Assembly: GCA_014360755.1 (NCBI GenBank)
Contig: JACIWX010000003.1
Location: 283,678 to 347,677, forward strand
DNA: 64,000 nt
Direction of reading: 5' to 3'
Source: Chloroflexota bacterium
GTDB taxonomy: Bacteria > Chloroflexota > Anaerolineae > UBA2200
The notes under the pieces: generated by a model
What the model was told of the DNA's origin: nothing
Seen by the model: only the letters and a program-made list of their open reading frames with translations
The model's database searches: none
Translations under genes and position numbers: made by a program
Part shown: one piece after another, positions 1 through 64,000 of the stretch
Layout: each line of letters starts with the position of its first letter
Position numbering within the stretch: position 1 is the first letter of the stretch

Positions 1-294
1 TTCCAAGGCGGATTTGCCTGTCTGGGGATGGATGTCAACGGGAATGCCTCGCCCATTATCTTCAACAGTTACGGTTGCATCTTTGTGAATTGTAACGATG
101 ATTCGATTGCAAAAACCCGCTAGGGCTTCGTCTATGGAGTTATCCACTACCTCGTAGACCAAATGATGCAGCCCGCGGACATCCGTACTGCCCACGTACA
201 TCCCAGGGCGACGGCGCACCGCTTCCAGCCCTTCCAAAATTTGGATATCTTCTGCCGTATAGGTTGACCCGTTTGCTTTGGTCTTCATCGTCAT
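1..294 (-). CDS. gyrB: DNA gyrase subunit B, N-terminal fragment (gene continues beyond window start)
   Basis: Reverse-complement translation from ATG at 294-292 gives [60 protein letters not shown]..., a classic GyrB ATPase N-terminus. It is absent from the ORF track because the window edge truncates it. Its ATG overlaps the stop of the upstream ORF (ATGA). Confidence 0.8.
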
Positions 295-1286
295 TTTCCT
301 TCCTCCATCCGGGATTGTTGCCAGGCAACAAAGCGATCGCGATAGAAGATGAAACTCGCTACGACCAACCCGGTGCCAACATAAGCATTGCCAATGATGC
401 CCACCGCCGTGCCCATCACATTGGTAGCGAGCATACGCCAGATATACAACAACCCGGTTTGCACAATGTTAATCAGCAAGATGAAGCCAATAGTAGCGAG
501 GAAGTTACGATGCACTACGTTGAAACTGTGCCACAAGGCTCGCACGATCCCTATATCATCCAGAACGATCGCCCGCAAAGTGAAAAATAGAATGATTGCG
601 ATGTACACTCCTACTAGCAATGCACCCCAGGTGAACAAGTTCAAAATTAGCCAAGAGAGCTCCTGGCTGATTAGGCTCAGCAGGGCAGCCAAGATACCCA
701 CCCCACTGGTCATCATCGCTGTCAGCAACAGCATCACGGAAAGCAGCGTCACTACTCTCAACCAGGAGCGCCATGTGGTTTGTAGGACATAAGGTATATC
801 AAGTTCCTCCTCCCGCACTTCCTGAGCGATGAGGGAGAGGCAAAAACAGCTTATAAAGAGGCTGAGCATAGTGAGCAGGATGGCGGTACCTAGCAGCGCT
901 GGCCAGGTTGGGATCTCGATGAGGCGTTGTGCGGCTGCGAACGGCACCGCTTTCGGCGTGAAATTACCGGTTAGGCTGGGTAGACCAAGAAGGCGTAAGG
1001 AGAGAAAAGTTAGAATGTTGGTATGGCTCCCCAGGTTAGTTAGATAAGCCTGAATGAATGCCCATGTTTGCTGGTATTGATCGCCTACATCTGAAGCAGT
1101 GGGCAATGCAACCACCACTTTTTGCACGAGTTCACCAATAGACAGCTTTGGCCCAATCCAGATGCCAATGTCGACCAAAACCGGGATGACAACAAGCCAT
1201 AAACGCCTTGTCACGCGATCAAAACCGGCCGAAAGTGTGTCAATAATGCCCACAGTATGCTTTCCTCCAGAAAACAATTGTAGCAT
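291..1286 (-). CDS. hypothetical polytopic membrane protein
   Basis: 331-aa ORF with multiple hydrophobic segments. Its stop overlaps the gyrB start codon (translational coupling). No recognisable catalytic motif. Confidence 0.45.
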
Positions 1287-1363
1287 AACTCTGCTCTTCT
1301 GAAAAGCCTGCTGCCCCCAATAATATAGAACAAAAGTTCTTTTGTCAAACCAAGGCGGAGGTT

Positions 1364-2227
1364 TTGACCACGCGCCCAGTTGGGACTAAAATAATTATGG
1401 GAAGGAGTGGGATGGGCGTAATTGCGTTGCTCAGCGATTTTGGCACCGCGGATGGCTACGCTGGCGTGATGCACGGCGTGATCCTGCGCATCAATCCCCA
1501 GGCAGTTGTCGTTGATATCTGCCATGATATCCCGCCGCAGGATGTCCATGCCGCTGCTTTTGTGCTTTCGACTGTCTATCCATACTTTCCCTTGGATACA
1601 ATCTATGTGGTTGTGGTAGATCCAGGCGTGGGCAGTGAACGACGCGCATTGGCGGTGCGTACGCCACGAGGCACTTTTGTCGCGCCGGACAATGGCGTGC
1701 TGAGTTATATATTCGCGCGCGAATCCATTGAAGAGATGGTGCATCTCACTAACGCACGCTACTGGCTCTCGCCTCTCAGCGACACGTTTCACGGGCGCGA
1801 TCTTTTTGCTCCTGTGGCAGCGCATCTTTCGTTAGGGGTGCCGTTGCGCGAATTAGGCCATGCGATCCAGGATCCTGTGCGCCTACCTATCGTGGAAGCG
1901 GCCATGCAACAAGATGGAACTATCAGCGGCCAAGTGCTGTACATTGACCGCTTTGGCAATCTTATTACCAATATACCCCGTGGATTGTTGTCACCGAATC
2001 GGAGCTGGCGCATACATATCGCGGACCGTGAGGTGATTGGCTTGGCTAAGGCGTATGCCTCGGCCCCTGACGGTGAGTTGCTGGCGCTGATTGATAGCAG
2101 TGGCTATCTTGAACTCGCTGTGCGCAATGGAAGTGCTGCGGCGATGCTGAAGGTGAATCGCGGTGCTGAGGTTGTTGTAACGCCTATTGTGGACAAAACG
2201 GATGCAAGAAAGGAGGAGTACCGATGA
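1364..2227 (+). CDS. S-adenosyl-L-methionine hydroxide adenosyltransferase family protein (DUF62 / fluorinase-chlorinase fold)
   Basis: N-terminus VIALLSDFGTADGYAGVMHGVIL...DICHDIPPQDV and overall length match the SAM hydroxide adenosyltransferase family. Confidence 0.65.
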   Translation: MTTRPVGTKIIMGRSGMGVIALLSDFGTADGYAGVMHGVILRINPQAVVVDICHDIPPQDVHAAAFVLSTVYPYFPLDTIYVVVVDPGVGSERRALAVRTPRGTFVAPDNGVLSYIFARESIEEMVHLTNARYWLSPLSDTFHGRDLFAPVAAHLSLGVPLRELGHAIQDPVRLPIVEAAMQQDGTISGQVLYIDRFGNLITNIPRGLLSPNRSWRIHIADREVIGLAKAYASAPDGELLALIDSSGYLELAVRNGSAAAMLKVNRGAEVVVTPIVDKTDARKEEYR

Positions 2228-2739
2228 GCAATGTGGTCATTGTCGTAGATATGCTGCGTGGGTTTTTGGAAGAAGGTTACCCGCTTTTCTGTGGTGAGGA
2301 GGCTCGTAAAATCATCCCCTGCGTGCAGCAGTTGCTACAACGTGAGTCGGAGAAGGGGTCGCACATTATTTTCTTGGCTGATACTCATGATCCCGATGAT
2401 AAAGAGTTCGCCATGTTCCCGCCTCACTGTGTGCGTGGCACAGCGGAATGCGAAGTTATCCCTGAATTAGCCAAGTTTCAAGGGGAGGTCATTCCCAAGC
2501 GACGTTACAGTGGCTTTTACGACACGGTTTTGGAGGAAAGGCTGGAAGAACTCCAACCGGAAAAGATTATCGTGGTGGGTGTGTGCACGGATATTTGTGT
2601 AATGCACACAGTGGCTGATGCGCGAAACCGCGATTATGTTGTCGAGGTGCCGCGCGATTGCGTGGCTAGCTTTGATCCCGAAGCCCATGCTTTTGCGTTG
2701 AAACATATGGAAAAGATCTTAGGCGCCAAAGTGGTCTAA
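2224..2739 (+). CDS. isochorismatase-family cysteine hydrolase, nicotinamidase-like
   Basis: 171 aa. VVDMLRGF...IIFLADTHDPDD...VVGVCTDICV is an isochorismatase-fold hydrolase with the catalytic Cys in the VCTDICV motif. It overlaps the upstream gene by 4 nt and precedes a nicotinate phosphoribosyltransferase-family gene, so a PncA-like role is inferred. Confidence 0.6.
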   Translation: MSNVVIVVDMLRGFLEEGYPLFCGEEARKIIPCVQQLLQRESEKGSHIIFLADTHDPDDKEFAMFPPHCVRGTAECEVIPELAKFQGEVIPKRRYSGFYDTVLEERLEELQPEKIIVVGVCTDICVMHTVADARNRDYVVEVPRDCVASFDPEAHAFALKHMEKILGAKVV

Positions 2740-2880
2740 CGGCTAGTTAGGCCATGCATGACAGAAGGCTTGTAGTGGTGGGGTATATTACAACAAAGCT
2801 GGTGTCACGGCGTCACTGCAAGCCTTGCTTGTCATATTGACAGTACTTGTGTCCATTTCATAGTTGAGGAGCAATCAAAT

Positions 2881-3897
2881 ATGCGGAATCCCAAAATCAA
2901 TGAGGCAATCCTTTCTGGATACACTGCGGATATTTACTTTTCCCGTACCCAAGCGATCCTGCGCGCTGAAGGGCTGGATCCAGTAGTCACTATGGAGATT
3001 TTCCCCAATGGAGATGGCATCCTATGTGGGATCAATGAAGCGCTCGATCTCCTCGCGCAAGTATTGCCAGATGAAAGTGAAGTGTGGGCACTGGCTGAAG
3101 GTGAACCTATGTCAGCTAAGGAAGTCGTGTTGCGCATCACGGCCCCCTATTCACGGTTTGGGCTATACGAGACAGCGATACTGGGGATGTTAGCGCAGAC
3201 CAGTGGCTGGGCGACAGCAGCGCGGGCTTGCGTGGAAGCGGCGGAGGGCATTCCGGTGATTAGTTTTGGGGCGCGGCACGTGCATCCAAGCGTGGCCGGG
3301 CGACTGGAATATGCCGCTATTGTTGGTGGCTGTGCAGGCTGCGCGACGCCTGCTGGCGCTGACTTGGCGGGGTTGGAAGCCACTGGGACAATTCCTCACG
3401 CGATGATCCTGATCTTTGGCGATACCGTCAAGGCAACAGAGGCTTTTGACCGTCACATGCCGCCTGAAGTTCGCCGTGTGGCATTGGTAGATACTTTCAA
3501 AGACGAATGTGAGGAAAGCCTGCGTGTCGCTGCAGCCCTGGGACGCAAGTTGTGGGGGGTTAGACTAGATACACCGCCAGAGCGTGGGCGTGTAACTCCG
3601 GAATTGGTCAAAGAGTTGCGTGCACGACTGGATCAAGCGGGATATACTTGGGTCAAAATTGTGGTGAGCGGCGGAGTGGATGCAGCACGCATTCGTCTGT
3701 TTCGCGAGCAAAAAGCGCCTGTGGACGTATTCGGCGTAGGCAGTGCCATCAGCAGCGCTCCGCCTATTGACTTTACCGGTGATCTAAAGGTGGTCGCAGG
3801 CAAGCCTATTGCTAAGCGAGGTCGCATTCCTGGGATTACACCCAATCCTCGCCTGCAGCGCATTGATTTGACAGCAATCAAAAAGGCAGCTCGCTAA
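2881..3897 (+). CDS. nicotinate phosphoribosyltransferase family protein
   Basis: 338 aa. The N-terminus (NEAILSGYTADIYFSRTQAILRAEGLDPVVTMEIF) and the GxxGxGT region are typical of the NAPRTase/PncB family. It is shorter than the E. coli enzyme. Confidence 0.55.
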   Translation: MRNPKINEAILSGYTADIYFSRTQAILRAEGLDPVVTMEIFPNGDGILCGINEALDLLAQVLPDESEVWALAEGEPMSAKEVVLRITAPYSRFGLYETAILGMLAQTSGWATAARACVEAAEGIPVISFGARHVHPSVAGRLEYAAIVGGCAGCATPAGADLAGLEATGTIPHAMILIFGDTVKATEAFDRHMPPEVRRVALVDTFKDECEESLRVAAALGRKLWGVRLDTPPERGRVTPELVKELRARLDQAGYTWVKIVVSGGVDAARIRLFREQKAPVDVFGVGSAISSAPPIDFTGDLKVVAGKPIAKRGRIPGITPNPRLQRIDLTAIKKAAR

Positions 3898-3963
3898 TGC
3901 CGAATGCGTGCTGACAAATTGGTTTATGAGCGGCGCTGCTCTAGTAGTACATCGGAAGCAGGG

Positions 3964-4407
3964 CTAGAAATCGCTGGCGTCTTCCTCAAAATCAAGCCCG
4001 GTCTCAATTTCCTCCTCTTCGGCGTGCTCTTCCAATTCCTCGATTTCTTCTCCTTCTTCCTCCGCTAATTCGGTGGTAGGGATGATCTCCAGTGGTACCG
4101 CTGGTTTCCGGTTGAGTTGAGCGTATAACTCTGCCAACCTTTTTCTGGCAATGTTATTGGATGGTTGGCGTTGCAACGCTTCCTCGTATGCTGCTACCGC
4201 TTCCTCATAACGTCCCAATTCAACATATGCCTTGCCCAGTCGGTTACGAGCCTGGATGTCATCTGGAAACATTTGGAGCACCTGCAAATTGGCTTGGACT
4301 GCCTCATCCCACTTTCCCATGAGCGCTGCTTGCACTGCGCGCGCCGTCCATTGTTTGCGAAGTTCCTCTTTTATCTGATATTTCGAAACATTCAAGTCCA
4401 TATGCAT
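3964..4407 (-). CDS. TPR-repeat protein with acidic C-terminal tail
   Basis: 147 aa. It shows a tetratricopeptide-like repeat pattern (AxxAY..LG.YEEA) and an EEEGEEIEELEEHAEEEE tail. Confidence 0.5.
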   Translation of the reverse strand: MHMDLNVSKYQIKEELRKQWTARAVQAALMGKWDEAVQANLQVLQMFPDDIQARNRLGKAYVELGRYEEAVAAYEEALQRQPSNNIARKRLAELYAQLNRKPAVPLEIIPTTELAEEEGEEIEELEEHAEEEEIETGLDFEEDASDF

Positions 4408-4561
4408 CTCCTGTCATGAAGCTGAATGGATTATCATTGTAACCACTTCTCCCATTTTGGCAAGAATGCGTATTCTGGTCAACGCGCATGTCGGTCGTGC
4501 TATGCATTTGACGCAAAATGTGGTATAGTAGAATTATCGTGTTACGGAGGCTGTTTTGCGT

Positions 4562-7009
4562 ATGATGGACGATTGGGAACTTGGACCATTTCCAACCAAG
4601 CTCTTGTTAGATGATAGCATGGAACCAGAAGCGTTGCCCTTGCTGCCCGTACGGGATACCGTGCTGTTTCCCTATGTGGCAGCACCTCTCTTTATCAGCC
4701 GCGACCGCTCCATGAAAGCGGTGGAAGCAGCAGTATCTGGCGACCAGCGCATTGCCGTTTTCACCCAGCGAGATCCCGAGGTGCAGGATCCCGGCATTGA
4801 CGATCTTTACGAGTTTGGAACAGAGGCAGTGATCGGCCGTGTCTGGCGTATGCCGGACCAAACAACGAGCGTTTTTGTCCATGGGCGAAGACGCTTGCGC
4901 CTTTTGAATCTGGTCAAGACGGAGCCGTATCTGGTCGCGCAGGTGCAACCGGTGGTTAAGAATGTGGAACCTTCCATCACTGCCGAGGCACGCATGCGCG
5001 CCGTGTTGACTCTGTTCGAGAAGGTAGTGCGGTTGAGCCGTAATATCCCGGATGATGCTTTTGTCATGGCCATGAACGTCAATGATCCCAACTGGCTGGC
5101 TGACTTGGTGGCTTCCAACCTTAATCTGGATGTGGCGACCCGGCAGGAGCTCTTGGAGATCGTTGATCCATTGGCAAGACTGGAGAAAATCAGTGTGCTG
5201 CTGGCGAAGGAACTGGATGTGCTAGAGCTGGAGAGCCGCATCCATTCGCAAGTGCAGCAAGAGGTGGACAAGAGCCAGCGCGAATATTTCCTGCGTGAGC
5301 AGATGCGGGTTATCCAGAGCGAGTTGGGCGAGACGGATCCTTTGGCGCGTGAGATCAACGAATTGCAAGAGAGGATCGCGGCAGCCAAAATGCCCGACGA
5401 AGTCCGCGAGAGGGCAGAAAAGGAGCTGGGCCGCCTGGCAAGTATGCCCTCTGTCGCTCCAGAAGCGAGCATTATCCGCACCTACATTGACTGGTTGCTT
5501 GATCTGCCTTGGAGTGAATGTACGGAAGATAACCTGGATATTGCCCATGTCAGCAAGGTGCTTAATAAAAATCATTACGGATTGAATAAAGCCAAAGAGC
5601 GCATCTTGGAGTATATCGCTGTGCGCAAGCTCGCCCCGGAGAAGATGGGCACGACCATTCTGTGCTTCGTAGGGCCACCGGGAACGGGCAAAACCTCCCT
5701 GGGCAAGTCCATTGCCGAAGCACTGGGGCGCAATTTCGTGCGGGTGAGCCTGGGTGGAATCCGCGATGAAGCGGAGATCCGTGGCCACCGTCGTACCTAC
5801 ATCGGCGCACTGCCAGGCCGCATCATACAAACCATGCGCCGCGCAGGCACCATCAACCCTGTTTTCATGTTGGACGAAATAGACAAGTTGGGGGTTGATT
5901 TCCGTGGCGACCCTTCAGCGGCGCTGCTGGAAGTCCTGGACCCAGAGCAGAATTACGCTTTCTCCGATCACTACCTGGAAGTGCCCTACAACCTATCCAA
6001 AGTGATGTTCATTACCACGGCGAACATCCTCGATCCCATCCCACCTGCTTTGCGCGACCGCCTGGAAGTGATTGAATTTCCAGGGTATATCGAAGAGGAG
6101 AAAATTGAGATTGCCAGGCAGTTCCTCGTGCCGCGCCAGCTTGAGCAACACGGATTAACGGGCCTTCATTTCCCTCGCGAGACGCTGCGGCGCATTATTC
6201 GGGAATACACTTTCGAGGCTGGCGTGCGCAATCTTGAACGTGGGATTGCGACCATCTGCCGCAAAGTGACACGGCGCGTCGCCGAAGGCAAACAGCCACC
6301 GCGCTATATTCTGCCCCAGAGCCTGCACAAATATCTAGGCCCACCGGAGTTTCTCTTTAGCGAGGCGGAGAAAGCAGACGAAGTAGGCGTGGCCACTGGC
6401 CTTTCCTGGACGGAAGCGGGGGGAGATACCATGGCTATCGAAGTAACCGTGATGCCTGGCAAAGGCAACCTCCTGCTTACTGGCCAGTTGGGAGAAGTGA
6501 TGCAGGAATCTGCCCAGGCAGCCTTGAGTTACGCGCGGGCACATGCCCAGGAATTGGGCATCAAAAACGTTGACTTTGACAAAGTGGATATCCACGTCCA
6601 TGTGCCTGAAGGCGCCATCCCTAAAGACGGTCCATCTGCCGGCATCACCATCGCTATAGCGATGATCTCAGCCCTAACGCGGCGGCCAGTCCACCGTGAA
6701 GTCGCCATGACCGGCGAGATCACCCTGCGGGGCCATGTGCTGCCCATCGGTGGCCTAAGGGAGAAGGTGCTCGCTGCCTATCGCGCGGGATTGAAGACCG
6801 TGCTCCTGCCTAAGAAGAATCGCAAAGACCTGGTGGATATCCCGCGCAAAGTACAACGAGGGCTTAACTTTGTCTTTGTAGAACATATGGAAGAGGTGGT
6901 GCCGATCGCATTGGTATCTCCTGAGCAGAAGCAAAAGCGAAAACAGGCTCCTTCAGCCAAGAATAGGCGGAGTGTGGAAAGACATGAACAAGGGATTAAA
7001 CCATCGTAA
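4562..7009 (+). CDS. lon: ATP-dependent Lon protease (LonA)
   Basis: Lon N-domain ([13 protein letters not shown]), AAA+ Walker A (GPPGTGKTS) and protease Ser motif (DGPSAGIT). ATG at 4562 is preferred over the TTG ORF start at 4556; GGAGG lies at 4546-4550. Confidence 0.9.
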
Positions 7010-8084
7010 TCGCTTGCCCAGGGCCTCTCTTTTCGCTGCTCGGCTAGCCTGCGCGGCGATGCTTCCTCTGCTATTGCTGCTGACCGCCTGCAGCACTACG
7101 CCGACGCCAACCCCGCCAGCAAAGACGATTAGTTTCTCTGAGGACATATTTGCCAGAGGCTTCCTGCCTGGCAAGACCTATTTGGACATCAAACGAGAGG
7201 ACACTGACTCCGATGGCCAATTGGAATGGGTTGTCTTTTACCGTTTTGACCAGGTGGGCGGGGGTGGGCCAGTAGCCGCCTTGATTTACGATGTTGTGCT
7301 TGACCCTGAATCACAATTGCCCATTGTCTATCCCTACAAATTGCGCACACCCGACCAGAACTACCTGGCACAGGACATACCAGAGCTCTCTTTGGTGGAT
7401 ATTATGAAAGAAGATGGCCACACGCGCAAAGAACTGGTCTTTAGCACGGATAGTGAGTTGGTCTTTTTCCGCCTCACCCGTGATCCGTCTGGTCCGCCTG
7501 TGGACAATCCCCCCTTGTACCATTGCATCGGGTTTTTCCGCAGCGATGGCGGGGTGCATTTCAATCCCGAAAATAGCCGGGTCACGGTTACCAGCCGTGC
7601 TGGTTATGAGCGCAGCCAGCTGGTTACCAGGCGGGAGTTTGAGCCGATTGCTGATGGCTATTTCCTGACCAATACCACAACCCTGGTCTCGCCCGTTGAA
7701 TCCCGGGTGGATTTCCCAGAGGGCATCCCATCCACTATTCTGGATACCCCATATCCTGAGAAAATTGTCCTCGCCTTCTACCAGACGCTCGGCAAATCCG
7801 ATGCGAAGCCAAGCCTTTACGAATATCTGAGCACTCAGGCAGCCACAGAGCTGATGCAGGGCAAATTGAGGTACGGGTCGCCGCTCCCCTTCACGCAAAT
7901 ACAGCGTGCTATTGTCCAAGAGCTCAGTTATTACCCTACCCAAGAAGACTCCACGTCCGCTCTCGTGATTGCCAAGGTCATTTTCCAGCCAAAGGAAGGC
8001 GCGCCCAGTTCTCTGATTGAGGTGCGCTGGAGGCTGATCCGGGTAGGGACCCAGTGGAAGATGGACTATGCCGAACCCGGATGA
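6972..8084 (+). CDS. hypothetical lipoprotein
   Basis: Signal peptide with lipobox (LLLLLTAC) followed by a Thr/Pro linker. The start is uncertain because the ORF overlaps the lon 3' end. Confidence 0.5.
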   Translation: MWKDMNKGLNHRNRLPRASLFAARLACAAMLPLLLLLTACSTTPTPTPPAKTISFSEDIFARGFLPGKTYLDIKREDTDSDGQLEWVVFYRFDQVGGGGPVAALIYDVVLDPESQLPIVYPYKLRTPDQNYLAQDIPELSLVDIMKEDGHTRKELVFSTDSELVFFRLTRDPSGPPVDNPPLYHCIGFFRSDGGVHFNPENSRVTVTSRAGYERSQLVTRREFEPIADGYFLTNTTTLVSPVESRVDFPEGIPSTILDTPYPEKIVLAFYQTLGKSDAKPSLYEYLSTQAATELMQGKLRYGSPLPFTQIQRAIVQELSYYPTQEDSTSALVIAKVIFQPKEGAPSSLIEVRWRLIRVGTQWKMDYAEPG

Positions 8085-8644
8085 CTTGCCCCACAGTAAG
8101 AGGTAGCCTCGTAGAAGCAAAGCAACGTACTGCCGTATTTGCGCTGATCGGTTAGGATCAGTTGGCGCAGTTCCAGTGGTTCGTATTCTTTGGGGTGAAT
8201 CTGAGCGATCACCAGCGTTCCCGGTATCAGCAACGTGGAACCATCCAATGCACGGAGGGTTTTCGCCCAGAGACCTTGGTATTGAGGCGGAGCAACATAG
8301 ATGATGTCAAAAGGCTCGCCTTCATAACCAGCGATGAATTTGAATACATCACGACGCACCACCTGGGCGCGACTGGCCAATTGCGTGGTGCTCAGATTGC
8401 GGCGAAGGGTAGCTAGGGCGCGTTCATCGCGCTCTACAAAAATTGCCTTATGGGCTCCACGGCTCAGTGCTTCAATACCTACTCCGCCTGTGCCGGCGAA
8501 TAAATCGAGAAATCGCGCCCCTTGTACGCGCCCTGCCAGGATATCGAACAGGGCCTCTTTCACCCTATCCGTGATAGGGCGTGTAGTTTGTCCCGGCACA
8601 GAGAAAAGCCGTCGGCCCTTCGCCTCTCCCCCGATGACTCTCAT
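8066..8644 (-). CDS. rsmD: 16S rRNA (guanine966-N2)-methyltransferase RsmD
   Basis: MRVIGGEAKGRRL...LDLFAGTGGVGIEALSRGA...VYVAPPQY are RsmD family motifs. Confidence 0.8.
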   Translation of the reverse strand: MRVIGGEAKGRRLFSVPGQTTRPITDRVKEALFDILAGRVQGARFLDLFAGTGGVGIEALSRGAHKAIFVERDERALATLRRNLSTTQLASRAQVVRRDVFKFIAGYEGEPFDIIYVAPPQYQGLWAKTLRALDGSTLLIPGTLVIAQIHPKEYEPLELRQLILTDQRKYGSTLLCFYEATSYCGASHPGSA

Positions 8645-9324
8645 TGCTGCTCATCCACAAAGCGCAGATAGCGCCCTGGGGTTGCTGCCATGTTTTGGTA
8701 AACTCCTCGGTACTCTGGCGGAAGCAATGCTGCAATCTGGTACATGATCGCATCGGCTATCTCTTGTCGCACCTCGTGGGTAATCTTCATATCTCCAGGA
8801 TCCAGGTAAAACCCACGGCCTGTTACTACATGGACCTCAGTGCGGCGCAAATGGCGCAGGTTCTTGAAAAACTGTTCCTGACCATAGACAGCCATGGGCA
8901 GGATCAACGCGTCAGGCGCGCGCAAGGCGAGCAATACAATGCCGGAACGCGCCTGCTGCAGGCGACCGTGATGGCTGCGTGTGCCCTCCGGTGCAAGCCC
9001 TAGCACCCCGCCTTCCTGCAGCGTTTGAAGCGCGTGGCGCATGGCATGGAGATCTAATTCACCGCGCCGCACCGGGATGGTGCCCCAAGATTTGGCGATG
9101 AGCCTGGTGAGCGGGTTAGCCCAGAGTTCATGTTTGGCTAGGCCGATGACCGGGCGAGGCGATATCGCGTAGATCAGCAAGGGGTCAATAAAGTTGATGT
9201 GGTTAACGGCTAGAATAACCGGGCCGCTGCGAGGGATACGTTCCAACCCCTCAGCCTTTACCTTGAGCAAAATCTTTGTTGCCAACCAGATGACCTTGAC
9301 CGAAATCCAACGGATTGCTCTCAT
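8641..9324 (-). CDS. 1-acyl-sn-glycerol-3-phosphate acyltransferase (PlsC family)
   Basis: NHxxxxD acyltransferase motif (AVNHINFIDP) and a PEGTRS motif. Confidence 0.7.
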   Translation of the reverse strand: MRAIRWISVKVIWLATKILLKVKAEGLERIPRSGPVILAVNHINFIDPLLIYAISPRPVIGLAKHELWANPLTRLIAKSWGTIPVRRGELDLHAMRHALQTLQEGGVLGLAPEGTRSHHGRLQQARSGIVLLALRAPDALILPMAVYGQEQFFKNLRHLRRTEVHVVTGRGFYLDPGDMKITHEVRQEIADAIMYQIAALLPPEYRGVYQNMAATPGRYLRFVDEQQ

Positions 9325-9333
9325 CGCGTTCCT

Positions 9334-10218
9334 CTACTTCGTACTATCCACGCGTTGCCAGAGGGCAGTAAAGGGTTTCTTGCGCCATTTGACATCCCAC
9401 CACACGCGCAGCCAGACGTGCGTTCTAGCTGCGAAGAGGAGCAATGTCCACCACAGTTCACGGCAGTTACGCGCATAGCGCAGAGCACTCCAAACTCCCG
9501 CGACTGCTTCGCGGCGAAACGACCTCATCCCTCTCGCATTCTGGACATACCCTTGTGCATAACCGCCCATGGAGCGGATTTTCTGCTTCATCCAATCCTG
9601 GTACGTGGTTGGATATTTGACATAAACTATCGCGTCGGGGGCATAGGCAGTGCGCCAGCCTTGCTCCCAGATATGGTGGGAGATAAAGCCATCCTCTGCC
9701 AAAGAATCCACGGGGATTGCTTTTACCAATGCGCGGCGGAACGCATACAGGTATCCCGAACACTCCAGGAATTCCCCACGGTTAGCCCGCAGCATTCTCT
9801 GGCGGTGTGCTCCTGCATCGACCAACAGATGAGACCAATAGCCCAGCATGGTATGACGAGGATTGAGTGAAACCGGTCGGCCACTCACGATGCCTACCTT
9901 GGGATCGGTGAATGCGGACAGGAGCGCACGCACAGCCCCAGGGGCAACGTAGACATCACCATCGCTCAGGATGACGATCTCCCCTTTGGCTGCGCTGAGG
10001 GCTAGGTTCAATGCAGCCGGTTTGCCTTGGGCTTGGTCGCGCAGGCATCGCACGTGCTCGTTTCGCGCGGCGTATTCCGCCACTACATCGGCTGTTCCTT
10101 CGTCTGGACAGACCACCAATAGTTCGTAATCGCTGGGCAAATTCTGCGCAAGGAAAGATTCAATAGCCCGGCCGATGGTCTTTTCTTCGCGATAGGCAGT
10201 GATAATAATGGTGAGCAT
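9334..10218 (-). CDS. family 2 glycosyltransferase
   Basis: MLTIIITAYREEKTIGRAIESFLAQ... together with the DxD region (SDGDVYV) indicate a GT2 fold. Confidence 0.7.
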   Translation of the reverse strand: MLTIIITAYREEKTIGRAIESFLAQNLPSDYELLVVCPDEGTADVVAEYAARNEHVRCLRDQAQGKPAALNLALSAAKGEIVILSDGDVYVAPGAVRALLSAFTDPKVGIVSGRPVSLNPRHTMLGYWSHLLVDAGAHRQRMLRANRGEFLECSGYLYAFRRALVKAIPVDSLAEDGFISHHIWEQGWRTAYAPDAIVYVKYPTTYQDWMKQKIRSMGGYAQGYVQNARGMRSFRREAVAGVWSALRYARNCRELWWTLLLFAARTHVWLRVWWDVKWRKKPFTALWQRVDSTK

Positions 10219-10333
10219 TCCATCCTCTGTCCTACTTTGGTGGGTAGTTTAGCATACAACTGCAGTAATACCAAGTACAGAGGGGGTGAAATATTGGCGC
10301 TGCAGCCAGCCGTGGGTATAATCGAGTGGGTCA

Positions 10334-10990
10334 ATGATGATGGACAAACGCGCCCTTTTTGCACGCCTGAAAGTGGAAAGGATGCACATCGCCCCTCGTG
10401 CGCTGGAGTTGTCACCAATTGAAGTACAGCGCCGGTTTCCCCATGCCTGGGCACCGCTTGAGGAATTGTTAAAGCGGTTGCGTGCTTTCCCCGCTGGCTT
10501 GGTGCATTTCTGGTTAGAGCAGCCTGGTGGCCATGTCGTGCTCACGCATTTGCCTTCGCGCTATGTGTTTGGGGAGCAGAGGCTCAAGAGACATCTATTG
10601 CGCCATGTCGCCTATGTGAGGCTGTCTGATTTGGCAGACGGCTCGCTGGAAGCGTTGGTACCCATAGGGCATTTACTCGATCATTTGCTGAGCACTGCAG
10701 GAACTGCAGGAGGTGAAGAAGGGCTGTGGTTTTCCGAAGGAGGAGGCATGAACCGCACCTTGCAGGGGCTTGGCGCGAGTATCGTTGCATTATTCGCCCT
10801 GGGATACGGCTTTGACACCGAGGCTTGCCGGGATGTCCGCTCCTACTTTGCCCGTTCCTTTGCTCTCTATCTGCATGACCGGCGCGCTTTGAACGTGGCT
10901 GACCCTCAGATGGAAAAGTTGCTCAGAACAACCCTATTCGCGGAGGCTTTCTGGAGCCGACTGCAGGAAAAGTCTGCTGATCAGCCATAG
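10334..10990 (+). CDS. hypothetical protein
   Basis: 218-aa ORF with a clean frame. No recognisable motif. Confidence 0.35.
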   Translation: MMMDKRALFARLKVERMHIAPRALELSPIEVQRRFPHAWAPLEELLKRLRAFPAGLVHFWLEQPGGHVVLTHLPSRYVFGEQRLKRHLLRHVAYVRLSDLADGSLEALVPIGHLLDHLLSTAGTAGGEEGLWFSEGGGMNRTLQGLGASIVALFALGYGFDTEACRDVRSYFARSFALYLHDRRALNVADPQMEKLLRTTLFAEAFWSRLQEKSADQP

Positions 10991-11045
10991 TCCGCTGCAC
11001 GCTGTTCTATCAACCGTTCACAAGCAGTGGCCGTCTTAACGGGCA

Positions 11046-11699
11046 TCAATCAAAGACCACCACTTCTTTCCCGGCTAGTTTTTCCACAATCTTGGCTGCG
11101 ATGAGTTCCATGTGCGAGTTATACTTGACAAAATCCAGGTTGTCCGAGGGAACGGTGAGCACTGGGCATAGCGAGAAGCGTTCAATCCACTGTTCGTAGA
11201 GCTGATTCAATTGTTCCAAATATTCGGGGGAGACATCCCGCTCGAAGTCACGTCCGCGCATGCGGATGCGCTGTATCAAGGTGGGAACGGAAGCGCGCAG
11301 GTAGACTACCAGGTCCGGTGGAGGCAAGAACAGCGTCATTGCTTCATACAGTTCGCGGTAGGTGCGATAGTCCCGCTCGGTCATGTGTCCCTGGCGGTAC
11401 AGGTTTTCGGCAAAGATCTCGGCGTCCTCATACACACTGCGGTCCTGTACCACGGTACCTGGTCGGTCTAGGATTTGGCGATGGTGGCGCAAGCGGCGCG
11501 AGAGGAAGAAAATCTGGGAGTGGAAACTCCATTGGCGCATGTCCTTGTAGAAATCAGCCAGATAAGGGTTGTCATCTACGGCTTCATAGAAAGCCTCCCA
11601 GCCTAACCTCTCGCTCAACAGCGCCGTAAGCGTTGACTTGCCTACCCCGATGTTTCCCGCAATAGCGATAAATTTCTTCATCTGGCTCTCCTCACTCAT
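11046..11699 (-). CDS. deoxynucleoside kinase (dCK/dGK family)
   Basis: P-loop IAIAGNIGVGKST, and the EAVDDNPYL, FQ.QIFFL and ERS motifs of Gram-positive deoxyadenosine/deoxyguanosine kinases. Confidence 0.8.
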   Translation of the reverse strand: MSEESQMKKFIAIAGNIGVGKSTLTALLSERLGWEAFYEAVDDNPYLADFYKDMRQWSFHSQIFFLSRRLRHHRQILDRPGTVVQDRSVYEDAEIFAENLYRQGHMTERDYRTYRELYEAMTLFLPPPDLVVYLRASVPTLIQRIRMRGRDFERDVSPEYLEQLNQLYEQWIERFSLCPVLTVPSDNLDFVKYNSHMELIAAKIVEKLAGKEVVVFD

Positions 11700-12721
11700 G
11701 CTTTGGGTGGATTACACCCTTCTTGAATTTTGGCCAGATAGGCTTCTTCCAAACTGATGCCCAGGTCATTGGCGAGGCGAAGCAGGCAAGCCAAAGAACC
11801 CACTAAGCGCTCTTTCAGCACAGCGATGCGTTCCTGCAAAGCACGGGCTTGCGCTTCCTCACGGTTACCAACCTGCTCCAACCATTTCTCCTGGGCAATC
11901 CAGACTTGACCCAATTCGTTGGCGATATTGCCCACTTCTGCCTGTAAAGCGATGAAATCACGGTATAGATCGCCCTTGGTTCCAGCCTCTAGATCCGTCG
12001 TGCGGTGCCAGTATTGCAAGTCGCTCAGACGGCGCCGCCGGCCTTCGAGAATGGCTCTACCTCGTTCTTGTGCTGGCGTCTCTATCTCCAGCAATGGGCG
12101 TTGGTGGGTGCCCGCACCCAACGCTGATTTAATGCGCTCTAACACATAGAATAGGTCTTCTTCGTTGCGCACGATATTGAGATTGTTCGTGTCAATGGTC
12201 AGCACAGGCGTTTGAGTATAAGAGGCGAAGAATGATTCATACGCCTGCATCACATCGGCGAGGTACTCACTGGACATGGCACGTTCGTAGGTGCGATCAC
12301 GTATCGCAATGCGTTCCAGCAAAACATCCAGATTGGCGCGCAAATAGACCACTAGGTCAGGCAAGGGGATTTTTTCTGCCAGCACGCCGTGGAGCGTTTC
12401 ATAGACCGCCAGTTCGTCGCCAGAGAGGTTCAAGCGGGCAAAGAGCTGGTCTTTGGCAAAGGTGTAATCGCTGACCAAAGAGGAGCGCTGCAGCACCTTG
12501 GCAATCACATCGTGTTGCTGGCGATAACGGCTGAGCAAGAAGAAAATCTGCGTCTGAAAGGCGTACTTCTCGCGGTCGGTATAGAATTTGCTGAGGAAGG
12601 GGTTTTCCTCAAAGACCTCCAAGAGCAGTTCGGCGTCCAATTGTTTGTGGATGAGCCGTGCTAAGGTTGTTTTCCCTACGCCGATGGGGCCTTCGATGGC
12701 GACATAATATCTCTCGGGCAC
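11696..12721 (-). CDS. deoxynucleoside kinase fused to a C-terminal MazG-like all-alpha NTP pyrophosphohydrolase domain
   Basis: The N-terminal ~210 aa are paralogous to the adjacent kinase (IAIEGPIGVGKTT, FQTQIFFL). The C-terminal ~130 aa (FIALQAEVGNIANELGQVW...LVGSLACLLRLANDLGISLEEAYLAKI) resemble the MazG/dCTPase helical fold. It overlaps the downstream kinase by 4 nt. Confidence 0.65.
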   Translation of the reverse strand: MPERYYVAIEGPIGVGKTTLARLIHKQLDAELLLEVFEENPFLSKFYTDREKYAFQTQIFFLLSRYRQQHDVIAKVLQRSSLVSDYTFAKDQLFARLNLSGDELAVYETLHGVLAEKIPLPDLVVYLRANLDVLLERIAIRDRTYERAMSSEYLADVMQAYESFFASYTQTPVLTIDTNNLNIVRNEEDLFYVLERIKSALGAGTHQRPLLEIETPAQERGRAILEGRRRRLSDLQYWHRTTDLEAGTKGDLYRDFIALQAEVGNIANELGQVWIAQEKWLEQVGNREEAQARALQERIAVLKERLVGSLACLLRLANDLGISLEEAYLAKIQEGCNPPKA

Positions 12722-12863
12722 AGTTACCTCCTATTTTCCAGGCGCGAGCAGTGGGGTGATGCGCTCTTTGTGCACCCTCTAGCACTTCTTCAATGCATAG
12801 GATAGTACACCCTAGGGCAAATGTCAAAAACACCCATGGCGTGAAGTATGAAGATGGTATCAA

Positions 12864-12891
12864 TTGACAGGCGGGGGTTGAAGTGTATAAT
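12864..12891 (+). promoter_or_regulatory. sigma70-type promoter (TTGACA-N16-TATAAT) for the SCP2 gene
   Basis: Perfect -35 TTGACA at 12864-12869 and perfect -10 TATAAT at 12886-12891 with a 16-bp spacer, about 45 nt upstream of the ATG at 12936. Confidence 0.55.
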
Positions 12892-12935
12892 GAGCCTTGC
12901 AGCGGCGCATTTCAAATCTTGCAAAGGAGGGGCAA

Positions 12936-13343
12936 ATGTACAAGTTCGGTTCGGAGGAGTGGGTCAAAGCACTGCAGGAGGCGATCAATGCTAGCGAAGC
13001 CTATGCAGAAGCAGCCAAAACCTGGGAGGGCGATTTCTACTTCATCGTTGAACCAGGCGGGCCGATTGAGAAAGAAATGGTGATGTACATGGACCTGTGG
13101 CACGGCAAGTGTCGCGAGGCAGCCGTATATGAAGACCGCGCGGCAAAGACACCTGCTTTCGTTATTAGCGCCCCGCTTAGCGTATGGCGCAGGGTGATTG
13201 AGAAGAATTTGGATCCCATCCAAGGCATGATGACGCGCCAAATGAAGATCCAAGGTGACATGGTCAAAATCATGAAAGCGGTCAAAGCAGCCAAAGAATT
13301 GGTGGAGTGCACAACCAAGGTTCCGACCGAATTCCCCGAATAG
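12936..13343 (+). CDS. SCP2 sterol-carrier-like domain protein
   Basis: [34 protein letters not shown]... is typical of the SCP-2 family. ATG at 12936 is preceded by AAAGGAGGGG. The ORF-track start at 12897 is probably upstream of the true start. Confidence 0.6.
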
Positions 13344-13445
13344 CATCAGGCTCTTCAGCCGCTTATCATCCAACAGGACAAGAGAATTCAAGGGATACAG
13401 CATCCTGTTTCCCCTATCATAGCGTTTTATGGGAGGGAAGGCAAC

Positions 13446-14609
13446 GTGTGGTACTTTAACAGCCCATTGATTGTTTTTGGCGAGGAAGCACTGTGCGAGT
13501 TATCGCGCATTGAGGGCAAAAGGGCTTTTATCGTTACCGATGCCAACATTGCCCGGCTGGGATATGTGGAGATGGTCGGACAACAGTTACGCACAGCGGG
13601 ATTGGAGTATCAGGTCTTTGCTGAGGTAGAACCCGATCCTTCGTTGCAGACCGTACGCAGAGGCGCAGAACTCATGCGCCAATACGGGCCAGACTGGATC
13701 ATCGGCTTGGGAGGAGGCTCCTGCATGGATGCAGCCAAAGCGATGTGGGTGCTCTATGAACATCCTGAGGTAGCACCCGAGGGCATCAACCCGGTCGAAC
13801 CGCTCAAGTTGCGGCAAAAGGCGCGCTTGATTACCATTCCCACCACTAGCGGCACTGGCGCCGAGGTCACCTGGGCGATTGTGCTGACGGATACGCAGGA
13901 GCAACGCAAACTGTCACTGGGCTCGCGTGAGAACATGGCGGATATCGCAATCGTTGACCCCGTGTTTGTTGCTGCGCTACCGCCACAGATTACCGCGGAT
14001 ACCGGGATGGATGCCTTGACACACGCTGTGGAGGGGTATACTACTGCCTGGCACAATGACTTTTGCGATGGGCTATGCCTGATGGCTACCAAGTTGATTT
14101 TTCACTATCTGCCGCGCGCAGTAGCCGATGGCAAGGATAAGGAAGCGCGCGAGAAGATGCACAATGCTGCATGCATTGCTGGCCTGGGCTTTGGCAATGC
14201 CCTAGCGGCGATGGCTCATGCGATGGGCCATTCCCTTGGGGCGGTGTTTCACATGCCCCATGGCCGCGCGGTGGGGCTGGTCCTGCCTTACACCATCGAG
14301 TTCACCGGCGAGTTGATGGCGGAACGCTATGCGGACATTGCTCGTTTCGTCGGCTTCTCGGTTGCTTCGCCCCAAGAGGGTGCCCGTTTGTTAGCCAACG
14401 AAATCCGTAACCTGGCTAAGAGCATCAAGCAGCCACTTTCGCTCCAAGAGGCAGGCATTGCCGCGCAAGCATTCGAAGCGGCTTTGCCCAAACTGGTTGA
14501 GAACGCCGAAAGCGATGCCACCTTAGTGGCTAGCGCGCGCATTCCCGATAGCGCAGAATTGCAACGACTGTACCGCTACACGTTTGCAGGCAAGCCCATT
14601 GATTTTTGA
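13446..14609 (+). CDS. iron-containing (group III) alcohol dehydrogenase
   Basis: GGGSCMDAAK Fe-ADH motif, conserved His cluster (HAMAHSLG...HG) and 387 aa length. GTG start. Confidence 0.8.
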   Translation: MWYFNSPLIVFGEEALCELSRIEGKRAFIVTDANIARLGYVEMVGQQLRTAGLEYQVFAEVEPDPSLQTVRRGAELMRQYGPDWIIGLGGGSCMDAAKAMWVLYEHPEVAPEGINPVEPLKLRQKARLITIPTTSGTGAEVTWAIVLTDTQEQRKLSLGSRENMADIAIVDPVFVAALPPQITADTGMDALTHAVEGYTTAWHNDFCDGLCLMATKLIFHYLPRAVADGKDKEAREKMHNAACIAGLGFGNALAAMAHAMGHSLGAVFHMPHGRAVGLVLPYTIEFTGELMAERYADIARFVGFSVASPQEGARLLANEIRNLAKSIKQPLSLQEAGIAAQAFEAALPKLVENAESDATLVASARIPDSAELQRLYRYTFAGKPIDF

Positions 14610-14695
14610 GGCAAACTGGCCCAACTAGGGTGCACGCTGTAGTGGAAATTGTGGAATTTTACGCTGCAGACTGACCATTTGTCGAGGAGGACAAC

Positions 14696-16528
14696 ATGAA
14701 CGGTTTCATGGGCAAGCTGCTCGTTGTGGACCTGACCAACGGTCAAATTTCTACTCTACCTCTGGATGAAGGATATGCGCGGCAATTTGTTGGAGGTGCG
14801 GGCTTAGCGTGCCGCTACTTGTATGAGCGCGTTGACCGACGCACAGATCCCCTTGGGCCCGAGAACCCGCTGATGTTCATGACCGGGCCTCTTGTCGGAA
14901 CGGAGGCTCCTCTGTGTGGGCGCTATGTGGTCTGCGCCCGTTCTCCGCTGACTGGCTTATGGGGTGAATCGAACTCTGGGGGCCGCTTTGGCCCTTACCT
15001 GCGCTTTGCCGGCTATGATGGCATATTGGTCACCGGCAAGGCTCCTTACCCCGTGTACCTTTCCATCTGGAACGGCCAGGCTGAACTCAAGGATGCCCGA
15101 AGCCTCTGGGGCAAGGACACCTATGAAACGCAAGTCGCCATTCGTGATGAATTACAGCGTGCTCAGCTCAGCATTGCCTGCATTGGCCCTGCCGGTGAGA
15201 ATTTGGTGAAATATGCCGCTGTGATGAATGACTGGGGGCGCGCGGCTGGACGCACCGGCATGGGGGCAGTCATGGGTTCCAAAAACCTCAAAGCGATTGC
15301 CGTTGGCGGCGATTTCCGGGTGCCTCTGGCAGATGAAGCCAGATTTAAAGCCGCAGCCCAGGCAGCAAGCGAGGAGATTAAAGCAGATGTCAAGGCGCAA
15401 TTCCTTGCTGCAGGTGGCACAGCCTCCACGATTGACACGACCATGTGGATTGGAGACGTCCCCAGCAAGTACTTCACCGAGGCATTGTGGGAACCAGTAG
15501 CCCATCTCAGTGGGGCGACGATGGCTGAAACCATCCTGGTGGGCAAAAGGGCGTGCTATCGCTGCGTAATTGGCTGCGGCAGAGTGACATCGGTAACTGG
15601 CAAATATGCCAAGGAAAAGATTGACGGCCCAGAATACGAGACAGTGGTTGCTCTTGGCTCATTGATCCTCAGCGATGATCTGCCAGCGGTTGCTTATGCG
15701 AACCATTTGTGCAATGCCTATGGATTGGATACCATCAGCGCTGGTGTGACGATAGCCTTCGCCTATTATCTGTACGACCGGGGCATCCTCACTACGAGCG
15801 ATACAAACGGCCTGGAGTTAAAGTGGGGCGATATCGAAGCGGCCTTGACGCTGTTGGAGCAGATTGCCCAGCGGAAAGGCTTTGGAGCAGTGTTGGCAGA
15901 GGGATCGCGCTACTTGGGTCGTAAGTACGGTGTCGAGGATTGGGCAGTACAGGTCAATGGGCTGGAAGTGCCGATGCACGAACCGCGCGCTTTTACAGGC
16001 ATGGCTTTGGTCTATGCTACTTCTCCCCGTGGTGCTTGCCACACTCAAGGGGACATGTTCTTAGTTGACCTAGGAGCACCGGTGCCAGAACTGGATATCC
16101 AGATTGGCAACCGCTTGGAAAGCTCGGAAGAAAAAGCATTGATGACTGCGCGGGTTATGAATTGGCGCACCCTGTATGGCTCGCTGGTCATGTGCGTTTT
16201 TGGCAACCCACAGGCAAGCAATATCCTCGCTATGCTCAATGGTGTCACTGGCTGGGACTTGCAGTTAGAAGACCTCTTGCTCCTTGGTGAGCGTGCCTTT
16301 AACCTCAAGCGCCTGTTCAATGGCAAATTGGGGTTAACGGCGGAGAACGATCGCCTGCCTAAACTGTTGTTACAGCCGCTGCCCAGCGATGTCGTGGAGA
16401 CACAGGTGCCTGATATGGGCGTGCTGTTGCCAGCCTACTATCGTGTACGCGGTTGGGACTCGCAAACGGGGATGCCGACCCATGCGAAACTGCAGGAGTT
16501 AGGTTTAGAAGACCTGGCTTTTTCTTAG
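14696..16528 (+). CDS. aor: aldehyde:ferredoxin oxidoreductase (tungsten/pterin AOR family)
   Basis: MNGFMGKLLVVDLTNGQIST... is an AOR N-domain. The 610-aa length and conserved Cys ligands (CYRCVIGC) support the call. Confidence 0.85.
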   Translation: MNGFMGKLLVVDLTNGQISTLPLDEGYARQFVGGAGLACRYLYERVDRRTDPLGPENPLMFMTGPLVGTEAPLCGRYVVCARSPLTGLWGESNSGGRFGPYLRFAGYDGILVTGKAPYPVYLSIWNGQAELKDARSLWGKDTYETQVAIRDELQRAQLSIACIGPAGENLVKYAAVMNDWGRAAGRTGMGAVMGSKNLKAIAVGGDFRVPLADEARFKAAAQAASEEIKADVKAQFLAAGGTASTIDTTMWIGDVPSKYFTEALWEPVAHLSGATMAETILVGKRACYRCVIGCGRVTSVTGKYAKEKIDGPEYETVVALGSLILSDDLPAVAYANHLCNAYGLDTISAGVTIAFAYYLYDRGILTTSDTNGLELKWGDIEAALTLLEQIAQRKGFGAVLAEGSRYLGRKYGVEDWAVQVNGLEVPMHEPRAFTGMALVYATSPRGACHTQGDMFLVDLGAPVPELDIQIGNRLESSEEKALMTARVMNWRTLYGSLVMCVFGNPQASNILAMLNGVTGWDLQLEDLLLLGERAFNLKRLFNGKLGLTAENDRLPKLLLQPLPSDVVETQVPDMGVLLPAYYRVRGWDSQTGMPTHAKLQELGLEDLAFS

Positions 16529-16537
16529 CGCTATTAT

Positions 16538-16760
16538 GAGAGTGTGGAAAATCTTGTTACCCTGAGTGAAGCGAAGAGCCTGCCCTGAGTGCAACGAAGG
16601 GGTCTCGCGTAACTTTCGTATTTTCCCGAGTACTGCGAGATGCTTCGCTTTCCCTTCGCTTTCCCTTCGCTTTCCCTTCGCTTCGCTCAGGGCAAGGCTC
16701 AAGGCAAGGCTCAGGGCGAAGGTTCAGCATGACATTGGAAGGGCTTTTTTCAACACCTTC
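16538..16760 (-). mobile_element. MITE-like element, copy 1 (reverse orientation relative to copies 2 and 3) with internal microsatellite expansion
   Basis: Bounded by 14-bp terminal inverted repeats GAGAGTGTGGAAAA ... TTTTCAACACCTTC and flanked by direct repeats CTATTAT(G) at 16531-16537 and 16761-16767. About 85% identical to the reverse complement of copies 2 and 3. Internal tandem repeats: CTTTCCCTTCG x3 at 16648-16680 and CAAGGCTCA x~3. Confidence 0.7.
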
Positions 16761-16771
16761 CTATTATGCCA

Positions 16772-16809
16772 TTGTGCTTTTTGTGAAGCACAAGACGGTG
16801 GGCTATAAT
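16772..16809 (+). promoter_or_regulatory. putative promoter with overlapping operator-like inverted repeat upstream of the CDF transporter gene
   Basis: Inverted repeat TTGTGCTT-N6-AAGCACAA at 16772-16793 overlaps a -35-like TTGTGA. -10 TATAAT lies at 16804-16809 with a 17-bp spacer. A second short IR GGCTA/TAGCC brackets the -10. Confidence 0.4.
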
Positions 16810-16838
16810 TGTAGCCATTCTAAAATACAGATACGCGA

Positions 16839-18233
16839 ATGGAAAATTTTAGCGCAGTTCGTTTCGTGTTGATCTATACGATGTTTTTGAACCTGGTGGC
16901 GACAACCGCCAAGATTGCAGTTGGCTATGCGACTGGTTCCTTGAGCATCATTGCAGATGGCTTTGATTCCCTGTTCGATTCGGTCAGCAATGTCATGGGG
17001 TTGATTGCCATTTACCTGGCGCGCCGGCCTCCTGACGCCGATCACCCGTATGGGCATCGCCGCTACGAGATCCTGATGACGCTTGCCGTATCAGTGCTCC
17101 TCTTTTTCACCTGCTTTCAGATCCTAACCAGCGCTTATCAGCGTTTGCTACACCGCATTGTGCCAGAGATCAATGTATGGAGCTTTGCTGCGTTATTGAT
17201 CAGCGTCGCTGTCCACTTGTACGTTACTTTCTACGAAGAGCGACGAGGCAAGCAACTGCGCAGCGAGTTTCTTATAGCGGATGCATTGCACACCCGGGCG
17301 GACATTTTTGTCTCCCTGAGTGTCCTAGGTGGGTTGATTCTGGTGCGGATAGGCTATCCCATCATAGACACTCTACTGGCTGTAGCCATTGCCGTCATGA
17401 TTGCGAAACTCGGCCTGGACATTATCCGCAGCAGCACCCGCATCCTGACGGATGCCATAGCCGTTGATGTCGATCAAGTGGCGCAGATTGTGCAACAAGT
17501 GCCGGGAGTTGAGAGTTACCACCACATCCGCAGTCGCGGCCAGGAAGATGACATCCACCTCGATTTGCATATCCGTGTAGCGCCCAATATGCCTCTGGCG
17601 CAAGCGCATGAAGTAGCCCATCAAGTACAACGCAAGCTCCAACAAACAATTCCCGGAGTACGAGATGTGATCATCCATGTCGAACCGCAATCTCGCCTCA
17701 GTTCGTCGCCCGCGCGTGACTTGTTGGCAAGCGTGAATGAAGTGGCTAACAGGTTAGGTGTAGTGATCCACCATCTCAGTGCCCATGAGGTCAATGGACA
17801 TTATTCGGTGGATTTGCACCTAGAAGTGTCGGATGAGTTGACATTAGGCCAGGCTCATGCGCAAGCCAGTTTGCTAGAGGAAAGGATCAAGACGCAGATA
17901 CCAGAAATCAGTGAGATCAGCACGCATATCGAGCCTATGTCTGTGGCGCGCACAGGGTGCGATCAACTTCCTGAAGATTCCCTTATCGCGCAGCAAGTGC
18001 GGGAAATTGTGCAAGGTGTGCCACAGGTGCGCGATTGCCACGGGGTTACCGTGTACAGAGCGGAGGGCAAACTCTTCCTGAGCCTGCACTGTACCTTGGA
18101 TGAAAGCTTGCCCATTGCCCAAGCCCACGATATCGCAACCACGATTGAGGAGCGCCTGAAAAGGGAATGTTCGGATGTCGAAAGCGTTTCTGTACACGTG
18201 GAACCTCATGAGACAGAAACCCCATCTATCTGA
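16839..18233 (+). CDS. cation diffusion facilitator (CDF) family metal efflux transporter with triplicated cytoplasmic C-terminal domain
   Basis: N-terminal 6-TM CDF core (SLSIIADGFDS...HPYGHRRYE). It is followed by three tandem ~75-aa repeats, each ending in H(V/I)EP (…DVIIHVEP / …ISTHIEP / …VSVHVEP), resembling the metallochaperone-like CDF C-terminal domain. 464 aa versus about 300 aa for a typical CDF. Confidence 0.75.
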   Translation: MENFSAVRFVLIYTMFLNLVATTAKIAVGYATGSLSIIADGFDSLFDSVSNVMGLIAIYLARRPPDADHPYGHRRYEILMTLAVSVLLFFTCFQILTSAYQRLLHRIVPEINVWSFAALLISVAVHLYVTFYEERRGKQLRSEFLIADALHTRADIFVSLSVLGGLILVRIGYPIIDTLLAVAIAVMIAKLGLDIIRSSTRILTDAIAVDVDQVAQIVQQVPGVESYHHIRSRGQEDDIHLDLHIRVAPNMPLAQAHEVAHQVQRKLQQTIPGVRDVIIHVEPQSRLSSSPARDLLASVNEVANRLGVVIHHLSAHEVNGHYSVDLHLEVSDELTLGQAHAQASLLEERIKTQIPEISEISTHIEPMSVARTGCDQLPEDSLIAQQVREIVQGVPQVRDCHGVTVYRAEGKLFLSLHCTLDESLPIAQAHDIATTIEERLKRECSDVESVSVHVEPHETETPSI

Positions 18234-18251
18234 CCACAGGCTTCGCATGGA

Positions 18252-18893
18252 GTGAGAAGTCAGATGCGCCAATGGGTGGAAAAGCACCGCGAAGCAGTTG
18301 CTGTGGGCACGCTGATGAGCCTGCTCTCCTTAGGCGCCCTGGGCATGGTGTTCTTTTTCATCAAGAAGCCAGTGCCCGCGCCGATTGTGATTCACCCCAT
18401 CACGCCTCCTGCCGTGCAGACCCGCACACCGACAGCAACGCCTGGGCCTATTCAGGTCTATGTCTCTGGAGCCGTAGTTCATCCTGGTGTCTACGCTATT
18501 CCCTGGGACAGCCGTGTGCAACAAGCGATTCATGCCGCAGGAGGCGCCATGGCGGATGCTGATTTGGTGCGCGTGAACCTAGCGCAGCGCGTATATGACG
18601 AGCAGCAAATCTACATCCCTTACCAAGGCGAGGTGGCCACGCCGCTCCTGCCAACAGCCATTCCACGCGCCTCCGGCAGTGTGGCCTCTGCGCCAGGGCA
18701 AAAGGTCAACATCAATACCGCCAGCGCGGGCGAACTCGAGGCGCTGCCCGGTATCGGCTCTGCCCTGGCACAGCGCATCGTGGATTATCGCCAATCTGTT
18801 GGCCCCTTTCAGCGTCCTGAGGACATCAAAAAGGTGAAGGGGATCGGAGACGGCATCTTTGCACAAATCAAGGACTTGATCACGGTACAGTAA
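18252..18893 (+). CDS. comEA: ComEA-like helix-hairpin-helix DNA-binding competence protein
   Basis: N-terminal TM segment and SLBB-like region. C-terminal tandem HhH (VNINTASAGELEALPGIGSALAQRIVDYR...IKKVKGIG). Confidence 0.7.
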   Translation: MRSQMRQWVEKHREAVAVGTLMSLLSLGALGMVFFFIKKPVPAPIVIHPITPPAVQTRTPTATPGPIQVYVSGAVVHPGVYAIPWDSRVQQAIHAAGGAMADADLVRVNLAQRVYDEQQIYIPYQGEVATPLLPTAIPRASGSVASAPGQKVNINTASAGELEALPGIGSALAQRIVDYRQSVGPFQRPEDIKKVKGIGDGIFAQIKDLITVQ

Positions 18894-18900
18894 GCGCTGG

Positions 18901-20700
18901 TTAGACGTTCTTCTTTTCCTCGACCGCCTTCAGCGCCATAGCGATGAATTCCTCTAACGGTTTGGGACCCAGGTTCTCCTCGCTGCGCAGGCGCACGGAC
19001 ACTGTCCCGTCCTGAACCTCCTTATCACCCACGATCAGCATATACGGGATTTTCTGCAATTGCGCCTTGCGCACTTTGGCGTTCATGCGTTCCTCGCTGT
19101 CGTCTACCTCAGCGCGGAGCCCGGCTTCCTTCAGGCGCTGGAGCACCTGGCGTGCATATTCGTTGTGGCGGTCAGCGATGGGGATGATTTCTACCTGGAC
19201 AGGCGATAGCCACACCGGAAAAGCGCCGGCATAGTGCTCAATCAGACCGCCCACGAAGCGCTCCATGCTGCCCAACACAGTGCGATGCACCATTACCGGA
19301 CGGTGCTCCTTGCCATCCACACCGACAAACGTGAGGTCGAAACGCTCTGGGAAATTGAAATCCACTTGGATGGTGGGACCTTGCCAGCCGCGCCCCAACG
19401 CATCGCGCATTTTGATGTCAATGGCTGGGCCGTAGAACTTGGCTTCTCCTGGCATGACCTTGTACTCGATTTGGCGCTGCTTAAGTGCTTCTTCCAGTGC
19501 GGATTCAGCCGTCTCCCACACAGCATCTTCCCCGATGTACTTCGCCTTGTTCGCAGGGTCGCGCACGGACAGTTCCACGTCGAATTGCTCGTAGCCAAAC
19601 GTGCGCAGCATGAAGAAGGCGAGGTCCAGCACCCCAACGATTTCGTCCATGAGCTGGTCGGGGCGACAGAAGATATGGGCATCGTCTTGCGTGAAGCCGC
19701 GCACGCGCAACATGCCATGCAGCACGCCGCTCCGCTCGTAGCGGTAGACTGTACCTAATTCTGCCCAACGCAGCGGGAGATCGCGATAAGAGCGCGTCCG
19801 CGTCTTGTACATCAGCACGGCGAAGGGGCAGTTCATCGGCTTGAGCAAGTATTCTACCCCATCAATGTTAATCGGTGAGTACATCATGTCGCGGTAAAAA
19901 TCCCAATGGCCGCTGATCTTCCACAGGTCCAGCCTGCCAATATGTGGACTGTAGACGATATCGTAGCCGCGCTTGCGGTGCTCCTGCCGCCAGAAGTTTT
20001 CGATGATCTCGCGGATGAGCGCCCCTTTGGGATGCCAATAGACCAGCCCGGCGCCGCCGATTTCATGCGTGCTGAACAAGTCCAGTTCGCGCCCCAGCTT
20101 GCGGTGGTCACGTCGCTCGATTTCGGCTAACTTGTGTAAGTATGCTTCGAGTTGCTCGCGGGTAGGCCATACCGTCCCATAGATCCGTTGCAGCATGGGA
20201 CGGTGCTCATCACCACGCCAGTAGGCGCCCGCCACATTGAGCAGCTTCAAACCCTCTGGGTTGATCTCGCGCGTATTGGACACATGGGGACCACGACAGA
20301 GGTCAACGAATGAGCCATGTTTGTAGATGCTCAGTTTGGGCGGCCCTTCTGCGGCCTCGCCGTATTCGTCCTTGCCGCCAGCCAGGATGTCCTGAATCAG
20401 CTCCAGTTTATAGGGCTGGTCGGCAAAGATCTCCCGTGCCTCTGCTTCGGAGACCTCGCGGTACTCAAAGGGGTGATCCTCTTGCACAATCTGCTTCATA
20501 CGCGCCTCGATCTCCTGCAAATCCTCGGGAGTCAAAGGGCGAGGCAAATCAAAATCGTAATAGAACCCCTCTTCGATTGCCGGCCCAATGGCCAGTTTGC
20601 CCTCAGGGAACTTTTCTAGCACCGCCTGGGCCATGACATGGGCGGCAGAGTGCCTTAACTTGTGCAAGAATTCCTCGTTTTGATCGTGTTCTTTAGACAT
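18901..20700 (-). CDS. thrS: threonyl-tRNA synthetase
   Basis: Class II aaRS and ThrRS motifs (HRDLKP..., GGAGLVYWHPKG). The true start is ATG at 20700-20698 (MSKEHDQNEEF...). The 60 upstream codons of the ORF-track call lie inside the T-box leader. Confidence 0.9.
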   Translation of the reverse strand: MSKEHDQNEEFLHKLRHSAAHVMAQAVLEKFPEGKLAIGPAIEEGFYYDFDLPRPLTPEDLQEIEARMKQIVQEDHPFEYREVSEAEAREIFADQPYKLELIQDILAGGKDEYGEAAEGPPKLSIYKHGSFVDLCRGPHVSNTREINPEGLKLLNVAGAYWRGDEHRPMLQRIYGTVWPTREQLEAYLHKLAEIERRDHRKLGRELDLFSTHEIGGAGLVYWHPKGALIREIIENFWRQEHRKRGYDIVYSPHIGRLDLWKISGHWDFYRDMMYSPINIDGVEYLLKPMNCPFAVLMYKTRTRSYRDLPLRWAELGTVYRYERSGVLHGMLRVRGFTQDDAHIFCRPDQLMDEIVGVLDLAFFMLRTFGYEQFDVELSVRDPANKAKYIGEDAVWETAESALEEALKQRQIEYKVMPGEAKFYGPAIDIKMRDALGRGWQGPTIQVDFNFPERFDLTFVGVDGKEHRPVMVHRTVLGSMERFVGGLIEHYAGAFPVWLSPVQVEIIPIADRHNEYARQVLQRLKEAGLRAEVDDSEERMNAKVRKAQLQKIPYMLIVGDKEVQDGTVSVRLRSEENLGPKPLEEFIAMALKAVEEKKNV

Positions 20701-21035
20701 ATTTCTTCTCCTTATCATACCAGCAATCAGTGGGTAGCGCGCCTTAACAAAAAACCCTCTCACCCAAGGGGCGAGAGGGGACTCACGCGGTTCCACCCAA
20801 TTTCGACAACCAGGTTTGGTTGTCCTCCTTATGGCCGATAACGGGTGCCTCCGGGGCTCCATACTCTGCTCAGCCTGCATTTCCGGAGCCGGCTCTCAGG
20901 TGGTTTTCGCTGGGCTCCCGTTGAGAAGGCTCGCAGTCTATGACCTTCCCTCCCTGGAACGGCTCCTCCAGCTACTCGTCCTGATCACAGCCGATAAACA
21001 AAACCCACGGACGTACCGTGGGCTTCGTCGCCTTT
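20701..21035 (-). promoter_or_regulatory. T-box riboswitch leader of thrS (specifier ACC, Thr)
   Basis: On the minus strand: stem-I GAGTAG element; specifier loop GCGAAAACCACC (GAA-ACC-A, Thr codon); T-box sequence AAATTGGGTGGAACCGCG at 20805-20788; intrinsic terminator CCCTCTCGCCC-CTT-GGGTGAGAGGG followed by TTTTTTGTT at about 20783-20746. Confidence 0.75.
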
Positions 21036-21041
21036 GTGAAA

Positions 21042-21071
21042 TAATATACCACAAAATCTCAATTTTGGCAA
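21042..21071 (-). promoter_or_regulatory. putative sigma70 promoter of the thrS T-box leader
   Basis: Minus-strand TTGCCA (complement of 21066-21071), a 17-18-bp spacer, then TGgTATATT (complement of 21042-21050). Confidence 0.4.
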
Positions 21072-21130
21072 ACAAGCGAAAGCCTTCGGGTGTAGTTCAG
21101 TTTGGGGGCAGAATATGGATAAGCGTGGAC

Positions 21131-21547
21131 GGCGGACTGTGCTCCGCCTGGAGCAGGATGGATTAGACCTGTCAGGTCTGTTTAAGATCCCTGGAGCGTG
21201 GACGGCGGCGTTTGCCATTGAGCCTGCCAGGGATTGAAATCCCTGGCTGAAACAGCAAGCCCCCTGAAGGGGGCTGCAGCCAATCACCAGTCGGCTTTAG
21301 CCGACTTGCACGTTTCAGCCAGGGAATTGATTCCCTGGCGGCATCTGGGCCTGGGCTCCCATGCCCAGGCGAGGTGGTCTCCTGTGTTACCCTGAGGCGA
21401 AGCCGAGGGGTCTCATGGAACTGAGGGAGATTCTGAGCCGCTACGCGGCTCAGAATGACAATGGGAGAGCAGTTGCTCTCATGTTTGGCGTGGACAGCGG
21501 GTGATCTACCTGGAGCAGTCTCACGCTCGGCGTGGACCACAGTCCAC
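21131..21547. repeat. dense array of perfect palindromes / nested inverted repeats (unclassified structured element)
   Basis: At least ten perfect palindromes with 1-6-bp centres: 21131-21148 GGCGGA..TCCGCC; 21165-21179 AGACCTGTCAGGTCT; 21227-21246 CCAGGGATTGAAATCCCTGG; 21259-21274 GCCCCCTGAAGGGGGC; 21289-21306 AGTCGGCTTTAGCCGACT; 21319-21338 CCAGGGAATTGATTCCCTGG; 21349-21370 GCCTGGGC..GCCCAGGC; 21433-21453 CTGAGCCGCTACGCGGCTCAG; 21465-21480 GAGAGCAGTTGCTCTC; 21532-21547 GTGGAC..GTCCAC. Direct repeat GCGTGGACGGCGG at 21122-21134 and 21196-21208. A 27-bp imperfect inverted repeat (21227-21253 versus 21312-21338) encloses two of the hairpins. No credible ORF. Confidence 0.6.
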
Positions 21548-21718
21548 GCTGGGTATCAGATAGCCCCGTCTACTTGAGGAGCGAATCCGTTCCATCCGTT
21601 CCCCAAATCTGCTGACAGTGATTGTTCTTGGCCAGACTTGGCTGCTTTTCATCCGCCTGGGGCTGTGCAAGGCATTTCTTGCCCCAAAAGTGAACTACAC
21701 CCCAAGCGCACGCAGCAC

Positions 21719-21746
21719 TTGACTTTTGATTGAAATTGCTTAAAAT
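21719..21746 (+). promoter_or_regulatory. sigma70-type promoter for the tRNA-Leu/tRNA-Gly transcription unit
   Basis: TTGACT (21719-21724), 16-bp spacer, TAAAAT (21741-21746). The tRNA 5' end lies about 18 nt downstream. Confidence 0.5.
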
Positions 21747-21763
21747 GAAAAGCGCGCCGGCGT

Positions 21764-21844
21764 GGGGAAGTGTCGGAATGGTAGACGAGCGTGACTTAGG
21801 ATCACGTGGAGCAATCCGTGAGAGTTCGAGTCTCTCCTTCCCCA
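21764..21844 (+). tRNA. tRNA-Leu (anticodon TAG), class II with long variable arm
   Basis: Manual fold: acceptor GGGGAAG/CTTCCCC, D-arm TCG-GAATGGTAGA-CGA, anticodon stem CGTGA/TCACG with loop CTTAGGA, variable stem GGA/TCC, T-arm GAGAG-TTCGAGT-CTCTC, discriminator A. CCA is not encoded. Confidence 0.9.
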
Positions 21845-21861
21845 TCAGGTTAGGTGAAAAA

Positions 21862-21933
21862 GCGGAAGTGGCTCAGCGGTAGAGCATCTCCTTGCCAAGG
21901 AGAGGGCCGCGGGTTCGAATCCCGTCTTCCGCT
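21862..21933 (+). tRNA. tRNA-Gly (anticodon GCC)
   Basis: Acceptor GCGGAAG/CTTCCGC, D-arm GCTC-AGCGGTAG-AGC, anticodon stem TCTCC/GGAGA with loop TTGCCAA, T-arm GCGGG-TTCGAAT-CCCGT, discriminator T. Confidence 0.9.
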
Positions 21934-22020
21934 CCTTATGGAGAATGCTGGTTCGCATGAACCAGCATTCTCTGTATGCCTCAGGCAGGGAACTCTCCTA
22001 CCTGAGTTGATTCATCATAA

Positions 22021-23412
22021 ATGGAGGCCATATACTCGTTGAATATTCAGAAAGAAAAGACCGGCCCGTGCGAATACACGCTCACGATCGAGGTGGAACC
22101 AGAGCGTCTACAAAAACCGCTGCGCGAAGCGGCACAGCGCTTGAACCGACGCCGTCCGATACCTGGTTTCCGCCCCGGTAAAGCACCTTACGCCATGGCC
22201 GAACGCATTTACGGTAAGGATTTGATTTATGAAGAAATGCTGTACCAGGTAGGCAACGAGTGGTATCAGGAGGCTCTTGAACAGAGCCAACTCGAGCCCT
22301 ACGCACAAGGGCAAATGGAAATCGTACAATTGGAACCGCTCACGCTCAAGATCAGCGTGCCTGTGCAACCAGAAGTCACTCTTGGCGACTACCACAGCAT
22401 ACGCGTGGAGCCAAAGGCGGTAGAGGTGCAACCGGCTGAAATAGACGAAGCACTGGCTCAGATTCAGGAGAGCCATGCCATTTGGGTACCGGTTGAGCAC
22501 GCAGTTGTCACGGGCAACCAAGTGCTGATTGATGCCATAGGAACGACCGCTGATGGCAAGCCAGTAGAGCAAAAAGACCTGACCTTGGAGGTCAGCGAGG
22601 ACATCACGCCATCTGGCTTTGGCCAGAACCTGGTGGGCATGCGACCGGGCGAGAGCAAAGAATTCGATGTGGAATACCCGGCAGATTTTCGCGACCCCAG
22701 CCTGGCTGGCAAGCGCGTCCATTTCCAGGTGACGGTCAAGACGGTAAAAGAAAAAGAACTGCCACCATTGGATGATGCACTGGCACAGAGCGCAGGGTCC
22801 TTTGGGACCTTGGCAGAGCTGCGAACGTACATCGAGCAAGAACTGCGCAAGCGCAAAGAGGAAGAAGCAAGGGACGCTGCGCTAGAAGAGGCGCTGGACG
22901 CTCTGGTCGAACAGGCGACGCTGGAATATCCGACGATTGCCGTTGAGCGTGAGATAGACGCGATGATCAAATCGCGGGCAGACAATCTGATCCAGCAGGG
23001 GTTCACCCTGGAAGGTTATCTGCAGATCATTGGGAAGACATTGCCCCAACTGCGCGCCGAACTGAGGCCTCAGGCTGAGAAGCGCATCAAGCGTGGCCTG
23101 GTACTGAGCAAGTTCGCCGAGGCAGAAGGCATCACAGTAGAAGAACAGGAAATTGACCAGGAAGTGAACCGCCTGTCCGAGCCCTTTGGCCAGCGGGCGG
23201 AAGCAGTGAAAACAGCCCTCAGCGCAGAAAGACCGCTGCGCTCCATAGCCAACGATGTCCGGCGGCGCAAGGCTTTGGAGCGCTTGCTGGCTATTGCCAC
23301 TGGCAGAGGGATGGTGCAGGCAGACAATGAACGAGATCAGAAATCAGCAGAGTTGGCAATGAAAGCTGAGGAAACTGATAATGAAAAGTCACCAACTGGA
23401 GGAGGTGCATGA
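22021..23412 (+). CDS. tig: trigger factor
   Basis: 463 aa. N-terminal ribosome-binding domain, central FKBP-like PPIase region and position directly upstream of clpP-clpX. Confidence 0.85.
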
Positions 23413-24020
23413 GCGATCGAGTGTATAATACAGTGATCCCGATGGTCATTGAGACCACCGGTCGGGGGGAGCGAGGATACGACATCTTCTCCCTCCTGCT
23501 CAAAGAGAGAATTATTTTTCTGGGCACACCTATTGATGACACCGTAGCCAACTTGATTGTGGCACAATTTCTGTTCCTACAACGCGAAGACCCAGAGAAG
23601 GAAATCTCTTTATACATCAACTCACCAGGCGGCTCAATCAGTGCGGGTTTGGCAATCTACGACACCATGCAACTGGTCAGTGCACCAGTATCTACTATTG
23701 CAGTGGGCATGACCGCCAGCATGGGGACGATCCTGCTTTGTGCGGGTACGAAAGGGCGGCGCTATGCCCTTCCCAATGCCACGGTGCATATCCACCAACC
23801 ATGGGGCGGGGTGCAGGGCCAAGCCGTGGACATCGAGATAGAAGCCCGCCGTATCCTGCGCGAACGGGAACGGCTCAATCAGATCCTCGCCAAGCACACG
23901 GGTCAGCCCTTGGAGCGCATTATCCAGGACACAGATCGAAACTATTGGATGAATGCGGAAGAAGCAGTGCAATACGGCATCATTGACGAAGTATTGCGCA
24001 AGACCGAGCCCAGCAAATAG
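23409..24020 (+). CDS. clpP: ATP-dependent Clp protease proteolytic subunit
   Basis: [19 protein letters not shown]...MTASMGT shows the ClpP Ser-His-Asp context. It overlaps tig by 4 nt. Confidence 0.9.
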
Positions 24021-24064
24021 CGAGTAACGAGCCACGGATACGAAACACCGGGGAAGGATGGCCA

Positions 24065-25330
24065 TTGATGCGCAGAGAACCTATTGTCCAACACTGCTCT
24101 TTTTGCAACCGGCCCCAGTACGAAGTACAGCATCTCATTGCCGGCCCAGGCAACGTGTACATCTGTGACGAATGCGTGCAGATATGTCAGGAGATCCTGG
24201 AGCAAGAGCGGGTGGTGAGCAAACCCGTGAAGAAGATGGAGGGAAAGAGGATCCCTCCGCCGATGGAAATTTACCAACGGCTGAATGAGTACGTCGTAGG
24301 CCAAGACCGGGCTAAAAAGGTGCTCGCCGTTGCGGTCTATAACCATTTCAAGCGCACGATGGCGAGGCAGGAATCATCAGATGATGTGGAACTACAGAAA
24401 AGCAATATCCTGCTGATCGGGCCCACTGGATGTGGCAAAACTCTGCTCGCTCAGACATTGGCGCGAATCTTGAATGTGCCCTTTGCTATGGCGGATGCCA
24501 CCTCGCTGACAGAAGCCGGGTATGTGGGGGAAGATGTGGAGAATATCCTGCTGCGTTTGATTCAGGCTGCTGATGGCAATTTGGAAAGCGCAGCAAAGGG
24601 CATTGTGTACATTGATGAGATAGACAAAATTGCCCGCAAAAGCGGGGATAACCCCTCCATTACGCGAGACGTCTCTGGTGAAGGGGTGCAACAAGGCTTG
24701 TTGAAAATTCTGGAGGGGACCGTGGCAAACGTGCCGCCACAGGGCGGGCGCAAGCATCCGCATCAGGAGTATATCCAATTGGACACCACCGATATCCTGT
24801 TTATCTGTGGTGGCGCCTTTGAGGGCCTGGAGAAGATCACAGCCAAGCGGTTGGGCTCGCATCGCACTCTGGGGTTCAAGGGACCTACTACTCGCGAGAA
24901 GGCTGAGTGGACTCGTGCGGAATTGCTCAAGCACGTCATTTCGGACGATTTACTAGAATTTGGCTTGATCCCTGAATTCGTCGGCCGCCTGCCGGTCGTG
25001 GTCAGCGTGGACCCACTGGATGAAGAGATGCTCATGCGCATTCTCACGCAACCCAAGAACTCGATTGTGAAGCAATTTCAAAAGCTCTTTGCCTTGGATG
25101 GAGTAGAGCTTATCTTTACCGAAGATGCACTGCGCGAGACGGCGCGCGAAGCCTATCGCTATCGCATGGGCGCGCGTGGCCTGCGCACCATTATCGAGGA
25201 GACCCTGCTCGAAGTGATGTACGAAATCCCTTCACGCCAGGACATCAAGCAAGTTGTAATTGATGCCCAGACTATTCGTGAGCGCAAACGGACACAGCCG
25301 CTTGACTGGGATATGGAAAAGACCGCATAG
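24065..25330 (+). CDS. clpX: ATP-dependent Clp protease ATP-binding subunit ClpX
   Basis: Zinc-binding N-domain (CSFCNRPQ...CDEC), Walker A GPTGCGKT, sensor and IGF-loop region. Confidence 0.9.
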
Positions 25331-25339
25331 GAGTATGTT

Positions 25340-28024
25340 ATGATCACCAGTGCAGAAATCCGCCGCACTTTTCTATCTTACTTTCAAGAGAGAGGCCACA
25401 CTGTAGTGCCCAGCTCATCCCTTATCCCTGCCAATGACCCGACCTTGCTTTTTACCAATGCGGGCATGGTGCAGTTCAAGGACGTCTTTTTGGGTGTGGA
25501 AAAGCGTTCCTACACTCGTGCCACCACTGCGCAAAAGTGCATGCGCGTGAGTGGCAAACATAATGACCTGGAGAATGTAGGGCCCTCGCCACGCCATCAC
25601 ACCTTCTTCGAAATGCTGGGCAATTTTTCTTTCGGGGACTATTTCAAACGCGAAGCGATTGCCTACGCCTGGGAGTTCTTGACTGAGGTCCTGGGGCTGG
25701 ACAAGAACCGCCTCTATCCCACGATCTATGTTGAGGACGATGAGGCTTTCACTCTGTGGCAGGAAGTGGCGGGAGTGCCTGCCTCACGCATTACGCGCAT
25801 GGGTAAGAAAGACAACTTCTGGGCAATGGGCGACACTGGTCCCAATGGTCCGTGTTCCGAGATCGTGTACGATCGAGGCCCAGAACATTGCACTTGTGGC
25901 CGCTCCGATTGCAACCTGACTGTCGAATGCGAGCGCTGGTGGGAGCTGTGGAACCTGGTCTTCATGCAGTACGAAACCACAGCCGATGGGATAACTCGCC
26001 CACTCCCCAAACCCAGTATTGACACGGGTATGGGTATGGAACGCATCACCGCCGTGCTGCAAGGTGCAAACAGCAATTATGAAACAGACCTGTTCTGGCC
26101 TATTATCCAACGTACCCAAGAGCTACTCGGGCACAGTGATGCACGGCGTGAAGAACAAATTGTTTCCTATCGTGTGATCGCAGACCACGCCCGGGCTATT
26201 GCCTTCCTTATTGCTGACGGCGTGTTGCCGGGTAATGAAGGCCGTAACTATGTGCTGCGCCTCATCCTGCGCCGTGCGGCACGCCATGGCAAGCTGCTTG
26301 GATTTACACAACCCTTCATCGCTGAGGTACTGAAAGTAGTGATAGACCTCATGGGCAAACACTACAGCGAATTGACCCAACGGCGCGATTTTATCCTAGA
26401 GGCCGCAACGCAGGAAGAGGAGCGCTTCCTCCAGACGTTGGACGTCGGCATGAACCTGCTGGACCAGATCATTGTCGGGCTTAAGAAGACTAACCAGACG
26501 GTTATCCCGGGAGACAAGGCTTTCCGCCTTTACGATACGTATGGTTTCCCACTGGATCTGACGCGAGATGTGGCTAAAGAGCACAACCTAACTGTGGATG
26601 AGGCGGGTTTCCGCGCCGCATTGGAGGCACAGCGCGAGCGTGCACGGGCAGCGCAACGTTTTGAAATGGGACAGGAAGAAGAGCTGTACCGCAACATGGG
26701 CCTGTCGGCGACCCAATTTGTCGGCTATGAGACGACCCGATGCCAGGCTCAAATCCTGTCTCTGGTCAGAGATGGCCAAGCACAGGAAGAGGTTGGACCT
26801 GGACAGAAGGTACAAGTTGTGCTAGACCGCACTCCCTTTTACGGCGAAAGCGGGGGCCAAGTTGGCGATACCGGTGTGATTATTGGGCCAAGAGGCCGTA
26901 TCCAAGTGCACGATACCCGTCATCCCTTGCCTGAGCTGACAGTGCATTATGGTCAGGTCGTCGAAGGAGTTCTCGCTGTCGGAGAGCAGGTTGAGGCGCA
27001 GGTTGACGAAGAGCGACGCCTGGATATTGCGCGCAATCACACTGCGACGCACCTGCTGCATCGTGCGCTCCAAAAAGTGTTGGGTCCACACGCCTTACAG
27101 GCTGGCTCGTTGGTAGCACCAGATCGTCTCCGCTTTGATTTCACTCACCTGCAGGCTGTATCTGATGAAGAATTACGCGAGATAGAGCAAGAGGTCAACG
27201 CCGCCATTCGTGCAGACATGCCGGTGGCAGGACATGTTACTACCTTTGAACAGGCACGGGCGAGCGGAGCCATGGCCCTCTTTGGCGAAAAATATGGCGA
27301 TACTGTGCGTATGATCAGCGTGGGAGATGGCTATAGCCGTGAGCTTTGCGGTGGCACCCACCTGCAACGCACAGGCCAAATTGGCTTCTTCCATATCGTC
27401 AGTGAGTCCAGTGTAGGTGCAGGCTTGCGTCGCATCGAGGCAGTGACCGGACGTGGGGCAGAAGCGTGGGTGAATCAGCAACTTAATGTCCTATCCGAAG
27501 CGGCTGCCACATTGCAGTGCCGACCTAGTGAACTGGTGCAAAAGGCGAAAGAGCTCATGGAGCAACTACGCGAGCAGCAGCGCGAGATCGTGCAACTGCG
27601 CAATCAGGTGGCGCGCGAGAATGTGGCACGCCTGTTGGAGCAAGTAAGATACATCTCCGGTGTGCAGGTCTTGGCTGCTCGGGTGGATGCCAACAGCGTC
27701 GAGCATTTGCGGGAGATGATTGACCATGCCCGAGAGGGTCTGCGCCAGCATGCGGAGCACGCTGGCCAAGAAGTAACAGGCTTTGTCATCGTCTTAGGCG
27801 CTGTTATAGAAGAACATCCTAGCCTGGTAGCTGCTGTAGCACCCGAATTGGTCAAGCAAGGGTTGCATGCCGGCAAATTGGTAGGGGAAATTGCCAGAGC
27901 GATGGGTGGTAGCGGTGGTGGACGCCCTGAACTGGGGCAGGCTGGCGGTGGTGATGCCAGCAAGATGAAGGAGGCTCTGGCTCTGGTAGAACAAAAAATC
28001 AAAGAGAGGCTAGCGACCAGGTAG
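25340..28024 (+). CDS. alaS: alanyl-tRNA synthetase
   Basis: 894 aa. Class II motifs (FTNAGMVQFK), editing-domain HxxxH...CGGTH and a C-terminal DHHA1-like region. Confidence 0.9.
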   Translation: MITSAEIRRTFLSYFQERGHTVVPSSSLIPANDPTLLFTNAGMVQFKDVFLGVEKRSYTRATTAQKCMRVSGKHNDLENVGPSPRHHTFFEMLGNFSFGDYFKREAIAYAWEFLTEVLGLDKNRLYPTIYVEDDEAFTLWQEVAGVPASRITRMGKKDNFWAMGDTGPNGPCSEIVYDRGPEHCTCGRSDCNLTVECERWWELWNLVFMQYETTADGITRPLPKPSIDTGMGMERITAVLQGANSNYETDLFWPIIQRTQELLGHSDARREEQIVSYRVIADHARAIAFLIADGVLPGNEGRNYVLRLILRRAARHGKLLGFTQPFIAEVLKVVIDLMGKHYSELTQRRDFILEAATQEEERFLQTLDVGMNLLDQIIVGLKKTNQTVIPGDKAFRLYDTYGFPLDLTRDVAKEHNLTVDEAGFRAALEAQRERARAAQRFEMGQEEELYRNMGLSATQFVGYETTRCQAQILSLVRDGQAQEEVGPGQKVQVVLDRTPFYGESGGQVGDTGVIIGPRGRIQVHDTRHPLPELTVHYGQVVEGVLAVGEQVEAQVDEERRLDIARNHTATHLLHRALQKVLGPHALQAGSLVAPDRLRFDFTHLQAVSDEELREIEQEVNAAIRADMPVAGHVTTFEQARASGAMALFGEKYGDTVRMISVGDGYSRELCGGTHLQRTGQIGFFHIVSESSVGAGLRRIEAVTGRGAEAWVNQQLNVLSEAAATLQCRPSELVQKAKELMEQLREQQREIVQLRNQVARENVARLLEQVRYISGVQVLAARVDANSVEHLREMIDHAREGLRQHAEHAGQEVTGFVIVLGAVIEEHPSLVAAVAPELVKQGLHAGKLVGEIARAMGGSGGGRPELGQAGGGDASKMKEALALVEQKIKERLATR

Positions 28025-28058
28025 CCCTGGAAAGCTATCTCCCACACGTGAGCGCTTC

Positions 28059-29567
28059 ATGCAAATCATTGAGCTTCAAGGCGACGAGAATATTGCAGTC
28101 ATTCGAAACCTCCTGGAGCAAGCCACTGATCAGGAGGTGGTGCTCTTTGTGCCCAGGGGATGTGAGGCACTAGAGAGGAACGAAGTCAACCTCAGGGTAT
28201 TGCGCCGCTGGGCGGACAATCTTGCCTTGCACGTTGCCCTGGTCATCGAGGACAGGGGTACGCATGTTATGGCCCGGCAAGCAGGATTTGTTTTGTTACC
28301 CTCTATTGCCAAAGCCCAGCAAACCAATCTGCGCCTTTTGGAACGCCGCAAGCGCCGTTTCGAAGGGTTGCCACCACGTCCGAGTCCTGCTGTACCGCTT
28401 GCCCCGCCAAGACAGACGCCGAGCAGGGCTGCCCGGAGACCCACCTCCCGCGTCTTCGTTGGCATCCTGGTCAGTTTGCTCGCCTTCCTGACCCTTACGC
28501 TGACCGTGCTGGTCATCTTGCCCAGCGCTACGATCACCCTTACGCCGGTCAGTGAGCCTGTAGAAGCCTCTATGGAAATCGTCGGCGTAGCTGGCTTGAC
28601 GGACATCAATTACGGCCTGGCTGAAGTACCAGCGCGCTTAGTTTCTGTTGAACGCGAGGGCAGTGATAAGATTGCCACCACAGATCGGCGGGACGTCCCG
28701 GATGCACACGCACAAGGAACGGTAATCTTTGCCAATAAAACGACCATTCCAGTAACGATCACTAAGGGTACGGTGGTGCGCACCAGCACTGGCGACAATG
28801 TGCGCTTCTATACTGTGGCTGATGCCTGGTTGCCTGGTGAACTGTTCGCCACGGTGCGTGTGGGTATCCTGGCAGCAGAGCCAGGCCCAAAAGGCAATGT
28901 GCCTGCCCTGAGCATCAATGTAATAGAAGGCGAACTGGCTGCACAAGCTGATGTGTTGAATGATGCGCGCACCAGCGGTGGCACAGTGCGCCGAATGCCC
29001 ATCGTAGCTAGCGAAGATGAGGTGAACCTGCGTGCTAAATTGATGAAACGCCTGCAGGAAGAAGCCTACCGCGAATTGACGGCTGCCCTAAGCAAGAGTG
29101 AGTTCATTCCCCCGGATTCCCTGAGCATTGCAATCATAAACGAGAAGTTTGATCACAAAGTGGGGGACATGGCAGATGAGCTGGGCATGAGCATGAAAGT
29201 AAGGGTAACCGGCTTGGCAGTTGACACTGCCAATGGAGAGAAACTGTTGCTACGGCTGCTAGAGCAACGCATGAAACCAGGCTATCGCTTGCTTGAGGAG
29301 AGTGCTTCCTTTCAGCAGGATGGTTTGATTGAGGCCTCATCCAACAAAGCGCGTTTTCGCATGAGCGCACGGGCCAGAATCGCGCCTGCTATTGACGCTA
29401 GTGAGGTCAGGCATGCCGTTGCCGGCAAGACGATTGAAGCAGCCAGAGAACACCTGATGCGACAATTCAAACTCAGCACTGCTCCGCAGATTCAATTGCA
29501 GAACAGCTTGCTCCAGCGTTTGCCATGGTGGACCGCTCGCATTCATGTGCGGGTTAGCACAAGGTGA
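28059..29567 (+). CDS. hypothetical membrane-anchored protein (single TM near residue 145; possible baseplate-J-like beta-rich domain, low confidence)
   Basis: 502-aa ORF with a clean frame, an Arg/Pro-rich linker, then the hydrophobic segment VFVGILVSLLAFLTLTLTVLVIL. It sits in the conserved alaS-X-ruvX-mltG neighbourhood. Confidence 0.5.
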   Translation: MQIIELQGDENIAVIRNLLEQATDQEVVLFVPRGCEALERNEVNLRVLRRWADNLALHVALVIEDRGTHVMARQAGFVLLPSIAKAQQTNLRLLERRKRRFEGLPPRPSPAVPLAPPRQTPSRAARRPTSRVFVGILVSLLAFLTLTLTVLVILPSATITLTPVSEPVEASMEIVGVAGLTDINYGLAEVPARLVSVEREGSDKIATTDRRDVPDAHAQGTVIFANKTTIPVTITKGTVVRTSTGDNVRFYTVADAWLPGELFATVRVGILAAEPGPKGNVPALSINVIEGELAAQADVLNDARTSGGTVRRMPIVASEDEVNLRAKLMKRLQEEAYRELTAALSKSEFIPPDSLSIAIINEKFDHKVGDMADELGMSMKVRVTGLAVDTANGEKLLLRLLEQRMKPGYRLLEESASFQQDGLIEASSNKARFRMSARARIAPAIDASEVRHAVAGKTIEAAREHLMRQFKLSTAPQIQLQNSLLQRLPWWTARIHVRVSTR

Positions 29568-29570
29568 GCC

Positions 29571-29978
29571 ATGCGCATATTGGCGGTAGATATAGGGGAG
29601 AAACGTATTGGCGTTGCGCTAAGCGACGCCCTAGGCTGGCTGGCTACCCCATTAACGGTGATCACGTACAAAAAGCGTGAGGAAGGCCTTGCCGCTATCG
29701 CGGAATTGGTGCGTACACACCAGGTAGGACAGGTGATTGTAGGCTATCCGCGGAGTCTAAACGGCACCGTTGGCCCCCAAGCCAGGCAGGTCGACAAGTT
29801 CGTGGCACAACTTCGTGCTCGCCTAGAGGTACCGATCGTGTTGTGGGATGAGCGCTTGTCCACAGCCCAGGCTGAGCGCCTTGTCCACGAAACGGGTAGG
29901 AGTGTGCAACGCGAGCGTATTGACGCCTTAGCAGCAGCGGTGATCCTGCAAAGTTATTTGGACGCACAAAGGCACTAA
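29571..29978 (+). CDS. ruvX: putative pre-16S rRNA nuclease / Holliday-junction resolvase-like RuvX (YqgF)
   Basis: MRILAVDIGEKRIGVALSD... is a YqgF RNase-H-like fold. 135 aa. Confidence 0.8.
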   Translation: MRILAVDIGEKRIGVALSDALGWLATPLTVITYKKREEGLAAIAELVRTHQVGQVIVGYPRSLNGTVGPQARQVDKFVAQLRARLEVPIVLWDERLSTAQAERLVHETGRSVQRERIDALAAAVILQSYLDAQRH

Positions 29979-30044
29979 AGGGTGAACATGACAGATGGCT
30001 GCGCTTGAACTGGCAGCCTGCCATCTTAAGTAAGGAGGCTCTCT

Positions 30045-31190
30045 TTGGAAGGAAGCAAGCGTGCTCTGATACGGATTATGCTTTTCCTGCTTGGAGTGGT
30101 GCTTATCCTGGGCATTGCCACGGGGACCGTCTGGTTTTTCATCCGCCAGATGCGCACGGCTGCATTACAACCAGGTACCCAAGTGGACTTGACATCCTTG
30201 GAAAAGACACTGCTGGGCATTTATCTTAACCTGCGCCGGGATGAAATCGAGACGCCACCTAGTGCGGATGACACGCCTGTCCCGTTCACCATCCAACCTG
30301 GCGAAAATGGGACTACTGTTGCAGTGCGTTTAGAACGTTTAGGGATTATCCGCGATGCAGAACTGTTCCGGCTCTTGTTGCGCTATTGGGGGGTGGATGC
30401 GCAACTTGAAGCAGGGGATTACGAACTGCGACGCAACATGTCCATGCCCGAAGTCATAAGCCAGTTGCAGCATGGGCGTCTGCGCGCCAAGAGAGTTACG
30501 ATCCGCGAAGGGCTGCGTGCGGAAGAAATTGCATACCTTTTAGCTACAGAGGGTTTAGTAGACCAAGAAGAATTCATTCGCCTCGTACGTGACGATGCTT
30601 TCCACTACGATTTCCTGCGCGATCGGCCAGCCACTGCTCCCAAAACACTGGAAGGGTTCCTCTTTCCTGATACCTACGAGTTTCCAGTGAACATCACTAC
30701 CACTGCTTTGATTGACATTATGTTGCAGAATTTTGACCGGCGAGTCACGATCGAAATGCGCAAGCAGGCTCTTGACCAGGGTTTGACTCTGTTTCAGGTA
30801 CTCACACTGGCTTCCATCGTCGAGCGCGAAGCCGTAGTTCCCGAAGAACGGCCGATTATTGCCAGTGTATACCTCAATCGATTGCGCCGAGGCATTTATC
30901 TAGAAGCCGATCCAACGGTACAATACGCCAAAGGCTATGATCCAAAAACAGGAAGCTGGTGGCCACACCTTTCGCTGGAAGAGTTGCGCGCCGTGGATTC
31001 ACCGTTTAACACCTTTATCCATCCTGGCCTTCCTCCTGGTCCGATCTGCAATCCGGGCTTGGCTTCCATCGAGGCCGTCCTAAATCCCGCAGATACCAAA
31101 TACCTTTTCTTCCATGCCAAAGGCGATGGCACGCATGCTTTTGCTGAGACTTTCGAGGAACATTTGGAAAACCAAAAGAAATACCGCTGA
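30045..31190 (+). CDS. mltG: endolytic murein transglycosylase MltG (YceG family)
   Basis: N-terminal TM helix and YceG domain with the conserved catalytic Glu region (LASIVEREA). TTG start preceded by AAGGAGG. Confidence 0.8.
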   Translation: MEGSKRALIRIMLFLLGVVLILGIATGTVWFFIRQMRTAALQPGTQVDLTSLEKTLLGIYLNLRRDEIETPPSADDTPVPFTIQPGENGTTVAVRLERLGIIRDAELFRLLLRYWGVDAQLEAGDYELRRNMSMPEVISQLQHGRLRAKRVTIREGLRAEEIAYLLATEGLVDQEEFIRLVRDDAFHYDFLRDRPATAPKTLEGFLFPDTYEFPVNITTTALIDIMLQNFDRRVTIEMRKQALDQGLTLFQVLTLASIVEREAVVPEERPIIASVYLNRLRRGIYLEADPTVQYAKGYDPKTGSWWPHLSLEELRAVDSPFNTFIHPGLPPGPICNPGLASIEAVLNPADTKYLFFHAKGDGTHAFAETFEEHLENQKKYR

Positions 31191-31217
31191 TTCGGCTATT
31201 TGTGCTTTTTTGCACTA

Positions 31218-31248
31218 TTTGCCAAAGCTGGCAAAGCTGTGTACAATG
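31218..31248 (+). promoter_or_regulatory. putative promoter with operator-like inverted repeat upstream of the metF-associated operon
   Basis: Inverted repeat TTTGCCA-AAGCT-TGGCAAA at 31218-31235 overlaps a -35-like TTGCCA. -10 TACAAT lies at 31243-31248 with an 18-bp spacer. Confidence 0.35.
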
Positions 31249-31316
31249 TCGCCGACTGCGTTGTTCCAGAAGCAGCCGGATTAAACATCGCCCCAAAATA
31301 GAAAGGATAGCCGAGT

Positions 31317-33410
31317 ATGAGCAACCTAAGCGACCGATCTACATTGCCTGCGGAACCGCTTCCTCCATGTCAGGTTGCCTGTCCAGCACACACCGATGTC
31401 CGGGGCTATATCCACGCCATCGCGCGCGGAGATTTTGAAGAAGCCTACCGTATAGCGCGCGAACCCAATCCCTTGCCTTACATCTGCGGCAAGGTTTGTG
31501 CTCATCCCTGTGAGACCGAATGCCGACGCGGTGACGTTGATGAGCCCGTCGCCATCTGTGCGCTGAAGCGTTTCGCGACAGAGCAACACGACCTGAGCAA
31601 AGGCCATGCGCCAGGGCTAACCGTCGCAGAGCCAAAGGAGGAAAAAGTAGCGATCGTCGGCTCAGGCCCCGGCGGCCTGACCGCTGCCCATGACCTGGCA
31701 CGCATGGGTTATAAAGTTACCGTCTTCGAAGCTTACCCCAAAGTTGGCGGCATGATGCAATATGGCATTCCTCTCTATCGCTTGCCGCGTGAGACCATTG
31801 ACCTTGAAACGGCCCCCCTGAAGGATCTAGGCGTCGAGTTCGTCACTAATCAGCGGGTTACCGATGTAGACGCCTTGCTCGCAGATGGCTACAAAGCAGT
31901 ATTCCTGGCCGTTGGTTCTCATGTGGGACGCAAGCTACGCATTCCCAATGCAGACCTGCCTGATGTCTGGTTGAACACGGAATTCCTGCGGCGGGTGGCT
32001 TTGGGAGAGAAGATTGACCTGAGAGGACGCCACGTGCTGGTGCTGGGAGGAGGCAACGTAGCCATAGATGTGGCACGCACAGCATTGCGCCTGGGTGCAG
32101 CCGAGGTTTCCATGACTTGTTTGGAGAGCTGCACCACACAGCCAGCACATCCTTGGGAAATCAAGGAGGCTGTGGAAGAGGGCGTGCAGATGTTCCATGA
32201 CCGCACATTCAAAGAAATTGTCGCTGAGAATGGCAAAGTCAAGGGCGTGCGCTGCGTCAAGGTGAACTTCCGTGGCTTCTTGCCAACTGGTGCGCCGGAC
32301 ATGGATGAATTCCCCGAAACAGAGCATGTCCTCCCGGCAGATTTGGTCATTTTTGCGATTGGCCAGGGCCCTGACCTCAGTTTCCTGCCCCAAGATGGCT
32401 CTATTGCTCAGACACCACGGCGCACAATCCAAGTCAATCCTGTTACCTTGGCTACTACCAAACCAGGCGTCTTTGCCGGTGGGGATGCCGTCACTGGTGT
32501 GGGATTTATTATTGATGCTATTGCAGCAGGGCATCGCGCTGCTCGCTCCATAGACGCTTACCTGCGAGGTCTTGATCCGGCTTCTGTGCAGCCTCCTGAG
32601 CCGCAGAAGCTCAATGATCTGCAACAAAAGACCATCTCCCACATCCGCCACCTGAAGCGCGAAGAGATGCCCATGTTGGATGTCAACCAACGCAAGTTCA
32701 CCTTTGACGAAGTATACCTAGGCTATACGGAGGCACAGGCTATCCGCGCCGCGCATCGCTGCCTTACTTGTGGCGCGGGTGCGCGAGTAGAGGAAACCAA
32801 GTGCATTGCTTGCCTCACCTGCGTGCGGGTCTGCCCTTATGAAGTGCCATTACTGGCGCGTGGCACTGCAAATGTGCCTGTAGATCAGTGTCAAGCCTGT
32901 GGCATTTGCGCGACCGAGTGCCCGGCGAAAGCGATCTCGATGAAACTCTATTCCGATGAGGACATGATCAAACAGATTCGCGATGCGGTGCGCAAGGCCA
33001 AGTACAATGGCGAACCGGCCATTGTAGGCTTTGCCTGTCGCTATTGTGCCTATGCTGGCGAGGATGCGAACGTAGTCAAAGCAAGCCTGCCGGCGAATGT
33101 GCAAACCATTGACGTGCTGTGCACGGGGAAGGTAGATGCTCTGTACCTGCTGAAGGCCTTCGAATTTGGTGCCGATGGCGTATTTGTGGCAGGTTGTCTG
33201 GAAGGCGAGTGTCACAATGACAAGGGCAATGTCCACGCTGCAAAACGCGTGGCTTACGTAAAAGGATTGCTGGATGAACTCGCTCTGGGCAATGCACGGC
33301 TGGAAATGTTCCACATGTCCCCTGACCAATGCGCCAACATGGCCGAGGTCGTCAGCACACTGATTACAAAGGTCAAAGAATTGGGACCTAGTCCGGTGAG
33401 GAGAAGCTAA
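31317..33410 (+). CDS. fusion oxidoreductase: GltD/NfnB-like FAD-NAD(P) domain + 2x[4Fe-4S] ferredoxin + MvhD-like domain
   Basis: N-terminal Cys cluster (CQVACPAHTD...CGKVCAHPCETEC) and dinucleotide fold GSGPGGLTAAHDLARMGYKVTVFE. Two CxxCxxCxxxCP motifs (CIACLTCVRVCP, CQACGICATECP). The C-terminus (VGFACRYCAYAGED...LCTGKVD...) matches the methyl-viologen-reducing hydrogenase delta-subunit family. Confidence 0.7.
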   Translation: MSNLSDRSTLPAEPLPPCQVACPAHTDVRGYIHAIARGDFEEAYRIAREPNPLPYICGKVCAHPCETECRRGDVDEPVAICALKRFATEQHDLSKGHAPGLTVAEPKEEKVAIVGSGPGGLTAAHDLARMGYKVTVFEAYPKVGGMMQYGIPLYRLPRETIDLETAPLKDLGVEFVTNQRVTDVDALLADGYKAVFLAVGSHVGRKLRIPNADLPDVWLNTEFLRRVALGEKIDLRGRHVLVLGGGNVAIDVARTALRLGAAEVSMTCLESCTTQPAHPWEIKEAVEEGVQMFHDRTFKEIVAENGKVKGVRCVKVNFRGFLPTGAPDMDEFPETEHVLPADLVIFAIGQGPDLSFLPQDGSIAQTPRRTIQVNPVTLATTKPGVFAGGDAVTGVGFIIDAIAAGHRAARSIDAYLRGLDPASVQPPEPQKLNDLQQKTISHIRHLKREEMPMLDVNQRKFTFDEVYLGYTEAQAIRAAHRCLTCGAGARVEETKCIACLTCVRVCPYEVPLLARGTANVPVDQCQACGICATECPAKAISMKLYSDEDMIKQIRDAVRKAKYNGEPAIVGFACRYCAYAGEDANVVKASLPANVQTIDVLCTGKVDALYLLKAFEFGADGVFVAGCLEGECHNDKGNVHAAKRVAYVKGLLDELALGNARLEMFHMSPDQCANMAEVVSTLITKVKELGPSPVRRS

Positions 33411-33411
33411 C

Positions 33412-34080
33412 ATGATCAAAGCACAACAAAAACCCATCGCCGAGATCAAGGCATTGATCGCTCCATACCACAGAATCCTGATCCTTGGCTGTGGTACATG
33501 TGTTACCATCAGTTTTGCCGGTGGCGAGAAAGAGGTTGGATTGCTGGCTTCCAGCCTGCGCATTGCTTCGGCTATGGAGGGACAGGATAAAATATTCGCT
33601 GAAGCAACTGTGCAGCGCCAGTGTGAATGGGAGTTCATTGATGCTGTTGCGGAACAGATTCAGCAAGCAGATGCCGTTCTCTCTCTCGCTTGTGGCATTG
33701 GGGTGCAAGCCCTAGCCGAGCGCTATCCCGATAAGGTTGTCCTGCCTGGTGTGAATACCACCTTCCTAGGCATGGCGGTGGAGCACGGCGTCCTGGTAGA
33801 GCGTTGCCGTGCCTGCGGTGATTGCATCCTGGGCTTGACTGGTGGCGTGTGTCCTATTGCGCGCTGTGCCAAAAACCTGCTCAATGGCCCCTGTGGTGGC
33901 TCGCAGAATGGCAAATGCGAGGTTAATCCGGAGCTTGACTGTGCCTGGCAGCTCATCTATGACCGCTTAGCCAGATTGGGACAACTAGACCGCTTGGCCG
34001 CCCTGATGCCATACAAGGATTGGTCTAAGGACTATGACGGCGGCCCACGTAAGATTGTAAGGGAGGATCTGAGGCTATGA
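33412..34080 (+). CDS. metV: MetV-like methylene-tetrahydrofolate reductase small/C-terminal-domain subunit
   Basis: 222 aa. Cys-rich (GCGTC...CRACGDC...CPIARC) zinc-ribbon-containing protein immediately upstream of, and overlapping, metF, as in acetogen metV-metF pairs. Confidence 0.65.
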   Translation: MIKAQQKPIAEIKALIAPYHRILILGCGTCVTISFAGGEKEVGLLASSLRIASAMEGQDKIFAEATVQRQCEWEFIDAVAEQIQQADAVLSLACGIGVQALAERYPDKVVLPGVNTTFLGMAVEHGVLVERCRACGDCILGLTGGVCPIARCAKNLLNGPCGGSQNGKCEVNPELDCAWQLIYDRLARLGQLDRLAALMPYKDWSKDYDGGPRKIVREDLRL

Positions 34081-35000
34081 AAGTCGGCAGTAATCTCGAA
34101 AAAGTGCTCACCAGCGGCTACTTTGCCGCTACTGGGGAATTGGGCCCTCCCAAAAGCGCTGACCCAGGAGTGATCCGCCATAAAGCGAGCCTGCTCAAGG
34201 GGTACGTGGACGCGGTCAACATCACCGATAACCAGACAGCCATTGTCCGTATGTCGAGCATCTCTGTGGGCATCATGCTATTGCAATTGGGGCTAGAGCC
34301 CACGATTCAAATGACGTGTCGTGACCGCAATCGCTTGGCGATTCAATCCGACCTGCTGGGGGCAGCTGCCCATGGCGTGAAGAACCTGCTCTGTCTGACA
34401 GGCGACCACCAACGCTTTGGCAACCATCCCACAGCCCGTGGGGTATACGACCTGGATTCCATCCAGCTGATCCAGATGGTCAAAACGATGCGCGATGAGA
34501 AAAAGTTCGCTTGCGGCGAAGAAATGGATGTCGAGCCACGTTTCTTTATCGGGGCAGCGGAAAACCCCTTTGCAGACCCATTTGATTACCGGCCTTATCG
34601 CTTGGCGAAGAAGATTGCGGCAGGAGCGGACTTTATACAGACTCAGCTTATTTACAATGTACCCAAGTTCAAAGAGTTCATGAAGCGGGTTTGTGATCTA
34701 GGTTTGCACGAAAAGTGTTACATCCTGGCTGGGGTTGGTCCCATTAAAAGCGTCGGTATGGCTCGTTATATGCAGACCAGCGTCCCTGGTATGGACGTGC
34801 CTGAAGAAATTGTGGCACGGTTGAAGGGGGTGCCAAAGGATCAAGTGCGCAAAGAGGGCATCAAGCAGTGCGCGGACATTATCTCTGAAATACGGGAGAT
34901 CCCAGGCGTCGCCGGCGTACACGTTATGGCCATCGAATGGGAAGAGGCCGTGCCCGAAATCCTGGAACTGGCAGGACTGCTGCCACGGCCAAAGGTATAA
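34077..35000 (+). CDS. metF: 5,10-methylenetetrahydrofolate reductase
   Basis: MTHFR TIM-barrel motifs (VNITDNQTAIVRMSS, LCLTGDH). 307 aa. Confidence 0.85.
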   Translation: MKVGSNLEKVLTSGYFAATGELGPPKSADPGVIRHKASLLKGYVDAVNITDNQTAIVRMSSISVGIMLLQLGLEPTIQMTCRDRNRLAIQSDLLGAAAHGVKNLLCLTGDHQRFGNHPTARGVYDLDSIQLIQMVKTMRDEKKFACGEEMDVEPRFFIGAAENPFADPFDYRPYRLAKKIAAGADFIQTQLIYNVPKFKEFMKRVCDLGLHEKCYILAGVGPIKSVGMARYMQTSVPGMDVPEEIVARLKGVPKDQVRKEGIKQCADIISEIREIPGVAGVHVMAIEWEEAVPEILELAGLLPRPKV

Positions 35001-35048
35001 AACCGTAGGCACGGGTTCGTTCTGGTAGTCTTACTGTAGGCATCTGGT

Positions 35049-35639
35049 TTATGGACCTTTGGCTCTGCGAAGCTGGGCCACGTATATGCGACGAATCTCA
35101 GTAAAGATTTCGATATAGCGCGGGCTGGCATAGTCCGGATAAGTCCATTCCCAGGGATGGAAAGCACCGTGTCTATATTGTAGGGTTACTTCGGCATAAA
35201 TGCCCTGCCCCAAATAGATGCGATGAGAATAGTCTTTGGTGGTAGCCAACACGAGCTTGCCCAGTGAGACGTAGCCTGGATCCAAATTGACACGGCGCCG
35301 TCCCTCTACAGCCCAGGTCATTTCCAGGTCGTTGGTGATGCGTTTGATCTCGGCCAATCGGTCTGGCGGAACCAATTCCATGAAGGCAACAATTTGCCGC
35401 ACCAATCCTTCGCCGAACTCGCGGGCATAATAGGAGGTGCGGTTAAAAGGCAACAACTCGCTTTGGTAGTCAATGGGTCCAAAGCGGTTGGCTAATGCCC
35501 CTCTGGCCACTGCCAATAGGGTTTCATCTGCAGTAAAAATGCTGGCAATCAACTTGACGGGGGGCGGTTCATTGATCTTGCCCATCTCCAACCCTTCCTC
35601 TGTCCGAGTATTATAGCGGAAAAGCGAGTGGGTCCACAA
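35049..35639 (-). CDS. hypothetical protein (conserved, unknown function)
   Basis: 196-aa ORF with good RBS context. No catalytic motif recognised. Confidence 0.45.
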   Translation of the reverse strand: MWTHSLFRYNTRTEEGLEMGKINEPPPVKLIASIFTADETLLAVARGALANRFGPIDYQSELLPFNRTSYYAREFGEGLVRQIVAFMELVPPDRLAEIKRITNDLEMTWAVEGRRRVNLDPGYVSLGKLVLATTKDYSHRIYLGQGIYAEVTLQYRHGAFHPWEWTYPDYASPRYIEIFTEIRRIYVAQLRRAKGP

Positions 35640-35810
35640 AAATGATGAGTAACGAGTGATGAGTGCGGGTTATAACAAGTACCAATGGTAACGGTTCTCC
35701 CCAATTTTTTACCTAAAATGCGCGTATCTTACACCTATGCTCCAATACTTGTCTGGCTGTTACTCGTATACTTTGTTACAAAATACAAGGGAGGAAAGTA
35801 GTACGAGCCT

Positions 35811-37049
35811 GTGAAGCCATCCGCGCCATGCCCTATGGCAGCGAATTCTCAAAGAGGAGCACAAATGGATAGGGGAACTTGTGACAATGAGTTCCCTGTT
35901 GACACATCTTCTCCAGTGAATATGCACGATACGCCCATATTTACCGAGGCCATCACCTCGCCCGCATCTCGATCCTTACGGCCTCCTCGAGGCATTGTTG
36001 TCCTCTACAGCGCTGCGGACAAGCCAAGTACCCATGGCTCGAGAGACATCCTGGCTGATCTGGAAACGATCGCCACAGCCCAAGCAGTTGCTAAGGTTTT
36101 GCAACAGCATGCCCATTGGGAGGTTCGCCTTCTCCCCGCTGCACATCACGTGGAAAAGAAACTAGCCCTATACCCACCAGAAGATTATGTGGTGTTCAAC
36201 CTATTTGAAGGGTTAGACTGCCCTGCGGAAATAGAAATAGAAGGAGAAGATGGCTATCGTTGGGACGAGGAAGCTCGCGCCGCTTTTACTCTGCAAGAAC
36301 TCGGTTACCGTTTCACGGGCGCAGATGGGCACATTTTGGCTCTTGCTCTGAACAAGGCTGAGGCAAAAACGGTCCTGGAGCGAAATGGTATACTCACTCC
36401 GCCTTGGCGTGTCTTTACTCATCCAGATGAGGTAGAGGCGAATAATTTGGGAACTCTGACCTTCCCAGTGATCGTCAAGCCTGTGGCTGAGGACAGCAGC
36501 CTGGGCATTAATGGCAACGCTGTGGTGAACGATGTGGCTAGCCTGCGTGCGAGAGTCGCTTACCTTATTGAGCGCTATCGCCAGAATGTGCTTGTGGAGA
36601 CATTCATTGACGGTCGGGAGTTCAACATCTCTATTTGGGGCAGCCCGCCCCAAGTATTGCCTCTGGCAGAAGTAGATTTAAGCGCGTTGGGCAGCCCAGA
36701 GAAGCGCATCGTTTCGTTTGCTGCCAAATGGGAGGAAAACTCGTTTGAATACACTCACACTCCTGTTATTTGCCCAGCCATTGTAGCAAAAGAGCTGGCT
36801 GAGCGCATCCGCGATACCGCCTTGCGAGCGTGGGAAGCCATAGGCGGACGGCGGGGATATGGGCGTGTGGACATGCGCGTGCGCGATGAACAGGTATATG
36901 TACTTGAGGTGAACCCCAACCCCTCGTTGGCACCTGATGCTGGCTTTGCGCGCGCCGCTCTCGCCGCAGGCTTTGACTATGCACATATGATCCTTAACAT
37001 CCTTTCTTTTGTTACGGAGGAAATCCTTGTTCACGATTCATCCCATTGA
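35811..37049 (+). CDS. D-alanine--D-alanine ligase-family ATP-grasp enzyme with ~90-aa N-terminal extension
   Basis: The C-terminal half aligns with Ddl (VIVKPVAEDSSLGI...EVLVETFIDGREF...GRVDMRVRDEQVYVLEVNPNPSL). The first-substrate region differs from canonical Ddl (EGLDCPAEIEIEGEDGYRW instead of HG.GGEDG). GTG start after AAGGGAGGAAAG. Confidence 0.6.
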   Translation: MKPSAPCPMAANSQRGAQMDRGTCDNEFPVDTSSPVNMHDTPIFTEAITSPASRSLRPPRGIVVLYSAADKPSTHGSRDILADLETIATAQAVAKVLQQHAHWEVRLLPAAHHVEKKLALYPPEDYVVFNLFEGLDCPAEIEIEGEDGYRWDEEARAAFTLQELGYRFTGADGHILALALNKAEAKTVLERNGILTPPWRVFTHPDEVEANNLGTLTFPVIVKPVAEDSSLGINGNAVVNDVASLRARVAYLIERYRQNVLVETFIDGREFNISIWGSPPQVLPLAEVDLSALGSPEKRIVSFAAKWEENSFEYTHTPVICPAIVAKELAERIRDTALRAWEAIGGRRGYGRVDMRVRDEQVYVLEVNPNPSLAPDAGFARAALAAGFDYAHMILNILSFVTEEILVHDSSH

Positions 37050-37506
37050 AGAACAAGACCGTGAAGCGGTCCTAGCCATTTCAGAAGGAGTGGGAGTATT
37101 CACCCCAGAAGAAGTAGCCTGTGTAGATGATCTTCTCCAAGTGTATCTTTACAAGCCTGAACAGCAGGACTATACCTTTATAGGTGCTTATAACCAGAGC
37201 GGTTCCCTCCTTGGCTATGTCTGCTTTGGCCCCACTCCATTGACAAAAGGGACATATAGCATCTATTGGATAGCGGTCAGCAAGTCCGCACAAGGACAAG
37301 GAGTAGGACGCGCGTTGTTAGACTGGGCTGAGCAATATCTGCGCGCCGCATGTGCTCGTTTATTGATCCTTGAAACCAGCAGCACACCCGAGTACAGACC
37401 AGCGCGCAGGTTCTACAAGAAATTGGGCTACAAAGGCTGTACTCGTGTGCCGGACTTTTACAGCCCCGGGGACGATCTGGTGATATTCTATAAGGCGTTG
37501 CGCTAA
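37027..37506 (+). CDS. GNAT-family N-acetyltransferase
   Basis: Acetyl-CoA binding motif (QGQGVGRALLDWAE). The probable TTG start at 37027 follows GGAGG (37016-37020) and overlaps the ATP-grasp gene 3' end by 23 nt. Confidence 0.65.
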   Translation: MFTIHPIEEQDREAVLAISEGVGVFTPEEVACVDDLLQVYLYKPEQQDYTFIGAYNQSGSLLGYVCFGPTPLTKGTYSIYWIAVSKSAQGQGVGRALLDWAEQYLRAACARLLILETSSTPEYRPARRFYKKLGYKGCTRVPDFYSPGDDLVIFYKALR

Positions 37507-37614
37507 CTAGCGACTGCTCGTTGTATCATGTATAATGCATTTGCCTCAGAGGTTTCCCAGCCAAGCAGCCTGAAGGCATGCACAAACTCCCCTTGAAAGG
37601 CACGGAGGAAACAA

Positions 37615-38145
37615 ATTCACATCGTCTACTTTGATTTGGAAACGAAATACAGTATTGACGAAGTAGGTGGGCGCTCGAACATCAGAAAATTAGGCATGGC
37701 TGCGGCAGTAATTTATAACACCGCACAGGCTGCTTATCACTATTACACTGAGGAGCAAGCCGCAGATCTCATTGCAGAGCTGAAATCCGCTGCATTGGTA
37801 GTGGGTTATAACCTCCTAGATTTTGACTATGAAGTACTTCGTGCTTACAGCAGCGAGTCTCTGGCAGGCTTACCCACAGTGGATATAATGGAGTACTTGG
37901 CGCGCCGTCTGGGTTTTCGCCCCTCGCTACAGTCCGTTGCGACTGCTACACTGGGCATTGCCAAATCTGCCGATGGACTGCAAGCCATCCACTGGTATCG
38001 CCAGGGCTTGATAGACAAAGTGCTCGAGTACTGTCAGCGTGATGTGGAGATAACGAAGAACTTGTACGAATATGGCCAAGTCCACAAGGTGGTCTATTGT
38101 TGGGATAGGCAATATCGGCGGCGCATGGTCCCAGTCAATTGGTAA
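37615..38145 (+). CDS. DEDD-family 3'-5' exonuclease domain protein (start codon uncertain; possible ATT start or frameshift)
   Basis: Exo motif I FDLET spans the TTG used as start by the ORF track (37636). There is an in-frame stop at 37594-37596 and no canonical start in between. GGAGG at 37603-37607 would serve an ATT at 37615. Downstream YNLL.FDYEVL and CQRDVEITKNLYEY fit the DnaQ-like fold. Confidence 0.45.
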   Translation: MHIVYFDLETKYSIDEVGGRSNIRKLGMAAAVIYNTAQAAYHYYTEEQAADLIAELKSAALVVGYNLLDFDYEVLRAYSSESLAGLPTVDIMEYLARRLGFRPSLQSVATATLGIAKSADGLQAIHWYRQGLIDKVLEYCQRDVEITKNLYEYGQVHKVVYCWDRQYRRRMVPVNW

Positions 38146-38189
38146 CCCAGCGGTGAAGGGAGGAGGCTGGCAAGACCAGGCCAAAGCCA

Positions 38190-39152
38190 ATGGATATCAA
38201 GATGCTGGATATGGAGTTTGAACCTGCTTATCTGCGCTTGCTGCGCAGTGGAGAATTGAAAAAGCGTGTCACAGAGGCATACCGCCGCTTGGAAGCTTGT
38301 GACATCTGCCCACGTGAATGTGGCGTCAACCGACGGCAAAGCGCCAAAGGCGCGGTTTGCCGCACAGGCGAGCGTGCCCTTGTTTGTAGTTATCATCCAC
38401 ACTTTGGCGAAGAAGCGCCTCTGGTAGGAACGAGAGGTTCAGGGACCATTTTCTTCACCTGGTGCAACTTGAAATGCCAGTATTGCCAGAACTATGAAAT
38501 CAGCCAGCTCGGCGAAGGTCGGGAAGTCGAACCAGAGCAACTCGCTGCGATGATGCTGCATTTACAGGAAATGGGGTGCCATAACATTAACTTTGTCTCG
38601 CCCACGCATGTCGTGCCGCAGATCCTGGCGGGTGTGTTGATCGCCGCAGGGGCAGGCCTGCGCATCCCCTTGGTTTACAACACGGGCGGCTACGACTCGC
38701 TGAAGACACTGGCTTTATTGGATGGCGTGTTCGATATTTACATGCCCGATATGAAATATTCTGATGAAGCCATCGCTCAACGGCTGTCCAAGGTCAAGAA
38801 CTATCCAGCCATCAACCGCGCTGCTGTGGCGGAAATGCACAGACAAGTTGGGGATCTCTACTTGGATGAGCGTGGCATTGCCCTGCGCGGCTTGTTGGTA
38901 CGCCATCTGGTGTTGCCAGGAGGGTTGGCAGGGACTGCGGAAATTGTGCGCTTTTTAGCGGAGGAAATCTCCCCCAATACTTATCTGAATATTATGGATC
39001 AGTACCGTCCCTGTTACAAAGCACACGAATATCCGGAACTGAACCGCCGCATCACTCCAGAAGAATACGCTGAAGCCGTCCGCCTAGCCCAGGAAGCTGG
39101 TTTGCACCGCCTCGATGACCGCCAAGCCAGGTTCTTTTTTCTGTGGAATTAG
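38190..39152 (+). CDS. radical SAM enzyme, PflX/YjjW-like family
   Basis: CNLKCQYC CX3CX2C cluster, upstream Cys pair (CDICPREC), and GGYD and hydrophobic barrel pattern typical of PflX-type activases. Confidence 0.7.
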   Translation: MDIKMLDMEFEPAYLRLLRSGELKKRVTEAYRRLEACDICPRECGVNRRQSAKGAVCRTGERALVCSYHPHFGEEAPLVGTRGSGTIFFTWCNLKCQYCQNYEISQLGEGREVEPEQLAAMMLHLQEMGCHNINFVSPTHVVPQILAGVLIAAGAGLRIPLVYNTGGYDSLKTLALLDGVFDIYMPDMKYSDEAIAQRLSKVKNYPAINRAAVAEMHRQVGDLYLDERGIALRGLLVRHLVLPGGLAGTAEIVRFLAEEISPNTYLNIMDQYRPCYKAHEYPELNRRITPEEYAEAVRLAQEAGLHRLDDRQARFFFLWN

Positions 39153-39163
39153 CCTGCTTGCCA

Positions 39164-39340
39164 GAGGGTGTTGAAAAAGCTCTTCCAATGTCATGCTGAA
39201 CCTTCGCGCTGAGCAAAGCGAAGGGGAAGTGAAGCATCTCCCAGTACTTGGGGAAATACAGCTAAAGTTACGCGAGACCCCTTCGTTGTACTCAGGGCAG
39301 GCTCTTCGCTTCGCTCAGGGAGAAAAGATTTTCAACACTC
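39164..39340 (+). mobile_element. MITE-like element, copy 2
   Basis: TIRs GAGGGTGTTGAAAA ... TTTTCAACACTC. Flanking direct repeats (C)TTGCCA at 39157-39163 and 39341-39346. Internal long imperfect palindrome (CTGAGCAAAGCGAAGG / CTTCGCTTCGCTCAG). Confidence 0.7.
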
Positions 39341-39433
39341 TCTTGCCATTGCTATCCCTCGAAGAATTGTCTTGCCTTTCCATTTTGGCAAGAAGCCACA
39401 ATTTGGTTATAATCTTCACCAGTTTGTGAGAGG

Positions 39434-39721
39434 GTGAGTATGCCGGATACAGTGCGATTGCATGCCAGGGTATACGGCCTGGTCCAAGGTGTGAGTTTCC
39501 GCTACTATACCTTGCGTAAGGCGCAAACGTTGGGGCTGACTGGCTATGTGCGGAATCGCTGGGATGGCAGTGTCGAGGTCGTAGCAGAGGGCGAACGCGC
39601 GGCGGTAGATCAACTGCTGTCCTGGTTACATGTGGGTCCACCTTCCGCTGAAGTGGAACGTGTTGAGTTTGAGTGGCAAAAACCACTGGGCGAGTTCAGG
39701 CAGTTTGAGGTGCGATTCTAA
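39434..39721 (+). CDS. acyP: acylphosphatase
   Basis: [14 protein letters not shown]...[13 protein letters not shown] is the acylphosphatase signature. 95 aa. Confidence 0.8.
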
Positions 39722-40944
39722 TGCGTCGCAACCCAGAACGTCTAGCCTGGGCGGTCCTGTGGATCTCCTTTGCACTCTTCTGCACATTGACCATCTCCAT
39801 CCCCTTGGGCATCCGTTGGTACCTGACCCATGCCACAAAAGCCTATGAAGCAAAGGTCACTTGCCTCGAAGGTACAGCGGTTGTGGAAGATCCACAACAT
39901 GGTACTGCGAAACCTGTGCTGAAAGGTGAGACTATCTCGATACCCGAAGGCACGGTGGTAAGCGTAGATGAAACAGCCCAGGCCGTCGTCACCTTCTTCG
40001 ATCAATCCTTCGTGCGCCTTTTTCCTCGAACTAGCATCGCCATACAACGCATGCGCACGCCGCGCTTCAATGCAAGTCCACTCCCTGCCCAAATTGTGAT
40101 CTACGCCAAAGGTGGAAGGCTCTGGGCAAGCACTGTGCTCCGCGGATCTTCCCCTGTAGAATTCCGCGTGGAAAGCCTACAAGCGCATACCGTGCTTGCC
40201 GAAGATGGTGGCTACACCGTAGAGGTGAGCAACGAACGCACAGAAGTGATTGTGCATCGTGGGATGGCAGAGATTTCAGCAGCCTCGCTCTCTCAGCCAA
40301 GTGCTGCAGCCAAGGTAACTCTTAGTTCGCGACAGCGTACGGTGGTGGAAATTGGCAAACCACCACTGGCTCCGCTAAAGGCTGAGCGCGATTTGCTCGT
40401 CAATGGCGATTTCACAGCCCCATTGAGCACAGGGTGGACCGCTTTCAACGACCAAGGTGGCGATGGCGGCGAAGTAGATGGCACGGTGTCACTAGTGGTA
40501 GATGAAGGACGACGGGCGGTGCGCTTCTACCGTACTGGCGGTGAGTACAACCACTGCGAAACAATCATTGAACAAGAACTCAACCGGGATTTGCCCGAAC
40601 CCCTCACTATCCTCAAAGTGCGGGCAACGATCAAACTAGTCTATCAAAGCCTGTCTGGAGGAGGCTATCTCAGTTCCGAATATCCCTTAATGATCCGTAT
40701 TCGATACCGAGACAAGTACCTCAGCGAAAACGAATGGATTCGTGGCTTTTACTATCAGAACGTAAATAATAACCCAACGATGAATGGCCAGGAGATACCG
40801 CAAAACAAATGGTATTTCTATGAATCGGAGAACCTGTTAGATATCTTGCCCATCGCTCCCCGTCAAATCTTGTGGCTGCGCGTGTATGCGTCGGGTTGGA
40901 GCTATGAAAGCCTGGTTTCACAGATCAGTCTGATTGTTGAGTAA
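39721..40944 (+). CDS. hypothetical membrane-anchored protein with FecR-like beta domain (low confidence)
   Basis: N-terminal TM helix. ISIPEGTVVSVDETAQAVVTFFDQSFVRLFPRTSIAI resembles a FecR/anti-sigma sensor domain. The C-terminal 200 aa are unassigned. Confidence 0.4.
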   Translation: MRRNPERLAWAVLWISFALFCTLTISIPLGIRWYLTHATKAYEAKVTCLEGTAVVEDPQHGTAKPVLKGETISIPEGTVVSVDETAQAVVTFFDQSFVRLFPRTSIAIQRMRTPRFNASPLPAQIVIYAKGGRLWASTVLRGSSPVEFRVESLQAHTVLAEDGGYTVEVSNERTEVIVHRGMAEISAASLSQPSAAAKVTLSSRQRTVVEIGKPPLAPLKAERDLLVNGDFTAPLSTGWTAFNDQGGDGGEVDGTVSLVVDEGRRAVRFYRTGGEYNHCETIIEQELNRDLPEPLTILKVRATIKLVYQSLSGGGYLSSEYPLMIRIRYRDKYLSENEWIRGFYYQNVNNNPTMNGQEIPQNKWYFYESENLLDILPIAPRQILWLRVYASGWSYESLVSQISLIVE

Positions 40945-40997
40945 GAGCGCATGAAAGGCTCTGTGCAAAGACGACAAAATAGACAAAGGAGGTCACA

Positions 40998-41621
40998 ATG
41001 CTCAGCGAGAAATCTGTGCGTATCTTTCTGGATGAACTCGCCAGTTCAGCACCGGCTCCCGGTGGTGGCAGTGCCGCCGCTTTGGCTGCTGCTATTGGCG
41101 CCGCACTGGTGAGCATGGTCGCAAACCTGACTGTGGGCAAGAAGGATTATACCCATGTCCAGGATGACATCCAGCGTATTCTGAAGCGTTCAGAAGAACT
41201 ACGCCACAAATGCCTGGAATTGCTGGAAGGAGATGTCGCTGCTTACACTGAGGTATCTCTCGCCTATAAGATGCCCCGTGACACCGAGGAGCAGAAAGCA
41301 GCGCGTAGTGCCGCTATCCAAAAGGCACTGAAAACCGCTACCGCCGTTCCGATGGAACTTGCCGAGGCTTGCGTAGAAATCTTGAATTTGTGCCCGGAAA
41401 GCGCAGAAAAGGGCAACGTGCGTGCCGTCAGCGACGTAGGTGTGGGAGCGCTGATGGCCGAGGCAGCCTTGCGCGCTGCGGCACTGAATGTGTTGATTAA
41501 CCTGGGCAGTATCAAAGACGAGTCCTTTGTGCAGCAAACCCGTGCACGGCTGAACGCGCTTTTGGAGGGCAAAGCCGAATTGAAGGAGAAAATCCTCAAG
41601 GATGTGGAAGCCAAGTTATAA
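40998..41621 (+). CDS. fchA: methenyltetrahydrofolate cyclohydrolase (cyclodeaminase/cyclohydrolase FTCD-C family, FchA-like)
   Basis: FLDELASSAPAPGGGSAAALAAAIGAALVSMVANLT...DVAAY is a formiminotransferase-cyclodeaminase C-domain fold. It sits directly upstream of folD and fhs. Confidence 0.7.
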   Translation: MLSEKSVRIFLDELASSAPAPGGGSAAALAAAIGAALVSMVANLTVGKKDYTHVQDDIQRILKRSEELRHKCLELLEGDVAAYTEVSLAYKMPRDTEEQKAARSAAIQKALKTATAVPMELAEACVEILNLCPESAEKGNVRAVSDVGVGALMAEAALRAAALNVLINLGSIKDESFVQQTRARLNALLEGKAELKEKILKDVEAKL

Positions 41622-41713
41622 GCCACCGGTGAACGTGGTGGCTTGTGCCTTTGTCATTGCCCCGAGTACTTGTACCTAGAAACGGAATTCCGAGATTGAG
41701 AAAGGAGAGCAAG

Positions 41714-42601
41714 ATGACGGCAACGATTCTGAATGGTCGCGAATTAGCCAAGACAATGCAGGAAGAGATCAGCGCTGAGGTTGCAGCGTTCAAAGCCCGC
41801 TACAATGTGGTGCCGACCATCGCGGTAGTGCGGGCGGGCGAGGACCCCGCTTCGGTCAGTTATGGCAAAGCCATCGAAAAAGCGTTTACTGGCCGTGGAA
41901 TGGGATTCGCCTTGCATACCTTGCCGGAAACAGCAACACAGGATGAGATTGTGGCGCTGGTCGCTAGATTGAACGCAGATCCGGATGTCCATGGCATCAT
42001 GGTGCAAGAGCCGCTGCCTAAGGGCGTCAACGAAGCAGCGGTGAAGGAAATCCTTTCTCCTGATAAGGATGTAGATGGCGTGCATCCCGTGAATGCTGGC
42101 CGATTGGCTCAGGTCGCTCCAGTAGGACGCCCACCTATGGTCGAACCTTTCTTCGTCCCCGCTACTCCAGCTGGCGGGCTGGAGATACTGAAGCGGTATA
42201 ACGTCTCCTTGCAGGGGAAACACGCTGTGGTAGTGGGCCGCTCCAACATCGTCGGCAAGCCGATGGCGATGCTCCTCTTGCGCGAGAATGCAACGGTAAC
42301 CATTTGCCACTCACAGACAACCGATTTGGCTGCTGTGTGCCGCAGTGGTGACATCCTCTGTGCCGCTGTGGGAAGGGCAAAAATGATCAAGGGTGATTGG
42401 ATCAAGCCTGGCGCTGTAGTCATTGACTTTGGCGTTAACTTTGTGGATGGCCAGATGTGTGGTGATGTAGATTTTGAAGCAGCGCAAGAGGTAGCAGGGA
42501 TGATCACCCCCGTACCGGGCGGTACGGGCCCGATGACCAACATCATGCTGATGCGCAATGTTCTGGAAGCTGCCCAAAGGCAGTTGAAGGAGAAGGCCTG
42601 A
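41714..42601 (+). CDS. folD: bifunctional 5,10-methylene-THF dehydrogenase / 5,10-methenyl-THF cyclohydrolase
   Basis: FolD motifs (ILNGRELA, KDVDG, GAGRSNIVGKPMAMLL). ATG at 41714 after GGAGAGCAAG. The ORF-track start at 41645 is probably too far upstream. Confidence 0.9.
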   Translation: MTATILNGRELAKTMQEEISAEVAAFKARYNVVPTIAVVRAGEDPASVSYGKAIEKAFTGRGMGFALHTLPETATQDEIVALVARLNADPDVHGIMVQEPLPKGVNEAAVKEILSPDKDVDGVHPVNAGRLAQVAPVGRPPMVEPFFVPATPAGGLEILKRYNVSLQGKHAVVVGRSNIVGKPMAMLLLRENATVTICHSQTTDLAAVCRSGDILCAAVGRAKMIKGDWIKPGAVVIDFGVNFVDGQMCGDVDFEAAQEVAGMITPVPGGTGPMTNIMLMRNVLEAAQRQLKEKA

Positions 42602-42692
42602 TAGCCCTGTTTGACAATGTCAGCAAGCTGTGGTAAGATTTGCGGCAGCTGCGGTAGTGAAAGATTTCACAATTAGGCACAGTGCAGGGAAT

Positions 42693-42846
42693 GAGAGTGT
42701 TGAAAAAGCCTTTCCAATGTCATGCTGAACGGAGTGAAGCATCTCGCAGTACTTGGGGAAAGAGGCTAAAGTTACGCGAGACCTCTTCGTTGCACTTAGG
42801 GCAGGCTCTTCGCTTCGCTCAAGGTGACAAGATTTTCCACACTCTC
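42693..42846 (+). mobile_element. MITE-like element, copy 3 (shortest), inserted between folD and fhs
   Basis: TIRs GAGAGTGTTGAAAA ... TTTTCCACACTCTC. Perfect 8-bp target-site duplication CAGGGAAT at 42685-42692 and 42846-42853 (C42846 is ambiguous between TIR and TSD). Confidence 0.7.
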
Positions 42847-43030
42847 AGGGAATTCGAGGCATTCAGTGTAATAGGATGCCAGTATTGTAACCCACGCGGG
42901 CGGTTTAGAGGGGTAGTTCCCCTTTGGGTGTTCTTGCCAATCTGAGTTCCGATCAAGCGCAGTTCCTTTATTTCACAATGCGTTTGATTTGTATATTCAA
43001 ATACATGATTGCACAAAGGAGGCAACAAAT

Positions 43031-44899
43031 ATGATCGTTGAAGTCAAGTCCCCAGTACCGAGCGATATTGAAATTGCTCAGGCAGCTAAGCTGCGACCTA
43101 TCCGCGAGGTGGCCGAAGAGTTGGGCCTCTCAGAAGATGACCTTGACCTCTATGGCAAGTACAAAGCCAAGGTCCATCTAGACGTGCTAGAGCGCCTGAA
43201 GGACCGCCCCAACGCCAAGTACATTGATGTAACCGCCATTACCCCCACCCCGCTTGGCGAAGGGAAAACGGTAACCACCATCAGCCTCAGCCAAGGCCTG
43301 CACTATATCGGCAAGAAAGTCTTCACCTGCATCCGGCAACCCTCACAAGGTCCCACCTTCGGCATCAAGGGAGGTGCGGCCGGCGGTGGTTATGCCCAAA
43401 TCGTCCCAATGGAAGACTTTAACTTGCATCTCACCGGCGATATCCATGCCGTAGGTGCAGCCAACAACTTGCTTGCTGCTGCCATTGATGCCCGCATCAT
43501 GCACGAGGACGAGATGAGCGATGAGAGGCTGCTCAAAGCCCTCTGCCCAGATGACAAGTTCGCCCCGTGGATGTATAAGCGGCTCCAGAAGCTGGGCATC
43601 CAGGCGGAAAAACCATCCGACCTGAGTCCAGAGGACCGGCGGCGCTTCGCCCGTCTGGACATTGACCCCTACAGCATTACTCTAAACCGCGTCATTGACA
43701 TCAATGACCGCGCGATCCGCAATGTGGTTATTGGCTTGGGCACCAAAGGCGACGGACGGCCTCGCCAGACCGGCTTTGATATCACGGTCGCAAGCGAAGT
43801 GATGGCCATCCTGGCTTTGGCTACCAGCCTAAAGGACTTGCGTGAACGCATCGGGCGTATGGTCATCGGCACGGACAAGAACCGTAATCCGATCACAGCT
43901 GAGGACTTGGGCGTGGCTGGCGCCATGACGGTTCTACTCAAGGATGCGCTGATGCCTAACCTGATGCAGACCTTGGCAGGTACCCCCGCTTTCGTGCACG
44001 CCGGGCCATTTGCCAACATTGCCCACGGCAATAACTCGATCATCGCGGACATGATTGGGCTGAAACTAGTCTCAGGCGGCTACTTGGTCACAGAATCCGG
44101 ATTCGGTGCGGACTGTGGCATGGAGAAATTCTTCGACATCAAGTGCCGCTACAGCGGGCTGATACCCAACTGCGTGGTGATGGTCGCCTCCATCCGTGCT
44201 CTGAAGATGCACGGCGGTGGTCCGAGAGTGGTTGCAGGCGTGCCCCTGAACCCAGCATATAAACAAGAGAACCTCGAGTTGCTAGAAAAGGGCCTTTGCA
44301 ACCTAGAAGCCAATATCAAGATCGCCCTCAAATTCGGCATCCCTGTCGTAGTAAGCATTAACAAGTTCACTACAGATACGGACAGAGAGATCGCCCTCGT
44401 AAAAGAGGCGGCCATAGCTGCTGGCGCAGAAACGGCTGTGGTCAATGAGGGTTGGGCGAAAGGCGAGGCGGGTGCTGCTGAATTGGCTGAAGCTGTGGTG
44501 GCCGCCTGCGAAAAACCCAGCAACTTCCGATTCCTTTACCCGCTGGATATCCCAATCAAGGACAAGATCGAGATCATCGCCAAAGAAATCTATGGTGCTG
44601 ATGGCGTCATCTTTGAAGCGGCAGCCCAGCAAAAAATCAAACTCTATACCGAACTCGGGTACGACAAACTGCCCATTAATATGGCTAAGACGCACCTATC
44701 ACTGTCTCACAACCCAGATTGGAAAGGTGTGCCCAAGGGCTATATGCTGCCCGTGCGCGATATCCGGGCCTCGGTCGGCGCAGGATTCCTATATCCGCTC
44801 TGCGGAGCCATGCGCACCATGCCCGGACTGCCATCTCGCCCAGTGTTCATGGACATTGACATTGACGTAGAGACTGGCAAAGTCATCGGACTTTCATAA
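43031..44899 (+). CDS. fhs: formate--tetrahydrofolate ligase
   Basis: [24 protein letters not shown]-loop and 623-aa length. ATG at 43031 after AAAGGAGG. Confidence 0.9.
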
Positions 44900-44911
44900 G
44901 CCTTTGGGAAG

Positions 44912-44946
44912 AGAGGTGGAGGAGTAATGCTCCTCCACCTCTTTGG
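44912..44946 (+). terminator. putative intrinsic terminator after fhs
   Basis: 13-bp perfect stem AGAGGTGGAGGAG / CTCCTCCACCTCT with loop TAATG, followed by a short U tract (TTTGG). Confidence 0.45.
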
Positions 44947-44964
44947 CAGCCCTTGGGAGCATTC

Positions 44965-44992
44965 TTCAAAACGCACTTATCTGCTGTATAAT
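44965..44992 (+). promoter_or_regulatory. putative sigma70 promoter of the acs (CODH/ACS) operon
   Basis: TTCAAA (44965-44970), 16-bp spacer, perfect TATAAT (44987-44992), about 70 nt upstream of the first gene's GTG. Confidence 0.45.
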
Positions 44993-45002
44993 TCATCTAA
45001 TA

Positions 45003-45017
45003 GGATAATTTTTATCC
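45003..45017 (+). promoter_or_regulatory. perfect palindrome GGATAA-TTT-TTATCC at +4..+19 of the acs promoter (candidate operator)
   Basis: 15-bp perfect palindrome immediately downstream of the predicted -10. Confidence 0.3.
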
Positions 45018-45064
45018 ACATGCGGTTCTGCAGCGACCGCACAGCAAACTGAAGGAGGGGAAAA

Positions 45065-45403
45065 GTGCCAGTGGGAAAAGTAGTTTTCGATGTGCCGAAA
45101 ATGTACGCCGATCACCACGTTGAGGCAGTGCGCAAGGCTCTGCTAGCATTGCCGGGCATTGAGGAGATTATAGCCAGCAGCGCCCTAAAGCGCGTGGTGG
45201 TTCGTTACGATACAGAGCGCCTCAACCCAGGCGCAATCGAACAAGCCTTGCAGGCTGCAGGGTATGCGCCAGGAGAGGAGTGGGAACTACCCAAGTTACC
45301 GGAAGGCAAAGAAGACCATTCTCCATGGTTCCAGGTCATCCCAAGGGTAACGACAACGGATAGGCGCGATCTGGAGATGTCCGGAGATTTCCGAAAATAT
45401 TAA
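45065..45403 (+). CDS. HMA-fold (ferredoxin-like beta-alpha-beta-beta-alpha-beta) small protein lacking CxxC; candidate metallochaperone of the acs operon
   Basis: GTG start 5 nt after GAAGGAGGGG. VVFDVPKMYADHHVEAVRKALLALPGIEEI...VVVRYDTERLNPGAIEQALQAAGYAP matches heavy-metal-associated domain topology with M-T-C-x-x-C replaced by M-Y-A-D-H-H. It is the first gene of the operon, directly upstream of cooS. Confidence 0.5.
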   Translation: MPVGKVVFDVPKMYADHHVEAVRKALLALPGIEEIIASSALKRVVVRYDTERLNPGAIEQALQAAGYAPGEEWELPKLPEGKEDHSPWFQVIPRVTTTDRRDLEMSGDFRKY

Positions 45404-45446
45404 ATTTTGCAGTTGCTTGAGATTTCATGAGAAGGAGCAAGATCCG

Positions 45447-47414
45447 ATGACAGACCAAAAATCTATAGACCCAGCGGTGTGCGATTTGCTGGAGATATGT
45501 GAATCCGAAGGCATTTCCACCGCTTTTGACCGCGCAGAGCAGATGAAACCATGCCCGATTGGTAGCAAAGGGGCTTGTTGCAAGAACTGCGCCATGGGTC
45601 CCTGCCGTCTCACCAAAGAGGGCCAAGTAGGCATTTGCGGAGCTACCATTGACACCGTCGCAGCGCGCAACTTTGCACGCATGGTTGCGGCTGGTTCGGC
45701 TGCCCATTCCGACCACGGTCGGGACATGGCGTTGACTCTTTTGGCAGCGGCTACAGGGCATGCTCCAGATTACAAGATACGCGATGTGCGCAAACTCTAT
45801 GAGGTTGCCTCATTCCTGGACGTGAAAACAGATGGCCGCCCAGTCAATGATATCGCTAAGGAGGTGGCTGAGAAGGCGCTGATTGAATTTGGCCGCCAGC
45901 AAGGGAATATCATCTACCTCCAACGCGCACCGCGTAAGCGTCAGCAAATTTGGCAAAACCTGGGCATTGCCCCACGCGGGATTGACCGCGAAGTGGTGGA
46001 TATCATGCACCGCACCCATGCTGGAAACGATCAGGATTATAAGAGTTTGCTGATGTCCTCGCTGCGCACTGCCCTGGCTGACGGCTGGGGTGGTTCGATG
46101 CTTTCCACCGACATTACGGACATCCTCTTTGGCTCTCCTGTGCCGCTTGCGGCCAGGGCGAACATGGGCAACCTTAGCGAAGACCAGGTGAACATTGTCG
46201 TCCATGGCCATGAGCCAACCCTGTCCGAAATGATCCTAGTGGCGGTCAATGACCCGGAGATGATCGAATATGCTAAATCCAAGGGCGCCAAAGGCATCAA
46301 CCTAACCGGCATTTGTTGTACCGCCAACGAAACGTTGATGCGTCAGGGCGTGCCCACTATTGGCAATTTCCTCAGCCAGGAACTGGCAATTGCCACCGGT
46401 GCGATAGACCTGATGGTGGTGGATATCCAGTGCATCATGCAAGCCTTGGCTCCTCTGACCAAGCAGTTCCATACCCTCTTGGTGACCACTTCTGCAAAGG
46501 CGCACATTGACGGTGTTACTCATATCGAATTCGACGAGCACCGCGCTCTGGAAATTGCCAAGAATATCGTCAAAATGGGCATTGACAATTTCGTCAACCG
46601 CGGGGATGTGCATATTCCCAAAGATATTGACCAAATGGTCGTTGGTTTCTCACACGAGTATATCAACTACGCCTTGGGCGGTTTTTACCGTGGTTCCTTC
46701 CGTCCCTTGAATGATGCCGTCATCCAGGGGCGGCTGCGCGGCGTTGCGGGGGTGGTGGGGTGCAATAATGCGCGCACTTGCCAGGATGCAGCCCATACGT
46801 ATATTGTGCGCGAACTGATCAAGAACGATGTGCTAGTCGTGATGACTGGGTGCGGAGCAATCGCTTGCGCCAAATATGGCTTCCTGTCTCCGGAGGCAGC
46901 GCAGTACGCCGGACCAGGCTTGCGCGAGATCTGCGAGGCGGTGGGCATCCCGCCGGTGCTGCATATGGGCAGTTGCGTGGATAACACGCGTATCCTCACT
47001 GTGCTCAGCCAAATGGCCACCGAAGGCGGCTTGGGCGAAGACATTGCTGACATCCCAGGCGTTGGCTTTGCCCCGGAATGGATGAGTGAAAAAGCTATTT
47101 CCATTGGTTGTTACTTTGTCGGTTCTGGCGTATACACCATCTTTGGCAGCGAATCGCCTGTAGCCAACAGCCCCGCTGTGGTGCGCTTTATGAGCGAGGG
47201 TTGGGAAGAACACGTGGGCGGCAAGTTGGAATTTATCCCTGATCCAGAGGAAGCCGTCCGCAAAGCCTTGGAGCACATTGATAAGAAACGCGCTGCTCTA
47301 GGGTTAGTAGAGTACGACCCCACACGTTATGGTCAGAGCGGCGATGCGCTTATGCTCAAGCTGCTAGAGAAGGTAGAAGAGGGGACGCTCAACCTATACA
47401 GCGCCAAGTTATAG
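45447..47414 (+). CDS. cooS: carbon monoxide dehydrogenase catalytic subunit (Ni,Fe-CODH; AcsA/CooS)
   Basis: N-terminal B- and D-cluster Cys (CPIGSKGACCKNCAMGPCR) and C-cluster ligands (HGHEP..., CTGC...). 655 aa. ATG at 45447 after GAGAAGGAG. Confidence 0.9.
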   Translation: MTDQKSIDPAVCDLLEICESEGISTAFDRAEQMKPCPIGSKGACCKNCAMGPCRLTKEGQVGICGATIDTVAARNFARMVAAGSAAHSDHGRDMALTLLAAATGHAPDYKIRDVRKLYEVASFLDVKTDGRPVNDIAKEVAEKALIEFGRQQGNIIYLQRAPRKRQQIWQNLGIAPRGIDREVVDIMHRTHAGNDQDYKSLLMSSLRTALADGWGGSMLSTDITDILFGSPVPLAARANMGNLSEDQVNIVVHGHEPTLSEMILVAVNDPEMIEYAKSKGAKGINLTGICCTANETLMRQGVPTIGNFLSQELAIATGAIDLMVVDIQCIMQALAPLTKQFHTLLVTTSAKAHIDGVTHIEFDEHRALEIAKNIVKMGIDNFVNRGDVHIPKDIDQMVVGFSHEYINYALGGFYRGSFRPLNDAVIQGRLRGVAGVVGCNNARTCQDAAHTYIVRELIKNDVLVVMTGCGAIACAKYGFLSPEAAQYAGPGLREICEAVGIPPVLHMGSCVDNTRILTVLSQMATEGGLGEDIADIPGVGFAPEWMSEKAISIGCYFVGSGVYTIFGSESPVANSPAVVRFMSEGWEEHVGGKLEFIPDPEEAVRKALEHIDKKRAALGLVEYDPTRYGQSGDALMLKLLEKVEEGTLNLYSAKL

Positions 47415-47498
47415 ATTCAATAACCCGCCAGCTTTCGATCTGATGATGTAGCCTGCTGGCGGAAACCACCCTAATCAACGGAGAGAAGGAGAGCATCT

Positions 47499-49781
47499 AT
47501 GTCAAGGTATATTGCAACCCGTGCTATTCGCGGCGCGAATCTGATCGTTGCCGAAGCCGAGAGGATGCTGAAAGAGGCTATTGCAGAACTGGGGCCAGAT
47601 ACGCCGGTCAAATTTACCAACACCGCTTATTATCTCCCCGTTATCCTGGCTTTCACCGGGCGTGAGGTGAGCAAACTGGGTGACCTTGTGCCCGTTATTG
47701 AGGATGCAAAGCGGATTTTACATCCTATCCCGGGCGATAAACTGTGGTTACCCTACCTTGGCGAGACGCTGGACTGCGGTATGGCCACGCTCCTCGCTGA
47801 GGAAGCCATCGAGGGCATCCGCTTCGCGCGTGGTCTGGAGCCACAACCGATTACCTGGGAGGGCAGTTATATCCCCAGCACCAGTTTCACCTCCCCTGAT
47901 ATGGAAGCACAAGCCGGGAAGCGCCTCAATGGGCCTATTGATGACATTCAATTGCGCGCTTGGGGCATTCAACTGGTAGATGGCCGCATGCCCGGCTTTG
48001 CTGCGATCGTTGGCTGCGCCAAGAGCAATGAAGTAGCAGTGCAAATTGTGCGCGAACTGCAGCAGCGCAACATCCTCGTCTTCCTGTGTGGCAACGTCAA
48101 TGGACGCAGTATTATCCACCAATTGATGGAAGAAGGGGTCGAGATGGGTTATGACACCTATATCATCCCCTTCGGTACGGACACCATCGCTGCGATCTAC
48201 CCTCTCGGTTTTGCCGCACGCAGTGCACTGACCTTTGGCGGGCTGAAACCAGGCCAGGCGCGCGAAATCCTCCTGTATAACAAGTACCGTGTTTTCGCCT
48301 TTGTGTTAGCCCTGGGTGAAGTAGATGACCTGAAATACGCCACTGCTGCAGGTGCAATTAACTATGGCTTCCCGACGATTGCCGATACCGTGATCCCCCA
48401 GATATTGCCTACCGGCGTTACAACCTACGAGCATGTCATCAGCATGCCCTTTGATGACATCGAGGGGAAAGACGACCTGGAACGTGCGAAGAAGCTGGTG
48501 CAACGCTGCATCGAAGTGCGCGGGGTGAAAATTAAGATCACCGAAGTGCCCATTCCCGTGCCCTATGGTTCTGCCTTTGAAGGCGAACGTGTGCGCAAGG
48601 CAGATATGCGCGTGGAATTTGGCGGCAAGTACAGTCGCTGCTTCGAGTACTTGAAGATGTCCGACTTTGACGCGGTGGAAGATGGCAAGATCACCGTGGT
48701 CGGGCCCGGTTTCGAAGATGTGCCGCCAGAGGGTTCGATGGACATGGGCATTGTGGTCGAAGTAGCCGGGCGCAAAATGCAGGAGGACTTTGAGCCTGTG
48801 CTGGAGCGGCAAATTCACTACTTCATCAATGGCGCATCTGGCATCCAGCACATTGGCCAGCGCGATATCGCCTGGATCCGCATCAGCAAAGCGGCAGCAG
48901 AGAAGGGCTTTAAGCTGGAACACTTTGGGAAAATTCTGTATGCCCGCTTCCATGGGGACTTTGGCGCCATTGTGGACAAAGTGCAGGTTACCATCTACAC
49001 TGACAAAGCCAAGATGGAGGAGTGGCTAGCGAAAGCACGCGAAGCCTACGATCGCCGCAACAGGCGTCTGGCAGATATGACTGATGAGTCGGTAGAAGAA
49101 TTCTACAGTTGTACTCTGTGCCAGAGCTTTGCCCCCAACCATGTCTGCGTTGTGTCACCAGAACGACTGGGGCTGTGTGGCGCGTACAACTGGCTGGATT
49201 GCAAAGCCTCCCATCAGATTAACCCTACCGGGCCGAATCAACCCATCCGAAAAGGTACTTGCGAGGACCCTGTTTATGGCATTTTCAGCGGGGTGAATGA
49301 ATTCGTATACCAGCATTCTCATCAGTCCGTGCAGCAGGTTTCCATGTACTCCATCATGGTGAACCCCATGACCGCCTGCGGCTGCTTCGAATGCATTGCG
49401 ATGGTCATCCCCGAAGCCAATGGCATTATGGTCGTTTCCCGCGAAGACCCGAGCATGACCCCTGCTGGCATGACCTTCTCCACGCTGGCTGGCATGGCGG
49501 GTGGTGGATTGCAGACACCTGGCGTGATGGGGCATGGCAAGTATTATCTGACAAGCAAAAAGTTCATTTCTGCGGATGGTGGCTTCAAGCGCGTGGTTTG
49601 GATGTCTTCCTTCCTCAAAGAGACCATGGCTGAGGAGCTCAAGGCGGTTGCCGAGCGCGAGGGCGACCCAGATCTCATTGACAAGATCGCTGATGAACGG
49701 GTAGCGACCACTGTAGATGAGTTATTGCCCTACCTGGAGGAGAAGGGGCATCCTGCGTTGACCATGCCGCCGTTGTTCTAA
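47499..49781 (+). CDS. acsB: acetyl-CoA synthase (CO-methylating acetyl-CoA synthase complex beta subunit, AcsB)
   Basis: 760 aa. A-cluster Cys-Gly-Cys region (...CGCFEC...) and the conserved ACS N-terminal domain. Confidence 0.9.
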   Translation: MSRYIATRAIRGANLIVAEAERMLKEAIAELGPDTPVKFTNTAYYLPVILAFTGREVSKLGDLVPVIEDAKRILHPIPGDKLWLPYLGETLDCGMATLLAEEAIEGIRFARGLEPQPITWEGSYIPSTSFTSPDMEAQAGKRLNGPIDDIQLRAWGIQLVDGRMPGFAAIVGCAKSNEVAVQIVRELQQRNILVFLCGNVNGRSIIHQLMEEGVEMGYDTYIIPFGTDTIAAIYPLGFAARSALTFGGLKPGQAREILLYNKYRVFAFVLALGEVDDLKYATAAGAINYGFPTIADTVIPQILPTGVTTYEHVISMPFDDIEGKDDLERAKKLVQRCIEVRGVKIKITEVPIPVPYGSAFEGERVRKADMRVEFGGKYSRCFEYLKMSDFDAVEDGKITVVGPGFEDVPPEGSMDMGIVVEVAGRKMQEDFEPVLERQIHYFINGASGIQHIGQRDIAWIRISKAAAEKGFKLEHFGKILYARFHGDFGAIVDKVQVTIYTDKAKMEEWLAKAREAYDRRNRRLADMTDESVEEFYSCTLCQSFAPNHVCVVSPERLGLCGAYNWLDCKASHQINPTGPNQPIRKGTCEDPVYGIFSGVNEFVYQHSHQSVQQVSMYSIMVNPMTACGCFECIAMVIPEANGIMVVSREDPSMTPAGMTFSTLAGMAGGGLQTPGVMGHGKYYLTSKKFISADGGFKRVVWMSSFLKETMAEELKAVAEREGDPDLIDKIADERVATTVDELLPYLEEKGHPALTMPPLF

Positions 49782-49911
49782 ATCAGAGTGGCAAGCTTGG
49801 CTCCCACACTGCACTTCATCTACGGAGTAAGAGGAGCCCAGGCAGCGTGAAAATCATATCGCCTAGACACGGTACACTGCTAAGTTTGAAAAATCTAAGG
49901 AGATGTAGAGA

Positions 49912-50298
49912 ATGGCTGAATTCGTTAAGGATCTGATGCGTCATGGGGCTGTTACTTGTGGTTTGGATACCACCGTTAAAGAAATTGCCCAAATCATGGT
50001 GTTTAACCGCATTCGCTATGTCGTTGTAACGGATGATCATGGAGCCGTCGCTGGCATTATCTCAGCGCGCAGTATTCTGAAGGCATGGGGCAAAGATTTG
50101 GAAAAGACCACGGCAAAAGATATCCTTCTACCGTACACGATCACGACCACTCCTGACACACCTCTTGCAGAAGCCATTAAGCTCATGCAGCAGAGGCGTA
50201 TCCAGCATTTAGTTATTGTCAGCGACAGCCCACGACCCAAGCGAGTGGTAGGTATCTTGAGTGCTTCCGATATTGTCCGGTATATGGCCAGAACCTAA
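49912..50298 (+). CDS. CBS-pair domain protein (paralog 1 of 3)
   Basis: Two CBS motifs (VTCGLDTTVKEIAQIM...RYVVVTDD; ...HLVIVSD...VGILSASDIV). Confidence 0.75.
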   Translation: MAEFVKDLMRHGAVTCGLDTTVKEIAQIMVFNRIRYVVVTDDHGAVAGIISARSILKAWGKDLEKTTAKDILLPYTITTTPDTPLAEAIKLMQQRRIQHLVIVSDSPRPKRVVGILSASDIVRYMART

Positions 50299-50347
50299 AA
50301 AACCGATAGAGAGATGGAGTGCAAATAGGCTCATGATGGAGGAGAAA

Positions 50348-50764
50348 ATGGCTTTGGTTAGAGATTATATGCATCGTGGAGTGATCACTTGCCATTTGGA
50401 CACTCCGGTCAAAGAAATTGCCAAGATTATGGATGCCAATAACATCCGCAGTGTAGTGGTTACCGATGACCGTGGTGAAGTGTGGGGGATTGTTTCACTC
50501 ATCAGCATCCTCAAAGCGTGGGGGAAAGACTTGGAAAAGCTGACCGCCGAGGATATCCTGCAACCATACACCGTTACTATTTCCCCAGAGTCGCCGATCG
50601 AAGAGGCAGTAAAACTGCTGCAGAAGAAAAGGATCGAGCACTTGGTGATTGTTCATCCTGGAGTGGTGCGGCGAGCCGTGGGCATTCTCACGACCTTTGA
50701 CATTATTCAGCACATGGCTGGGATGCCTGCAGGTACCTACCGCGCAAGTATGCAATTGGGATAA
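50348..50764 (+). CDS. CBS-pair domain protein (paralog 2 of 3)
   Basis: About 55% identical to paralog 1 (MALVRDYMHRGVITCHLDTPVKEIAKIM...). ATG at 50348 after GGAGGAG. The ORF-track start at 50261 overlaps paralog 1. Confidence 0.7.
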   Translation: MALVRDYMHRGVITCHLDTPVKEIAKIMDANNIRSVVVTDDRGEVWGIVSLISILKAWGKDLEKLTAEDILQPYTVTISPESPIEEAVKLLQKKRIEHLVIVHPGVVRRAVGILTTFDIIQHMAGMPAGTYRASMQLG

Positions 50765-50817
50765 CAAGGCGATCGAGAAGGGATTGCTCGAGGGTTTTGG
50801 ATGAAGGGAGCAGGGTT

Positions 50818-51243
50818 ATGGCAATGAACGCAAAAGAAAAAATGATGGAAAAGCGAGTGGAAGATGTCATGCACTATGGCGTGATCACTTGCCGCACGGA
50901 CACCCTGCTGAAAGAGGTGGTGCGCATCATCACAGACACTGATGTGCATGCCCTGGTTGTCATCCACGACAATGGCAATGTTGCTGGCATCGTCTCACAC
51001 ATGGATTTGCTCCGGCTGTACGGCCACAACTTGCTCGAATACAAGGCAGAGGACGTGATGACGCCCAATGTCATTACCATCAGCCCAGAGGCAACTGTCA
51101 AAGAAGCGGTGGACTTGATGCTGAAGCACAATATCCGCCGGCTCCTGGTCACGGAAAAGACACCCGAGGGCGAGCGCCCCATAGGCGTGATATCCACAAC
51201 TGATGTAATCAGGGACATGCGCGAGCAGCCCTGGTTTTGGTAA
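50818..51243 (+). CDS. CBS-pair domain protein (paralog 3 of 3)
   Basis: Same architecture (VEDVMHYGVITCRTDTLLKEVVRII...). ATG at 50818 after GAAGGGAG. Confidence 0.7.
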   Translation: MAMNAKEKMMEKRVEDVMHYGVITCRTDTLLKEVVRIITDTDVHALVVIHDNGNVAGIVSHMDLLRLYGHNLLEYKAEDVMTPNVITISPEATVKEAVDLMLKHNIRRLLVTEKTPEGERPIGVISTTDVIRDMREQPWFW

Positions 51244-51308
51244 AAGGAGAGGCAGGATGCAGGATGATATCCTGCATCTTGTATCTTTGGGAAAGGAGAC
51301 ATTGCACA

Positions 51309-52277
51309 ATGCCCATGGCAGTAGAAATCCCGAAAGAGAAATGGACAGGCAAAGTTAGAGAAGTAAAATTGGGTGCGACCGCTGCCGAAGGAGGCACGCG
51401 GCAAAAGACCGTAACGGTGGGCGGAGAGAGTACCCTACCCTTTCTCACGTTCGAAGGGGATATGCCCAATCCACCTGCTATTGCCGTCGAAGTACAGGAT
51501 CGCTATCCCAGTGACTGGTCTGCCGTCCTGAAAGCAGCGTGGGGAGATGTCCTGAATGACCCCGCCGCTTGGGCAAAAAAGGCGGAAGAATATGGTGCCG
51601 ATATCGTTGCCCTCAAACTGCAGAGTGCCCACCCTGAGGCTGGCAATACAGACGCGGCACATGCTGCCGCCACGGTAAAGGCAGTACTGGCTGCCACCGG
51701 GCTGCCTTTGATTGTCTATGGCCCAGGACAAGCCGAGAAGGACAATGAAGTATTGGTAGCCGCCGCAGAAGCGGCAAAGGGCGAGCGCATTGCCTTGGGC
51801 AACTGCGAGGACAAAAACTATCGCACTATCGTAGCGGCAGCCCTAGCACATGGCCACTTAGTGGTCGCCAAGACCCCTATTGACGTCAACCTAGCGAAAC
51901 AATTGAATATCCTCATTAGCGATATGCGCTTGGATCTCGACCGGATCCTGATGGATCCAACTACGGGTGCGTTGGGCTATGGCTTGGAATATACGTACTC
52001 GGTTATGGAGCGCCTTCGCTTGGCGGCGTTGACCGGCGACAGCATGACCCAGCAGCCAATGATCTGCACGGTGGGCGAAGAAGCCTGGCGTGCCAAAGAG
52101 AGCAAGGTGAACGAGGGCGTGCCTGCTGCCTGGGGGGATTGGGAGCGCCGCAGCAAGAATTGGGAAGTGCTTACTGCCAGCACGCTGATCCAGGCAGGAG
52201 CGGACATCGTCGTGTTGCGCCATCCGGAAAGCATCCAGTTAGTCAAACAAGCCATTTCGCAGTGGATGGCGCGGTAA
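51309..52277 (+). CDS. acsD: corrinoid iron-sulfur protein small subunit (CODH/ACS delta subunit, AcsD)
   Basis: TIM-barrel CFeSP small-subunit family (KLGATAAEGGTRQKTVTVGGES...). It precedes acsC. ATG at 51309 after GGAAAGGAGA. Confidence 0.8.
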   Translation: MPMAVEIPKEKWTGKVREVKLGATAAEGGTRQKTVTVGGESTLPFLTFEGDMPNPPAIAVEVQDRYPSDWSAVLKAAWGDVLNDPAAWAKKAEEYGADIVALKLQSAHPEAGNTDAAHAAATVKAVLAATGLPLIVYGPGQAEKDNEVLVAAAEAAKGERIALGNCEDKNYRTIVAAALAHGHLVVAKTPIDVNLAKQLNILISDMRLDLDRILMDPTTGALGYGLEYTYSVMERLRLAALTGDSMTQQPMICTVGEEAWRAKESKVNEGVPAAWGDWERRSKNWEVLTASTLIQAGADIVVLRHPESIQLVKQAISQWMAR

Positions 52278-52355
52278 GGGATCACTCTTTGCTCCCCTAT
52301 CTGCAGAAGGCACTCACTTGCGAGCACTTATCATCCACAGACAAGGAGTAAAAAT

Positions 52356-53702
52356 ATGGGACTGAGCGGGCTTGAAATTTACAAGCTGTTACCCAAAACC
52401 AATTGCAAAGAATGCGGCCAGCCTACTTGCTTGGCTTTTGCGATGAAATTAGCCGCCAAGCAGGCTGAACTGTCGGCTTGCCCTTACGTTTCTGAAGAAT
52501 CAAAAGCCAAACTTGCAGCCGCCGCCGCCCCGCCAATTCGCTTGGTCACAATTGGCACAGGGGACAAGAAATTGGAAATCGGCAATGAAACCGTGCTCTT
52601 CCGCCACGACAAAACCTTCTACCATCCGCCGGGACTGTTCATCCGCCTCAAAGATACCATGCCGCTTTCAGAGTTTGAGGCAATGGTGGAACGCATCCGT
52701 GACTGGGGAGTCGAACGGGTTGGCATTCCACTGTGGGTAACCGGCGTGGCGGTCGAAAATACGTCAGGTGATGCAGAAACTTTCGCCAAGTACGTCGCTG
52801 TAGCGCAGGAGAAAATGGCGCGGCCGCTCGTTCTTATCGCTTCGAACCCCGCTTCTATGGCTGCAGCCCTGCAACAGACAGATGGTTCTGCCCCTCTGGT
52901 CTATGCTGCCACGGCGGACAACTGGCAAGCAATGGCGGAATTGGCTGCGAAGCACAAAGCGCCCATTGCAGTGCGGGGCAATGGCGATCTGGGTGGGCTG
53001 GCAGATCTGGCGGAAAAAGTCAAGGGCGCGGGCGTGGAGGACATCGTCCTCGATCCGGGCATTCGTGATCCGCACGGCACACTGGTAGCGCTCACCCAGT
53101 TGCGCCGCCTCGCCTTGAAGAGCAACTTCCGCCCCCTGGGTTATCCGATTATCACCTTCCCCGGTGAAGGGGCAAATTCCGAAGAGGAAGAAGCCATTCA
53201 GGCTGCCCAGCATATCGCCAAATATGCGGGTGTGATTGTCCTCGATCACTTTGACCCAGCCACGGTCTACCCGCTGATGACACTGCGGCAAAACATCTAT
53301 ACCGACCCGCAAAAACCCATCCAAGTGAGCCCTGGCCTGTACGAGATCTCCAATCCTACTCCCGATTCGCCGCTGCTGGTGACCACCAATTTCTCCCTCA
53401 CCTATTTCAGTGTCGCAGGCGAGGTAGAGGGAAGCGGAAAGCCCACCTGGTTGCTCATTGTGGATTCGGAAGGCATGTCGGTGCTAACTGGCTGGGCTGC
53501 GGGGAAATTTGATGCGGAGAAAATTGCCAAGTCAGTACAGCAGTTCAACGTGCCCAGCAAAATTAGCCACAAGAAAATTGTTATCCCCGGCCTCGTGGCG
53601 AGCATCTCGGGTGAATTGGAGGAGGAACTGCCCGGCTGGGAAGTCCGTGTTGGGCCACGTGAAGCGATAGACATACCTGCTTACCTAAAGACTTGGAACT
53701 GA
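52356..53702 (+). CDS. acsC: corrinoid iron-sulfur protein large subunit (CODH/ACS gamma subunit, AcsC)
   Basis: N-terminal [4Fe-4S] motif (CKECGQPTCLAFAMKLA...CP) and 448-aa length. Confidence 0.85.
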   Translation: MGLSGLEIYKLLPKTNCKECGQPTCLAFAMKLAAKQAELSACPYVSEESKAKLAAAAAPPIRLVTIGTGDKKLEIGNETVLFRHDKTFYHPPGLFIRLKDTMPLSEFEAMVERIRDWGVERVGIPLWVTGVAVENTSGDAETFAKYVAVAQEKMARPLVLIASNPASMAAALQQTDGSAPLVYAATADNWQAMAELAAKHKAPIAVRGNGDLGGLADLAEKVKGAGVEDIVLDPGIRDPHGTLVALTQLRRLALKSNFRPLGYPIITFPGEGANSEEEEAIQAAQHIAKYAGVIVLDHFDPATVYPLMTLRQNIYTDPQKPIQVSPGLYEISNPTPDSPLLVTTNFSLTYFSVAGEVEGSGKPTWLLIVDSEGMSVLTGWAAGKFDAEKIAKSVQQFNVPSKISHKKIVIPGLVASISGELEEELPGWEVRVGPREAIDIPAYLKTWN

Positions 53703-53748
53703 TTGGCTAGAGTTTTTCATGACCAAATCCCAATGATCAGACTCCATA

Positions 53749-54834
53749 TTGGAGTCTGGTCATTGGGAGTCCTACTCGGGAGCAGAGTCCGTGCTATATT
53801 TTGTGTCCGTAAAGTTAGCCCTGGGCTATCTGCTTTTCTCCTTCCTGTCCGCCCTAGGGATCCTGCAGTTGGTTGCTACGCGTTATCGTTTGCGCGGCTT
53901 GGCTTTTCTCGATCATGCGCAGCACGGCGCGAAAGGTTACGCCCTGGCTGCATTGCTGATCGTCTGCGGGGCGTTGCTCTTTTTCGCAGGGCAATGGCAC
54001 GCTATTCTCACGCCAGGACCGGCCGGTAGCGAACTGGCTTTCCTTTTTGGACTCAGCGCCACGGGAGCGCTAGCGGTTACCTGTATTGTTACATCCATTG
54101 TACAAAAACGGCGTCCTGGTTTCCTGACACAAGCCATTACTGACCAAGGCGAGACAGTAACGGTCGGACGTGGAACAGGACGCCTTTACCTACCACATAA
54201 CCTGAACGCTCCTGCACCTGCTGTGGTCCTTGTGCCAGGTTTGAACAACAATGAAGGGGACCTCACGATCCTGGCACACCAAATGGCAGAGGAGGGCTTC
54301 GCTGCGCTGGTGATTTGCCTGGATAGAGGATCGTGTTTGTATCCGGAGGTACTGACCATTGTGCCAGCAGCCATATCCATGCTTAGTAAGCGACCTGAAA
54401 TAGATGAACAGCGGCTGGGCATTGTAGGGCATGGTTTGGGCGGGGATCTCGCTATCCGCGCAGCGAGTACGGATAAGCAAATCAAAGCAGTGGCGGCTTT
54501 GGCTCCTGTCCTTGTGGAGGTGCAGCCAAGCCTGGATTTGTTGCGCGAAATGCCCTATCTAGAGGCATTGCGCTGGGCACGAGACCGGAGCCGCGCTAAC
54601 TTGCGCGCTGCATTGAACGCGCTCGAATACGGAAGCAGGATTGCTCCTAGGTCCTTCCTCCTGTTGTATGGAGCAGAGGACCGCTTGGTAAGCAGAACAC
54701 CCACGGAAGCGTGGCAAGCGCAACAAGCCACCTCCATGCGTTTGGAAGTGATCGAAGGTGTGGGGCATTTTGATCTGGTAAAGCATCCGGTAGCGGTGCG
54801 AGTCCTGATACAGTGGTTGAGGGAGCATCTGTAA
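53749..54834 (+). CDS. membrane-anchored alpha/beta-hydrolase-fold protein (nucleophile elbow reads GHGLGG; possible pseudo-hydrolase)
   Basis: 3-4 N-terminal TM helices, then an alpha/beta-hydrolase core (VVLVPGLNNNEGD...LGIVGHGLGGDLAIRAA...GVGHFD). The Gx-S-xG nucleophile position appears to be occupied by Gly. Confidence 0.55.
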   Translation: MESGHWESYSGAESVLYFVSVKLALGYLLFSFLSALGILQLVATRYRLRGLAFLDHAQHGAKGYALAALLIVCGALLFFAGQWHAILTPGPAGSELAFLFGLSATGALAVTCIVTSIVQKRRPGFLTQAITDQGETVTVGRGTGRLYLPHNLNAPAPAVVLVPGLNNNEGDLTILAHQMAEEGFAALVICLDRGSCLYPEVLTIVPAAISMLSKRPEIDEQRLGIVGHGLGGDLAIRAASTDKQIKAVAALAPVLVEVQPSLDLLREMPYLEALRWARDRSRANLRAALNALEYGSRIAPRSFLLLYGAEDRLVSRTPTEAWQAQQATSMRLEVIEGVGHFDLVKHPVAVRVLIQWLREHL

Positions 54835-54838
54835 ACGC

Positions 54839-55417
54839 ATGGCTATTGATTGGGCTCTGTTTCAATTCGCCAATGGGCTGGCAGGCCGTTCGCCTATTCT
54901 CGATCGCATCATCCAGATACTCATGAATGACTATGCCTTGACCACGGCGATGGTGCTGGTGCTGTTTGCGTTGTGGTTCAGCGGCAGCAGTCTAGAAGCA
55001 CGAGAGCGGAATCAGCGTGCTGTGCTTTCCACTATCGTTGCCGTTTTGCTGGCTAACCTTATCGTCAAGGCATGCAACTTGATCTTCTATCGGCCGCGTC
55101 CTTTTGCCTATCACGAGGTAACGCTGCTGTTCTACCATCCATCGGACTCTTCTTTTCCCAGCAACGCGGCTACGGTGGGCTTCTGCATTGCGGCTTCTGT
55201 CTGGCTGTTTAACCACAAGGCGGGCTTTCTTTTGTACACCCTGTCTTGTCTGCTTGCCCTGGCACGGGTATGCGGCGGCGTGCACTATCCCAGCGACATC
55301 CTGGGTGGGCTGTTGGTCAGCACGTTTTCCGCATGGCTAGTGATTAGGAAATGGCACTTCCTAGACCGCTGGTGGATGGCGATCATCCACTGGCTACGAC
55401 GCTGGTTATTGGCTTGA
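54839..55417 (+). CDS. PAP2-superfamily (type 2 phosphatidic acid phosphatase-like) membrane protein
   Basis: Motif I-like KACNLIFYRPRP and motif III ARVCGGVHYPSD (R-x5-H-x3-D) are present. The motif II position reads FPSNAA instead of PSGH. Confidence 0.6.
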   Translation: MAIDWALFQFANGLAGRSPILDRIIQILMNDYALTTAMVLVLFALWFSGSSLEARERNQRAVLSTIVAVLLANLIVKACNLIFYRPRPFAYHEVTLLFYHPSDSSFPSNAATVGFCIAASVWLFNHKAGFLLYTLSCLLALARVCGGVHYPSDILGGLLVSTFSAWLVIRKWHFLDRWWMAIIHWLRRWLLA

Positions 55418-55434
55418 GGCATACGTTACGCAAG

Positions 55435-57414
55435 ATGAAGAACGCTGGTACACACGCAACAGGGCTACAGGAGGCGAAGTACCACATTGCCTTCAGACCC
55501 GACGCAAAAATGGTTACGGTGCCTGAAGGGACGCTGTTGAGCGATGCCATCGCTCAAGCAGGCATCCGCTTCAACCTGCCCTGCGGGGGACAGGGGCGGT
55601 GTGGCCGCTGCAAGGTTGTCGTGGAAAAGGGCGAGGTCAAGCGGCGCGGTACCAGCCGACTGTCAACCGTAGAACTGGAGCAGGGTTACGCCTTAGCCTG
55701 TCAAACGATGGTTTACGACGACTTGCAAGTCTTTATCCCGCCTCAGGAAGCCATCCTGCGCCGCTTGCCCAGTGAGAAAGCGGCAGCTGAAATTCCGACT
55801 TTGCCCGTAGAATGCGATTGGCAAAGCAATCCGATTGTGCAAAAGTTTTTCCTCACCATCGAGCCCCCCAGCCTTTCCGATAATACGACTGATTTTGAGC
55901 GCTTACAACGCGAACTGGCAAAGCAGTACAACATCAGGAACATCGTCGCCGGCCTGCCGGTGCTGCGCAAGTTGGCACGGACACTGCGCGAATCGGAAAA
56001 GGAAAGCCAAGGTTGGCAAGTCACCGCGGTGCTCGAAATGGGCTCTTGGCTGGACGAGGACGCGCCACCGCGTTTGATAGACCTGCGTCCAGGGGATCAC
56101 ACAGGGCGTACCCTAGCCGTGGCTGTGGACATTGGCACGACCACCAATGTGGTCTATCTGGTAGATTTAGCGAGTGGTAAATTTATCGACAGCGCAGCAG
56201 CCTACAACGCACAGATATCCTGTGGTGAAGACATCATCTCGCGCATCCTTTATGCCAGGAAAGAAGGCGGGCTGGAACATCTGCAAAGGCTTGTCGTTGG
56301 GACCATCAATGAACTGTTGCATGAACTGGCTGAACGCAACCGGATTGACCTGAGCGAAATCTATGCCATGACTGTTGCCGGCAACACCACGATGATCCAT
56401 CTATTCCTCGCCCTCGACCCATCCTTCATTCGGCTGGAACCTTACATTCCAACCATCAATCATCCCCCACCGGTGCGCGCTGCTGAGCTGGGCATCCATA
56501 TCTGCCCGGAAGCGCCGGTGGATTGCTTGCCTAGCGTAGGAGCGTATGTCGGCGGGGACATTACCGCGGGCGTGCTCAGTTCAGGCATGTTCAAGACCGA
56601 TACACTGACCCTTTTCATTGACGTGGGCACCAACGGCGAGATCGTATTGGGCAATGCTGATTGGCTCATCTGTTGCGCTTGCTCAGCAGGGCCTGCTTTT
56701 GAAGGCGCCGGTGTCCATTCAGGCATGCGCGCTACAGTGGGCGCTATCGAAGAAGTATGGATCAACGCCCAAACCTACGAACCCACATATCAGGTCATTG
56801 GCAACGTGCCCCCACGTGGCATCTGCGGCTCAGCCATGATTTCACTGCTGGCGGAAATGTTCATCACCGGCATTATAGACAAATCGGGCCGCATCAATCG
56901 CCATCTCAATACCCCGCGCATACGGATGGGAGAGCATGGCCCGGAATATGTGGTAGCCTGGGCGAAGGAGACGCGTAACCAAGAGGAAGACATTGTCTTG
57001 ACGGAAGTGGACATCTCTAATCTCATCCGCGCCAAGGGCGCCATTTACGCCGGCTTCTCCGTGCTGACTGCCAGCGTAGGTATTGACTTGGCTGATGTAG
57101 AACAGGTGCTCATCGGTGGCGCTTTTGGCAAGTACATTGACGTCGAAAAAGCGATTCAGATTGGCTTGCTGCCGGACATGCCCTGGGAGCGCTTCAAGTA
57201 TCTGGGCAACACATCCGTCTTGGGGGCTTTTACCGCTTTGCTTTGCCGGGATATGCGACGCGAAGTGGTCGAGATTGCCCGGAAGATGACCTATCTAGAA
57301 CTGAGTGCCGACAACCGTTTCATGGAACAGTTCACTTCGGCATTGTTCTTGCCGCACACCGACATGACTGCTTTCCCCTCGGTGCTGCGCTTGCTGGACC
57401 AGCAGGGGAAATAG
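55435..57414 (+). CDS. corrinoid activation/regeneration protein (RACo-like: N-terminal [2Fe-2S] plant-type ferredoxin + ASKHA ATPase)
   Basis: CGGQGRCGRCKV [2Fe-2S] motif, then a large ASKHA-fold region (AVDIGTTTNVVYL..., ...AGNTTM...). The start is ambiguous; ATG at 55435 is chosen. Confidence 0.7.
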   Translation: MKNAGTHATGLQEAKYHIAFRPDAKMVTVPEGTLLSDAIAQAGIRFNLPCGGQGRCGRCKVVVEKGEVKRRGTSRLSTVELEQGYALACQTMVYDDLQVFIPPQEAILRRLPSEKAAAEIPTLPVECDWQSNPIVQKFFLTIEPPSLSDNTTDFERLQRELAKQYNIRNIVAGLPVLRKLARTLRESEKESQGWQVTAVLEMGSWLDEDAPPRLIDLRPGDHTGRTLAVAVDIGTTTNVVYLVDLASGKFIDSAAAYNAQISCGEDIISRILYARKEGGLEHLQRLVVGTINELLHELAERNRIDLSEIYAMTVAGNTTMIHLFLALDPSFIRLEPYIPTINHPPPVRAAELGIHICPEAPVDCLPSVGAYVGGDITAGVLSSGMFKTDTLTLFIDVGTNGEIVLGNADWLICCACSAGPAFEGAGVHSGMRATVGAIEEVWINAQTYEPTYQVIGNVPPRGICGSAMISLLAEMFITGIIDKSGRINRHLNTPRIRMGEHGPEYVVAWAKETRNQEEDIVLTEVDISNLIRAKGAIYAGFSVLTASVGIDLADVEQVLIGGAFGKYIDVEKAIQIGLLPDMPWERFKYLGNTSVLGAFTALLCRDMRREVVEIARKMTYLELSADNRFMEQFTSALFLPHTDMTAFPSVLRLLDQQGK

Positions 57415-57478
57415 TCTACAAACCATAACAAAGTATGGTATTATCTATTATTGAACACATTGGGAGAGAGAAGCGAAC

Positions 57479-58243
57479 ATGACGATGACCATTGCAGTCG
57501 CTGGAAAAGGTGGCACGGGCAAAACTACCTTTGCCGCGCTGCTGATTAAATACATACGTTCCCGGAACCTGGGTTATATCCTAGCCATTGATGGGGACCC
57601 CAGTGCTAACCTGAACCTGGTGCTGGGCATGGATCTTCCAGACACCATTGGCCACATCCGCGAGGACACACTGGCGCAGATCAGCCGGGGTCGTTACGAT
57701 ACGTCTATCCCTAAGGCAGATTTTTTCGAGTACCGCATCAACGAGGCATTAGCGGAGGGGGATAGGATAGACCTGATTGCCATGGGCCGCCCAGAAGGGC
57801 CTGGTTGCTACTGTGCTGCGAATAGCATCCTGCGCACCGTGATTGACCGCCTGGGCAATCAATATGACTTTGTGGTGATAGACAACGAAGCAGGATTGGA
57901 GCACATCAGCCGCCAGACCACACGCGATGTAGACAAGTTGTTCATCGTTACGGATATGACCATGCGCGGTATTGCTGCCGCCGGGCATATCGTACGCCTT
58001 ATCAAGGAACTGGGCACACGTGTTCATGAAACGTACCTAGTGATCAATCGGGCGGAGAGCGATATCCCCCCGTTGATGCGGGAGGAAATCGCACGGCTTG
58101 GGTTGAACCTCATTGGCACGTTGCCCCAGGACAGGACGATCACTGAGTTCGACTTGACGGGCAGGCCGTTGATCGAGATCAGCGAAGAGTCCCCCATTTA
58201 CAAGGCAGTGACAGAAATCGCTGCCAAAGCAGGCATTCGCTGA
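57479..58243 (+). CDS. cooC: CODH nickel-insertion accessory ATPase CooC/AcsF
   Basis: Deviant Walker A AVAGKGGTGKTT, MinD/ParA fold and CxC-like GPGCYCAAN motif. 254 aa. Confidence 0.85.
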   Translation: MTMTIAVAGKGGTGKTTFAALLIKYIRSRNLGYILAIDGDPSANLNLVLGMDLPDTIGHIREDTLAQISRGRYDTSIPKADFFEYRINEALAEGDRIDLIAMGRPEGPGCYCAANSILRTVIDRLGNQYDFVVIDNEAGLEHISRQTTRDVDKLFIVTDMTMRGIAAAGHIVRLIKELGTRVHETYLVINRAESDIPPLMREEIARLGLNLIGTLPQDRTITEFDLTGRPLIEISEESPIYKAVTEIAAKAGIR

Positions 58244-58326
58244 GCAGTCTGCATCTTGATAGCAACGAAACCTTTCATCACATAAATGGCAGGATACGCA
58301 ATACGTAATACAAAAAGGAGGATCAC

Positions 58327-59247
58327 ATGCTGATTATCGGCGAGAATATCCATATCATCTCCCCAAAGGTCAAGGCTGCCTTCGAGACCCGGGACAGCAA
58401 GTTCATCCAGGAACTGGCCTTGCGGCAGGTGGAGCACGGCGCAGACATGCTCGACCTGAACATCGGGCCACAGAGAAAGCGCGGCGTGGAAGTGATGGAG
58501 TGGATCGTGGACGCGGTGCAAGAAGTTACGGATGTACCCCTCTCGCTGGACACCACCAATGCAGCGGCGATCGAGGCTGGCTTGAAACGGGTCAAACGTC
58601 AGGCGATGATCAATTCTACCTCAGCTGACCCAGAGCGGCTGGAGACCATTATGCCACTGGCAGCCAAGTACAATGCCAAGATCGTTGCTTTGACCATGGG
58701 CAAATCGGGCATCCCCACGACCGCCGAGGCACGCATAGAACTGGCGATGGAAGTATTAATCCCCAAAGCCATGGAACTGGGTATACCGATGTCCGATCTG
58801 TACCTTGATCCACTCGTGCTCACAGTCAATGGGACGCAAGAACATGCGCCACACACGTTGAATGCAGTGCGCTTCTTCAAGCAGCTCACCGATCCGCCAC
58901 CCATGACTGTGGTTGGCCTCTCCAACATCTCCAACAGCGTTCCAGCAGAAAACCGCAGCCTGATCAATCGCACCTTCTTGGTCATGCTGATGGCTGCTGG
59001 CCTGGACGCAGCCATTGCGGACCCGTTGGATAAGAAGCTGAACGAATATATACGCATCGTGCAACAACGTGACACAAGCACAGGCCTGGGCAATTTGCTC
59101 GTAACACTCTACGACAAAACAGCGGCTATGGAAGAGCTCGAACCTTCCGATGTGGACATGGGCGACCCAGAACAGGTAGCTGTTTGGAAGACCACGCAAA
59201 TCCTGTACAACAAGGTCATCTACGCGCATTCGTATCTGCGCATGTAG
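58327..59247 (+). CDS. acsE: methyltetrahydrofolate:corrinoid/iron-sulfur protein Co-methyltransferase
   Basis: Pterin-binding TIM barrel (IIGENIHIIS...DMLDLNIG...NSTSADPE). Last gene before the terminator. Confidence 0.85.
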   Translation: MLIIGENIHIISPKVKAAFETRDSKFIQELALRQVEHGADMLDLNIGPQRKRGVEVMEWIVDAVQEVTDVPLSLDTTNAAAIEAGLKRVKRQAMINSTSADPERLETIMPLAAKYNAKIVALTMGKSGIPTTAEARIELAMEVLIPKAMELGIPMSDLYLDPLVLTVNGTQEHAPHTLNAVRFFKQLTDPPPMTVVGLSNISNSVPAENRSLINRTFLVMLMAAGLDAAIADPLDKKLNEYIRIVQQRDTSTGLGNLLVTLYDKTAAMEELEPSDVDMGDPEQVAVWKTTQILYNKVIYAHSYLRM

Positions 59248-59347
59248 GCACGCGCAAACCGTAAATAGCCCTCAATTGCGCGACAAGCTGGCAGATAAGT
59301 ACTGTCACTTGCTTGTCATACTTATGCACAATAATCAGCTGCGCTGA

Positions 59348-59386
59348 AAGCCCTGGCCAAAGTATGACCAGGGCTTGTGTTTCTTC
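59348..59386 (+). terminator. intrinsic terminator of the acs operon
   Basis: 9-bp stem AAGCCCTGG / CCAGGGCTT with an 11-nt loop, followed by GTGTTTCTTC. Confidence 0.6.
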
Positions 59387-59412
59387 ACCGCTTGGGCAAA
59401 ACGTGGTATAAT
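59384..59412 (+). promoter_or_regulatory. putative promoter (TTCACC-N17-TGgTATAAT) of the aminotransferase operon
   Basis: Extended -10 TGgTATAAT at 59404-59412, about 95 nt upstream of ATG 59506. Confidence 0.45.
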
Positions 59413-59505
59413 CGTATGGAGCAGAATACGGTGGGCGGTGCTTATTCGCGCGTATTTCAGAGCAGGGTTTTCTGCCACACACTTCTGGCAAAGGAGGAAA
59501 CTGTC

Positions 59506-60693
59506 ATGTCCAATACTTACCGTGATCTCAACCCCCCTGAGCGCTTGTTGCTCGGCCCAGGACCAAGCAATGTAGACCCCCGTGTGCTGCGGGCGATGTC
59601 CACGCCATTGCTGGGCCATCTCGATCCAGAGTTCCTCAAAATCATGGACGAAACAAAGCAGTTGCTGCAGTATACCTTCCAGACGAATAACTACCTTACC
59701 CTCCCTGTTTCAGGCACAGGCAGCGCCGGCATGGAAACTGCCTTGTGCAATGTCATTGAACCTGGCGACAGAGTCGTGGTATGCGTGAGCGGCGTTTTTG
59801 GTGAGCGGATGTGCGATATCGTAGAACGCTGTGGCGGGGAGTTGATCCGGATTGATGCGGAATGGGGGCACATCATTACCCCGGAGCAAGTGGAAGCCGT
59901 TTTGCGCAAATCAGCAGTCAAGGTCGTCGCCATTGTGCATGCCGAGACTTCCACAGGCGTGCTCCAACCTTTGGGAGACATCGAGCGCCTGGTGCATGAG
60001 CATGGCGCTTTGTTCCTGGTGGATACAGTAACCTCCCTGGGCGGTTGCCCGGTGAAAGTGGATGAATGGAAATTGGATGTCGTTTATAGCGGCACGCAGA
60101 AATGCTTGAGTTGTCCGCCGGGCTTGGCCCCCATTACCTTCTCCCCACGCGCTGAACAAGTCCTGGACGCACGCAAGCGCAAGGTCCAGAGTTGGTATCT
60201 GGATATGACCATGATTCGGCGTTATTGGGGCCAAGAGCGATTCTACCACCATACTGCTCCCATCAGCATGTGCTATGCCTTGCGAGAGGCTCTGCGCATC
60301 ATCTACGAAGAAGGCTTGGAGGCGCGTTGGCAGCGCCATGCCCTGAACCATCGGGCTTTGATGGCAGGACTGCAAGCCATGGGCTTGAAGCCATTCGCCC
60401 AAGAGGGCTATTGGCTGCCTTCTCTGAACGCCGTACGTGTGCCGGATGGCATCCAGGACATGCGGGTACGAGGCCGTCTGCTGCAGGAGTATGGGATCGA
60501 AATTGGCGGGGGCTTGGGCAAGGTCAAGGGGCAAATTTGGCGCATCGGGCTGATGGGGTACAACTCCACACGCAAAACAGTTATGGTATTCTTGAGCGCG
60601 CTGGAGGCGGTGTTGCGCGGAGAGGGCTATCCTGTTCGCCCAGGAGAGGCGGTGGCGGCAGCCGAGCAGGTGTACAGAACTGCATCAAGTTAA
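59506..60693 (+). CDS. class V aminotransferase (serine--pyruvate / alanine--glyoxylate aminotransferase family)
   Basis: LLGPGPSNV N-terminus, PLP-Lys region (VYSGTQKCLS) and 395 aa from ATG 59506 (AAAGGAGG RBS). The ORF-track start at 59377 is upstream of the RBS. Confidence 0.75.
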   Translation: MSNTYRDLNPPERLLLGPGPSNVDPRVLRAMSTPLLGHLDPEFLKIMDETKQLLQYTFQTNNYLTLPVSGTGSAGMETALCNVIEPGDRVVVCVSGVFGERMCDIVERCGGELIRIDAEWGHIITPEQVEAVLRKSAVKVVAIVHAETSTGVLQPLGDIERLVHEHGALFLVDTVTSLGGCPVKVDEWKLDVVYSGTQKCLSCPPGLAPITFSPRAEQVLDARKRKVQSWYLDMTMIRRYWGQERFYHHTAPISMCYALREALRIIYEEGLEARWQRHALNHRALMAGLQAMGLKPFAQEGYWLPSLNAVRVPDGIQDMRVRGRLLQEYGIEIGGGLGKVKGQIWRIGLMGYNSTRKTVMVFLSALEAVLRGEGYPVRPGEAVAAAEQVYRTASS

Positions 60694-60709
60694 AACCGGG
60701 GCATACAAA

Positions 60710-61615
60710 ATGGCTATGCATCCATTCTCACTGGCAGGGATTTACGCCCCAATTCCCACGCCGTTTGACGCCAATGATGCGGTGGCCCACGACAAACTGG
60801 CGGAAAACATCGCCAAGTGGAACAAGACCAGCCTAGCAGGCTTTGTCGTTCTAGGCACCAACGGCGAATTTCCCCTCCTGAGCGACCGAGAGAAAGTGGA
60901 GGTACTGAGAACGGCCCGTCAGGCTATTCCTAAAGACAAGCAGTTTATCGCCGGTACGGGTTGCGAGTCAACCGGGCACACCTTGCGTTTCACTGAGCAA
61001 GCGGCAGCAATTGGAGCAGATGCGGCAATGGTCATCACTCCCAGTTATTACAAGTCCAGAATGGATGCGGGTGCCATGCGACGGCACTTTCTCCAATTAG
61101 CGGATCGTTCTCCCTTGCCGGTGATTCTCTACAACATGCCCGGTAACACGGGAGTTGACCTGGCTGCAGAGACTGTGCTGGAAATGGCGCAGCATCCCAA
61201 TATTGTGGGCATCAAGGACAGCAGCGGCAATATCGTCAAACTGGGAGAAATCCTGCGCGCTGCTCCGCCCCATTTTCAGATCTTGGCGGGATCGGCCAGC
61301 TTTCTCTATGCCGCGTTGGTTCTGGGCGCGGTAGGCGGCGTTGCTGCCTTGGCGAATATCGCTCCGGAGGCATGTTGCCGTCTGTATGAATACACTTTGC
61401 AGGGACAACACCAGGAAGCACGGCAACTGCAATTGAAGTTGATTCCGCCCAATGCGGCTGTGACCATCCGTTTCGGCGTCCCAGGTCTCAAACAAGCAAT
61501 GGATTGGCTGGGTTACTATGGTGGGCCACCGCGTCCACCGCTAGTGCCTTTGGATGAGGCGCAACAGGCTGCGCTGAAGGCCATTCTCATCGCCGCTGGA
61601 ATCCTCCCGACGTAA
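60710..61615 (+). CDS. dihydrodipicolinate synthase / N-acetylneuraminate lyase family (class I aldolase)
   Basis: GIYAPIPTPFD...VLGTNGEFPLL...YNMPGNTG and Schiff-base Lys region (GIKDSSG). Confidence 0.7.
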   Translation: MAMHPFSLAGIYAPIPTPFDANDAVAHDKLAENIAKWNKTSLAGFVVLGTNGEFPLLSDREKVEVLRTARQAIPKDKQFIAGTGCESTGHTLRFTEQAAAIGADAAMVITPSYYKSRMDAGAMRRHFLQLADRSPLPVILYNMPGNTGVDLAAETVLEMAQHPNIVGIKDSSGNIVKLGEILRAAPPHFQILAGSASFLYAALVLGAVGGVAALANIAPEACCRLYEYTLQGQHQEARQLQLKLIPPNAAVTIRFGVPGLKQAMDWLGYYGGPPRPPLVPLDEAQQAALKAILIAAGILPT

Positions 61616-61678
61616 TAGGGCGGATTCAAGTGGTTTGCAGGGTTTCTCGCCCCGTTTAATCAGGTCGATGGAGAGAGC

Positions 61679-63076
61679 ATGTACAACAAGGTAGATGCTG
61701 AAGTAGTTGCCGAACTGCGTCAGATTGTAGGCGAAGGCAACGTTCTGGTAAAGCGAGAGGATATCGAGCCATACACGCACGATGAAGTAGTAGGCTTGCG
61801 AGCTGATCCTGAGGTCGTGGTCAAAGCGACTTCCGCTCAACAGATTGCAGCAATCTTCAAATTAGCTCAACGGAAAAGGATACCTGTGACGCCGCGCGGC
61901 GCCGGTTGGGGGTTGAGTGGTGGGGCTGTCCCTGTCTGCGGCGGGATTGTCCTTTCGCTGGAGAAGATGAACCGCATCCTGGAAATTGACAAGGAAAACC
62001 TGATGGTTACCGTAGAGCCAGGGGTGATCACGGGCGACATCCACCGCGCGGTAGAGGCGGAAGGCCTGTTCTATCCTCCTGACCCCGCCAGCTTGGATTC
62101 CTGTTCTATCGGGGGCAACATTGCCGAAGGGGCAGGCGGGCCGAGAGCGGTCAAGTACGGGACCACGATGCACTATGTCTGTGGCTTGGAGGCGGTGCTG
62201 CCTTCAGGCGACATCATCATGTGCGGCGGAAAACTGGTTAAAAATGTAACCGGCTATAATCTGATTCAATTGATCATTGGGTCCGAAGGCACCCTGGCTG
62301 TGGTAACCAAGATCATCCTGCGCCTGTTGCCCCTGCCCAAAGAGCAGATTGACCTGCTTGTGCCCTACGATGATTTCCAGGCAGCAGCGGATACCGTCTC
62401 CGCCATTATTGCGCAGCGCATTGTGCCGGCGACCATTGAATTCATGGAGCGGGATAGCATCTTGGCAGTGGAGCGTTTGCTGCAGAAAGAAGTGCCATAC
62501 GATGACGCAGAAGCACACCTGCTCATCCAACTGGACGGCAACTATCGTGAGCAGGTGGATGCGGACATGGAAATCGTGGGCGAACTCTGCCTGCAGCATG
62601 GCGCACGGGATGTCCTGGTCGCCAGGGACCGGCCTACCCGCGATCGGCTGTGGGAAGCACGGCGCAAGATCATCGAGGCTCTGAAACATGAGAGCCCCAT
62701 TAACCACATGGAGGACGTGGTCGTGCCCCGCTCGGAGATACCGCGCCTGCTGAAGGGGGTCAAGGAAATTGCCAGAGAGTACGGTGTGCGTATCATCAGT
62801 TTTGGCCATGCTGGCGATGGCAATGTACACCTCAATGTCCTGAAAGATGACCTGTCCATGGAACGCTGGGAAGAACTTGTGCCTCGGATCGAGGAAGCTG
62901 TCTACCGTCTCACCTTATCGCTGGGCGGGACTATCACTGGCGAGCATGGTGTTGGAGCTACGCGGCGTAGATACCTGCCGCTGGCTTTGGATGAAGCACA
63001 GATCGCACTCCAACGCCGTATGCGAGCTGCTTTTGACCCCAATCAAATCTTGAACCCAAACAAAATTTTCCCCTAG
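61679..63076 (+). CDS. FAD-linked oxidase (GlcD / D-lactate dehydrogenase-like)
   Basis: FAD-binding PCMH domain (PRGAGWGLSGGAVP, EGTLAVVT) and C-terminal oxidase domain. 465 aa. Confidence 0.75.
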   Translation: MYNKVDAEVVAELRQIVGEGNVLVKREDIEPYTHDEVVGLRADPEVVVKATSAQQIAAIFKLAQRKRIPVTPRGAGWGLSGGAVPVCGGIVLSLEKMNRILEIDKENLMVTVEPGVITGDIHRAVEAEGLFYPPDPASLDSCSIGGNIAEGAGGPRAVKYGTTMHYVCGLEAVLPSGDIIMCGGKLVKNVTGYNLIQLIIGSEGTLAVVTKIILRLLPLPKEQIDLLVPYDDFQAAADTVSAIIAQRIVPATIEFMERDSILAVERLLQKEVPYDDAEAHLLIQLDGNYREQVDADMEIVGELCLQHGARDVLVARDRPTRDRLWEARRKIIEALKHESPINHMEDVVVPRSEIPRLLKGVKEIAREYGVRIISFGHAGDGNVHLNVLKDDLSMERWEELVPRIEEAVYRLTLSLGGTITGEHGVGATRRRYLPLALDEAQIALQRRMRAAFDPNQILNPNKIFP

Positions 63077-63108
63077 AATGCAAAGCGCGCCATGCCATTC
63101 CGAACGCA

Positions 63109-63675
63109 GTGAAGGGATGTCATAAAGCCGTGAAAGAAAAGCCAGCGATTGTCTTGGTGCCTATAGGCGTTGTCCCAGCTGATCTGCTTGACTACCTGAC
63201 ACGCTCGCTAGCCATGATTTTTGGCTTCCCATGCGAGATTGCACCTTCCCTTCCTATCCCCATTGCAGCGTATGACCGGCGCCGTGGCCAATACAGAGGG
63301 GATGACATCTTGCGCCTGCTCATTGGATTGGAGATGCCACAAGCCAGGCGCGTCTTGGGCATCATCGATGCCGATTGTTACACTCCAGGGCTCAACTTTA
63401 TCTTCGGCCAAGCCAGGATGCGCGGGCGCGATGCCTTTATTGCCTTGCCGCGCCTAAGGCAGTCCTTCTACGGATTACCAGAAGACGAATCTCTGTTCCA
63501 GGAGCGGGTGCTGAAAGAAGCAGTGCATGAGTTAGGACACACGTACGGCTTGGATCATTGCCCCAATCCCAAATGCGTGATGCATTTTTCCAACAGCCTG
63601 CGCGATACCGACGTGAAGGACGCTGCATTTTGCGGCCGTTGCCAAACCCTGTGGAAACATGCCAGTAGCGCATGA
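63109..63675 (+). CDS. amzA: archaemetzincin-like zinc metallopeptidase
   Basis: HELGHTYGLDHCPNPKCVMHFS...CGRCQ matches the HExxHxxGxxHC...CxMx17CxxC archaemetzincin signature. Confidence 0.7.
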   Translation: MKGCHKAVKEKPAIVLVPIGVVPADLLDYLTRSLAMIFGFPCEIAPSLPIPIAAYDRRRGQYRGDDILRLLIGLEMPQARRVLGIIDADCYTPGLNFIFGQARMRGRDAFIALPRLRQSFYGLPEDESLFQERVLKEAVHELGHTYGLDHCPNPKCVMHFSNSLRDTDVKDAAFCGRCQTLWKHASSA

Positions 63676-63700
63676 ACAGATTGTGAGAGGGAGAGATACT

Positions 63701-64000
63701 ATGCCACAACCACTGACTGCCGTCCTCATTGGTGCGGGTCAAAGGGGTTACGAGGCGTATGGTCCTTATGCCCTGGCACACCCGGACGAGATCCGTTTCG
63801 TCGCGGTCGCTGAGCCCCACGACGTGCGCCGAGCGCGCTTCGCCAAAGCCCATGCCATCCCTCCAGAACGCCAGTTTCGCACTTGGGAGGAACTATTTGC
63901 CCAGGGGAAAATGGCTGATGCGGCACTTATCTGCACCTTGGACAGGCAGCATGTTGGACCCACTATTGCTGCTCTAGAGAATGGCTATGATGTCCTTTTG
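63701..64000 (+). CDS. Gfo/Idh/MocA-family oxidoreductase, N-terminal fragment (continues beyond window end)
   Basis: ATG 63701 after GGGAGAG. MPQPLTAVLIGAGQRGYEAYGPYALAHPDEIRFVAVAEP... is a Rossmann N-terminus of the Gfo/Idh/MocA family. It is absent from the ORF track because no stop occurs inside the window. Confidence 0.65.
   Translation, partial: MPQPLTAVLIGAGQRGYEAYGPYALAHPDEIRFVAVAEPHDVRRARFAKAHAIPPERQFRTWEELFAQGKMADAALICTLDRQHVGPTIAALENGYDVLL

Follow-up and report, generated by a model that had tools for sequence, protein, structure and literature searches.

A cysteine-free HMA-fold protein encoded before cooS as a probable nickel-handling or nickel-sensing helper of CODH/ACS

What does a small protein without cysteines contribute when its gene heads an operon for CODH/ACS? 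The question is raised by a gene at positions 45065..45403 of the window, that is, the whole 64-kb stretch of DNA analyzed here (all features described below are on the plus strand, apart from the inverted repeat at 45003..45017, which has no orientation). The predicted 112-aa product, read from a GTG start, combines an HMA fold, an invariant Asp-His-His (D-H-H) motif and a near-constant place before cooS-acsB, which leads us to propose, from sequence comparison and structure prediction, that it is probably an undescribed Ni-handling or Ni-sensing helper of CODH/ACS.

An HMA fold with Asp-His-His at the metal loop

On its upstream side, the reading frame of the gene is closed by an in-frame stop codon, TGA at 45050, which precedes the start by 15 nt. 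The earlier note gave the product as 112 aa; the open reading frame with its GTG start stands, but the length is ambiguous because there are two candidate GTG codons, 45065 and 45071, and the second, which corresponds to the start in most homologs, yields 110 aa. The Shine-Dalgarno sequence GAAGGAGGG (45051..45059) places GGAGG 6 nt upstream of the GTG start and, with a crude anti-SD duplex energy of -12.2 kcal/mol, is the strongest in the cooS operon, as had been claimed; most of the others are at -7 to -9 kcal/mol, and that of acsE is at -11.6 kcal/mol. AGGAGG precedes the gene in most related loci.

The protein has the HMA fold and lacks the CxxC cysteines. The HMA (ferredoxin-like) domain, delineated by Pfam, AF2 and Foldseek, spans residues ~5-70 (45077..45274). 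The Pfam HMA profile (PF00403) matched with 37.9 bits, against a gathering cut-off of 24.8, and residues 7-67 aligned without gaps to profile positions 1-61 of 62, in agreement with the position-by-position HMA alignment reported in the earlier note. The AF2 model comprises strands at residues 3-9, 32-38 and 43-49 and helices at residues 16-27 and 55-64, with pLDDT of 92-97 over residues 1-70; the last strand of the ferredoxin-like fold was not called by DSSP in this model. The Foldseek match to MerP (1osd) had an E-value of 9e-6, a TM-score (target) of 0.88 and an rmsd of 1.0 Å over 67 columns, which, together with the Pfam score and the confident core, bears out the proposed fold. Nearly all of the top 50 Foldseek matches in the PDB were HMA-type metallochaperones or ATPase HMA domains, with rmsd of ~1.0-1.9 Å over ~66 residues for MerP, CopZ, Atx1, CCS and the ATPase domains. 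At E <= 10, matches in the Pfam scan were limited to HMA, CT_C_D, NapD (13.6 bits, E 0.075, below the cut-off of 28) and HMA_2, and included no CooC, CooT, CooJ or UreE family.

The metal loop, in which the CxxC was said to be replaced by ADHH, is indeed remodeled in this way. In an ungapped PDB alignment with domain 2 of Bacillus subtilis CopA, “PKMYADHH” lies over “EGMTCAAC”, so that both cysteine positions are filled, the first by Ala15 and the second by His18. Asp16-His17-His18, encoded by GAT CAC CAC (45110..45118), is located at the start of helix 1, at the xxC of the CxxC in HMA proteins. A homolog search returned 122 sequences at E <= 1e-3, and the 120 listed were 52-98% identical to the query. 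D16-H17-H18, including the His pair for which conservation had been anticipated, is invariant in all 120 of these type-1 homologs and in the 120 listed for a second tail type (type 2), and D-H-H is also present in all 120 proteins listed in the search with an HTH-fused relative; the longer motif MYADHHV was found in 114 of the 120 listed type-1 homologs. Any cysteine is present in only 9 of the 120 close homologs listed, and the family is therefore essentially Cys-free, which excludes a thiolate Cu(I) site.

The conserved part of the protein extends to a C-terminal tail, residues 86-112 (45320..45400; SxWF...R-V-T-x-T-N-x-x-D-L-E-M-S-G-D-F-R-K-Y), in which S86, W88, R94, G107 and R110 are invariant in our alignment A1; MSGDFRKY forms the C-terminal end in 86 of the 120 homologs listed. 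The earlier note described an acidic, His-containing tail (“EGKEDHSPW”) and overlooked the truly conserved motif, RVTxTNxxDLEMSGDFRKY. The His is present in the window protein but is kept in just 5 of 115 homologs, so the description is wrong in this detail. The type-1 tail contains no conserved His or Cys; in type-2 and fused tails, by contrast with it, the His of FRHT and the Cys of PCPG are conserved. The pLDDT of the tail was 54-71 even with 134 sequences, the deeper alignment having improved the confidence of the core. Strong conservation combined with low pLDDT is what would be expected of a motif that becomes ordered only upon binding a partner.

Operon setting and upstream region

The gene is flanked by fhs upstream and by cooS-acsB downstream, directly upstream of cooS, as the earlier note had it: cooS/acsA (45447..47414; Ni-CODH subunit, Pfam Prismane 561.8 bits) starts 44 nt after it and is followed by acsB (47499..49781; acetyl-CoA synthase subunit, CODH_A_N, CdhC and ACS_CODH_B_C). 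This synteny is conserved, with cooS found within 400 nt downstream on the same strand in 69 of the 72 testable loci, which come from Chloroflexota and a few Actinomycetota, and acsB found next wherever the locus reaches far enough. In the remaining three, cooS is 1.6-4 kb further on; in the single one of these that was inspected (L018), the gap holds cooF- and NuoE/F-like genes. Genes for type-2 proteins end 4 nt before cooS, and those for a fusion of the HMA module with a Cys-rich domain abut or overlap cooS. The hosts are Anaerolineae and relatives, along with some Thermoleophilia and Gaiellales, and the named sources of the homologs are all MAGs.

A MinD-family ATPase of the cooC/acsF type is encoded further downstream (57479..58243; CbiA/AAA_31/NifH-type matches), and its translation contains a GKGGTGKT Walker A and a GCYC motif. 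It is the sole such ATPase in the cluster and a possible partner of the HMA protein. In two actinomycetotal loci (L043 and L045), a cooC-like gene is directly upstream of the HMA gene on the same strand, with a Walker A and a CVC motif in the L043 translation, and in two others (L041 and L074) such a gene is nearby on the opposite strand. The Moorella operon presumably has cooC at the operon head, the position that the HMA gene holds in the Chloroflexota cluster. Stand-alone CBS proteins are encoded in the same operon.

Upstream, a hairpin with a 16-bp stem (44909..44944; RNAfold dG -31.6 kcal/mol) follows the fhs stop codon (44899) and probably separates the cooS operon from the transcript ahead of it; a U-tract is missing, and the terminator scan passed over the hairpin for lack of a T-run. 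The sole promoter-like site in 44700-45500, TTCAAA-16 nt-TATAAT (44965..44992), matches 10 of 12 consensus positions, but is not significant alone because shuffled sequences yield 0.8 +/- 1.0 such sites; its -10 element and flanks are kept in the closest relative, L016. The 5' UTR contains another small inverted repeat (45021..45041; TGCGGTT...GACCGCA; arms 45021-45027 and 45035-45041 paired by RNAfold), which is not kept in L016. A riboswitch or other leader RNA, such as NiCo, was sought in an Rfam scan of 44850-45500 (E <= 10) and rejected: there were only chance matches of miRNA or snoRNA level on the fhs hairpin, and none of the nine sub-threshold matches listed was to a riboswitch family.

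The “perfect 15-bp palindrome” GGATAATTTTTATCC of the earlier note consists of two inverted 6-bp arms around a 3-nt spacer, GGATAA-TTT-TTATCC (45003..45017). The proposal that it serves as operator for an operon regulator responding to CO, redox state or a metal can draw on its place at ~+4 to +18 of the promoter-like site and on its being the sole exact copy in the window. Perfect repeats of the same geometry, however, occur 29 times in the window, where ~16 are expected from length alone, such that the palindrome is not statistically unusual; in L016, where the flanking proteins are 96-98% identical, the sequence reads GGACAA-TCT-TCATCC, with two non-compensated, asymmetric arm mismatches. 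Across 80 loci, the ~220 nt preceding the gene contain no copy beyond this degraded one, and stray single half-sites were found in five. No regulator gene was found near the repeat, and the repeat could equally be a stabilizing 5'-UTR hairpin, into which it can fold according to RNAfold. We consider an operator function at this site quite improbable and reject the repeat as a conserved operator.

HTH-fused relatives and the role of the module

More than 100 homolog clusters, and hundreds of homologs in all, combine the HMA module with a DNA-binding HTH of the BldC-like kind and are encoded directly before cooS, with the gene overlapping or abutting cooS; the relatives P0146, P0264 and P0202 are examples in which the two domains share one polypeptide. 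At least 104 of the best 120 matches to P0264 contain both the GGH[RY]R[YF] motif of the HTH and the D-H-H motif, and Pfam recognizes HTH_17/MerR and HMA in the fused proteins. The HTH matched the BldC structures 6ama/6amk (58.9 bits, E 2.5e-15) and also 8jbs, deposited as a putative cobalamin-binding protein and in our view a regulator of the CarH/LitR type. All three tail types (1, 2 and 3) are found in fusions, and the operons concerned lack an additional free copy. Upstream regions of the fused genes have the palindrome TnnTGCATTTGCAnnA in common, with symmetric compensatory changes between L085 and L087. In these homologs, the D-H-H module would be the sensor domain of a regulator. The fusion partners, a regulatory DNA-binding domain and a Cys-rich domain, resemble those of known metal-binding modules (CopY/CopZ, Archaeoglobus fulgidus CopZ and NikR), a parallel that favors a metal-handling module.

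That HTH-fused homologs are so abundant at this position speaks for a module that is first of all a sensor, not a delivery protein. It could sense a metal, the redox state or another signal, being in most relatives the effector part of a BldC-like one-component factor that autoregulates cooS-acsB; the HTH-less form in the window would then act by protein-protein contact, either with an unlinked HTH protein or on CODH/ACS in the manner of the CBS proteins of the operon. The fusions across all three tail types, the similarity of the HTH to known regulators and the shared palindrome all fit such a role. The window protein, however, has no DNA-binding domain, and the TGA at 45050 shuts its frame; neither a six-frame motif search nor tblastn with three HTH domains detected a BldC-like HTH in the window, and the tblastn search found none in 80 type-1 loci (L001-L080) either. 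The region before the window gene and the type-1 loci also lack the candidate operator of the fused relatives, TGCATTTGCA / TGCANNTGCA, with TGCATTTGCA missing from the window as a whole, and a sensor without an output requires a partner protein. As an account of the window protein, the sensor role is possible but rather doubtful.

A role without metal would make the protein a small extra subunit or a “private” folding or assembly chaperone of the Chloroflexota-type CODH/ACS, by a logic like that of NapD, with the HMA fold as a scaffold, D-H-H as an interface or helix cap, and the tail inserted into CooS or AcsB. Such a protein would suit the first position and the strongest Shine-Dalgarno sequence of the operon, the 4-nt gap or overlap with cooS in relatives, which suggests translational coupling and stoichiometric production, the conserved tail at low pLDDT, and the weak NapD similarity. 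That similarity is, however, far under its cut-off; an Asp-His-His that never varies, at the very loop where this fold binds its metal, is difficult to account for unless a metal is involved; the type-2 and fused tails add a conserved His and Cys; and an enzyme subunit fused to a DNA-binding domain would be odd. On balance, we regard this explanation as improbable. Far less probable still is an ordinary copper chaperone, the identity given by automatic public annotation (jgi: “copper chaperone CopZ”) and echoed by weak matches to the NCBIfam CopZ, MerP and TIGR00003 models. The scores against NCBIfam CopZ, CopP, MerP and TIGR00003 are 19-30 bits, compared to cut-offs of 62-112; both CxxC cysteines are absent from an essentially Cys-free family; and there is no CopA/P1B-ATPase among the mapped neighbors, which are Wood-Ljungdahl genes. 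CopZ identity is effectively refuted by these scores, the lost motif and the CODH/ACS neighborhood.

The reading we prefer, at somewhat short of an even chance, is that the protein belongs to an undescribed Cys-free HMA-fold subfamily dedicated to the CODH/ACS operon, a module that would handle a divalent metal, probably Ni, as a chaperone in the free form and as a sensor in the HTH-fused form. The fold, the invariant D-H-H, the conserved tail, the place before cooS-acsB and the HTH fusions are observed; that the protein binds a metal, which metal this is, which client it serves and in which direction the metal passes are what we infer here. Asp16-His17-His18, placed where the cysteines of CopZ/Atx1 hold the metal, would provide a hard or borderline N/O site, with Ni(II) as the most plausible of the divalent metals. 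Because three neighboring residues at the N-terminus of a helix are unable to point together at one ion, the site would need additional ligands, perhaps from a second protomer or a partner protein, as in metal-bridged HMA complexes and UreE. The flexible conserved tail (...DLEMSGDFRKY) may dock onto the client, either CooS or the CooC/AcsF ATPase. The free protein could supply or buffer Ni, in the manner of a metallochaperone, for the C-cluster and perhaps the A-cluster, and the module fused to the BldC-like HTH would report metal occupancy to the promoter of its own operon.

In a more specific version, which we put forward as speculative and no likelier than the sensor role, the D-H-H HMA domain with its tail would be a so far unrecognized module with which the Wood-Ljungdahl pathway of Chloroflexota and Actinomycetota handles Ni(II). 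The free form would then add a fourth type to the CODH/ACS maturation factors CooC, CooT and CooJ, docking via the DFRKY tail on CooS or CooC/AcsF, and the HTH-fused form a NikR-like one-component regulator that switches cooS-acsB according to metal supply. The strong ribosome-binding site and first operon position fit a stoichiometric subunit equally. Some CODHs are reported to mature without dedicated accessory proteins (PMC6006190, a review), which counts against a chaperone.

In the searchable full-text literature on HMA/CopZ-type proteins with CODH/ACS or Chloroflexi, we found no description of the family, and targeted searches of two papers on the genomic context of CODH (PMC13056359, PMC6344411) gave no mention of such a protein. 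The route of Ni to the C- and A-clusters of CODH/ACS is only partly understood, and CooC, CooT and CooJ are patchily distributed, with debated mechanisms (PMC6006190). The present family is a new candidate Ni helper, almost exclusive to the heads of CODH/ACS operons in a large group of mostly uncultured, subsurface, acetogen-like bacteria, and it could aid efforts to produce active CODH/ACS heterologously. With the HTH-fused relatives, a bacterial CODH/ACS operon would have its first candidate for a dedicated transcription factor besides the CO sensors CooA and RcoM. The “copper chaperone CopZ” label is a systematic mis-annotation that is corrected here.

Comparison with known systems

Like CopZ, Atx1 and MerP, the window protein is small and free-standing, with conserved residues in the β1-α1 metal loop, and, as with HMA domains in general, the family occurs both free and fused to larger proteins. 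It differs from CopZ in having D-H-H for CxxC and a conserved 40-residue C-terminal tail, and in that its gene precedes cooS, with no P1B-ATPase next to it. The best single-domain sequence match in the PDB was the N-terminal metal-binding domain of CzcP (4u9r; E 1.2e-4, residues 4-71 on 104-170), which is also HMA-like and lacks CxxC at the aligned position (“GVWHERR”); the CzcP domain, however, is part of a Cd/Co/Zn P1B-ATPase and has no D-H-H, conserved tail or CODH context.

As with CooC, CooT and CooJ, the HMA protein is encoded in a CODH operon. It also resembles CooJ, which has a His-rich Ni-binding tail (PMC6006190), in being small and rich in candidate Ni ligands (His and Asp). It has no sequence relationship to any of the three, HMA being the sole Pfam family above threshold, so that the distinctness from these factors asserted in the earlier note holds. 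Whereas the cooCTJ genes of Rhodospirillum rubrum are downstream of cooS, the HMA gene is upstream, and it is linked to the bifunctional CODH/ACS.

NikR joins a DNA-binding domain to a ferredoxin-like Ni-binding domain with a site of three His and one Cys. The HTH-fused relatives share with NikR, and with CarH/LitR-type regulators, an arrangement in which the DNA-binding domain is N-terminal to a ferredoxin-like domain, and their candidate ligands (H17, H18, the His of FRHT and the Cys of PCPG) would equal the NikR set. Their HTH, however, is BldC/MerR-like rather than ribbon-helix-helix, and they show no sequence similarity to NikR_C; the window protein lacks a DNA-binding domain altogether, and its tail lacks a conserved His or Cys.

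In UreE, an Atx1-like ferredoxin-fold metal-binding domain holds Ni via His at the dimer interface, and the metal is handed to the SIMIBI GTPase UreG. UreE was found neither in the Pfam scan (E <= 10) nor among the top 50 Foldseek matches in the PDB, and the HMA protein differs from it in ligand position and domain composition. The resemblance is an analogy only, in how the two might work: a ferredoxin-like fold, a proposed His-based Ni site and a SIMIBI-class NTPase, here CooC/AcsF, within the operon of a Ni enzyme.

A cysteine-free HMA-fold protein and its relatives

The 112-aa product of the gene at 45065-45403 (+ strand) scores 37.9 bits against the Pfam HMA model (cut-off, 24.8), in an ungapped match over residues 7-67. 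The AlphaFold2 model has a beta-alpha-beta-beta-alpha topology (pLDDT >92 for residues 1-70), and the top Foldseek matches are MerP, CCS domain 1, CopZ, Atx1 and ATPase HMA domains, at an rmsd of ~1 A, which bears out the HMA fold proposed in the earlier note. The note was also correct that KMYADHH substitutes for the metal-binding cysteine loop: in an ungapped alignment with domain 2 of B. subtilis CopA, PKMYADHH lies opposite EGMTCAAC, so that Ala15 and His18 replace the two cysteines. The NCBIfam CopZ, MerP and TIGR00003 models give only 19-30 bits, far under their cut-offs, and the annotation “CopZ copper chaperone” used in databases is in effect disproved.

We found 122 homologs of ~110 aa, all metagenomic or MAG-derived, the named sources being Anaerolineae or Chloroflexi. 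Among the 120 listed, Asp16-His17-His18-Val19 is invariant, so the histidine pair is indeed conserved; MYADHHV is present in 114, and only 9 contain any cysteine at all. The histidine of the tail sequence EGKEDHSPW, considered significant in the earlier note, occurs in only 5 of 115 homologs, this position usually being occupied by D, N, S or E. The last 27 residues, overlooked there, are conserved, with S86, W88, R94, G107 and R110 invariant and the C-terminal end MSGDFRKY found in 86 of the 120 listed. The modeled tail has a pLDDT of 54-71 even with 134 sequences, a pattern typical of a motif that would become ordered only on a partner or ligand. These homologs firmly establish an HMA-fold family that is cysteine-free, has an invariant Asp-His-His (D-H-H) in the canonical metal loop and ends in a flexible, conserved tail.

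In an exhaustive search by profile, 2156 proteins matched at E <= 1e-3 and 297 at E <= 1e-10; ~104 of the top 150 representatives contain [AGS]DHH. The D-H-H proteins carry tails of several types, namely, that of the window protein (type 1), ...FFRHT...VSFAQ...RPLWPCPG... (type 2) and ...PCPGF[DE][FY]R (type 3); in the MAFFT alignment, R94-x-T96 is aligned with FRHT, and MSG with VSF. A search with P0227, a type-2 protein, yielded 1174 proteins at E <= 1e-3, and D-H-H together with the CPG motif is present in all 120 listed. In the accessible parts of the full-text literature, including a review of CODH maturation (PMC6006190) and two studies of CODH genomic context (PMC13056359, PMC6344411), no description of a D-H-H HMA family was found. 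The family is a novel form of a known fold in a new functional context and not a new kind of system, with a putative function relevant to the fields of Ni-enzyme maturation and acetogenesis.

Position upstream of cooS-acsB

A complete Wood-Ljungdahl cluster lies on the + strand of the window (ORF translations, with Pfam searches on nine products). An HdrA/MvhD-like gene (from 31317) precedes metV and metF; fchA (40998), folD and fhs (ending at 44899) are followed by the HMA gene, directly after which come cooS/acsA (ATG at 45447, to 47414) and acsB (47499-49781), and then three CBS-pair genes, acsD, acsC, genes for an alpha/beta-hydrolase and a PAP2 protein, the RACo activase gene, cooC/acsF (from 57479) and acsE.

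Several other genes of this cluster deserve mention. The first, at 31317-35000, encodes a 697-aa fusion of an NAD(P)-linked pyridine-nucleotide-disulfide oxidoreductase (HdrA/GltD-like), a 4Fe-4S domain and an MvhD/FlpD domain, and its location directly 5' of metV-metF suggests a methylene-THF reductase module with flavin-based electron bifurcation. The three tandem stand-alone CBS-pair genes (49912-51243; Pfam CBS, 88-97 bits each) recur in 1-3 copies between acsB and acsD in many related loci, which suggests nucleotide-dependent, protein-level regulation of the CODH/ACS of the window. The alpha/beta-hydrolase (PETase/DLH-like, with N-terminal hydrophobic segments) and the PAP2 phosphatase-family protein (53749-55417) are unexpected acs operon members, kept as a pair in at least 11 related loci (e.g. 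L001, L007, L010, L012, L015, L039, L046, L060).

The gap between fhs and the HMA gene contains, 3' of the fhs stop, a hairpin with a perfect 16-bp GC-rich stem but without a U-tract (44909-44944; dG -31.6 kcal/mol), a single promoter-like site, TTCAAA-16-TATAAT (44965-44992), an inverted repeat (45003-45017) and a second small hairpin. The Shine-Dalgarno sequence GAAGGAGGG, 6 nt upstream of the GTG, is the strongest of the operon by a crude duplex-energy measure, in agreement with the earlier reading. Given the hairpin, the promoter-like site and this Shine-Dalgarno sequence, the HMA gene seems to head a transcription unit. The hairpin could be a terminator or an RNA-processing/stability element dividing fhs from the cooS operon; a near-identical copy is retained in the closest relative, locus L016. 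Because most homologs start two residues later, translation could equally well begin at the GTG at 45071.

The inverted repeat, GGATAATTTTTATCC, had been described in the earlier note as a perfect 15-bp palindrome and a possible regulator binding site. Only its outer six positions pair, making it a 6+3+6 inverted repeat, a geometry with 29 perfect examples in the window versus ~16 expected; the exact sequence occurs once in the window. In L016, where the flanking proteins are 96-98% identical and the promoter-like -10 is kept, the corresponding sequence is GGACAATCTTCATCC, whose arms have two asymmetric mismatches, no copy is present upstream of the HMA gene in the other loci, and the leader matches no Rfam family. 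With such a common geometry, asymmetric mismatches and no upstream copy in the other loci, the repeat is unsupported as an operator and is, at best, a lineage-specific 5'-UTR hairpin. A different, well conserved promoter-like block, GTTTTACAGGyACACGGGTCTGTGGTATAAT (TTTACA-17-TATAAT), lies ~110-140 nt 5' of the HMA gene in L002, L003, L004 and L058 (with a variant in L007); it differs from the promoter-like region of the window, and the proteins of these loci are only ~65-70% identical to those of the window.

Scanning one genome per species gave 135 relatives; the 80 loci retained are nearly all from Chloroflexota (Anaerolineae, ‘Chloroflexia’), along with four from Actinomycetota (one MAG each of Thermoleophilia and Gaiellales, and two whose labels stop at phylum or class). 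One contig labelled ‘Methanosarcinales archaeon’ (L079, JAIWHF010000047.1) is probably mis-binned because its HMA-cooS-acsB locus, together with the DNA 5' of it, is almost the same in sequence as the Anaerolineales loci L063 and L078. Downstream DNA of 1 kb or more was available for 72 loci. In 69 of these, tblastn searches with the pathway proteins of the window placed cooS on the same strand, within 400 nt 3' of the HMA gene; acsB comes next. In the three exceptions, cooS lies 1.6-4 kb downstream. The synteny is therefore conserved, and the location of the family gene essentially always immediately 5' of cooS-acsB is firmly shown. In L018 (10418-14190) and L006, the HMA gene is still first, with genes for a cooF-like polyferredoxin and NuoE-like and NuoF-like proteins (an NAD(P)H-linked electron module) lying between it and cooS. 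On the 5' side, fhs is the direct neighbor in 36 of 61 testable loci. A cooC-like gene is located immediately 5' on the same strand in two actinomycetotal loci, L043 (its translation containing a Walker A and a GCVCPEN motif) and L045, and nearby on the opposite strand in L041 and L074.

Fused forms and candidate operators

Type-2 genes lie 4 nt 5' of cooS-acsB, and on short contigs, CooS N-termini follow type-2 and type-3 genes. In some Anaerolineales with a type-2 HMA protein (L082, 9645-13322; L083, 5342-9019), AcsB and AcsD are fused in one 1225-aa protein (CODH_A_N + CdhC + ACS_CODH_B_C + CdhD). The D-H-H HMA domain itself occurs in two fusions, and it is firmly established that the family exists both free and joined to a DNA-binding domain. 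One fusion, found directly 5' of cooS (P0145, P0166, P0171 and P0172; L088, 5574-6257), has an unannotated Cys-rich N-terminal domain (CW..R...C..C......SCWE...PCC.AP..VTCDFC..YIEHR) with no Pfam match, which is reminiscent of the Cys-rich Fe-S/Zn domain in Archaeoglobus CopZ.

The other fusion, to a BldC-like HTH, is abundant: a search with the fused protein P0264 gave 1067 proteins, probably including stand-alone type-2 forms. The best 120 of these all aligned over at least 90% of the query and all contained HTH_17/MerR Pfam domains and D-H-H, with the HTH motif GGH[RY]R[YF] in 109. The HTH resembles that of BldC in the DNA-bound structures 6ama/6amk (E 2.5e-15) and also that of 8jbs, an entry whose depositors name it a putative cobalamin-binding protein; the fused genes abut or overlap cooS. 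P0202, which looks like a free type-3 protein, is really an HTH fusion that was mis-called. The window protein genuinely lacks an HTH, with an in-frame TGA at 45050, and neither the window nor the type-1 loci gave a tblastn match to an HTH domain.

Two distant fused loci share an upstream palindrome, ATGATGCATTTGCATCA in L085 and ATAGTGCATTTGCACTA in L087, the difference being symmetric and compensatory; a second palindrome and then GTKCAAAACG direct repeats follow 3' of it. Upstream of the HMA gene, TGCATTTGCA is found only in the fused loci L085, L086 and L087; two further matches lie within the operons of L082 and L083, >5 kb 3' of the HMA gene. These tandem palindromes, TnnTGCATTTGCAnnA, with the GTKCAAAACG repeats (L085, 5182-5300; L086, ~3665; L087, 4843-4960), are candidates for the operators at which the BldC-like fusions would act as regulators, and are absent from the window. 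The CODH/ACS operon of L085 also includes a dodecin gene (11443-11652) between the CBS genes and acsD.

A putative nickel-binding module

We infer that the common denominator of the free and fused forms is a divalent-metal-binding module tied to CODH/ACS. The metal is most likely Ni(II), given that the enzyme requires three Ni per alpha-beta unit and that the ligands are N/O donors. For the window protein, a chaperone or buffer role is favored: the free form might use its tail to dock with either CooS or the CooC/AcsF ATPase, by analogy with UreE-UreG, whereas the HTH-fused forms would act as sensors. The main rival reading is that the module is purely regulatory, the free protein being a sensor that acts through protein contacts; conceivably, the window protein could also be a structural subunit.

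In the type-2 and fused proteins, the conserved H17, H18, the His of FRHT and the Cys of PCPG might reproduce the set of three His and one Cys that binds the metal in NikR. The roles proposed for the free and HTH-fused D-H-H forms mirror the HMA paradigm of a free chaperone versus a fused regulatory domain, and the transfer from CopZ to CopY.

Follow-up and report, generated by a model that had tools for sequence, protein, structure and literature searches.

The 64,000-nucleotide stretch analysed here (the window) contains a complete CODH/ACS operon, genuinely bacterial and ordinary in its core, from an uncultured member of the Anaerolineales (Chloroflexota). The reading we favor, at a probability of roughly 0.62, is that the operon combines a scaffold that includes an HMA-like gene, optional CBS-pair genes, and a self-contained envelope module of two genes whose products are not enzyme subunits. 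The first gene of this module encodes a 3-TM domain joined to an alpha/beta-hydrolase fold (ABH) and the second a PAP2-like membrane protein.

Operon boundaries and core genes

All 13 operon genes, each on the plus strand, were found within a few codons of where the preliminary description had placed them, and the gene identities it assigned all hold, as each of the 13 has a Pfam match above the gathering score. The promoter-to-terminator limits stand as well. On the 5′ side, the upstream fhs gene ends in a hairpin (44910..44944, plus strand) whose 16-bp GC-rich stem begins directly after the fhs stop codon, and a promoter-like site, TTCAAA-16-TATAAT (44965..44992, plus strand; a 10/12 consensus match, by pattern only), sits within the 165-nt gap between fhs and the HMA-like gene. 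The 3′ boundary is a terminator-like hairpin with a T-rich tail (59348..59388, plus strand; GCCCTGG...CCAGGGC then TTGTGTTTCTTC), and 3′ of this hairpin is a new TG-extended promoter-like site (59384-59412). The pathway genes claimed to lie upstream are all located 5′ of the operon, namely metV and metF together with an MvhD-fused oxidoreductase (31317-35000), fchA (40998-41621), folD (41645-42601), and fhs (42989-44899). No formate dehydrogenase was found among the ORFs scanned.

The core comprises cooS/acsA, encoding the Ni-CODH subunit (45417..47414; Prismane, 1.9e-168), acsB, encoding the acetyl-CoA synthase subunit (47499..49781; CODH_A_N, CdhC, and ACS_CODH_B_C), acsD, encoding the small corrinoid Fe-S protein subunit (51309..52277), and acsC, encoding the large one (52356..53702; 9.1e-101). 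These are followed by the gene for RACo, the reductive activator of corrinoid protein (55435..57414, with the ATG at 55435 as its likely start; Fer2, RACo_linker, Raco_middle, and RACo_C_ter), a cooC/acsF-type maturation ATPase gene (57479..58243; CbiA/AAA_31/NifH-like P-loop), and acsE, encoding the methyl-THF:corrinoid methyltransferase (58327..59247; Pterin_bind, 1.3e-23). The order acsD then acsC was described correctly. The former has the CdhD family domain without FeS, and the latter has both FeS and CdhD. The acsD product is 78-87% identical to acsD of relatives.

In Moorella thermoacetica and Carboxydothermus hydrogenoformans the acs genes are ordered acsA, acsB, acsC, RACo, acsF/cooC, acsD, and acsE. 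The window shares with these clusters seven core functions in one co-oriented cluster (Ni-CODH, ACS, both corrinoid Fe-S subunits, RACo, a CooC-type ATPase, and the methyltransferase) but differs from them in that acsD precedes acsC with both upstream of RACo, that an HMA-like gene comes first, and that CBS, 3-TM/alpha-beta-fold, and PAP2-like genes are interleaved. Related clusters were taken from a sample of 80 loci picked by AcsC similarity only, in which the next gene after acsC was RACo in 38 loci, cooC in 6, ABH in 5, and acsE in 3. Thus, acsC is directly followed by RACo, cooC, or acsE in 47 of 52 related clusters. The scaffold of HMA-like gene, cooS, acsB, CBS genes where present, acsD, acsC, hairpin, RACo, cooC, and acsE is widespread in uncultured lineages. 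The ABH and PAP2 genes are, to our knowledge, absent from the model acetogen clusters of Moorella and Carboxydothermus, and most of the related clusters sampled (the same 47) lack these insertions, in agreement with their earlier description as non-canonical.

HMA-like and CBS-pair proteins

The preliminary description sorted the embedded genes into four non-canonical classes. These are not four independent oddities, as ABH and PAP2 form one two-gene module and the HMA-like and CBS genes are common features of the cluster type rather than peculiarities of this genome: 20 of 27 related clusters have an HMA-like gene ahead of cooS, and CBS genes occupy the acsB-acsD junction in 10 of 52, in zero to three copies.

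The HMA-like gene (45065..45403; PF00403, 37.9 bits) is a regular member of the acs scaffold and encodes a 112-aa protein. Its AF2 model has a beta-alpha-beta-beta-alpha-beta fold with a pLDDT of ~90 over residues 1-65, which is the ferredoxin-like, metal-binding fold of CopZ/HMA metallochaperones; some databases label the protein CopZ. It differs from CopZ in having no cysteine, with D-H-H at the metal-loop position (MYADHH in place of MxCxxC), in an extra C-terminal extension of ~45 aa ending in the conserved tail EMSGDFRKY, and in its genomic tie to cooS instead of P-type ATPases. The MYADHH motif was present in 108 of 120 homologues, and 111 of the 120 were free of cysteine. From its position and its His motif, the most likely role would be to handle a metal (nickel) during the maturation of CODH or ACS.

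The three CBS-pair proteins are optional accessories from two paralogue lineages. Protein 1 (49912..50298, 128 aa; two CBS motifs, 2.5e-26) and its paralogue protein 2 (50348..50764, 138 aa, starting at an ATG with an RBS at 50348; CBS, 1.2e-24) have orthologues in L004 and L010 at 73-82% and 76-78% identity, respectively. Protein 3 (50818..51243, 141 aa; CBS, 1.2e-27) belongs to the separate lineage, with orthologues (59-83% identity) directly 5′ of acsD in L001, L003, L005, L007, and L009. The starts given for the CBS genes are refined ones. As in the stand-alone CBS-pair (Bateman) proteins MJ1225 (3KH5) and MJ0100, two CBS motifs are present, and the best PDB matches range from 1e-17 to 1e-12; the window proteins differ in having no fused effector domain and in being sited between acsB and acsD, an arrangement for which no description was found in the literature searched. 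They are putative adenosyl-ligand sensors that could plausibly couple activity to adenylate or SAM.

It could be argued that the embedded genes were inserted recently and are selectively neutral, or that they are passengers in decay, since the number of CBS copies varies from zero to three among close relatives and unrelated inserts (four-helix-bundle and small Cys-rich proteins) occur at the same junctions in other lineages. The preliminary description would have seen such a state in the absence of the insertions from all close relatives; instead, relatives share them, and purifying selection acts on ABH. Orthologues of ABH, PAP2, HMA, and CBS protein 3 occupy identical positions in many relatives, and the reading frames are intact with dN/dS values of 0.06-0.23 (0.135 for ABH vs 0.033 for acsC; about 0.15-0.22 for PAP2). 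Likewise, GC and GC3 of the embedded genes match those of neighbouring genes. The conserved positions and the dN/dS values largely refute neutral insertion, which we regard as highly improbable. The extra genes are neither recent nor neutral, but they are of differing status.

A hairpin between acsC and ABH

A 19-bp intercistronic hairpin without a T-run (53728..53768, plus strand) lies between acsC and ABH. It has an MFE z-score of -5.5, and none of 200 shuffles folded as well. This hairpin was not part of the preliminary description. In most related loci, whether or not they have ABH, acsC is followed by a hairpin of comparable strength. The one in the window probably serves as an attenuator or in mRNA stability, setting the structural genes apart from the distal ones, and it probably damps distal expression.

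The boundaries fit the single transcription unit proposed earlier, and the operon genes are presumably co-transcribed, but this claim needs a caveat because a strong internal hairpin follows acsC. Were the hairpin to terminate transcription, ABH, PAP2, RACo, cooC, and acsE would form a second unit with its own unrecognised promoter. The perfect 19-bp stem and the canonical hairpin-plus-U terminators found at the same place in several relatives (e.g., L012 and L040) point in this direction. However, the hairpin in the window lacks a T-run, and the interval 53703-53790 yielded no promoter-like site. Only 88 nt separate acsC from ABH, which has an RBS immediately 5′ of it, and the functions of RACo, cooC, and acsE are required along with those of the genes upstream. 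Two transcription units are therefore possible, though unlikely.

The ABH and PAP2-like proteins

ABH (53791..54834; Pfam PETase/AXE1/DLH) is 100% identical to NCBI MBC7232982.1 and consists of an N-terminal 3-TM domain, which carries an invariant PGPAGSE loop, and an alpha/beta domain. Its AF2 model (pLDDT 84.8) matches 7QJM at 1e-14 in Foldseek, and the profile match to alpha/beta-hydrolases is 2e-19. The fold is that of DLH/AXE1/PETase hydrolases (Chloroflexus 7QJM; PA2218, 2HDW), and the acid Asp and the His of their triad are kept. D311 and H340 are invariant in an alignment of 22 sequences (A1), and among 85 sequences the D311 column holds 81 Asp, 1 Glu, and 3 gaps and the H340 column 81 His and 4 gaps. 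The nucleophile Ser of these hydrolases, in contrast, is replaced by Asp (73 of 85) or Gly (11 of 85, including the window) and occurs in none of the 85. ABH further differs from them by the added 3-TM domain and by a cap helix that it shares with stand-alone 3-TM proteins.

The PAP2-like protein (54839..55417, 192 aa; Pfam PAP2, 59.4 bits) is of the LpxE/BcrC type. Its gene starts 4 nt past the ABH stop codon, with the RBS inside ABH. The best PDB match is Aquifex LpxE 6EBU (3.7e-07), and the protein is similar in size to Aquifex aeolicus LpxE and the BcrC/YodM group (~190 aa). It keeps the C3 motif R-x5-H-x3-D (119 of 120 homologues) and, as in LpxE, lacks the C2 His. It differs from LpxE in its C2 motif PSN[A/P], found as DSSFPSN[A/P] in 115 of 120 homologues, and in a displaced C1 Lys (K-x7-RP). 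A further difference from LpxE/BcrC is that its gene invariably has a 3-TM gene as partner. PAP2 relatives elsewhere that are linked to such a partner lack the C3 His too (Phe, Ala, or Cys). The canonical catalytic residues of both ABH and PAP2 are thus degenerate. Since most Chloroflexi are not known to possess lipid A, the substrate probably differs from that of LpxE. The Aquifex enzyme is active without the C2 His (PSGD) and acts on lipid A 1-phosphate, C55-PP, and PGP (PMC6581854).

Distribution and role of the ABH-PAP2 module

Within acs clusters, ABH is restricted to an Anaerolineales clade. All acs loci that have it show AcsC identity of 68% or more, although L012 and L013, which also reach this level, do not have it. 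In every ABH locus where the next gene could be read (L001, L003-L006, L008-L011, L014, L016, L089-L095, and L105), PAP2 adjoins ABH. About 19 of 21 alpha/beta-fused ABH loci examined sit inside acs clusters, a proportion in which non-acs copies may be under- or over-sampled because the loci were gathered via ABH or AcsC similarity. The strong acs linkage of ABH may point to a genuine connection in function rather than to operon inertia alone.

Outside acs, the pair occurs in L105 and in L089, where the order is sigma70, ABH, PAP2, HSP20, and Lon. The 3-TM domain also exists by itself, as a protein of ~135 aa. A profile of the domain gave 320 cluster representatives, many of them stand-alone proteins of ~125-150 aa. 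Five loci with such a gene were looked up; a PAP2 gene follows it immediately in L097, L099, L100, and L103, and in L096 the next ORF is truncated (64 aa) and 51% identical to the PAP2 N-terminus. These pairs adjoin PlsY, Aminotran_4, and GT4 genes, contexts unrelated to acs, and P0429, which is encoded downstream of Aminotran_4 and PlsY, unites the 3-TM domain and PAP2 in a single chain. In LpxT-PmrR, too, a membrane protein of the PAP2 family has a small membrane partner of its own, a peptide of ~30 aa that is encoded elsewhere and controls the enzyme. The 3-TM protein is not homologous to PmrR, and in the module the partner is always immediately upstream or fused.

The suggestion that the two membrane proteins anchor CODH/ACS is weakened by these unrelated contexts, the fusion, and the pairs outside acs. 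In its fullest form, ABH and PAP2 (with PMT_2 proteins in relatives) would hold the soluble CODH/ACS-corrinoid system to the membrane or regulate it there, with the cytoplasmic alpha/beta domain of ABH as a docking surface after loss of catalysis. Almost every alpha/beta-fused ABH gene examined sits at the acsC-RACo junction, the module was retained as AcsC diverged to 68% and ABH to 29% identity, the alpha/beta domain is predicted to be cytoplasmic by the positive-inside rule, and a nucleophile position with Gly in the window and never Ser fits a non-catalytic scaffold. Nevertheless, 47 of the 52 related acs clusters work without the module, the PAP2 motifs are predicted to face outward, away from the cytoplasm, as in LpxE/BcrC, and the 3-TM domain is better conserved than the putative docking domain (mean pairwise identity of 57% vs 49%). 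We consider tethering quite doubtful; ABH and PAP2 probably do not belong to the enzyme complex, because the module also occurs far from any acs operon.

Service to the corrinoid cofactor, such as dephosphorylation or remodeling of a cobamide precursor that the corrinoid Fe-S protein would use, could also explain why the pair is found at the acsC-RACo junction, with the genes for the corrinoid protein and its activator on either side. This position is the one point in favor, and the idea is scarcely credible given that the module occurs without corrinoid genes nearby and that cobamide assembly is cytoplasmic, whereas the PAP2 active-site motifs are predicted to point outward as in LpxE/BcrC (PMC6581854).

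For the self-contained envelope module, a probable history is as follows. Its conserved core is the 3-TM protein and a His-deficient PAP2-like protein, a pair that occurs in many unrelated contexts and often has genes for phospholipid or envelope functions close to it. A version with an inserted cytoplasmic alpha/beta-fold domain probably arrived at the acsC-RACo junction in an ancestor within the Anaerolineales; the direction in which this domain was gained or lost is one that we infer. The insertion point lies 3′ of the strong intra-operon hairpin, among the distal genes, where expression is probably lower, and purifying selection has kept the pair there. Two PMT_2 (GT-C) glycosyltransferase genes are found close to it in many relatives. 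PMT/PMT_2 genes are found between RACo and cooC in L090, L091, and L095, homologous ORFs occur in L001 and L004, and there are ~2.9-kb gaps at the RACo-cooC junction in L003, L008, L009, and L011.

The two-gene membrane module of which ABH and PAP2 are part is widespread and unstudied. Its most likely role would be in envelope lipid-phosphate or polyprenyl-phosphate metabolism in the membrane, co-expressed with the acs operon.

Operon content and limits

The CODH/ACS operon, from the MAG of an uncultured Chloroflexota/Anaerolineales bacterium, is of the known acs kind with lineage-specific embellishments, and all gene names in the preliminary description, each on the + strand, were borne out by an ORF listing and Pfam scans. 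An HMA-like gene (45065-45403; PF00403) is followed by cooS (45417-47414; Prismane family, Ni-CODH subunit, 561.8 bits) and acsB (47499-49781; ACS subunit, CdhC and ACS_CODH_B_C, 391.9 and 218.5 bits). Three CBS-pair genes with two CBS motifs each (CBS1, 49912-50298; CBS2, 50348-50764; CBS3, 50818-51243) precede acsD (51309-52277), which encodes the small corrinoid Fe-S subunit (CdhD family, no FeS domain), and acsC (52356-53702), which encodes the large one (FeS and CdhD). ABH (53791-54834), encoding a membrane alpha/beta-hydrolase-fold protein, and PAP2 (54839-55417; PAP2 family) lie between acsC and the activation factor gene RACo (55435-57414), after which the CooC-type maturation ATPase gene cooC (57479-58243) and acsE (58327-59247; Pterin_bind methyltransferase) complete the set. 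The starts of CBS2, CBS3, acsD, ABH, and RACo were refined, the first three by reading the sequence. By Pfam, the window thus holds Ni-CODH, ACS, both corrinoid Fe-S subunits, the pterin methyltransferase, RACo, and a CooC-type ATPase, all of which define a bacterial acs operon.

A hairpin with a 16-bp stem closes fhs (44910-44944), and a promoter-like TTCAAA-16-TATAAT pattern match follows at 44965-44992. Downstream of acsE, a hairpin (GCCCTGG/CCAGGGC) ends in a T-rich tail (59348-59388) and is followed by a TG-extended promoter-like site of the next gene (59384-59412), both at pattern level. As patterns, these make convincing limits for a predicted transcription unit. An Rfam search of the whole window identified no riboswitch or leader within or ahead of the operon and returned only a T-box leader (20764-20997, − strand, 102 bits) upstream of a 659-aa ORF (18901-20880, − strand) and two tRNA genes (21764-21933, + strand).

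The upstream Wood-Ljungdahl genes metV, metF, fchA, folD, and fhs were found as previously stated, together with a 697-aa fusion (31317-33410) in which a GltD/HdrA-like NAD(P)/FAD oxidoreductase bearing 4Fe-4S domains is joined at its C-terminus to an MvhD (FlpD) domain. The fusion gene lies directly 5′ of metV-metF and likely provides an electron-input module for methylene-THF reductase. The core operon itself adds nothing to Wood-Ljungdahl biochemistry. Elsewhere in the window, a 502-aa protein encoded directly 3′ of alaS (28059-29567) has a weak Baseplate_J-like match (6.9e-07), an odd setting for a phage-baseplate-type domain.

A strong hairpin follows acsC

A perfect 19-bp hairpin (53728-53768; z = -5.5) occupies the gap between acsC and ABH. 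No U-run follows it (the sequence there is GAGUCCUACUCGGG), and it does not match the pattern of an intrinsic terminator. Most relatives, with or without ABH, have equally strong hairpins of unrelated sequence after acsC, some of which are canonical terminators. The hairpin likely serves, as a conserved element, to step expression down or to stabilise mRNA, and would set the abundant structural subunits apart from the distal genes; the ABH-PAP2 insertion lies on its distal side. The operon had been described as a single promoter-to-terminator unit; its outer limits fit this by pattern, but the hairpin inside the unit qualifies the claim. Co-transcription is predicted here from the promoter, terminator, and hairpin patterns.

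Related acs clusters

Two samples of related loci were compared, with gene orders derived by tblastn. Eight genome loci were found via ABH with a single strict peptide pattern and give no frequencies; 80 metagenome loci were picked solely by AcsC similarity (51-80%) and are unbiased regarding the additional genes. The usual scaffold in this large, mostly uncultured family is HMA-like, cooS, acsB, acsD, acsC, RACo, cooC, and acsE, so neither the order of acsD before acsC nor the HMA-like gene at the front is peculiar to this genome, both being family-typical. Within the AcsC-picked sample, the HMA-like gene is 5′ of cooS in 20 of 27 loci, at least one CBS gene occupies the acsB-acsD junction in 10 of 52, and the next gene 3′ of acsC is RACo (38 loci), cooC (6), ABH (5), or acsE (3). 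ABH-PAP2 is confined to loci with AcsC at least 68% identical to that of the window, some of which are without the pair; it marks a clade, which the genome loci put in Anaerolineales.

The gene-order comparison shows the embedded genes to be kept in relatives. Absence from all close relatives, which the preliminary description had named as grounds for giving up its view, is therefore not what is observed. The literature searched, on acs clusters in general and on Chloroflexi acs operons, yielded no description of embedded CBS, HMA, PAP2, or hydrolase genes.

In other lineages, these junctions hold small inserts of a different kind, including a four-helix-bundle protein and a Cys-rich protein of about 90 aa at acsC-RACo, which indicates that acs junctions tolerate insertions. 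The four-helix-bundle protein (L020:10442-11191; L065:10334-10837) resembles 23S rRNA intervening-sequence proteins and has Gly/Glu/Arg-rich repeats at its N-terminus. The conserved Cys-rich protein (…CLQCPSPSPCTEAC…; L067:10363-10632; L070:10756-11031), which belongs to a different lineage from the four-helix-bundle protein, could be a further acs accessory. In a related metagenome locus (L016), acsB appears to contain an intein-like (Hint) insertion (2011-2898; CFTRDAEVFID...HSYYANQVLVKNC), followed by a normal AcsB C-terminus.

CBS-pair proteins are optional

Each of the three CBS proteins has two tandem CBS stretches by Pfam. They fall into two lineages, CBS1 and CBS2 being mutual paralogues and CBS3 standing apart. 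Gene number varies among close relatives from none (L006, L008, L090, L092) through one of CBS3 type (L001, L003, L005, L007, L009) and two of CBS1/2 type (L004, L010) to three (L095), and distant clusters such as L037 and L049 have a single CBS-pair gene immediately 5′ of acsD. The CBS proteins are optional accessories. Comparison with the PDB identifies them as generic Bateman modules, and S/T-x-x-D-type segments can be read in their sequences. A putative role in sensing a ligand, such as an adenosyl compound, is plausible. CBS3 (50818-51240) also matches CBS-domain chains of the recent large PDB complexes 9sr9_H, 9znf, and 9zni (1e-16 to 1e-12), one labelled “Dehydrogenase” (392 aa) and the others “CBS domain-containing protein” with numeric chain ids.

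A cysteine-free HMA-like protein precedes cooS

The HMA-like protein has the ferredoxin-like HMA fold (PF00403, 37.9 bits against a cut-off of 24.8; AF2 pLDDT about 90 for residues 1-65), which it shares with CopZ/HMA metallochaperones, but their M-x-C-x-x-C metal motif is replaced by MYADHH. Cys is absent from the window protein and from 111 of 120 homologues, M-Y-A-D-H-H stands at this site in 108 of the 120, and the C-terminus is a conserved tail, EMSGDFRKY. Databases name the protein CopZ or merely “heavy-metal-associated domain-containing protein”, and none of the literature searched contained a paper tying such a Cys-free HMA-like protein to CODH.

The HMA-like gene stops 13 nt upstream of cooS, and this position is kept down to 37% identity. 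Because the position is conserved, our best guess from sequence is that the protein may have a role in metal delivery or maturation. The gene is missing in some ABH-bearing relatives (L090:1-3006; L092:124-924), where genes for NuoE/NuoF-like and 2Fe-2S/4Fe-4S ferredoxin-domain proteins precede cooS in its place.

ABH and PAP2 differ from their enzyme families

The N-terminus of ABH consists of three transmembrane helices (3-TM domain) with an invariant loop, W..I..PGPAGSE, and its alpha/beta domain is predicted to be cytoplasmic by the positive-inside rule. The alpha/beta-hydrolase fold is supported by AF2 (pLDDT 84.8) and a Foldseek match to 7QJM (9.8e-15). ABH is 100% identical to NCBI MBC7232982.1, and in databases the alpha/beta-fused 3-TM protein goes by the name of acetylxylan esterase or dienelactone hydrolase. 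In common with AXE1/DLH/PETase-like serine hydrolases it has the fold and, of their catalytic residues, the Asp (acid) and His, but not the nucleophile Ser. D311 (the acid) and H340 are invariant in a 22-sequence alignment; in a larger set of 85 sequences, all 81 that cover H340 have His there, and of the 82 that cover D311 all have Asp except one with Glu. The nucleophile column, which corresponds to the Ser in 7QJM and 9PJB, reads Asp in 73, Gly in 11, Arg in 1, and Ser in none of the 85 sequences, and the window protein has GHGLGG, with Gly in place of the Ser or Cys of G-x-Nu-x-G. Asp is a legitimate nucleophile in some alpha/beta-hydrolases.

The nearest solved relative of PAP2 is Aquifex LpxE. 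In the C1 region, for which the family motif is K-x6-R-P, R-P is present (YRPRPF), and an Asn aligns with LpxE K73, with a conserved Lys three residues earlier. The C2 motif P-S-G-H reads PSNA in the window and PSN[A/P] throughout the clade, and none of the 118 homologues with a recognisable motif has His at that position. C3, S-R-x5-H-x3-D with the nucleophile His, is present (ARVCGGVHYPSD), and R-x5-H-x3-D is retained in 119 of 120 close homologues and lost in some partner-linked relatives elsewhere. Aquifex LpxE likewise lacks the C2 His and is an active PAP2 enzyme (PMC6581854), so the window protein may be active as well. A reading of both membrane proteins as dead enzymes is softened by the activity of LpxE and by the Asp that stands at the nucleophile position in most ABH sequences.

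Databases list the partner PAP2 proteins under undecaprenyl-diphosphatase (BcrC) or simply under PAP2 phosphatase. Elsewhere they too lack the C2 His, and some have lost the C3 nucleophile His; phosphatase chemistry is thus not a universally conserved trait of the pair. In partners of stand-alone or fused 3-TM proteins, Phe, Ala, or Cys replaces the C3 His at L097:6399-6980, L099:652-1227, L103:3095-3688, and L104:6001-7080, and these partners are probably pseudo-phosphatases.

The pair is old at this position

GC and GC3 of ABH and PAP2 are those of the neighbouring genes. Against L002, the closest relative with usable dS, dN/dS is 0.135 for ABH and 0.033 for acsC, dS being near saturation in all other comparisons and the values for L003 ABH and L095 cooS being gapped-HSP artefacts. 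For PAP2, dN/dS is about 0.15-0.22. Mean pairwise identity is 57% in the 3-TM domain as against 49% in the alpha/beta domain. ABH and PAP2 are functional genes that have long occupied this position and evolve at about four times the rate of the core enzyme. Recent horizontal insertion of the pair was rejected on account of its neighbour-like GC3 and the deep divergence among orthologues.

A membrane module inside and outside acs clusters

Only 4 nt separate the ABH stop from the PAP2 start in the window, the RBS of PAP2 being within ABH, and a PAP2 gene is directly 3′ of ABH in every locus with a readable next gene. When a profile restricted to the 3-TM domain was run against 1.84 billion representatives, it gave 320 matches. 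About half are ABH-type fusions; the remainder, about 125-150 aa long, stand alone and have three transmembrane helices followed by an amphipathic helix at the C-terminus, GLDxLRxxTYxQAL, which matches LDLLREMPYLEALRWAR, the cap helix of ABH. Four of five stand-alone genes examined, in unrelated contexts, have a 191-198-aa PAP2 gene immediately 3′ with 4-6 nt spacing or overlap, and the fifth, on a 1.2-kb contig, precedes a truncated ORF of 64 aa that has 51% identity to the N-terminus of PAP2. Neighbours of the stand-alone loci include PlsY, class-IV aminotransferase, GT4, PIG-L, and CpsB genes. One protein (P0429), encoded 3′ of Aminotran_4 and PlsY genes, combines 3-TM and PAP2 domains in one chain, a Rosetta-stone fusion, and at two loci, L089 and L105, an ABH-PAP2 pair occurs in a non-acs setting. 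ABH and PAP2 form one module that is not acs-specific.

The membrane proteins had been proposed to anchor or regulate the soluble complex. The alpha/beta-fused version is overwhelmingly acs-linked in the loci seen, which fits this idea, but the pair also occurs as a portable module outside acs. Its own biology, judging from gene neighbourhoods, is probably lipid- or envelope-related, and the anchoring hypothesis loses ground as a result. Many relatives within Anaerolineales have two genes for polytopic PMT/PMT_2 (GT-C) glycosyltransferases, whose stop and start codons overlap, at the RACo-cooC junction (e.g., L090:13703-16565; L095:13610-16458; L001:13752-16594); the window has none.

A joint reading, to which we give a probability of roughly one in eight, combines these elements. 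In one clade of Anaerolineales, the acs operon would have recruited a membrane module made up of the 3-TM protein with its catalytically altered cytoplasmic alpha/beta-fold domain and the His-deficient PAP2-like protein, frequently joined by two GT-C glycosyltransferases. The module would couple CODH/ACS to the membrane physically or metabolically, e.g., by having acetyl-CoA made where lipids or the envelope are built. The Cys-free “DHH” protein heading most such clusters would be a previously unrecognised Ni-CODH/ACS metallochaperone.

A pair of 3-TM and His-deficient PAP2-like proteins was not described in the literature searched; widespread and sometimes fused, it represents an uncharacterised membrane module. 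Genes long embedded in a conserved metabolic operon are not necessarily subunits of that pathway. The most useful leads are this pair and the Asp-His-His, Cys-free HMA protein, which lies 5′ of cooS in about three quarters of the family's clusters and is a candidate Ni-CODH/ACS maturation factor.

Follow-up and report, generated by a model that had tools for sequence, protein, structure and literature searches.

Stand-alone CBS-pair proteins encoded between acsB and acsD in Chloroflexota: putative regulatory or adaptor subunits of the CODH/ACS machinery

Introduction

CODH/ACS is among the most ancient enzyme systems for carbon fixation. The accessory proteins known for it, CooC/AcsF and RACo, have roles in metal insertion and cofactor reactivation, and to our knowledge no allosteric metabolite-sensing subunit of a bacterial CODH/ACS has been described. 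The acs operon considered here, which lies in a 64,000-nucleotide stretch of a Chloroflexota contig (the window), raises the question of what three small genes for CBS domain proteins are doing between acsB and acsD. CBS-pair proteins abound and serve many different functions, and our literature search found no paper linking CBS domain proteins with acs, CODH/ACS or Wood-Ljungdahl clusters. A first-pass annotation of the locus had proposed that the genes arose by tandem triplication and encode a hetero-oligomeric sensor, which might couple acetyl-CoA synthesis to energy charge. We have asked how the three genes are related, whether they are tied to the acs genes that flank them, and what their products might bind.

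Results

Three intact CBS-pair genes separate acsB from acsD

The interval 49912-51243 is filled exactly by three successive plus-strand open reading frames, here called CBS1, CBS2 and CBS3, which are encoded on one strand with acsA, acsB, acsD and acsC within a Wood-Ljungdahl cluster (Table 1). The flanking acs genes all score above curated NCBIfam cut-offs, and acsB also matches the Pfam families CdhC and ACS_CODH_B_C. The start of acsA was adopted from gene calls in loci L001 and L002, and acsD begins with an ATG preceded by a GGAGA ribosome-binding site. The likely starts of CBS1, CBS2 and CBS3 are the ATG codons at 49912, 50348 and 50818, which follow the Shine-Dalgarno-like sequences AAGGAG, GGAGGAG and AAGGGAG, respectively; a GTG at 50261, present in the list of open reading frames as an alternative start for CBS2, is probably not used. 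The chosen starts give proteins of 128, 138 and 141 residues, and gene calls from independent assemblies agree with these lengths. Two Pfam CBS domains were found in each protein (whole-protein E-values of 2.5e-26 for CBS1, 1.2e-24 for CBS2 and 1.2e-27 for CBS3), the PF00571 scores being 86.8-96.4 bits against a gathering cut-off of 24, with two matched stretches each. No Pfam domain other than CBS was detected in any of the three, and the chains end 0-14 residues past the second CBS motif. The first-pass description of three successive two-CBS proteins within an acs operon is thereby borne out.

Table 1. Genes and RNA feature of the acs region, in coordinates of the window.
Feature	Position	Strand	Description	Evidence
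acsA	45447..47414	+	Ni-CODH catalytic subunit	TIGR01702, 625 bits vs cut-off 478
acsB	47499..49781	+	acetyl-CoA synthase, upstream neighbour	NCBIfam NF040764, 995 bits vs cut-off 800
CBS1	49912..50298	+	stand-alone Bateman module, 128 aa, basic (pI 9.6)	ORF, RBS, two Pfam CBS domains
CBS2	50348..50764	+	stand-alone Bateman module, 138 aa	ORF, RBS, two Pfam CBS domains
CBS3	50818..51243	+	stand-alone Bateman module, 141 aa, acidic (pI 5.7)	ORF, RBS, AF2 model
hairpin	51256..51278	+	CBS3-acsD spacer, 10-bp stem GATGCAGGAT-GAT-ATCCTGCATC	sequence, scan
acsD	51309..52277	+	small (delta) subunit of corrinoid iron-sulfur protein, downstream neighbour	NF003376, 429 bits vs cut-off 280
acsC	52356..53702	+	large (gamma) subunit of corrinoid iron-sulfur protein	NF003195, 579 bits vs cut-off 306

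An explanation that would remove the question altogether is that frameshifts or assembly errors have split a single, larger multi-CBS gene into the three frames, which the first-pass annotation had itself named as a danger to its proposal. The frames are indeed adjacent and on the same strand, and MJ1225, to which CBS3 has its best sequence match in the PDB, is a four-CBS protein. However, each frame has a start, ribosome-binding site and stop of its own and encodes a complete Bateman module; they lie in reading frames 1, 2 and 1, with spacers of 49 nt (CBS1-CBS2) and 53 nt (CBS2-CBS3). The triplet recurs, with the same three called lengths, in at least five independent assemblies and is also present in relatives at 81% and 74% DNA identity (in all, L001-3, L093, L099 and L004-6), and a protein 100% identical to CBS2 is found as P0001, annotated 'MAG: Chloroflexi bacterium'. 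Single-copy CBS3-type orthologues are 129-141 residues long, and with dN/dS near 0.02 the genes do not look like pseudogenes. We conclude that the broken-gene explanation is refuted.

A scan of the region between acsB and acsD gave no convincing terminator, the sole hairpin, in the CBS3-acsD spacer, having no T-run. Its pairing is preserved through G-U changes in L001 and L093, and it is probably an intercistronic RNA structure. The possibility that the spacers hold a riboswitch or another RNA of known type was also considered and rejected, as Rfam at the gathering threshold gave no match near 49.8-51.3 kb.

CBS3 and the CBS1-CBS2 pair are separate lineages

The three proteins had been taken to share 40-55% pairwise identity. 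Their paralogy and the quoted shared motifs can be seen in the sequences, but the computed spread is wider, at 60% for CBS1-CBS2, 34% for CBS1-CBS3 and 39% for CBS2-CBS3, and at the DNA level similarity is detectable only between CBS1 and CBS2 (65%). The phylogeny that had been suggested as a check separates a CBS3 clade from a CBS1+CBS2 clade in a neighbour-joining tree, each with a bootstrap value of 100. Near relatives differ in what they carry between acsB and acsD (hereafter the slot): CBS3 alone in L094, L013, L015 and L009, CBS1 with CBS2 in L014, L100 and L104-L109, and, as in the present window, all three. On these grounds, namely the separate CBS3 clade, the relatives with either type alone and the restriction of DNA similarity to CBS1 and CBS2, recent triplication in situ was rejected. 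We conclude that CBS3 is the usual single-copy slot gene of this lineage and that CBS1-CBS2 is a distinct, older tandem pair that is invariably inherited together.

This also narrows the proposed hetero-oligomer. Since near relatives carry CBS3 or CBS1-CBS2 alone, a three-way assembly is not required. A putative CBS1-CBS2 heterodimer is plausible because the two genes constantly co-occur, with CBS1 followed by CBS2 in all 10 evaluable metagenome loci, because the CBS1 stop frequently overlaps or abuts the CBS2 start (L004, L014, L108 and L109), and because the charges are complementary, CBS1 being basic (pI 9.2-10) and CBS2 neutral to acidic in four lineages. We would put the chances of such a heterodimer as evenly balanced.

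The slot genes are conserved with the acs operon

To follow the association more widely we used 80 species-representative Chloroflexota acs loci, these being the closest AcsB relatives (the best 80 of at least 586 matches), of which 73 were evaluable. At least one CBS-pair gene was present in the acsB-acsD slot in 42 of the 73 operons, which answers the concern that the genes might lack conservation elsewhere; the remaining 31 had none, and a CBS protein is therefore not essential to CODH/ACS. Family members chosen by sequence alone also adjoin acsD, and where a 2.4-kb insertion follows acsB the CBS gene still keeps its place next to acsD. Distances between CBS proteins track those between AcsB proteins (Mantel r 0.74; none of 2000 permutations was as high). 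The dN/dS values of CBS1 (0.020, measured against L093), CBS2 (0.022) and CBS3 (0.027) are read here as equal to those of acsA, acsB, acsC and acsD (0.010-0.021), and the selection on all three is strongly purifying. Intergenic spacing was examined for a sign that would favour AcsB or AcsD as the partner, and the medians of 92 and 85 nt singled out neither. The association of CBS genes with acs is far beyond chance, and we conclude that CBS1-3 belong to an uncharacterised Chloroflexota family of CBS-pair proteins that occupies the acsB-acsD slot.

Conserved position might still say little about function if these were generic stress or energy-state proteins merely riding in the operon, with targets unrelated to CODH/ACS such as a Usp-linked stress response or ribosome hibernation. 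The gene is, after all, missing from the 31 operons noted above. A CBS1-like and CBS2-like pair lies outside any acs cluster in L007/L008, beside PMT_2, PAP2 and Usp genes, and distant homologues of about 35% identity (P0051, P0053 and P0057), which are not acs-linked, are found in stress-type contexts with cation ATPase, Usp and BON genes. In addition, the PDB sequence matches include Sri and Hib, CBS factors of ribosome hibernation in archaea. However, that similarity is generic, covering a single CBS pair at E-values of 1e-13 to 1e-16 in hibernation-factor chains of 270-392 residues, about twice the length of the proteins described here, and the slot occupancy, the parallel divergence with AcsB and the retention beside acsD despite the 2.4-kb insertion all speak against passengers. 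We regard unrelated targets as quite improbable, and a functional tie of the CBS proteins to the acs machinery as likely. A separate tie of CBS1/2 to PAP2 and PMT_2 genes, hinted at by L004 and L008, is not supported, as L094 has a hydrolase and PAP2 in the absence of CBS1/2.

Ligand motifs are retained in four of the six CBS repeats

The AF2 model of CBS3 (pLDDT 90.5) has alternating helix and strand elements in two repeats, as in a Bateman fold, and Foldseek aligned it to solved CBS pairs with TM-scores of 0.7-0.86, the top matches being stand-alone or excised Bateman modules. The nearest solved relatives resemble the CBS proteins at the level of the generic fold only.

In CBS proteins the ribose hydroxyls of the ligand are bound by the Asp of a G-h-h-S/T-x-x-D/N motif, which every CBS motif carries where its last helix begins. 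Both motifs of CBS3 are canonical (GIVSHMD and GVISTTD). In CBS1 and CBS2 the second motif is canonical (GILSASD and GILTTFD, respectively) and the first has Ser at the position of the Asp (GIISARS and GIVSLIS), a substitution that is conserved in all CBS1 and CBS2 orthologues. The canonical Asp is thus present in four of the six CBS motifs, the motif being necessary for binding but no proof of it. A long-tail branch of the family, of about 170 residues and comprising more than 1,000 sequence clusters, has no canonical second motif and reads AAxxSYxH there, so adenosyl binding cannot be assumed family-wide.

The same proteins could instead be accessory subunits of the acs system with a structural, assembly or redox-responsive role, and not nucleotide sensors. 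They might, for example, scaffold the corrinoid protein or ACS, shield either of them as a cap, or work as a thiol redox switch. The evidence from synteny and selection is the same for this explanation as for a sensor, and the long-tail branch stays in the slot though its second ligand motif has been lost. The conserved, clade-specific C-terminal tails, GMPAGTYR in CBS2 and the aromatic QPWFW in CBS3, together with DLRDLGIxAER...RRD, resemble docking peptides. Each of CBS1-3 also has a single Cys, that of the GVxTC strand. All 41 of the 41 CBS3-family sequences have this Cys, and its conservation among 54 acs-linked sequences selected by position is at least 90%. Against this, one Cys per chain could not by itself bind a cluster, and the string MHxGVITC also occurs in distant homologues with no acs link, which came from a search seeded on words and so biased towards shared 5-mers. 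The Cys was accordingly rejected as an acs-specific signature and is a family feature only. The canonical ribose-binding motifs, moreover, have been kept in CBS1-3 under strong constraint. We consider a purely structural or redox role unlikely, if the more credible of the alternatives to a sensor.

Comparison with known CBS systems

The closest matches in both sequence and fold are ST2348, PH0107, MJ0922, MTH1622/1PBJ, M. tuberculosis Hrp1 and Arabidopsis CBSX1/2, which at about 125-140 residues are single Bateman modules like CBS1-3 and whose roles are at best partly known. Identities are 19-32%, the solved structures are dimeric and CBSX2 has been solved with AMP; none is in an acs cluster, however, and all are without the tails of CBS2 and CBS3.

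In structure, the CBS3 model has AcuB, from the acu operon of Bacillus/Geobacillus (PDB 9S4V-9S52 and 9QS7), among its closest neighbours. [quoted passage not shown] In AcuB a C-terminal ACT domain contacts the target AcuC, whereas CBS1-3 have no ACT domain; Foldseek sequence identity to the CBS3 model is 21-26%, and the neighbours of CBS1-3 are acsB and acsD, with no acuA or acuC. By analogy, we regard AcuB as a functional precedent, in which a Bateman protein tunes acetyl-CoA formation in a different pathway, and not as a relative.

The gamma subunit of AMPK, an adenylate sensor with four CBS motifs that regulates its partner in trans, is aligned by CBS3 at CBS4 of gamma-1, and the putative CBS1-CBS2 heterodimer, with its unequal sites, would be similar to the asymmetric four-site disc of AMPK gamma. 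It differs in being eukaryotic, in having a kinase partner and in carrying four motifs on one chain, where CBS1-3 have two. The c-di-AMP receptor CbpB/DarB, from bacteria, is likewise a stand-alone CBS-pair protein, and its ligand state determines how it regulates partner enzymes; the model of this family (NCBIfam NF041630) has a cut-off of 125 bits, whereas CBS1 reaches 26.9 bits and CBS2 and CBS3 give no match at E <= 1e-5, so they are not members. Finally, Sri, Hib and AHA (PDB 9ZNF, 9SR9 and 9E6Q), CBS domain proteins found among the PDB sequence matches, are archaeal ribosome-binding chains of 270-655 residues with several CBS motifs, unlike CBS1-3 with only two per chain.

Discussion

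On balance, the best explanation of the slot genes is that their products are regulatory or adaptor subunits, and putative adenosyl-ligand binders, of the CODH/ACS machinery; we judge this somewhat probable. CBS1-3 would be small subunits acting in trans on the CODH/ACS-corrinoid protein machinery, binding a ligand that contains adenosine (an adenine nucleotide is the most plausible) and relaying its occupancy to a partner encoded in the operon. In this model each chain of a CBS3 homodimer would have two canonical sites and each chain of a CBS1-CBS2 heterodimer one, the two dimers being alternative or additive versions of a four-CBS disc. That the proteins are adenosyl-ligand sensors is a tentative assignment, to which we give slightly less than an even chance.

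A bolder version is that the CBS proteins are stoichiometric regulatory subunits of a Chloroflexota-type CODH/ACS-corrinoid complex, which make acetyl-CoA synthesis/cleavage, or ATP-dependent corrinoid reactivation, responsive to the adenylate or CoA/acetyl-CoA pool, with CBS1-CBS2 as a split, asymmetric AMPK-gamma-like heterodimer able to replace the CBS3 homodimer. This is speculative, and taken as a whole we think it unlikely to be correct.

Were the CBS proteins unrelated to acs function, the locus would be only a conserved gene-order curiosity of a very common domain. As it stands, a Bateman protein that occupies the slot in over half of Anaerolineae-type operons, and is constrained like the catalytic subunits, is a testable candidate for control of CODH/ACS in a group of abundant, mostly uncultured anaerobes, and the one-gene, two-gene and combined states of the slot offer a natural experiment in the evolution of a heterodimer from a homodimer.

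Three separate CBS-pair genes within the acs cluster

The region 49912-51243 holds three successive plus-strand ORFs, CBS1, CBS2 and CBS3, each of which gave two Pfam CBS domain matches (whole-protein E values of 2.5e-26, 1.2e-24 and 1.2e-27, respectively), and the three consecutive two-CBS proteins described in the first-pass annotation were thus borne out. Their pairwise protein identities, put there at about 40-55%, cover a wider range, being 60% for CBS1-CBS2, 39% for CBS2-CBS3 and 34% for CBS1-CBS3; DNA similarity is kept only between CBS1 and CBS2 (65%). The genes occupy frames 1, 2 and 1 and are separated by 49 and 53 nt. Likely starts are listed in the table below; CBS2 probably does not begin at the GTG at 50261 that the mechanical ORF list gives. 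The protein lengths match those of genes called in independent public assemblies, both of this organism and of related ones, and a protein annotated 'MAG: Chloroflexi bacterium' is 100% identical to CBS2.

The same triplet, with the same lengths, was found in other assemblies of this species (L001-L003 and L099), in the relative L093 at 81% DNA identity, and in L004-L006 (including NCBI GCA_002348045.1) at about 74% DNA identity. Against L093, dN/dS was 0.020, 0.022 and 0.027 for CBS1, CBS2 and CBS3, and 0.021, 0.010, 0.014 and 0.019 for acsA, acsB, acsD and acsC. We conclude that the CBS genes are constrained as much as the catalytic acs subunits. That the ORFs are fragments of one frameshifted gene is contradicted by the likely start of each and by their constant lengths in other assemblies and relatives; a broken or decaying gene was likewise rejected, given the same three genes at the same lengths elsewhere and dN/dS of about 0.02.

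CBS1-3 sit within a complete Wood-Ljungdahl cluster, encoded on one strand, that runs from a 407-aa ORF through fchA, folD, fhs and a small HMA-domain ORF to acsA (CODH), acsB (acetyl-CoA synthase, ACS), CBS1, CBS2, CBS3, acsD (small corrinoid Fe-S protein subunit) and acsC, and then through a membrane-anchored alpha/beta-hydrolase and a PAP2 phosphatase to RACo, cooC and acsE. MetV, MetF and an MvhD-fused flavoprotein are encoded 15 kb upstream and seem to form a methylene-THF reductase module belonging to this pathway. A hairpin/terminator scan gave no convincing terminator between acsB and acsD, and the spacers of the CBS region had no Rfam match. The perfect inverted repeat before acsD carries substitutions in L001 and L093 that preserve pairing only via G-U, which points to an RNA hairpin that may affect the processing or stability of the mRNA, and not to a DNA operator.

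The HMA-domain protein has PKMYADHHV in place of the usual GMxCxxC metal site, with a His-His pair and no Cys, and its gene is also called 5' of acsA in six other loci (L001, L002, L004, L009, L093 and L094); it may be a metal (perhaps Ni) chaperone of the acs cluster. The hydrolase and PAP2 pair is kept in many close relatives (L001-4, L014, L018, L023, L027, L093, L094, L100 and L104), and the L004 cluster additionally holds PMT and PMT_2 glycosyltransferases. These are membrane or lipid-type genes, unexpected in an acs operon.

Features of the window
Feature	Position	Strand	Remarks
Class II aminoacyl-tRNA synthetase	18901-20880		tRNA_SAD domain; probably thrS
T-box leader and two nearby tRNA genes	20764-20997; 21764-21933	-; +	Leader: 102 bits, 5' of the synthetase
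502-aa ORF	28059-29567	+	Weak Baseplate_J-like match (E 6.9e-7); between alaS and a YceG-family gene
Methylene-THF reductase-like module	31317-35000	+	Fused Fer4_20/Pyr_redox_2/Fer4/FlpD (MvhD) protein, then MetV-like (DUF5981), MetF
407-aa ORF	39721-40944	+	No Pfam match; heads the cluster, as it does in L001 and L004
HMA-domain ORF	45065-45403	+	112 aa; Pfam E 2.4e-9
CBS1	ATG 49912	+	AAGGAG precedes; 128 aa
CBS2	ATG 50348	+	GGAGGAG precedes; 138 aa
CBS3	ATG 50818	+	AAGGGAG precedes; 141 aa
10-bp inverted repeat	51256-51278	+	GATGCAGGAT-GAT-ATCCTGCATC; between CBS3 stop and acsD RBS; no T-run
Alpha/beta-hydrolase and PAP2 phosphatase	53749-55417	+	Between acsC and RACo; hydrolase N-terminus hydrophobic

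CBS3 and the CBS1-CBS2 pair form distinct clades

In a neighbour-joining tree of 55 sequences, CBS3 grouped with the genes that the nearest relatives carry in single copy (bootstrap 100), and CBS1 and CBS2 fell in a distinct clade (bootstrap 100) that divides into CBS1 and CBS2 subclades. Among relatives, the slot between acsB and acsD holds CBS3 only in L094, L013, L015 and L009, CBS1 and CBS2 only in L014, L100 and L104-L109, and all three in the window, L093 and L004. The tandem triplication proposed earlier is ruled out by these clades and by the near relatives that carry CBS3 alone or CBS1 and CBS2 alone. The acsA-acsB DNA of L094 is 83% identical to the window, and this locus is missing exactly window positions 49783-50823.

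Each of the two subclades also holds one member of an adjacent pair outside acs clusters, in which CBS1-like (128 aa) and CBS2-like (148 aa) genes lie side by side (L007, 9612-10447; L008, 3640-4475); CBS1-CBS2 therefore acts like a two-gene unit able to reside elsewhere. PMT_2, PAP2 and Usp genes follow the pair in L008. CBS2 came after CBS1 in 10/10 evaluable metagenome loci, the stop codon of CBS1 overlaps or adjoins the CBS2 start codon in L004, L014, L108 and L109, and in four lineages CBS1 is basic (pI 9.2-10) and CBS2 neutral to acidic.

CBS-pair genes in other acs operons

One genome per GTDB species was scanned with the AcsB C-terminal domain, which yielded the 80 nearest acs loci, almost every one bearing an Anaerolineae or Chloroflexota label; their ORFs were searched by BLAST and with a profile HMM of the CBS family. 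One CBS-pair gene lay directly after acsB or before acsD in 39 loci and two in 3; none was present in 31, and 7 were not evaluable. Similar genes therefore do occur in other acs clusters, at least one being found in the slot in 42/73 evaluable loci. Three homologues chosen by sequence alone (P0047, P0260 and P0218) also adjoin acsD. In a Thermoflexales MAG (L097), about 2.4 kb of unrelated genes (4565-7000), including DUF433 and opposite-strand small ORFs, intervene after acsB, yet the CBS gene is still immediately 5' of acsD. Pairwise CBS and AcsB distances were correlated (Mantel r 0.74, reached by 0/2000 permutations), which indicates co-inheritance with the operon.

Commonest in the family is a long-tail branch: its proteins are about 170 aa long, conserve the C-terminal tail DLRDLGIxAERxSP...RRD and fall into 1264 clusters at 90% identity. 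Acs linkage was absent in those homologues at about 35% identity that were inspected. We know of no CBS gene in acs clusters from Moorella, Carboxydothermus, Acetobacterium or Clostridium, and found no description in the literature of a CBS association with acs, CODH/ACS or the Wood-Ljungdahl pathway.

Ligand sites and structural relatives

CBS domains bind ribose through the motif G-h-h-S/T-x-x-D/N. Both motifs of CBS3 (GIVSHMD and GVISTTD) and the second of CBS1 (GILSASD) and CBS2 (GILTTFD) have the canonical Asp; the first of CBS1 (GIISARS) and CBS2 (GIVSLIS) instead has Ser, which is kept in all their orthologues. Basic residues, I-R-Y/S-V in CBS1 and CBS2 and V-H-A-L plus I-R-R-L in CBS3, would occupy strand positions that we take to correspond to the phosphate-contacting positions of AMPK gamma. 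Because the second motif is lost from the long-tail branch, where it reads AAxxSYxH, ligand binding should not be assumed for the entire family. Each protein has a single Cys, which lies in GV-x-T-C; it is present without exception in 41 CBS3-family sequences and is at least 90% conserved among position-selected sequences. The identical string also occurs in homologues not linked to acs.

The AF2 model of CBS3, a confident one (pLDDT 90.5, pTM 0.79), has a standard Bateman fold. Its closest sequence and fold matches were ST2348, PH0107, MJ0922, MTH1622, MJ0100, MJ1225, the CcpN CBS pair, CBSX1/2 and Hrp1, together with 2026 AcuB structures with AMP, ADP, ATP or Ap4A. NCBIfam gave sub-threshold, domain-level matches only (e.g. 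CbpB, with 26.9 bits where the cut-off is 125). The PDB matches also included archaeal CBS ribosome hibernation factors, whose chains are far longer (270-655 aa) and whose similarity is only generic.

The nearest functional precedent is AcuB, a sensor of energy charge or Ap4A that combines a Bateman module with an ACT domain, binds nucleotide via Arg33, His34, Arg51 and Lys120, and inhibits the deacetylase AcuC, thereby controlling AMP-forming acetyl-CoA synthetase (PMC13121692, PMC13039410). CBS1-3 have neither the ACT domain nor the acu neighbours and are therefore excluded from the AcuB family.

A possible role for CBS1-3

The first-pass annotation had proposed a hetero-oligomeric sensor that could gate acetyl-CoA synthesis by energy charge. 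This reading is partly supported: the three CBS-pair genes placed there in the acs operon stand, and the tandem triplication does not. A plausible model is that the slot would hold one dimer's worth of Bateman modules, encoded either by a homodimer gene of the CBS3 type or by a CBS1 and CBS2 heterodimer pair, with both versions in the window, and that adenosyl-ligand sensing would modulate the CODH/ACS-corrinoid machinery. Against this, 31/73 related operons among the 80 closest loci lack the gene, a CBS1/2-like pair is found outside acs clusters, and the largest family branch has a degenerate ligand motif.

CBS1-3 are genuine and separate genes; they are conserved, evolve under strong constraint, and in Chloroflexota are closely associated with the acs operon. 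We class them as new and uncharacterised members of a kind already known, that of stand-alone Bateman regulators encoded beside their own pathway.
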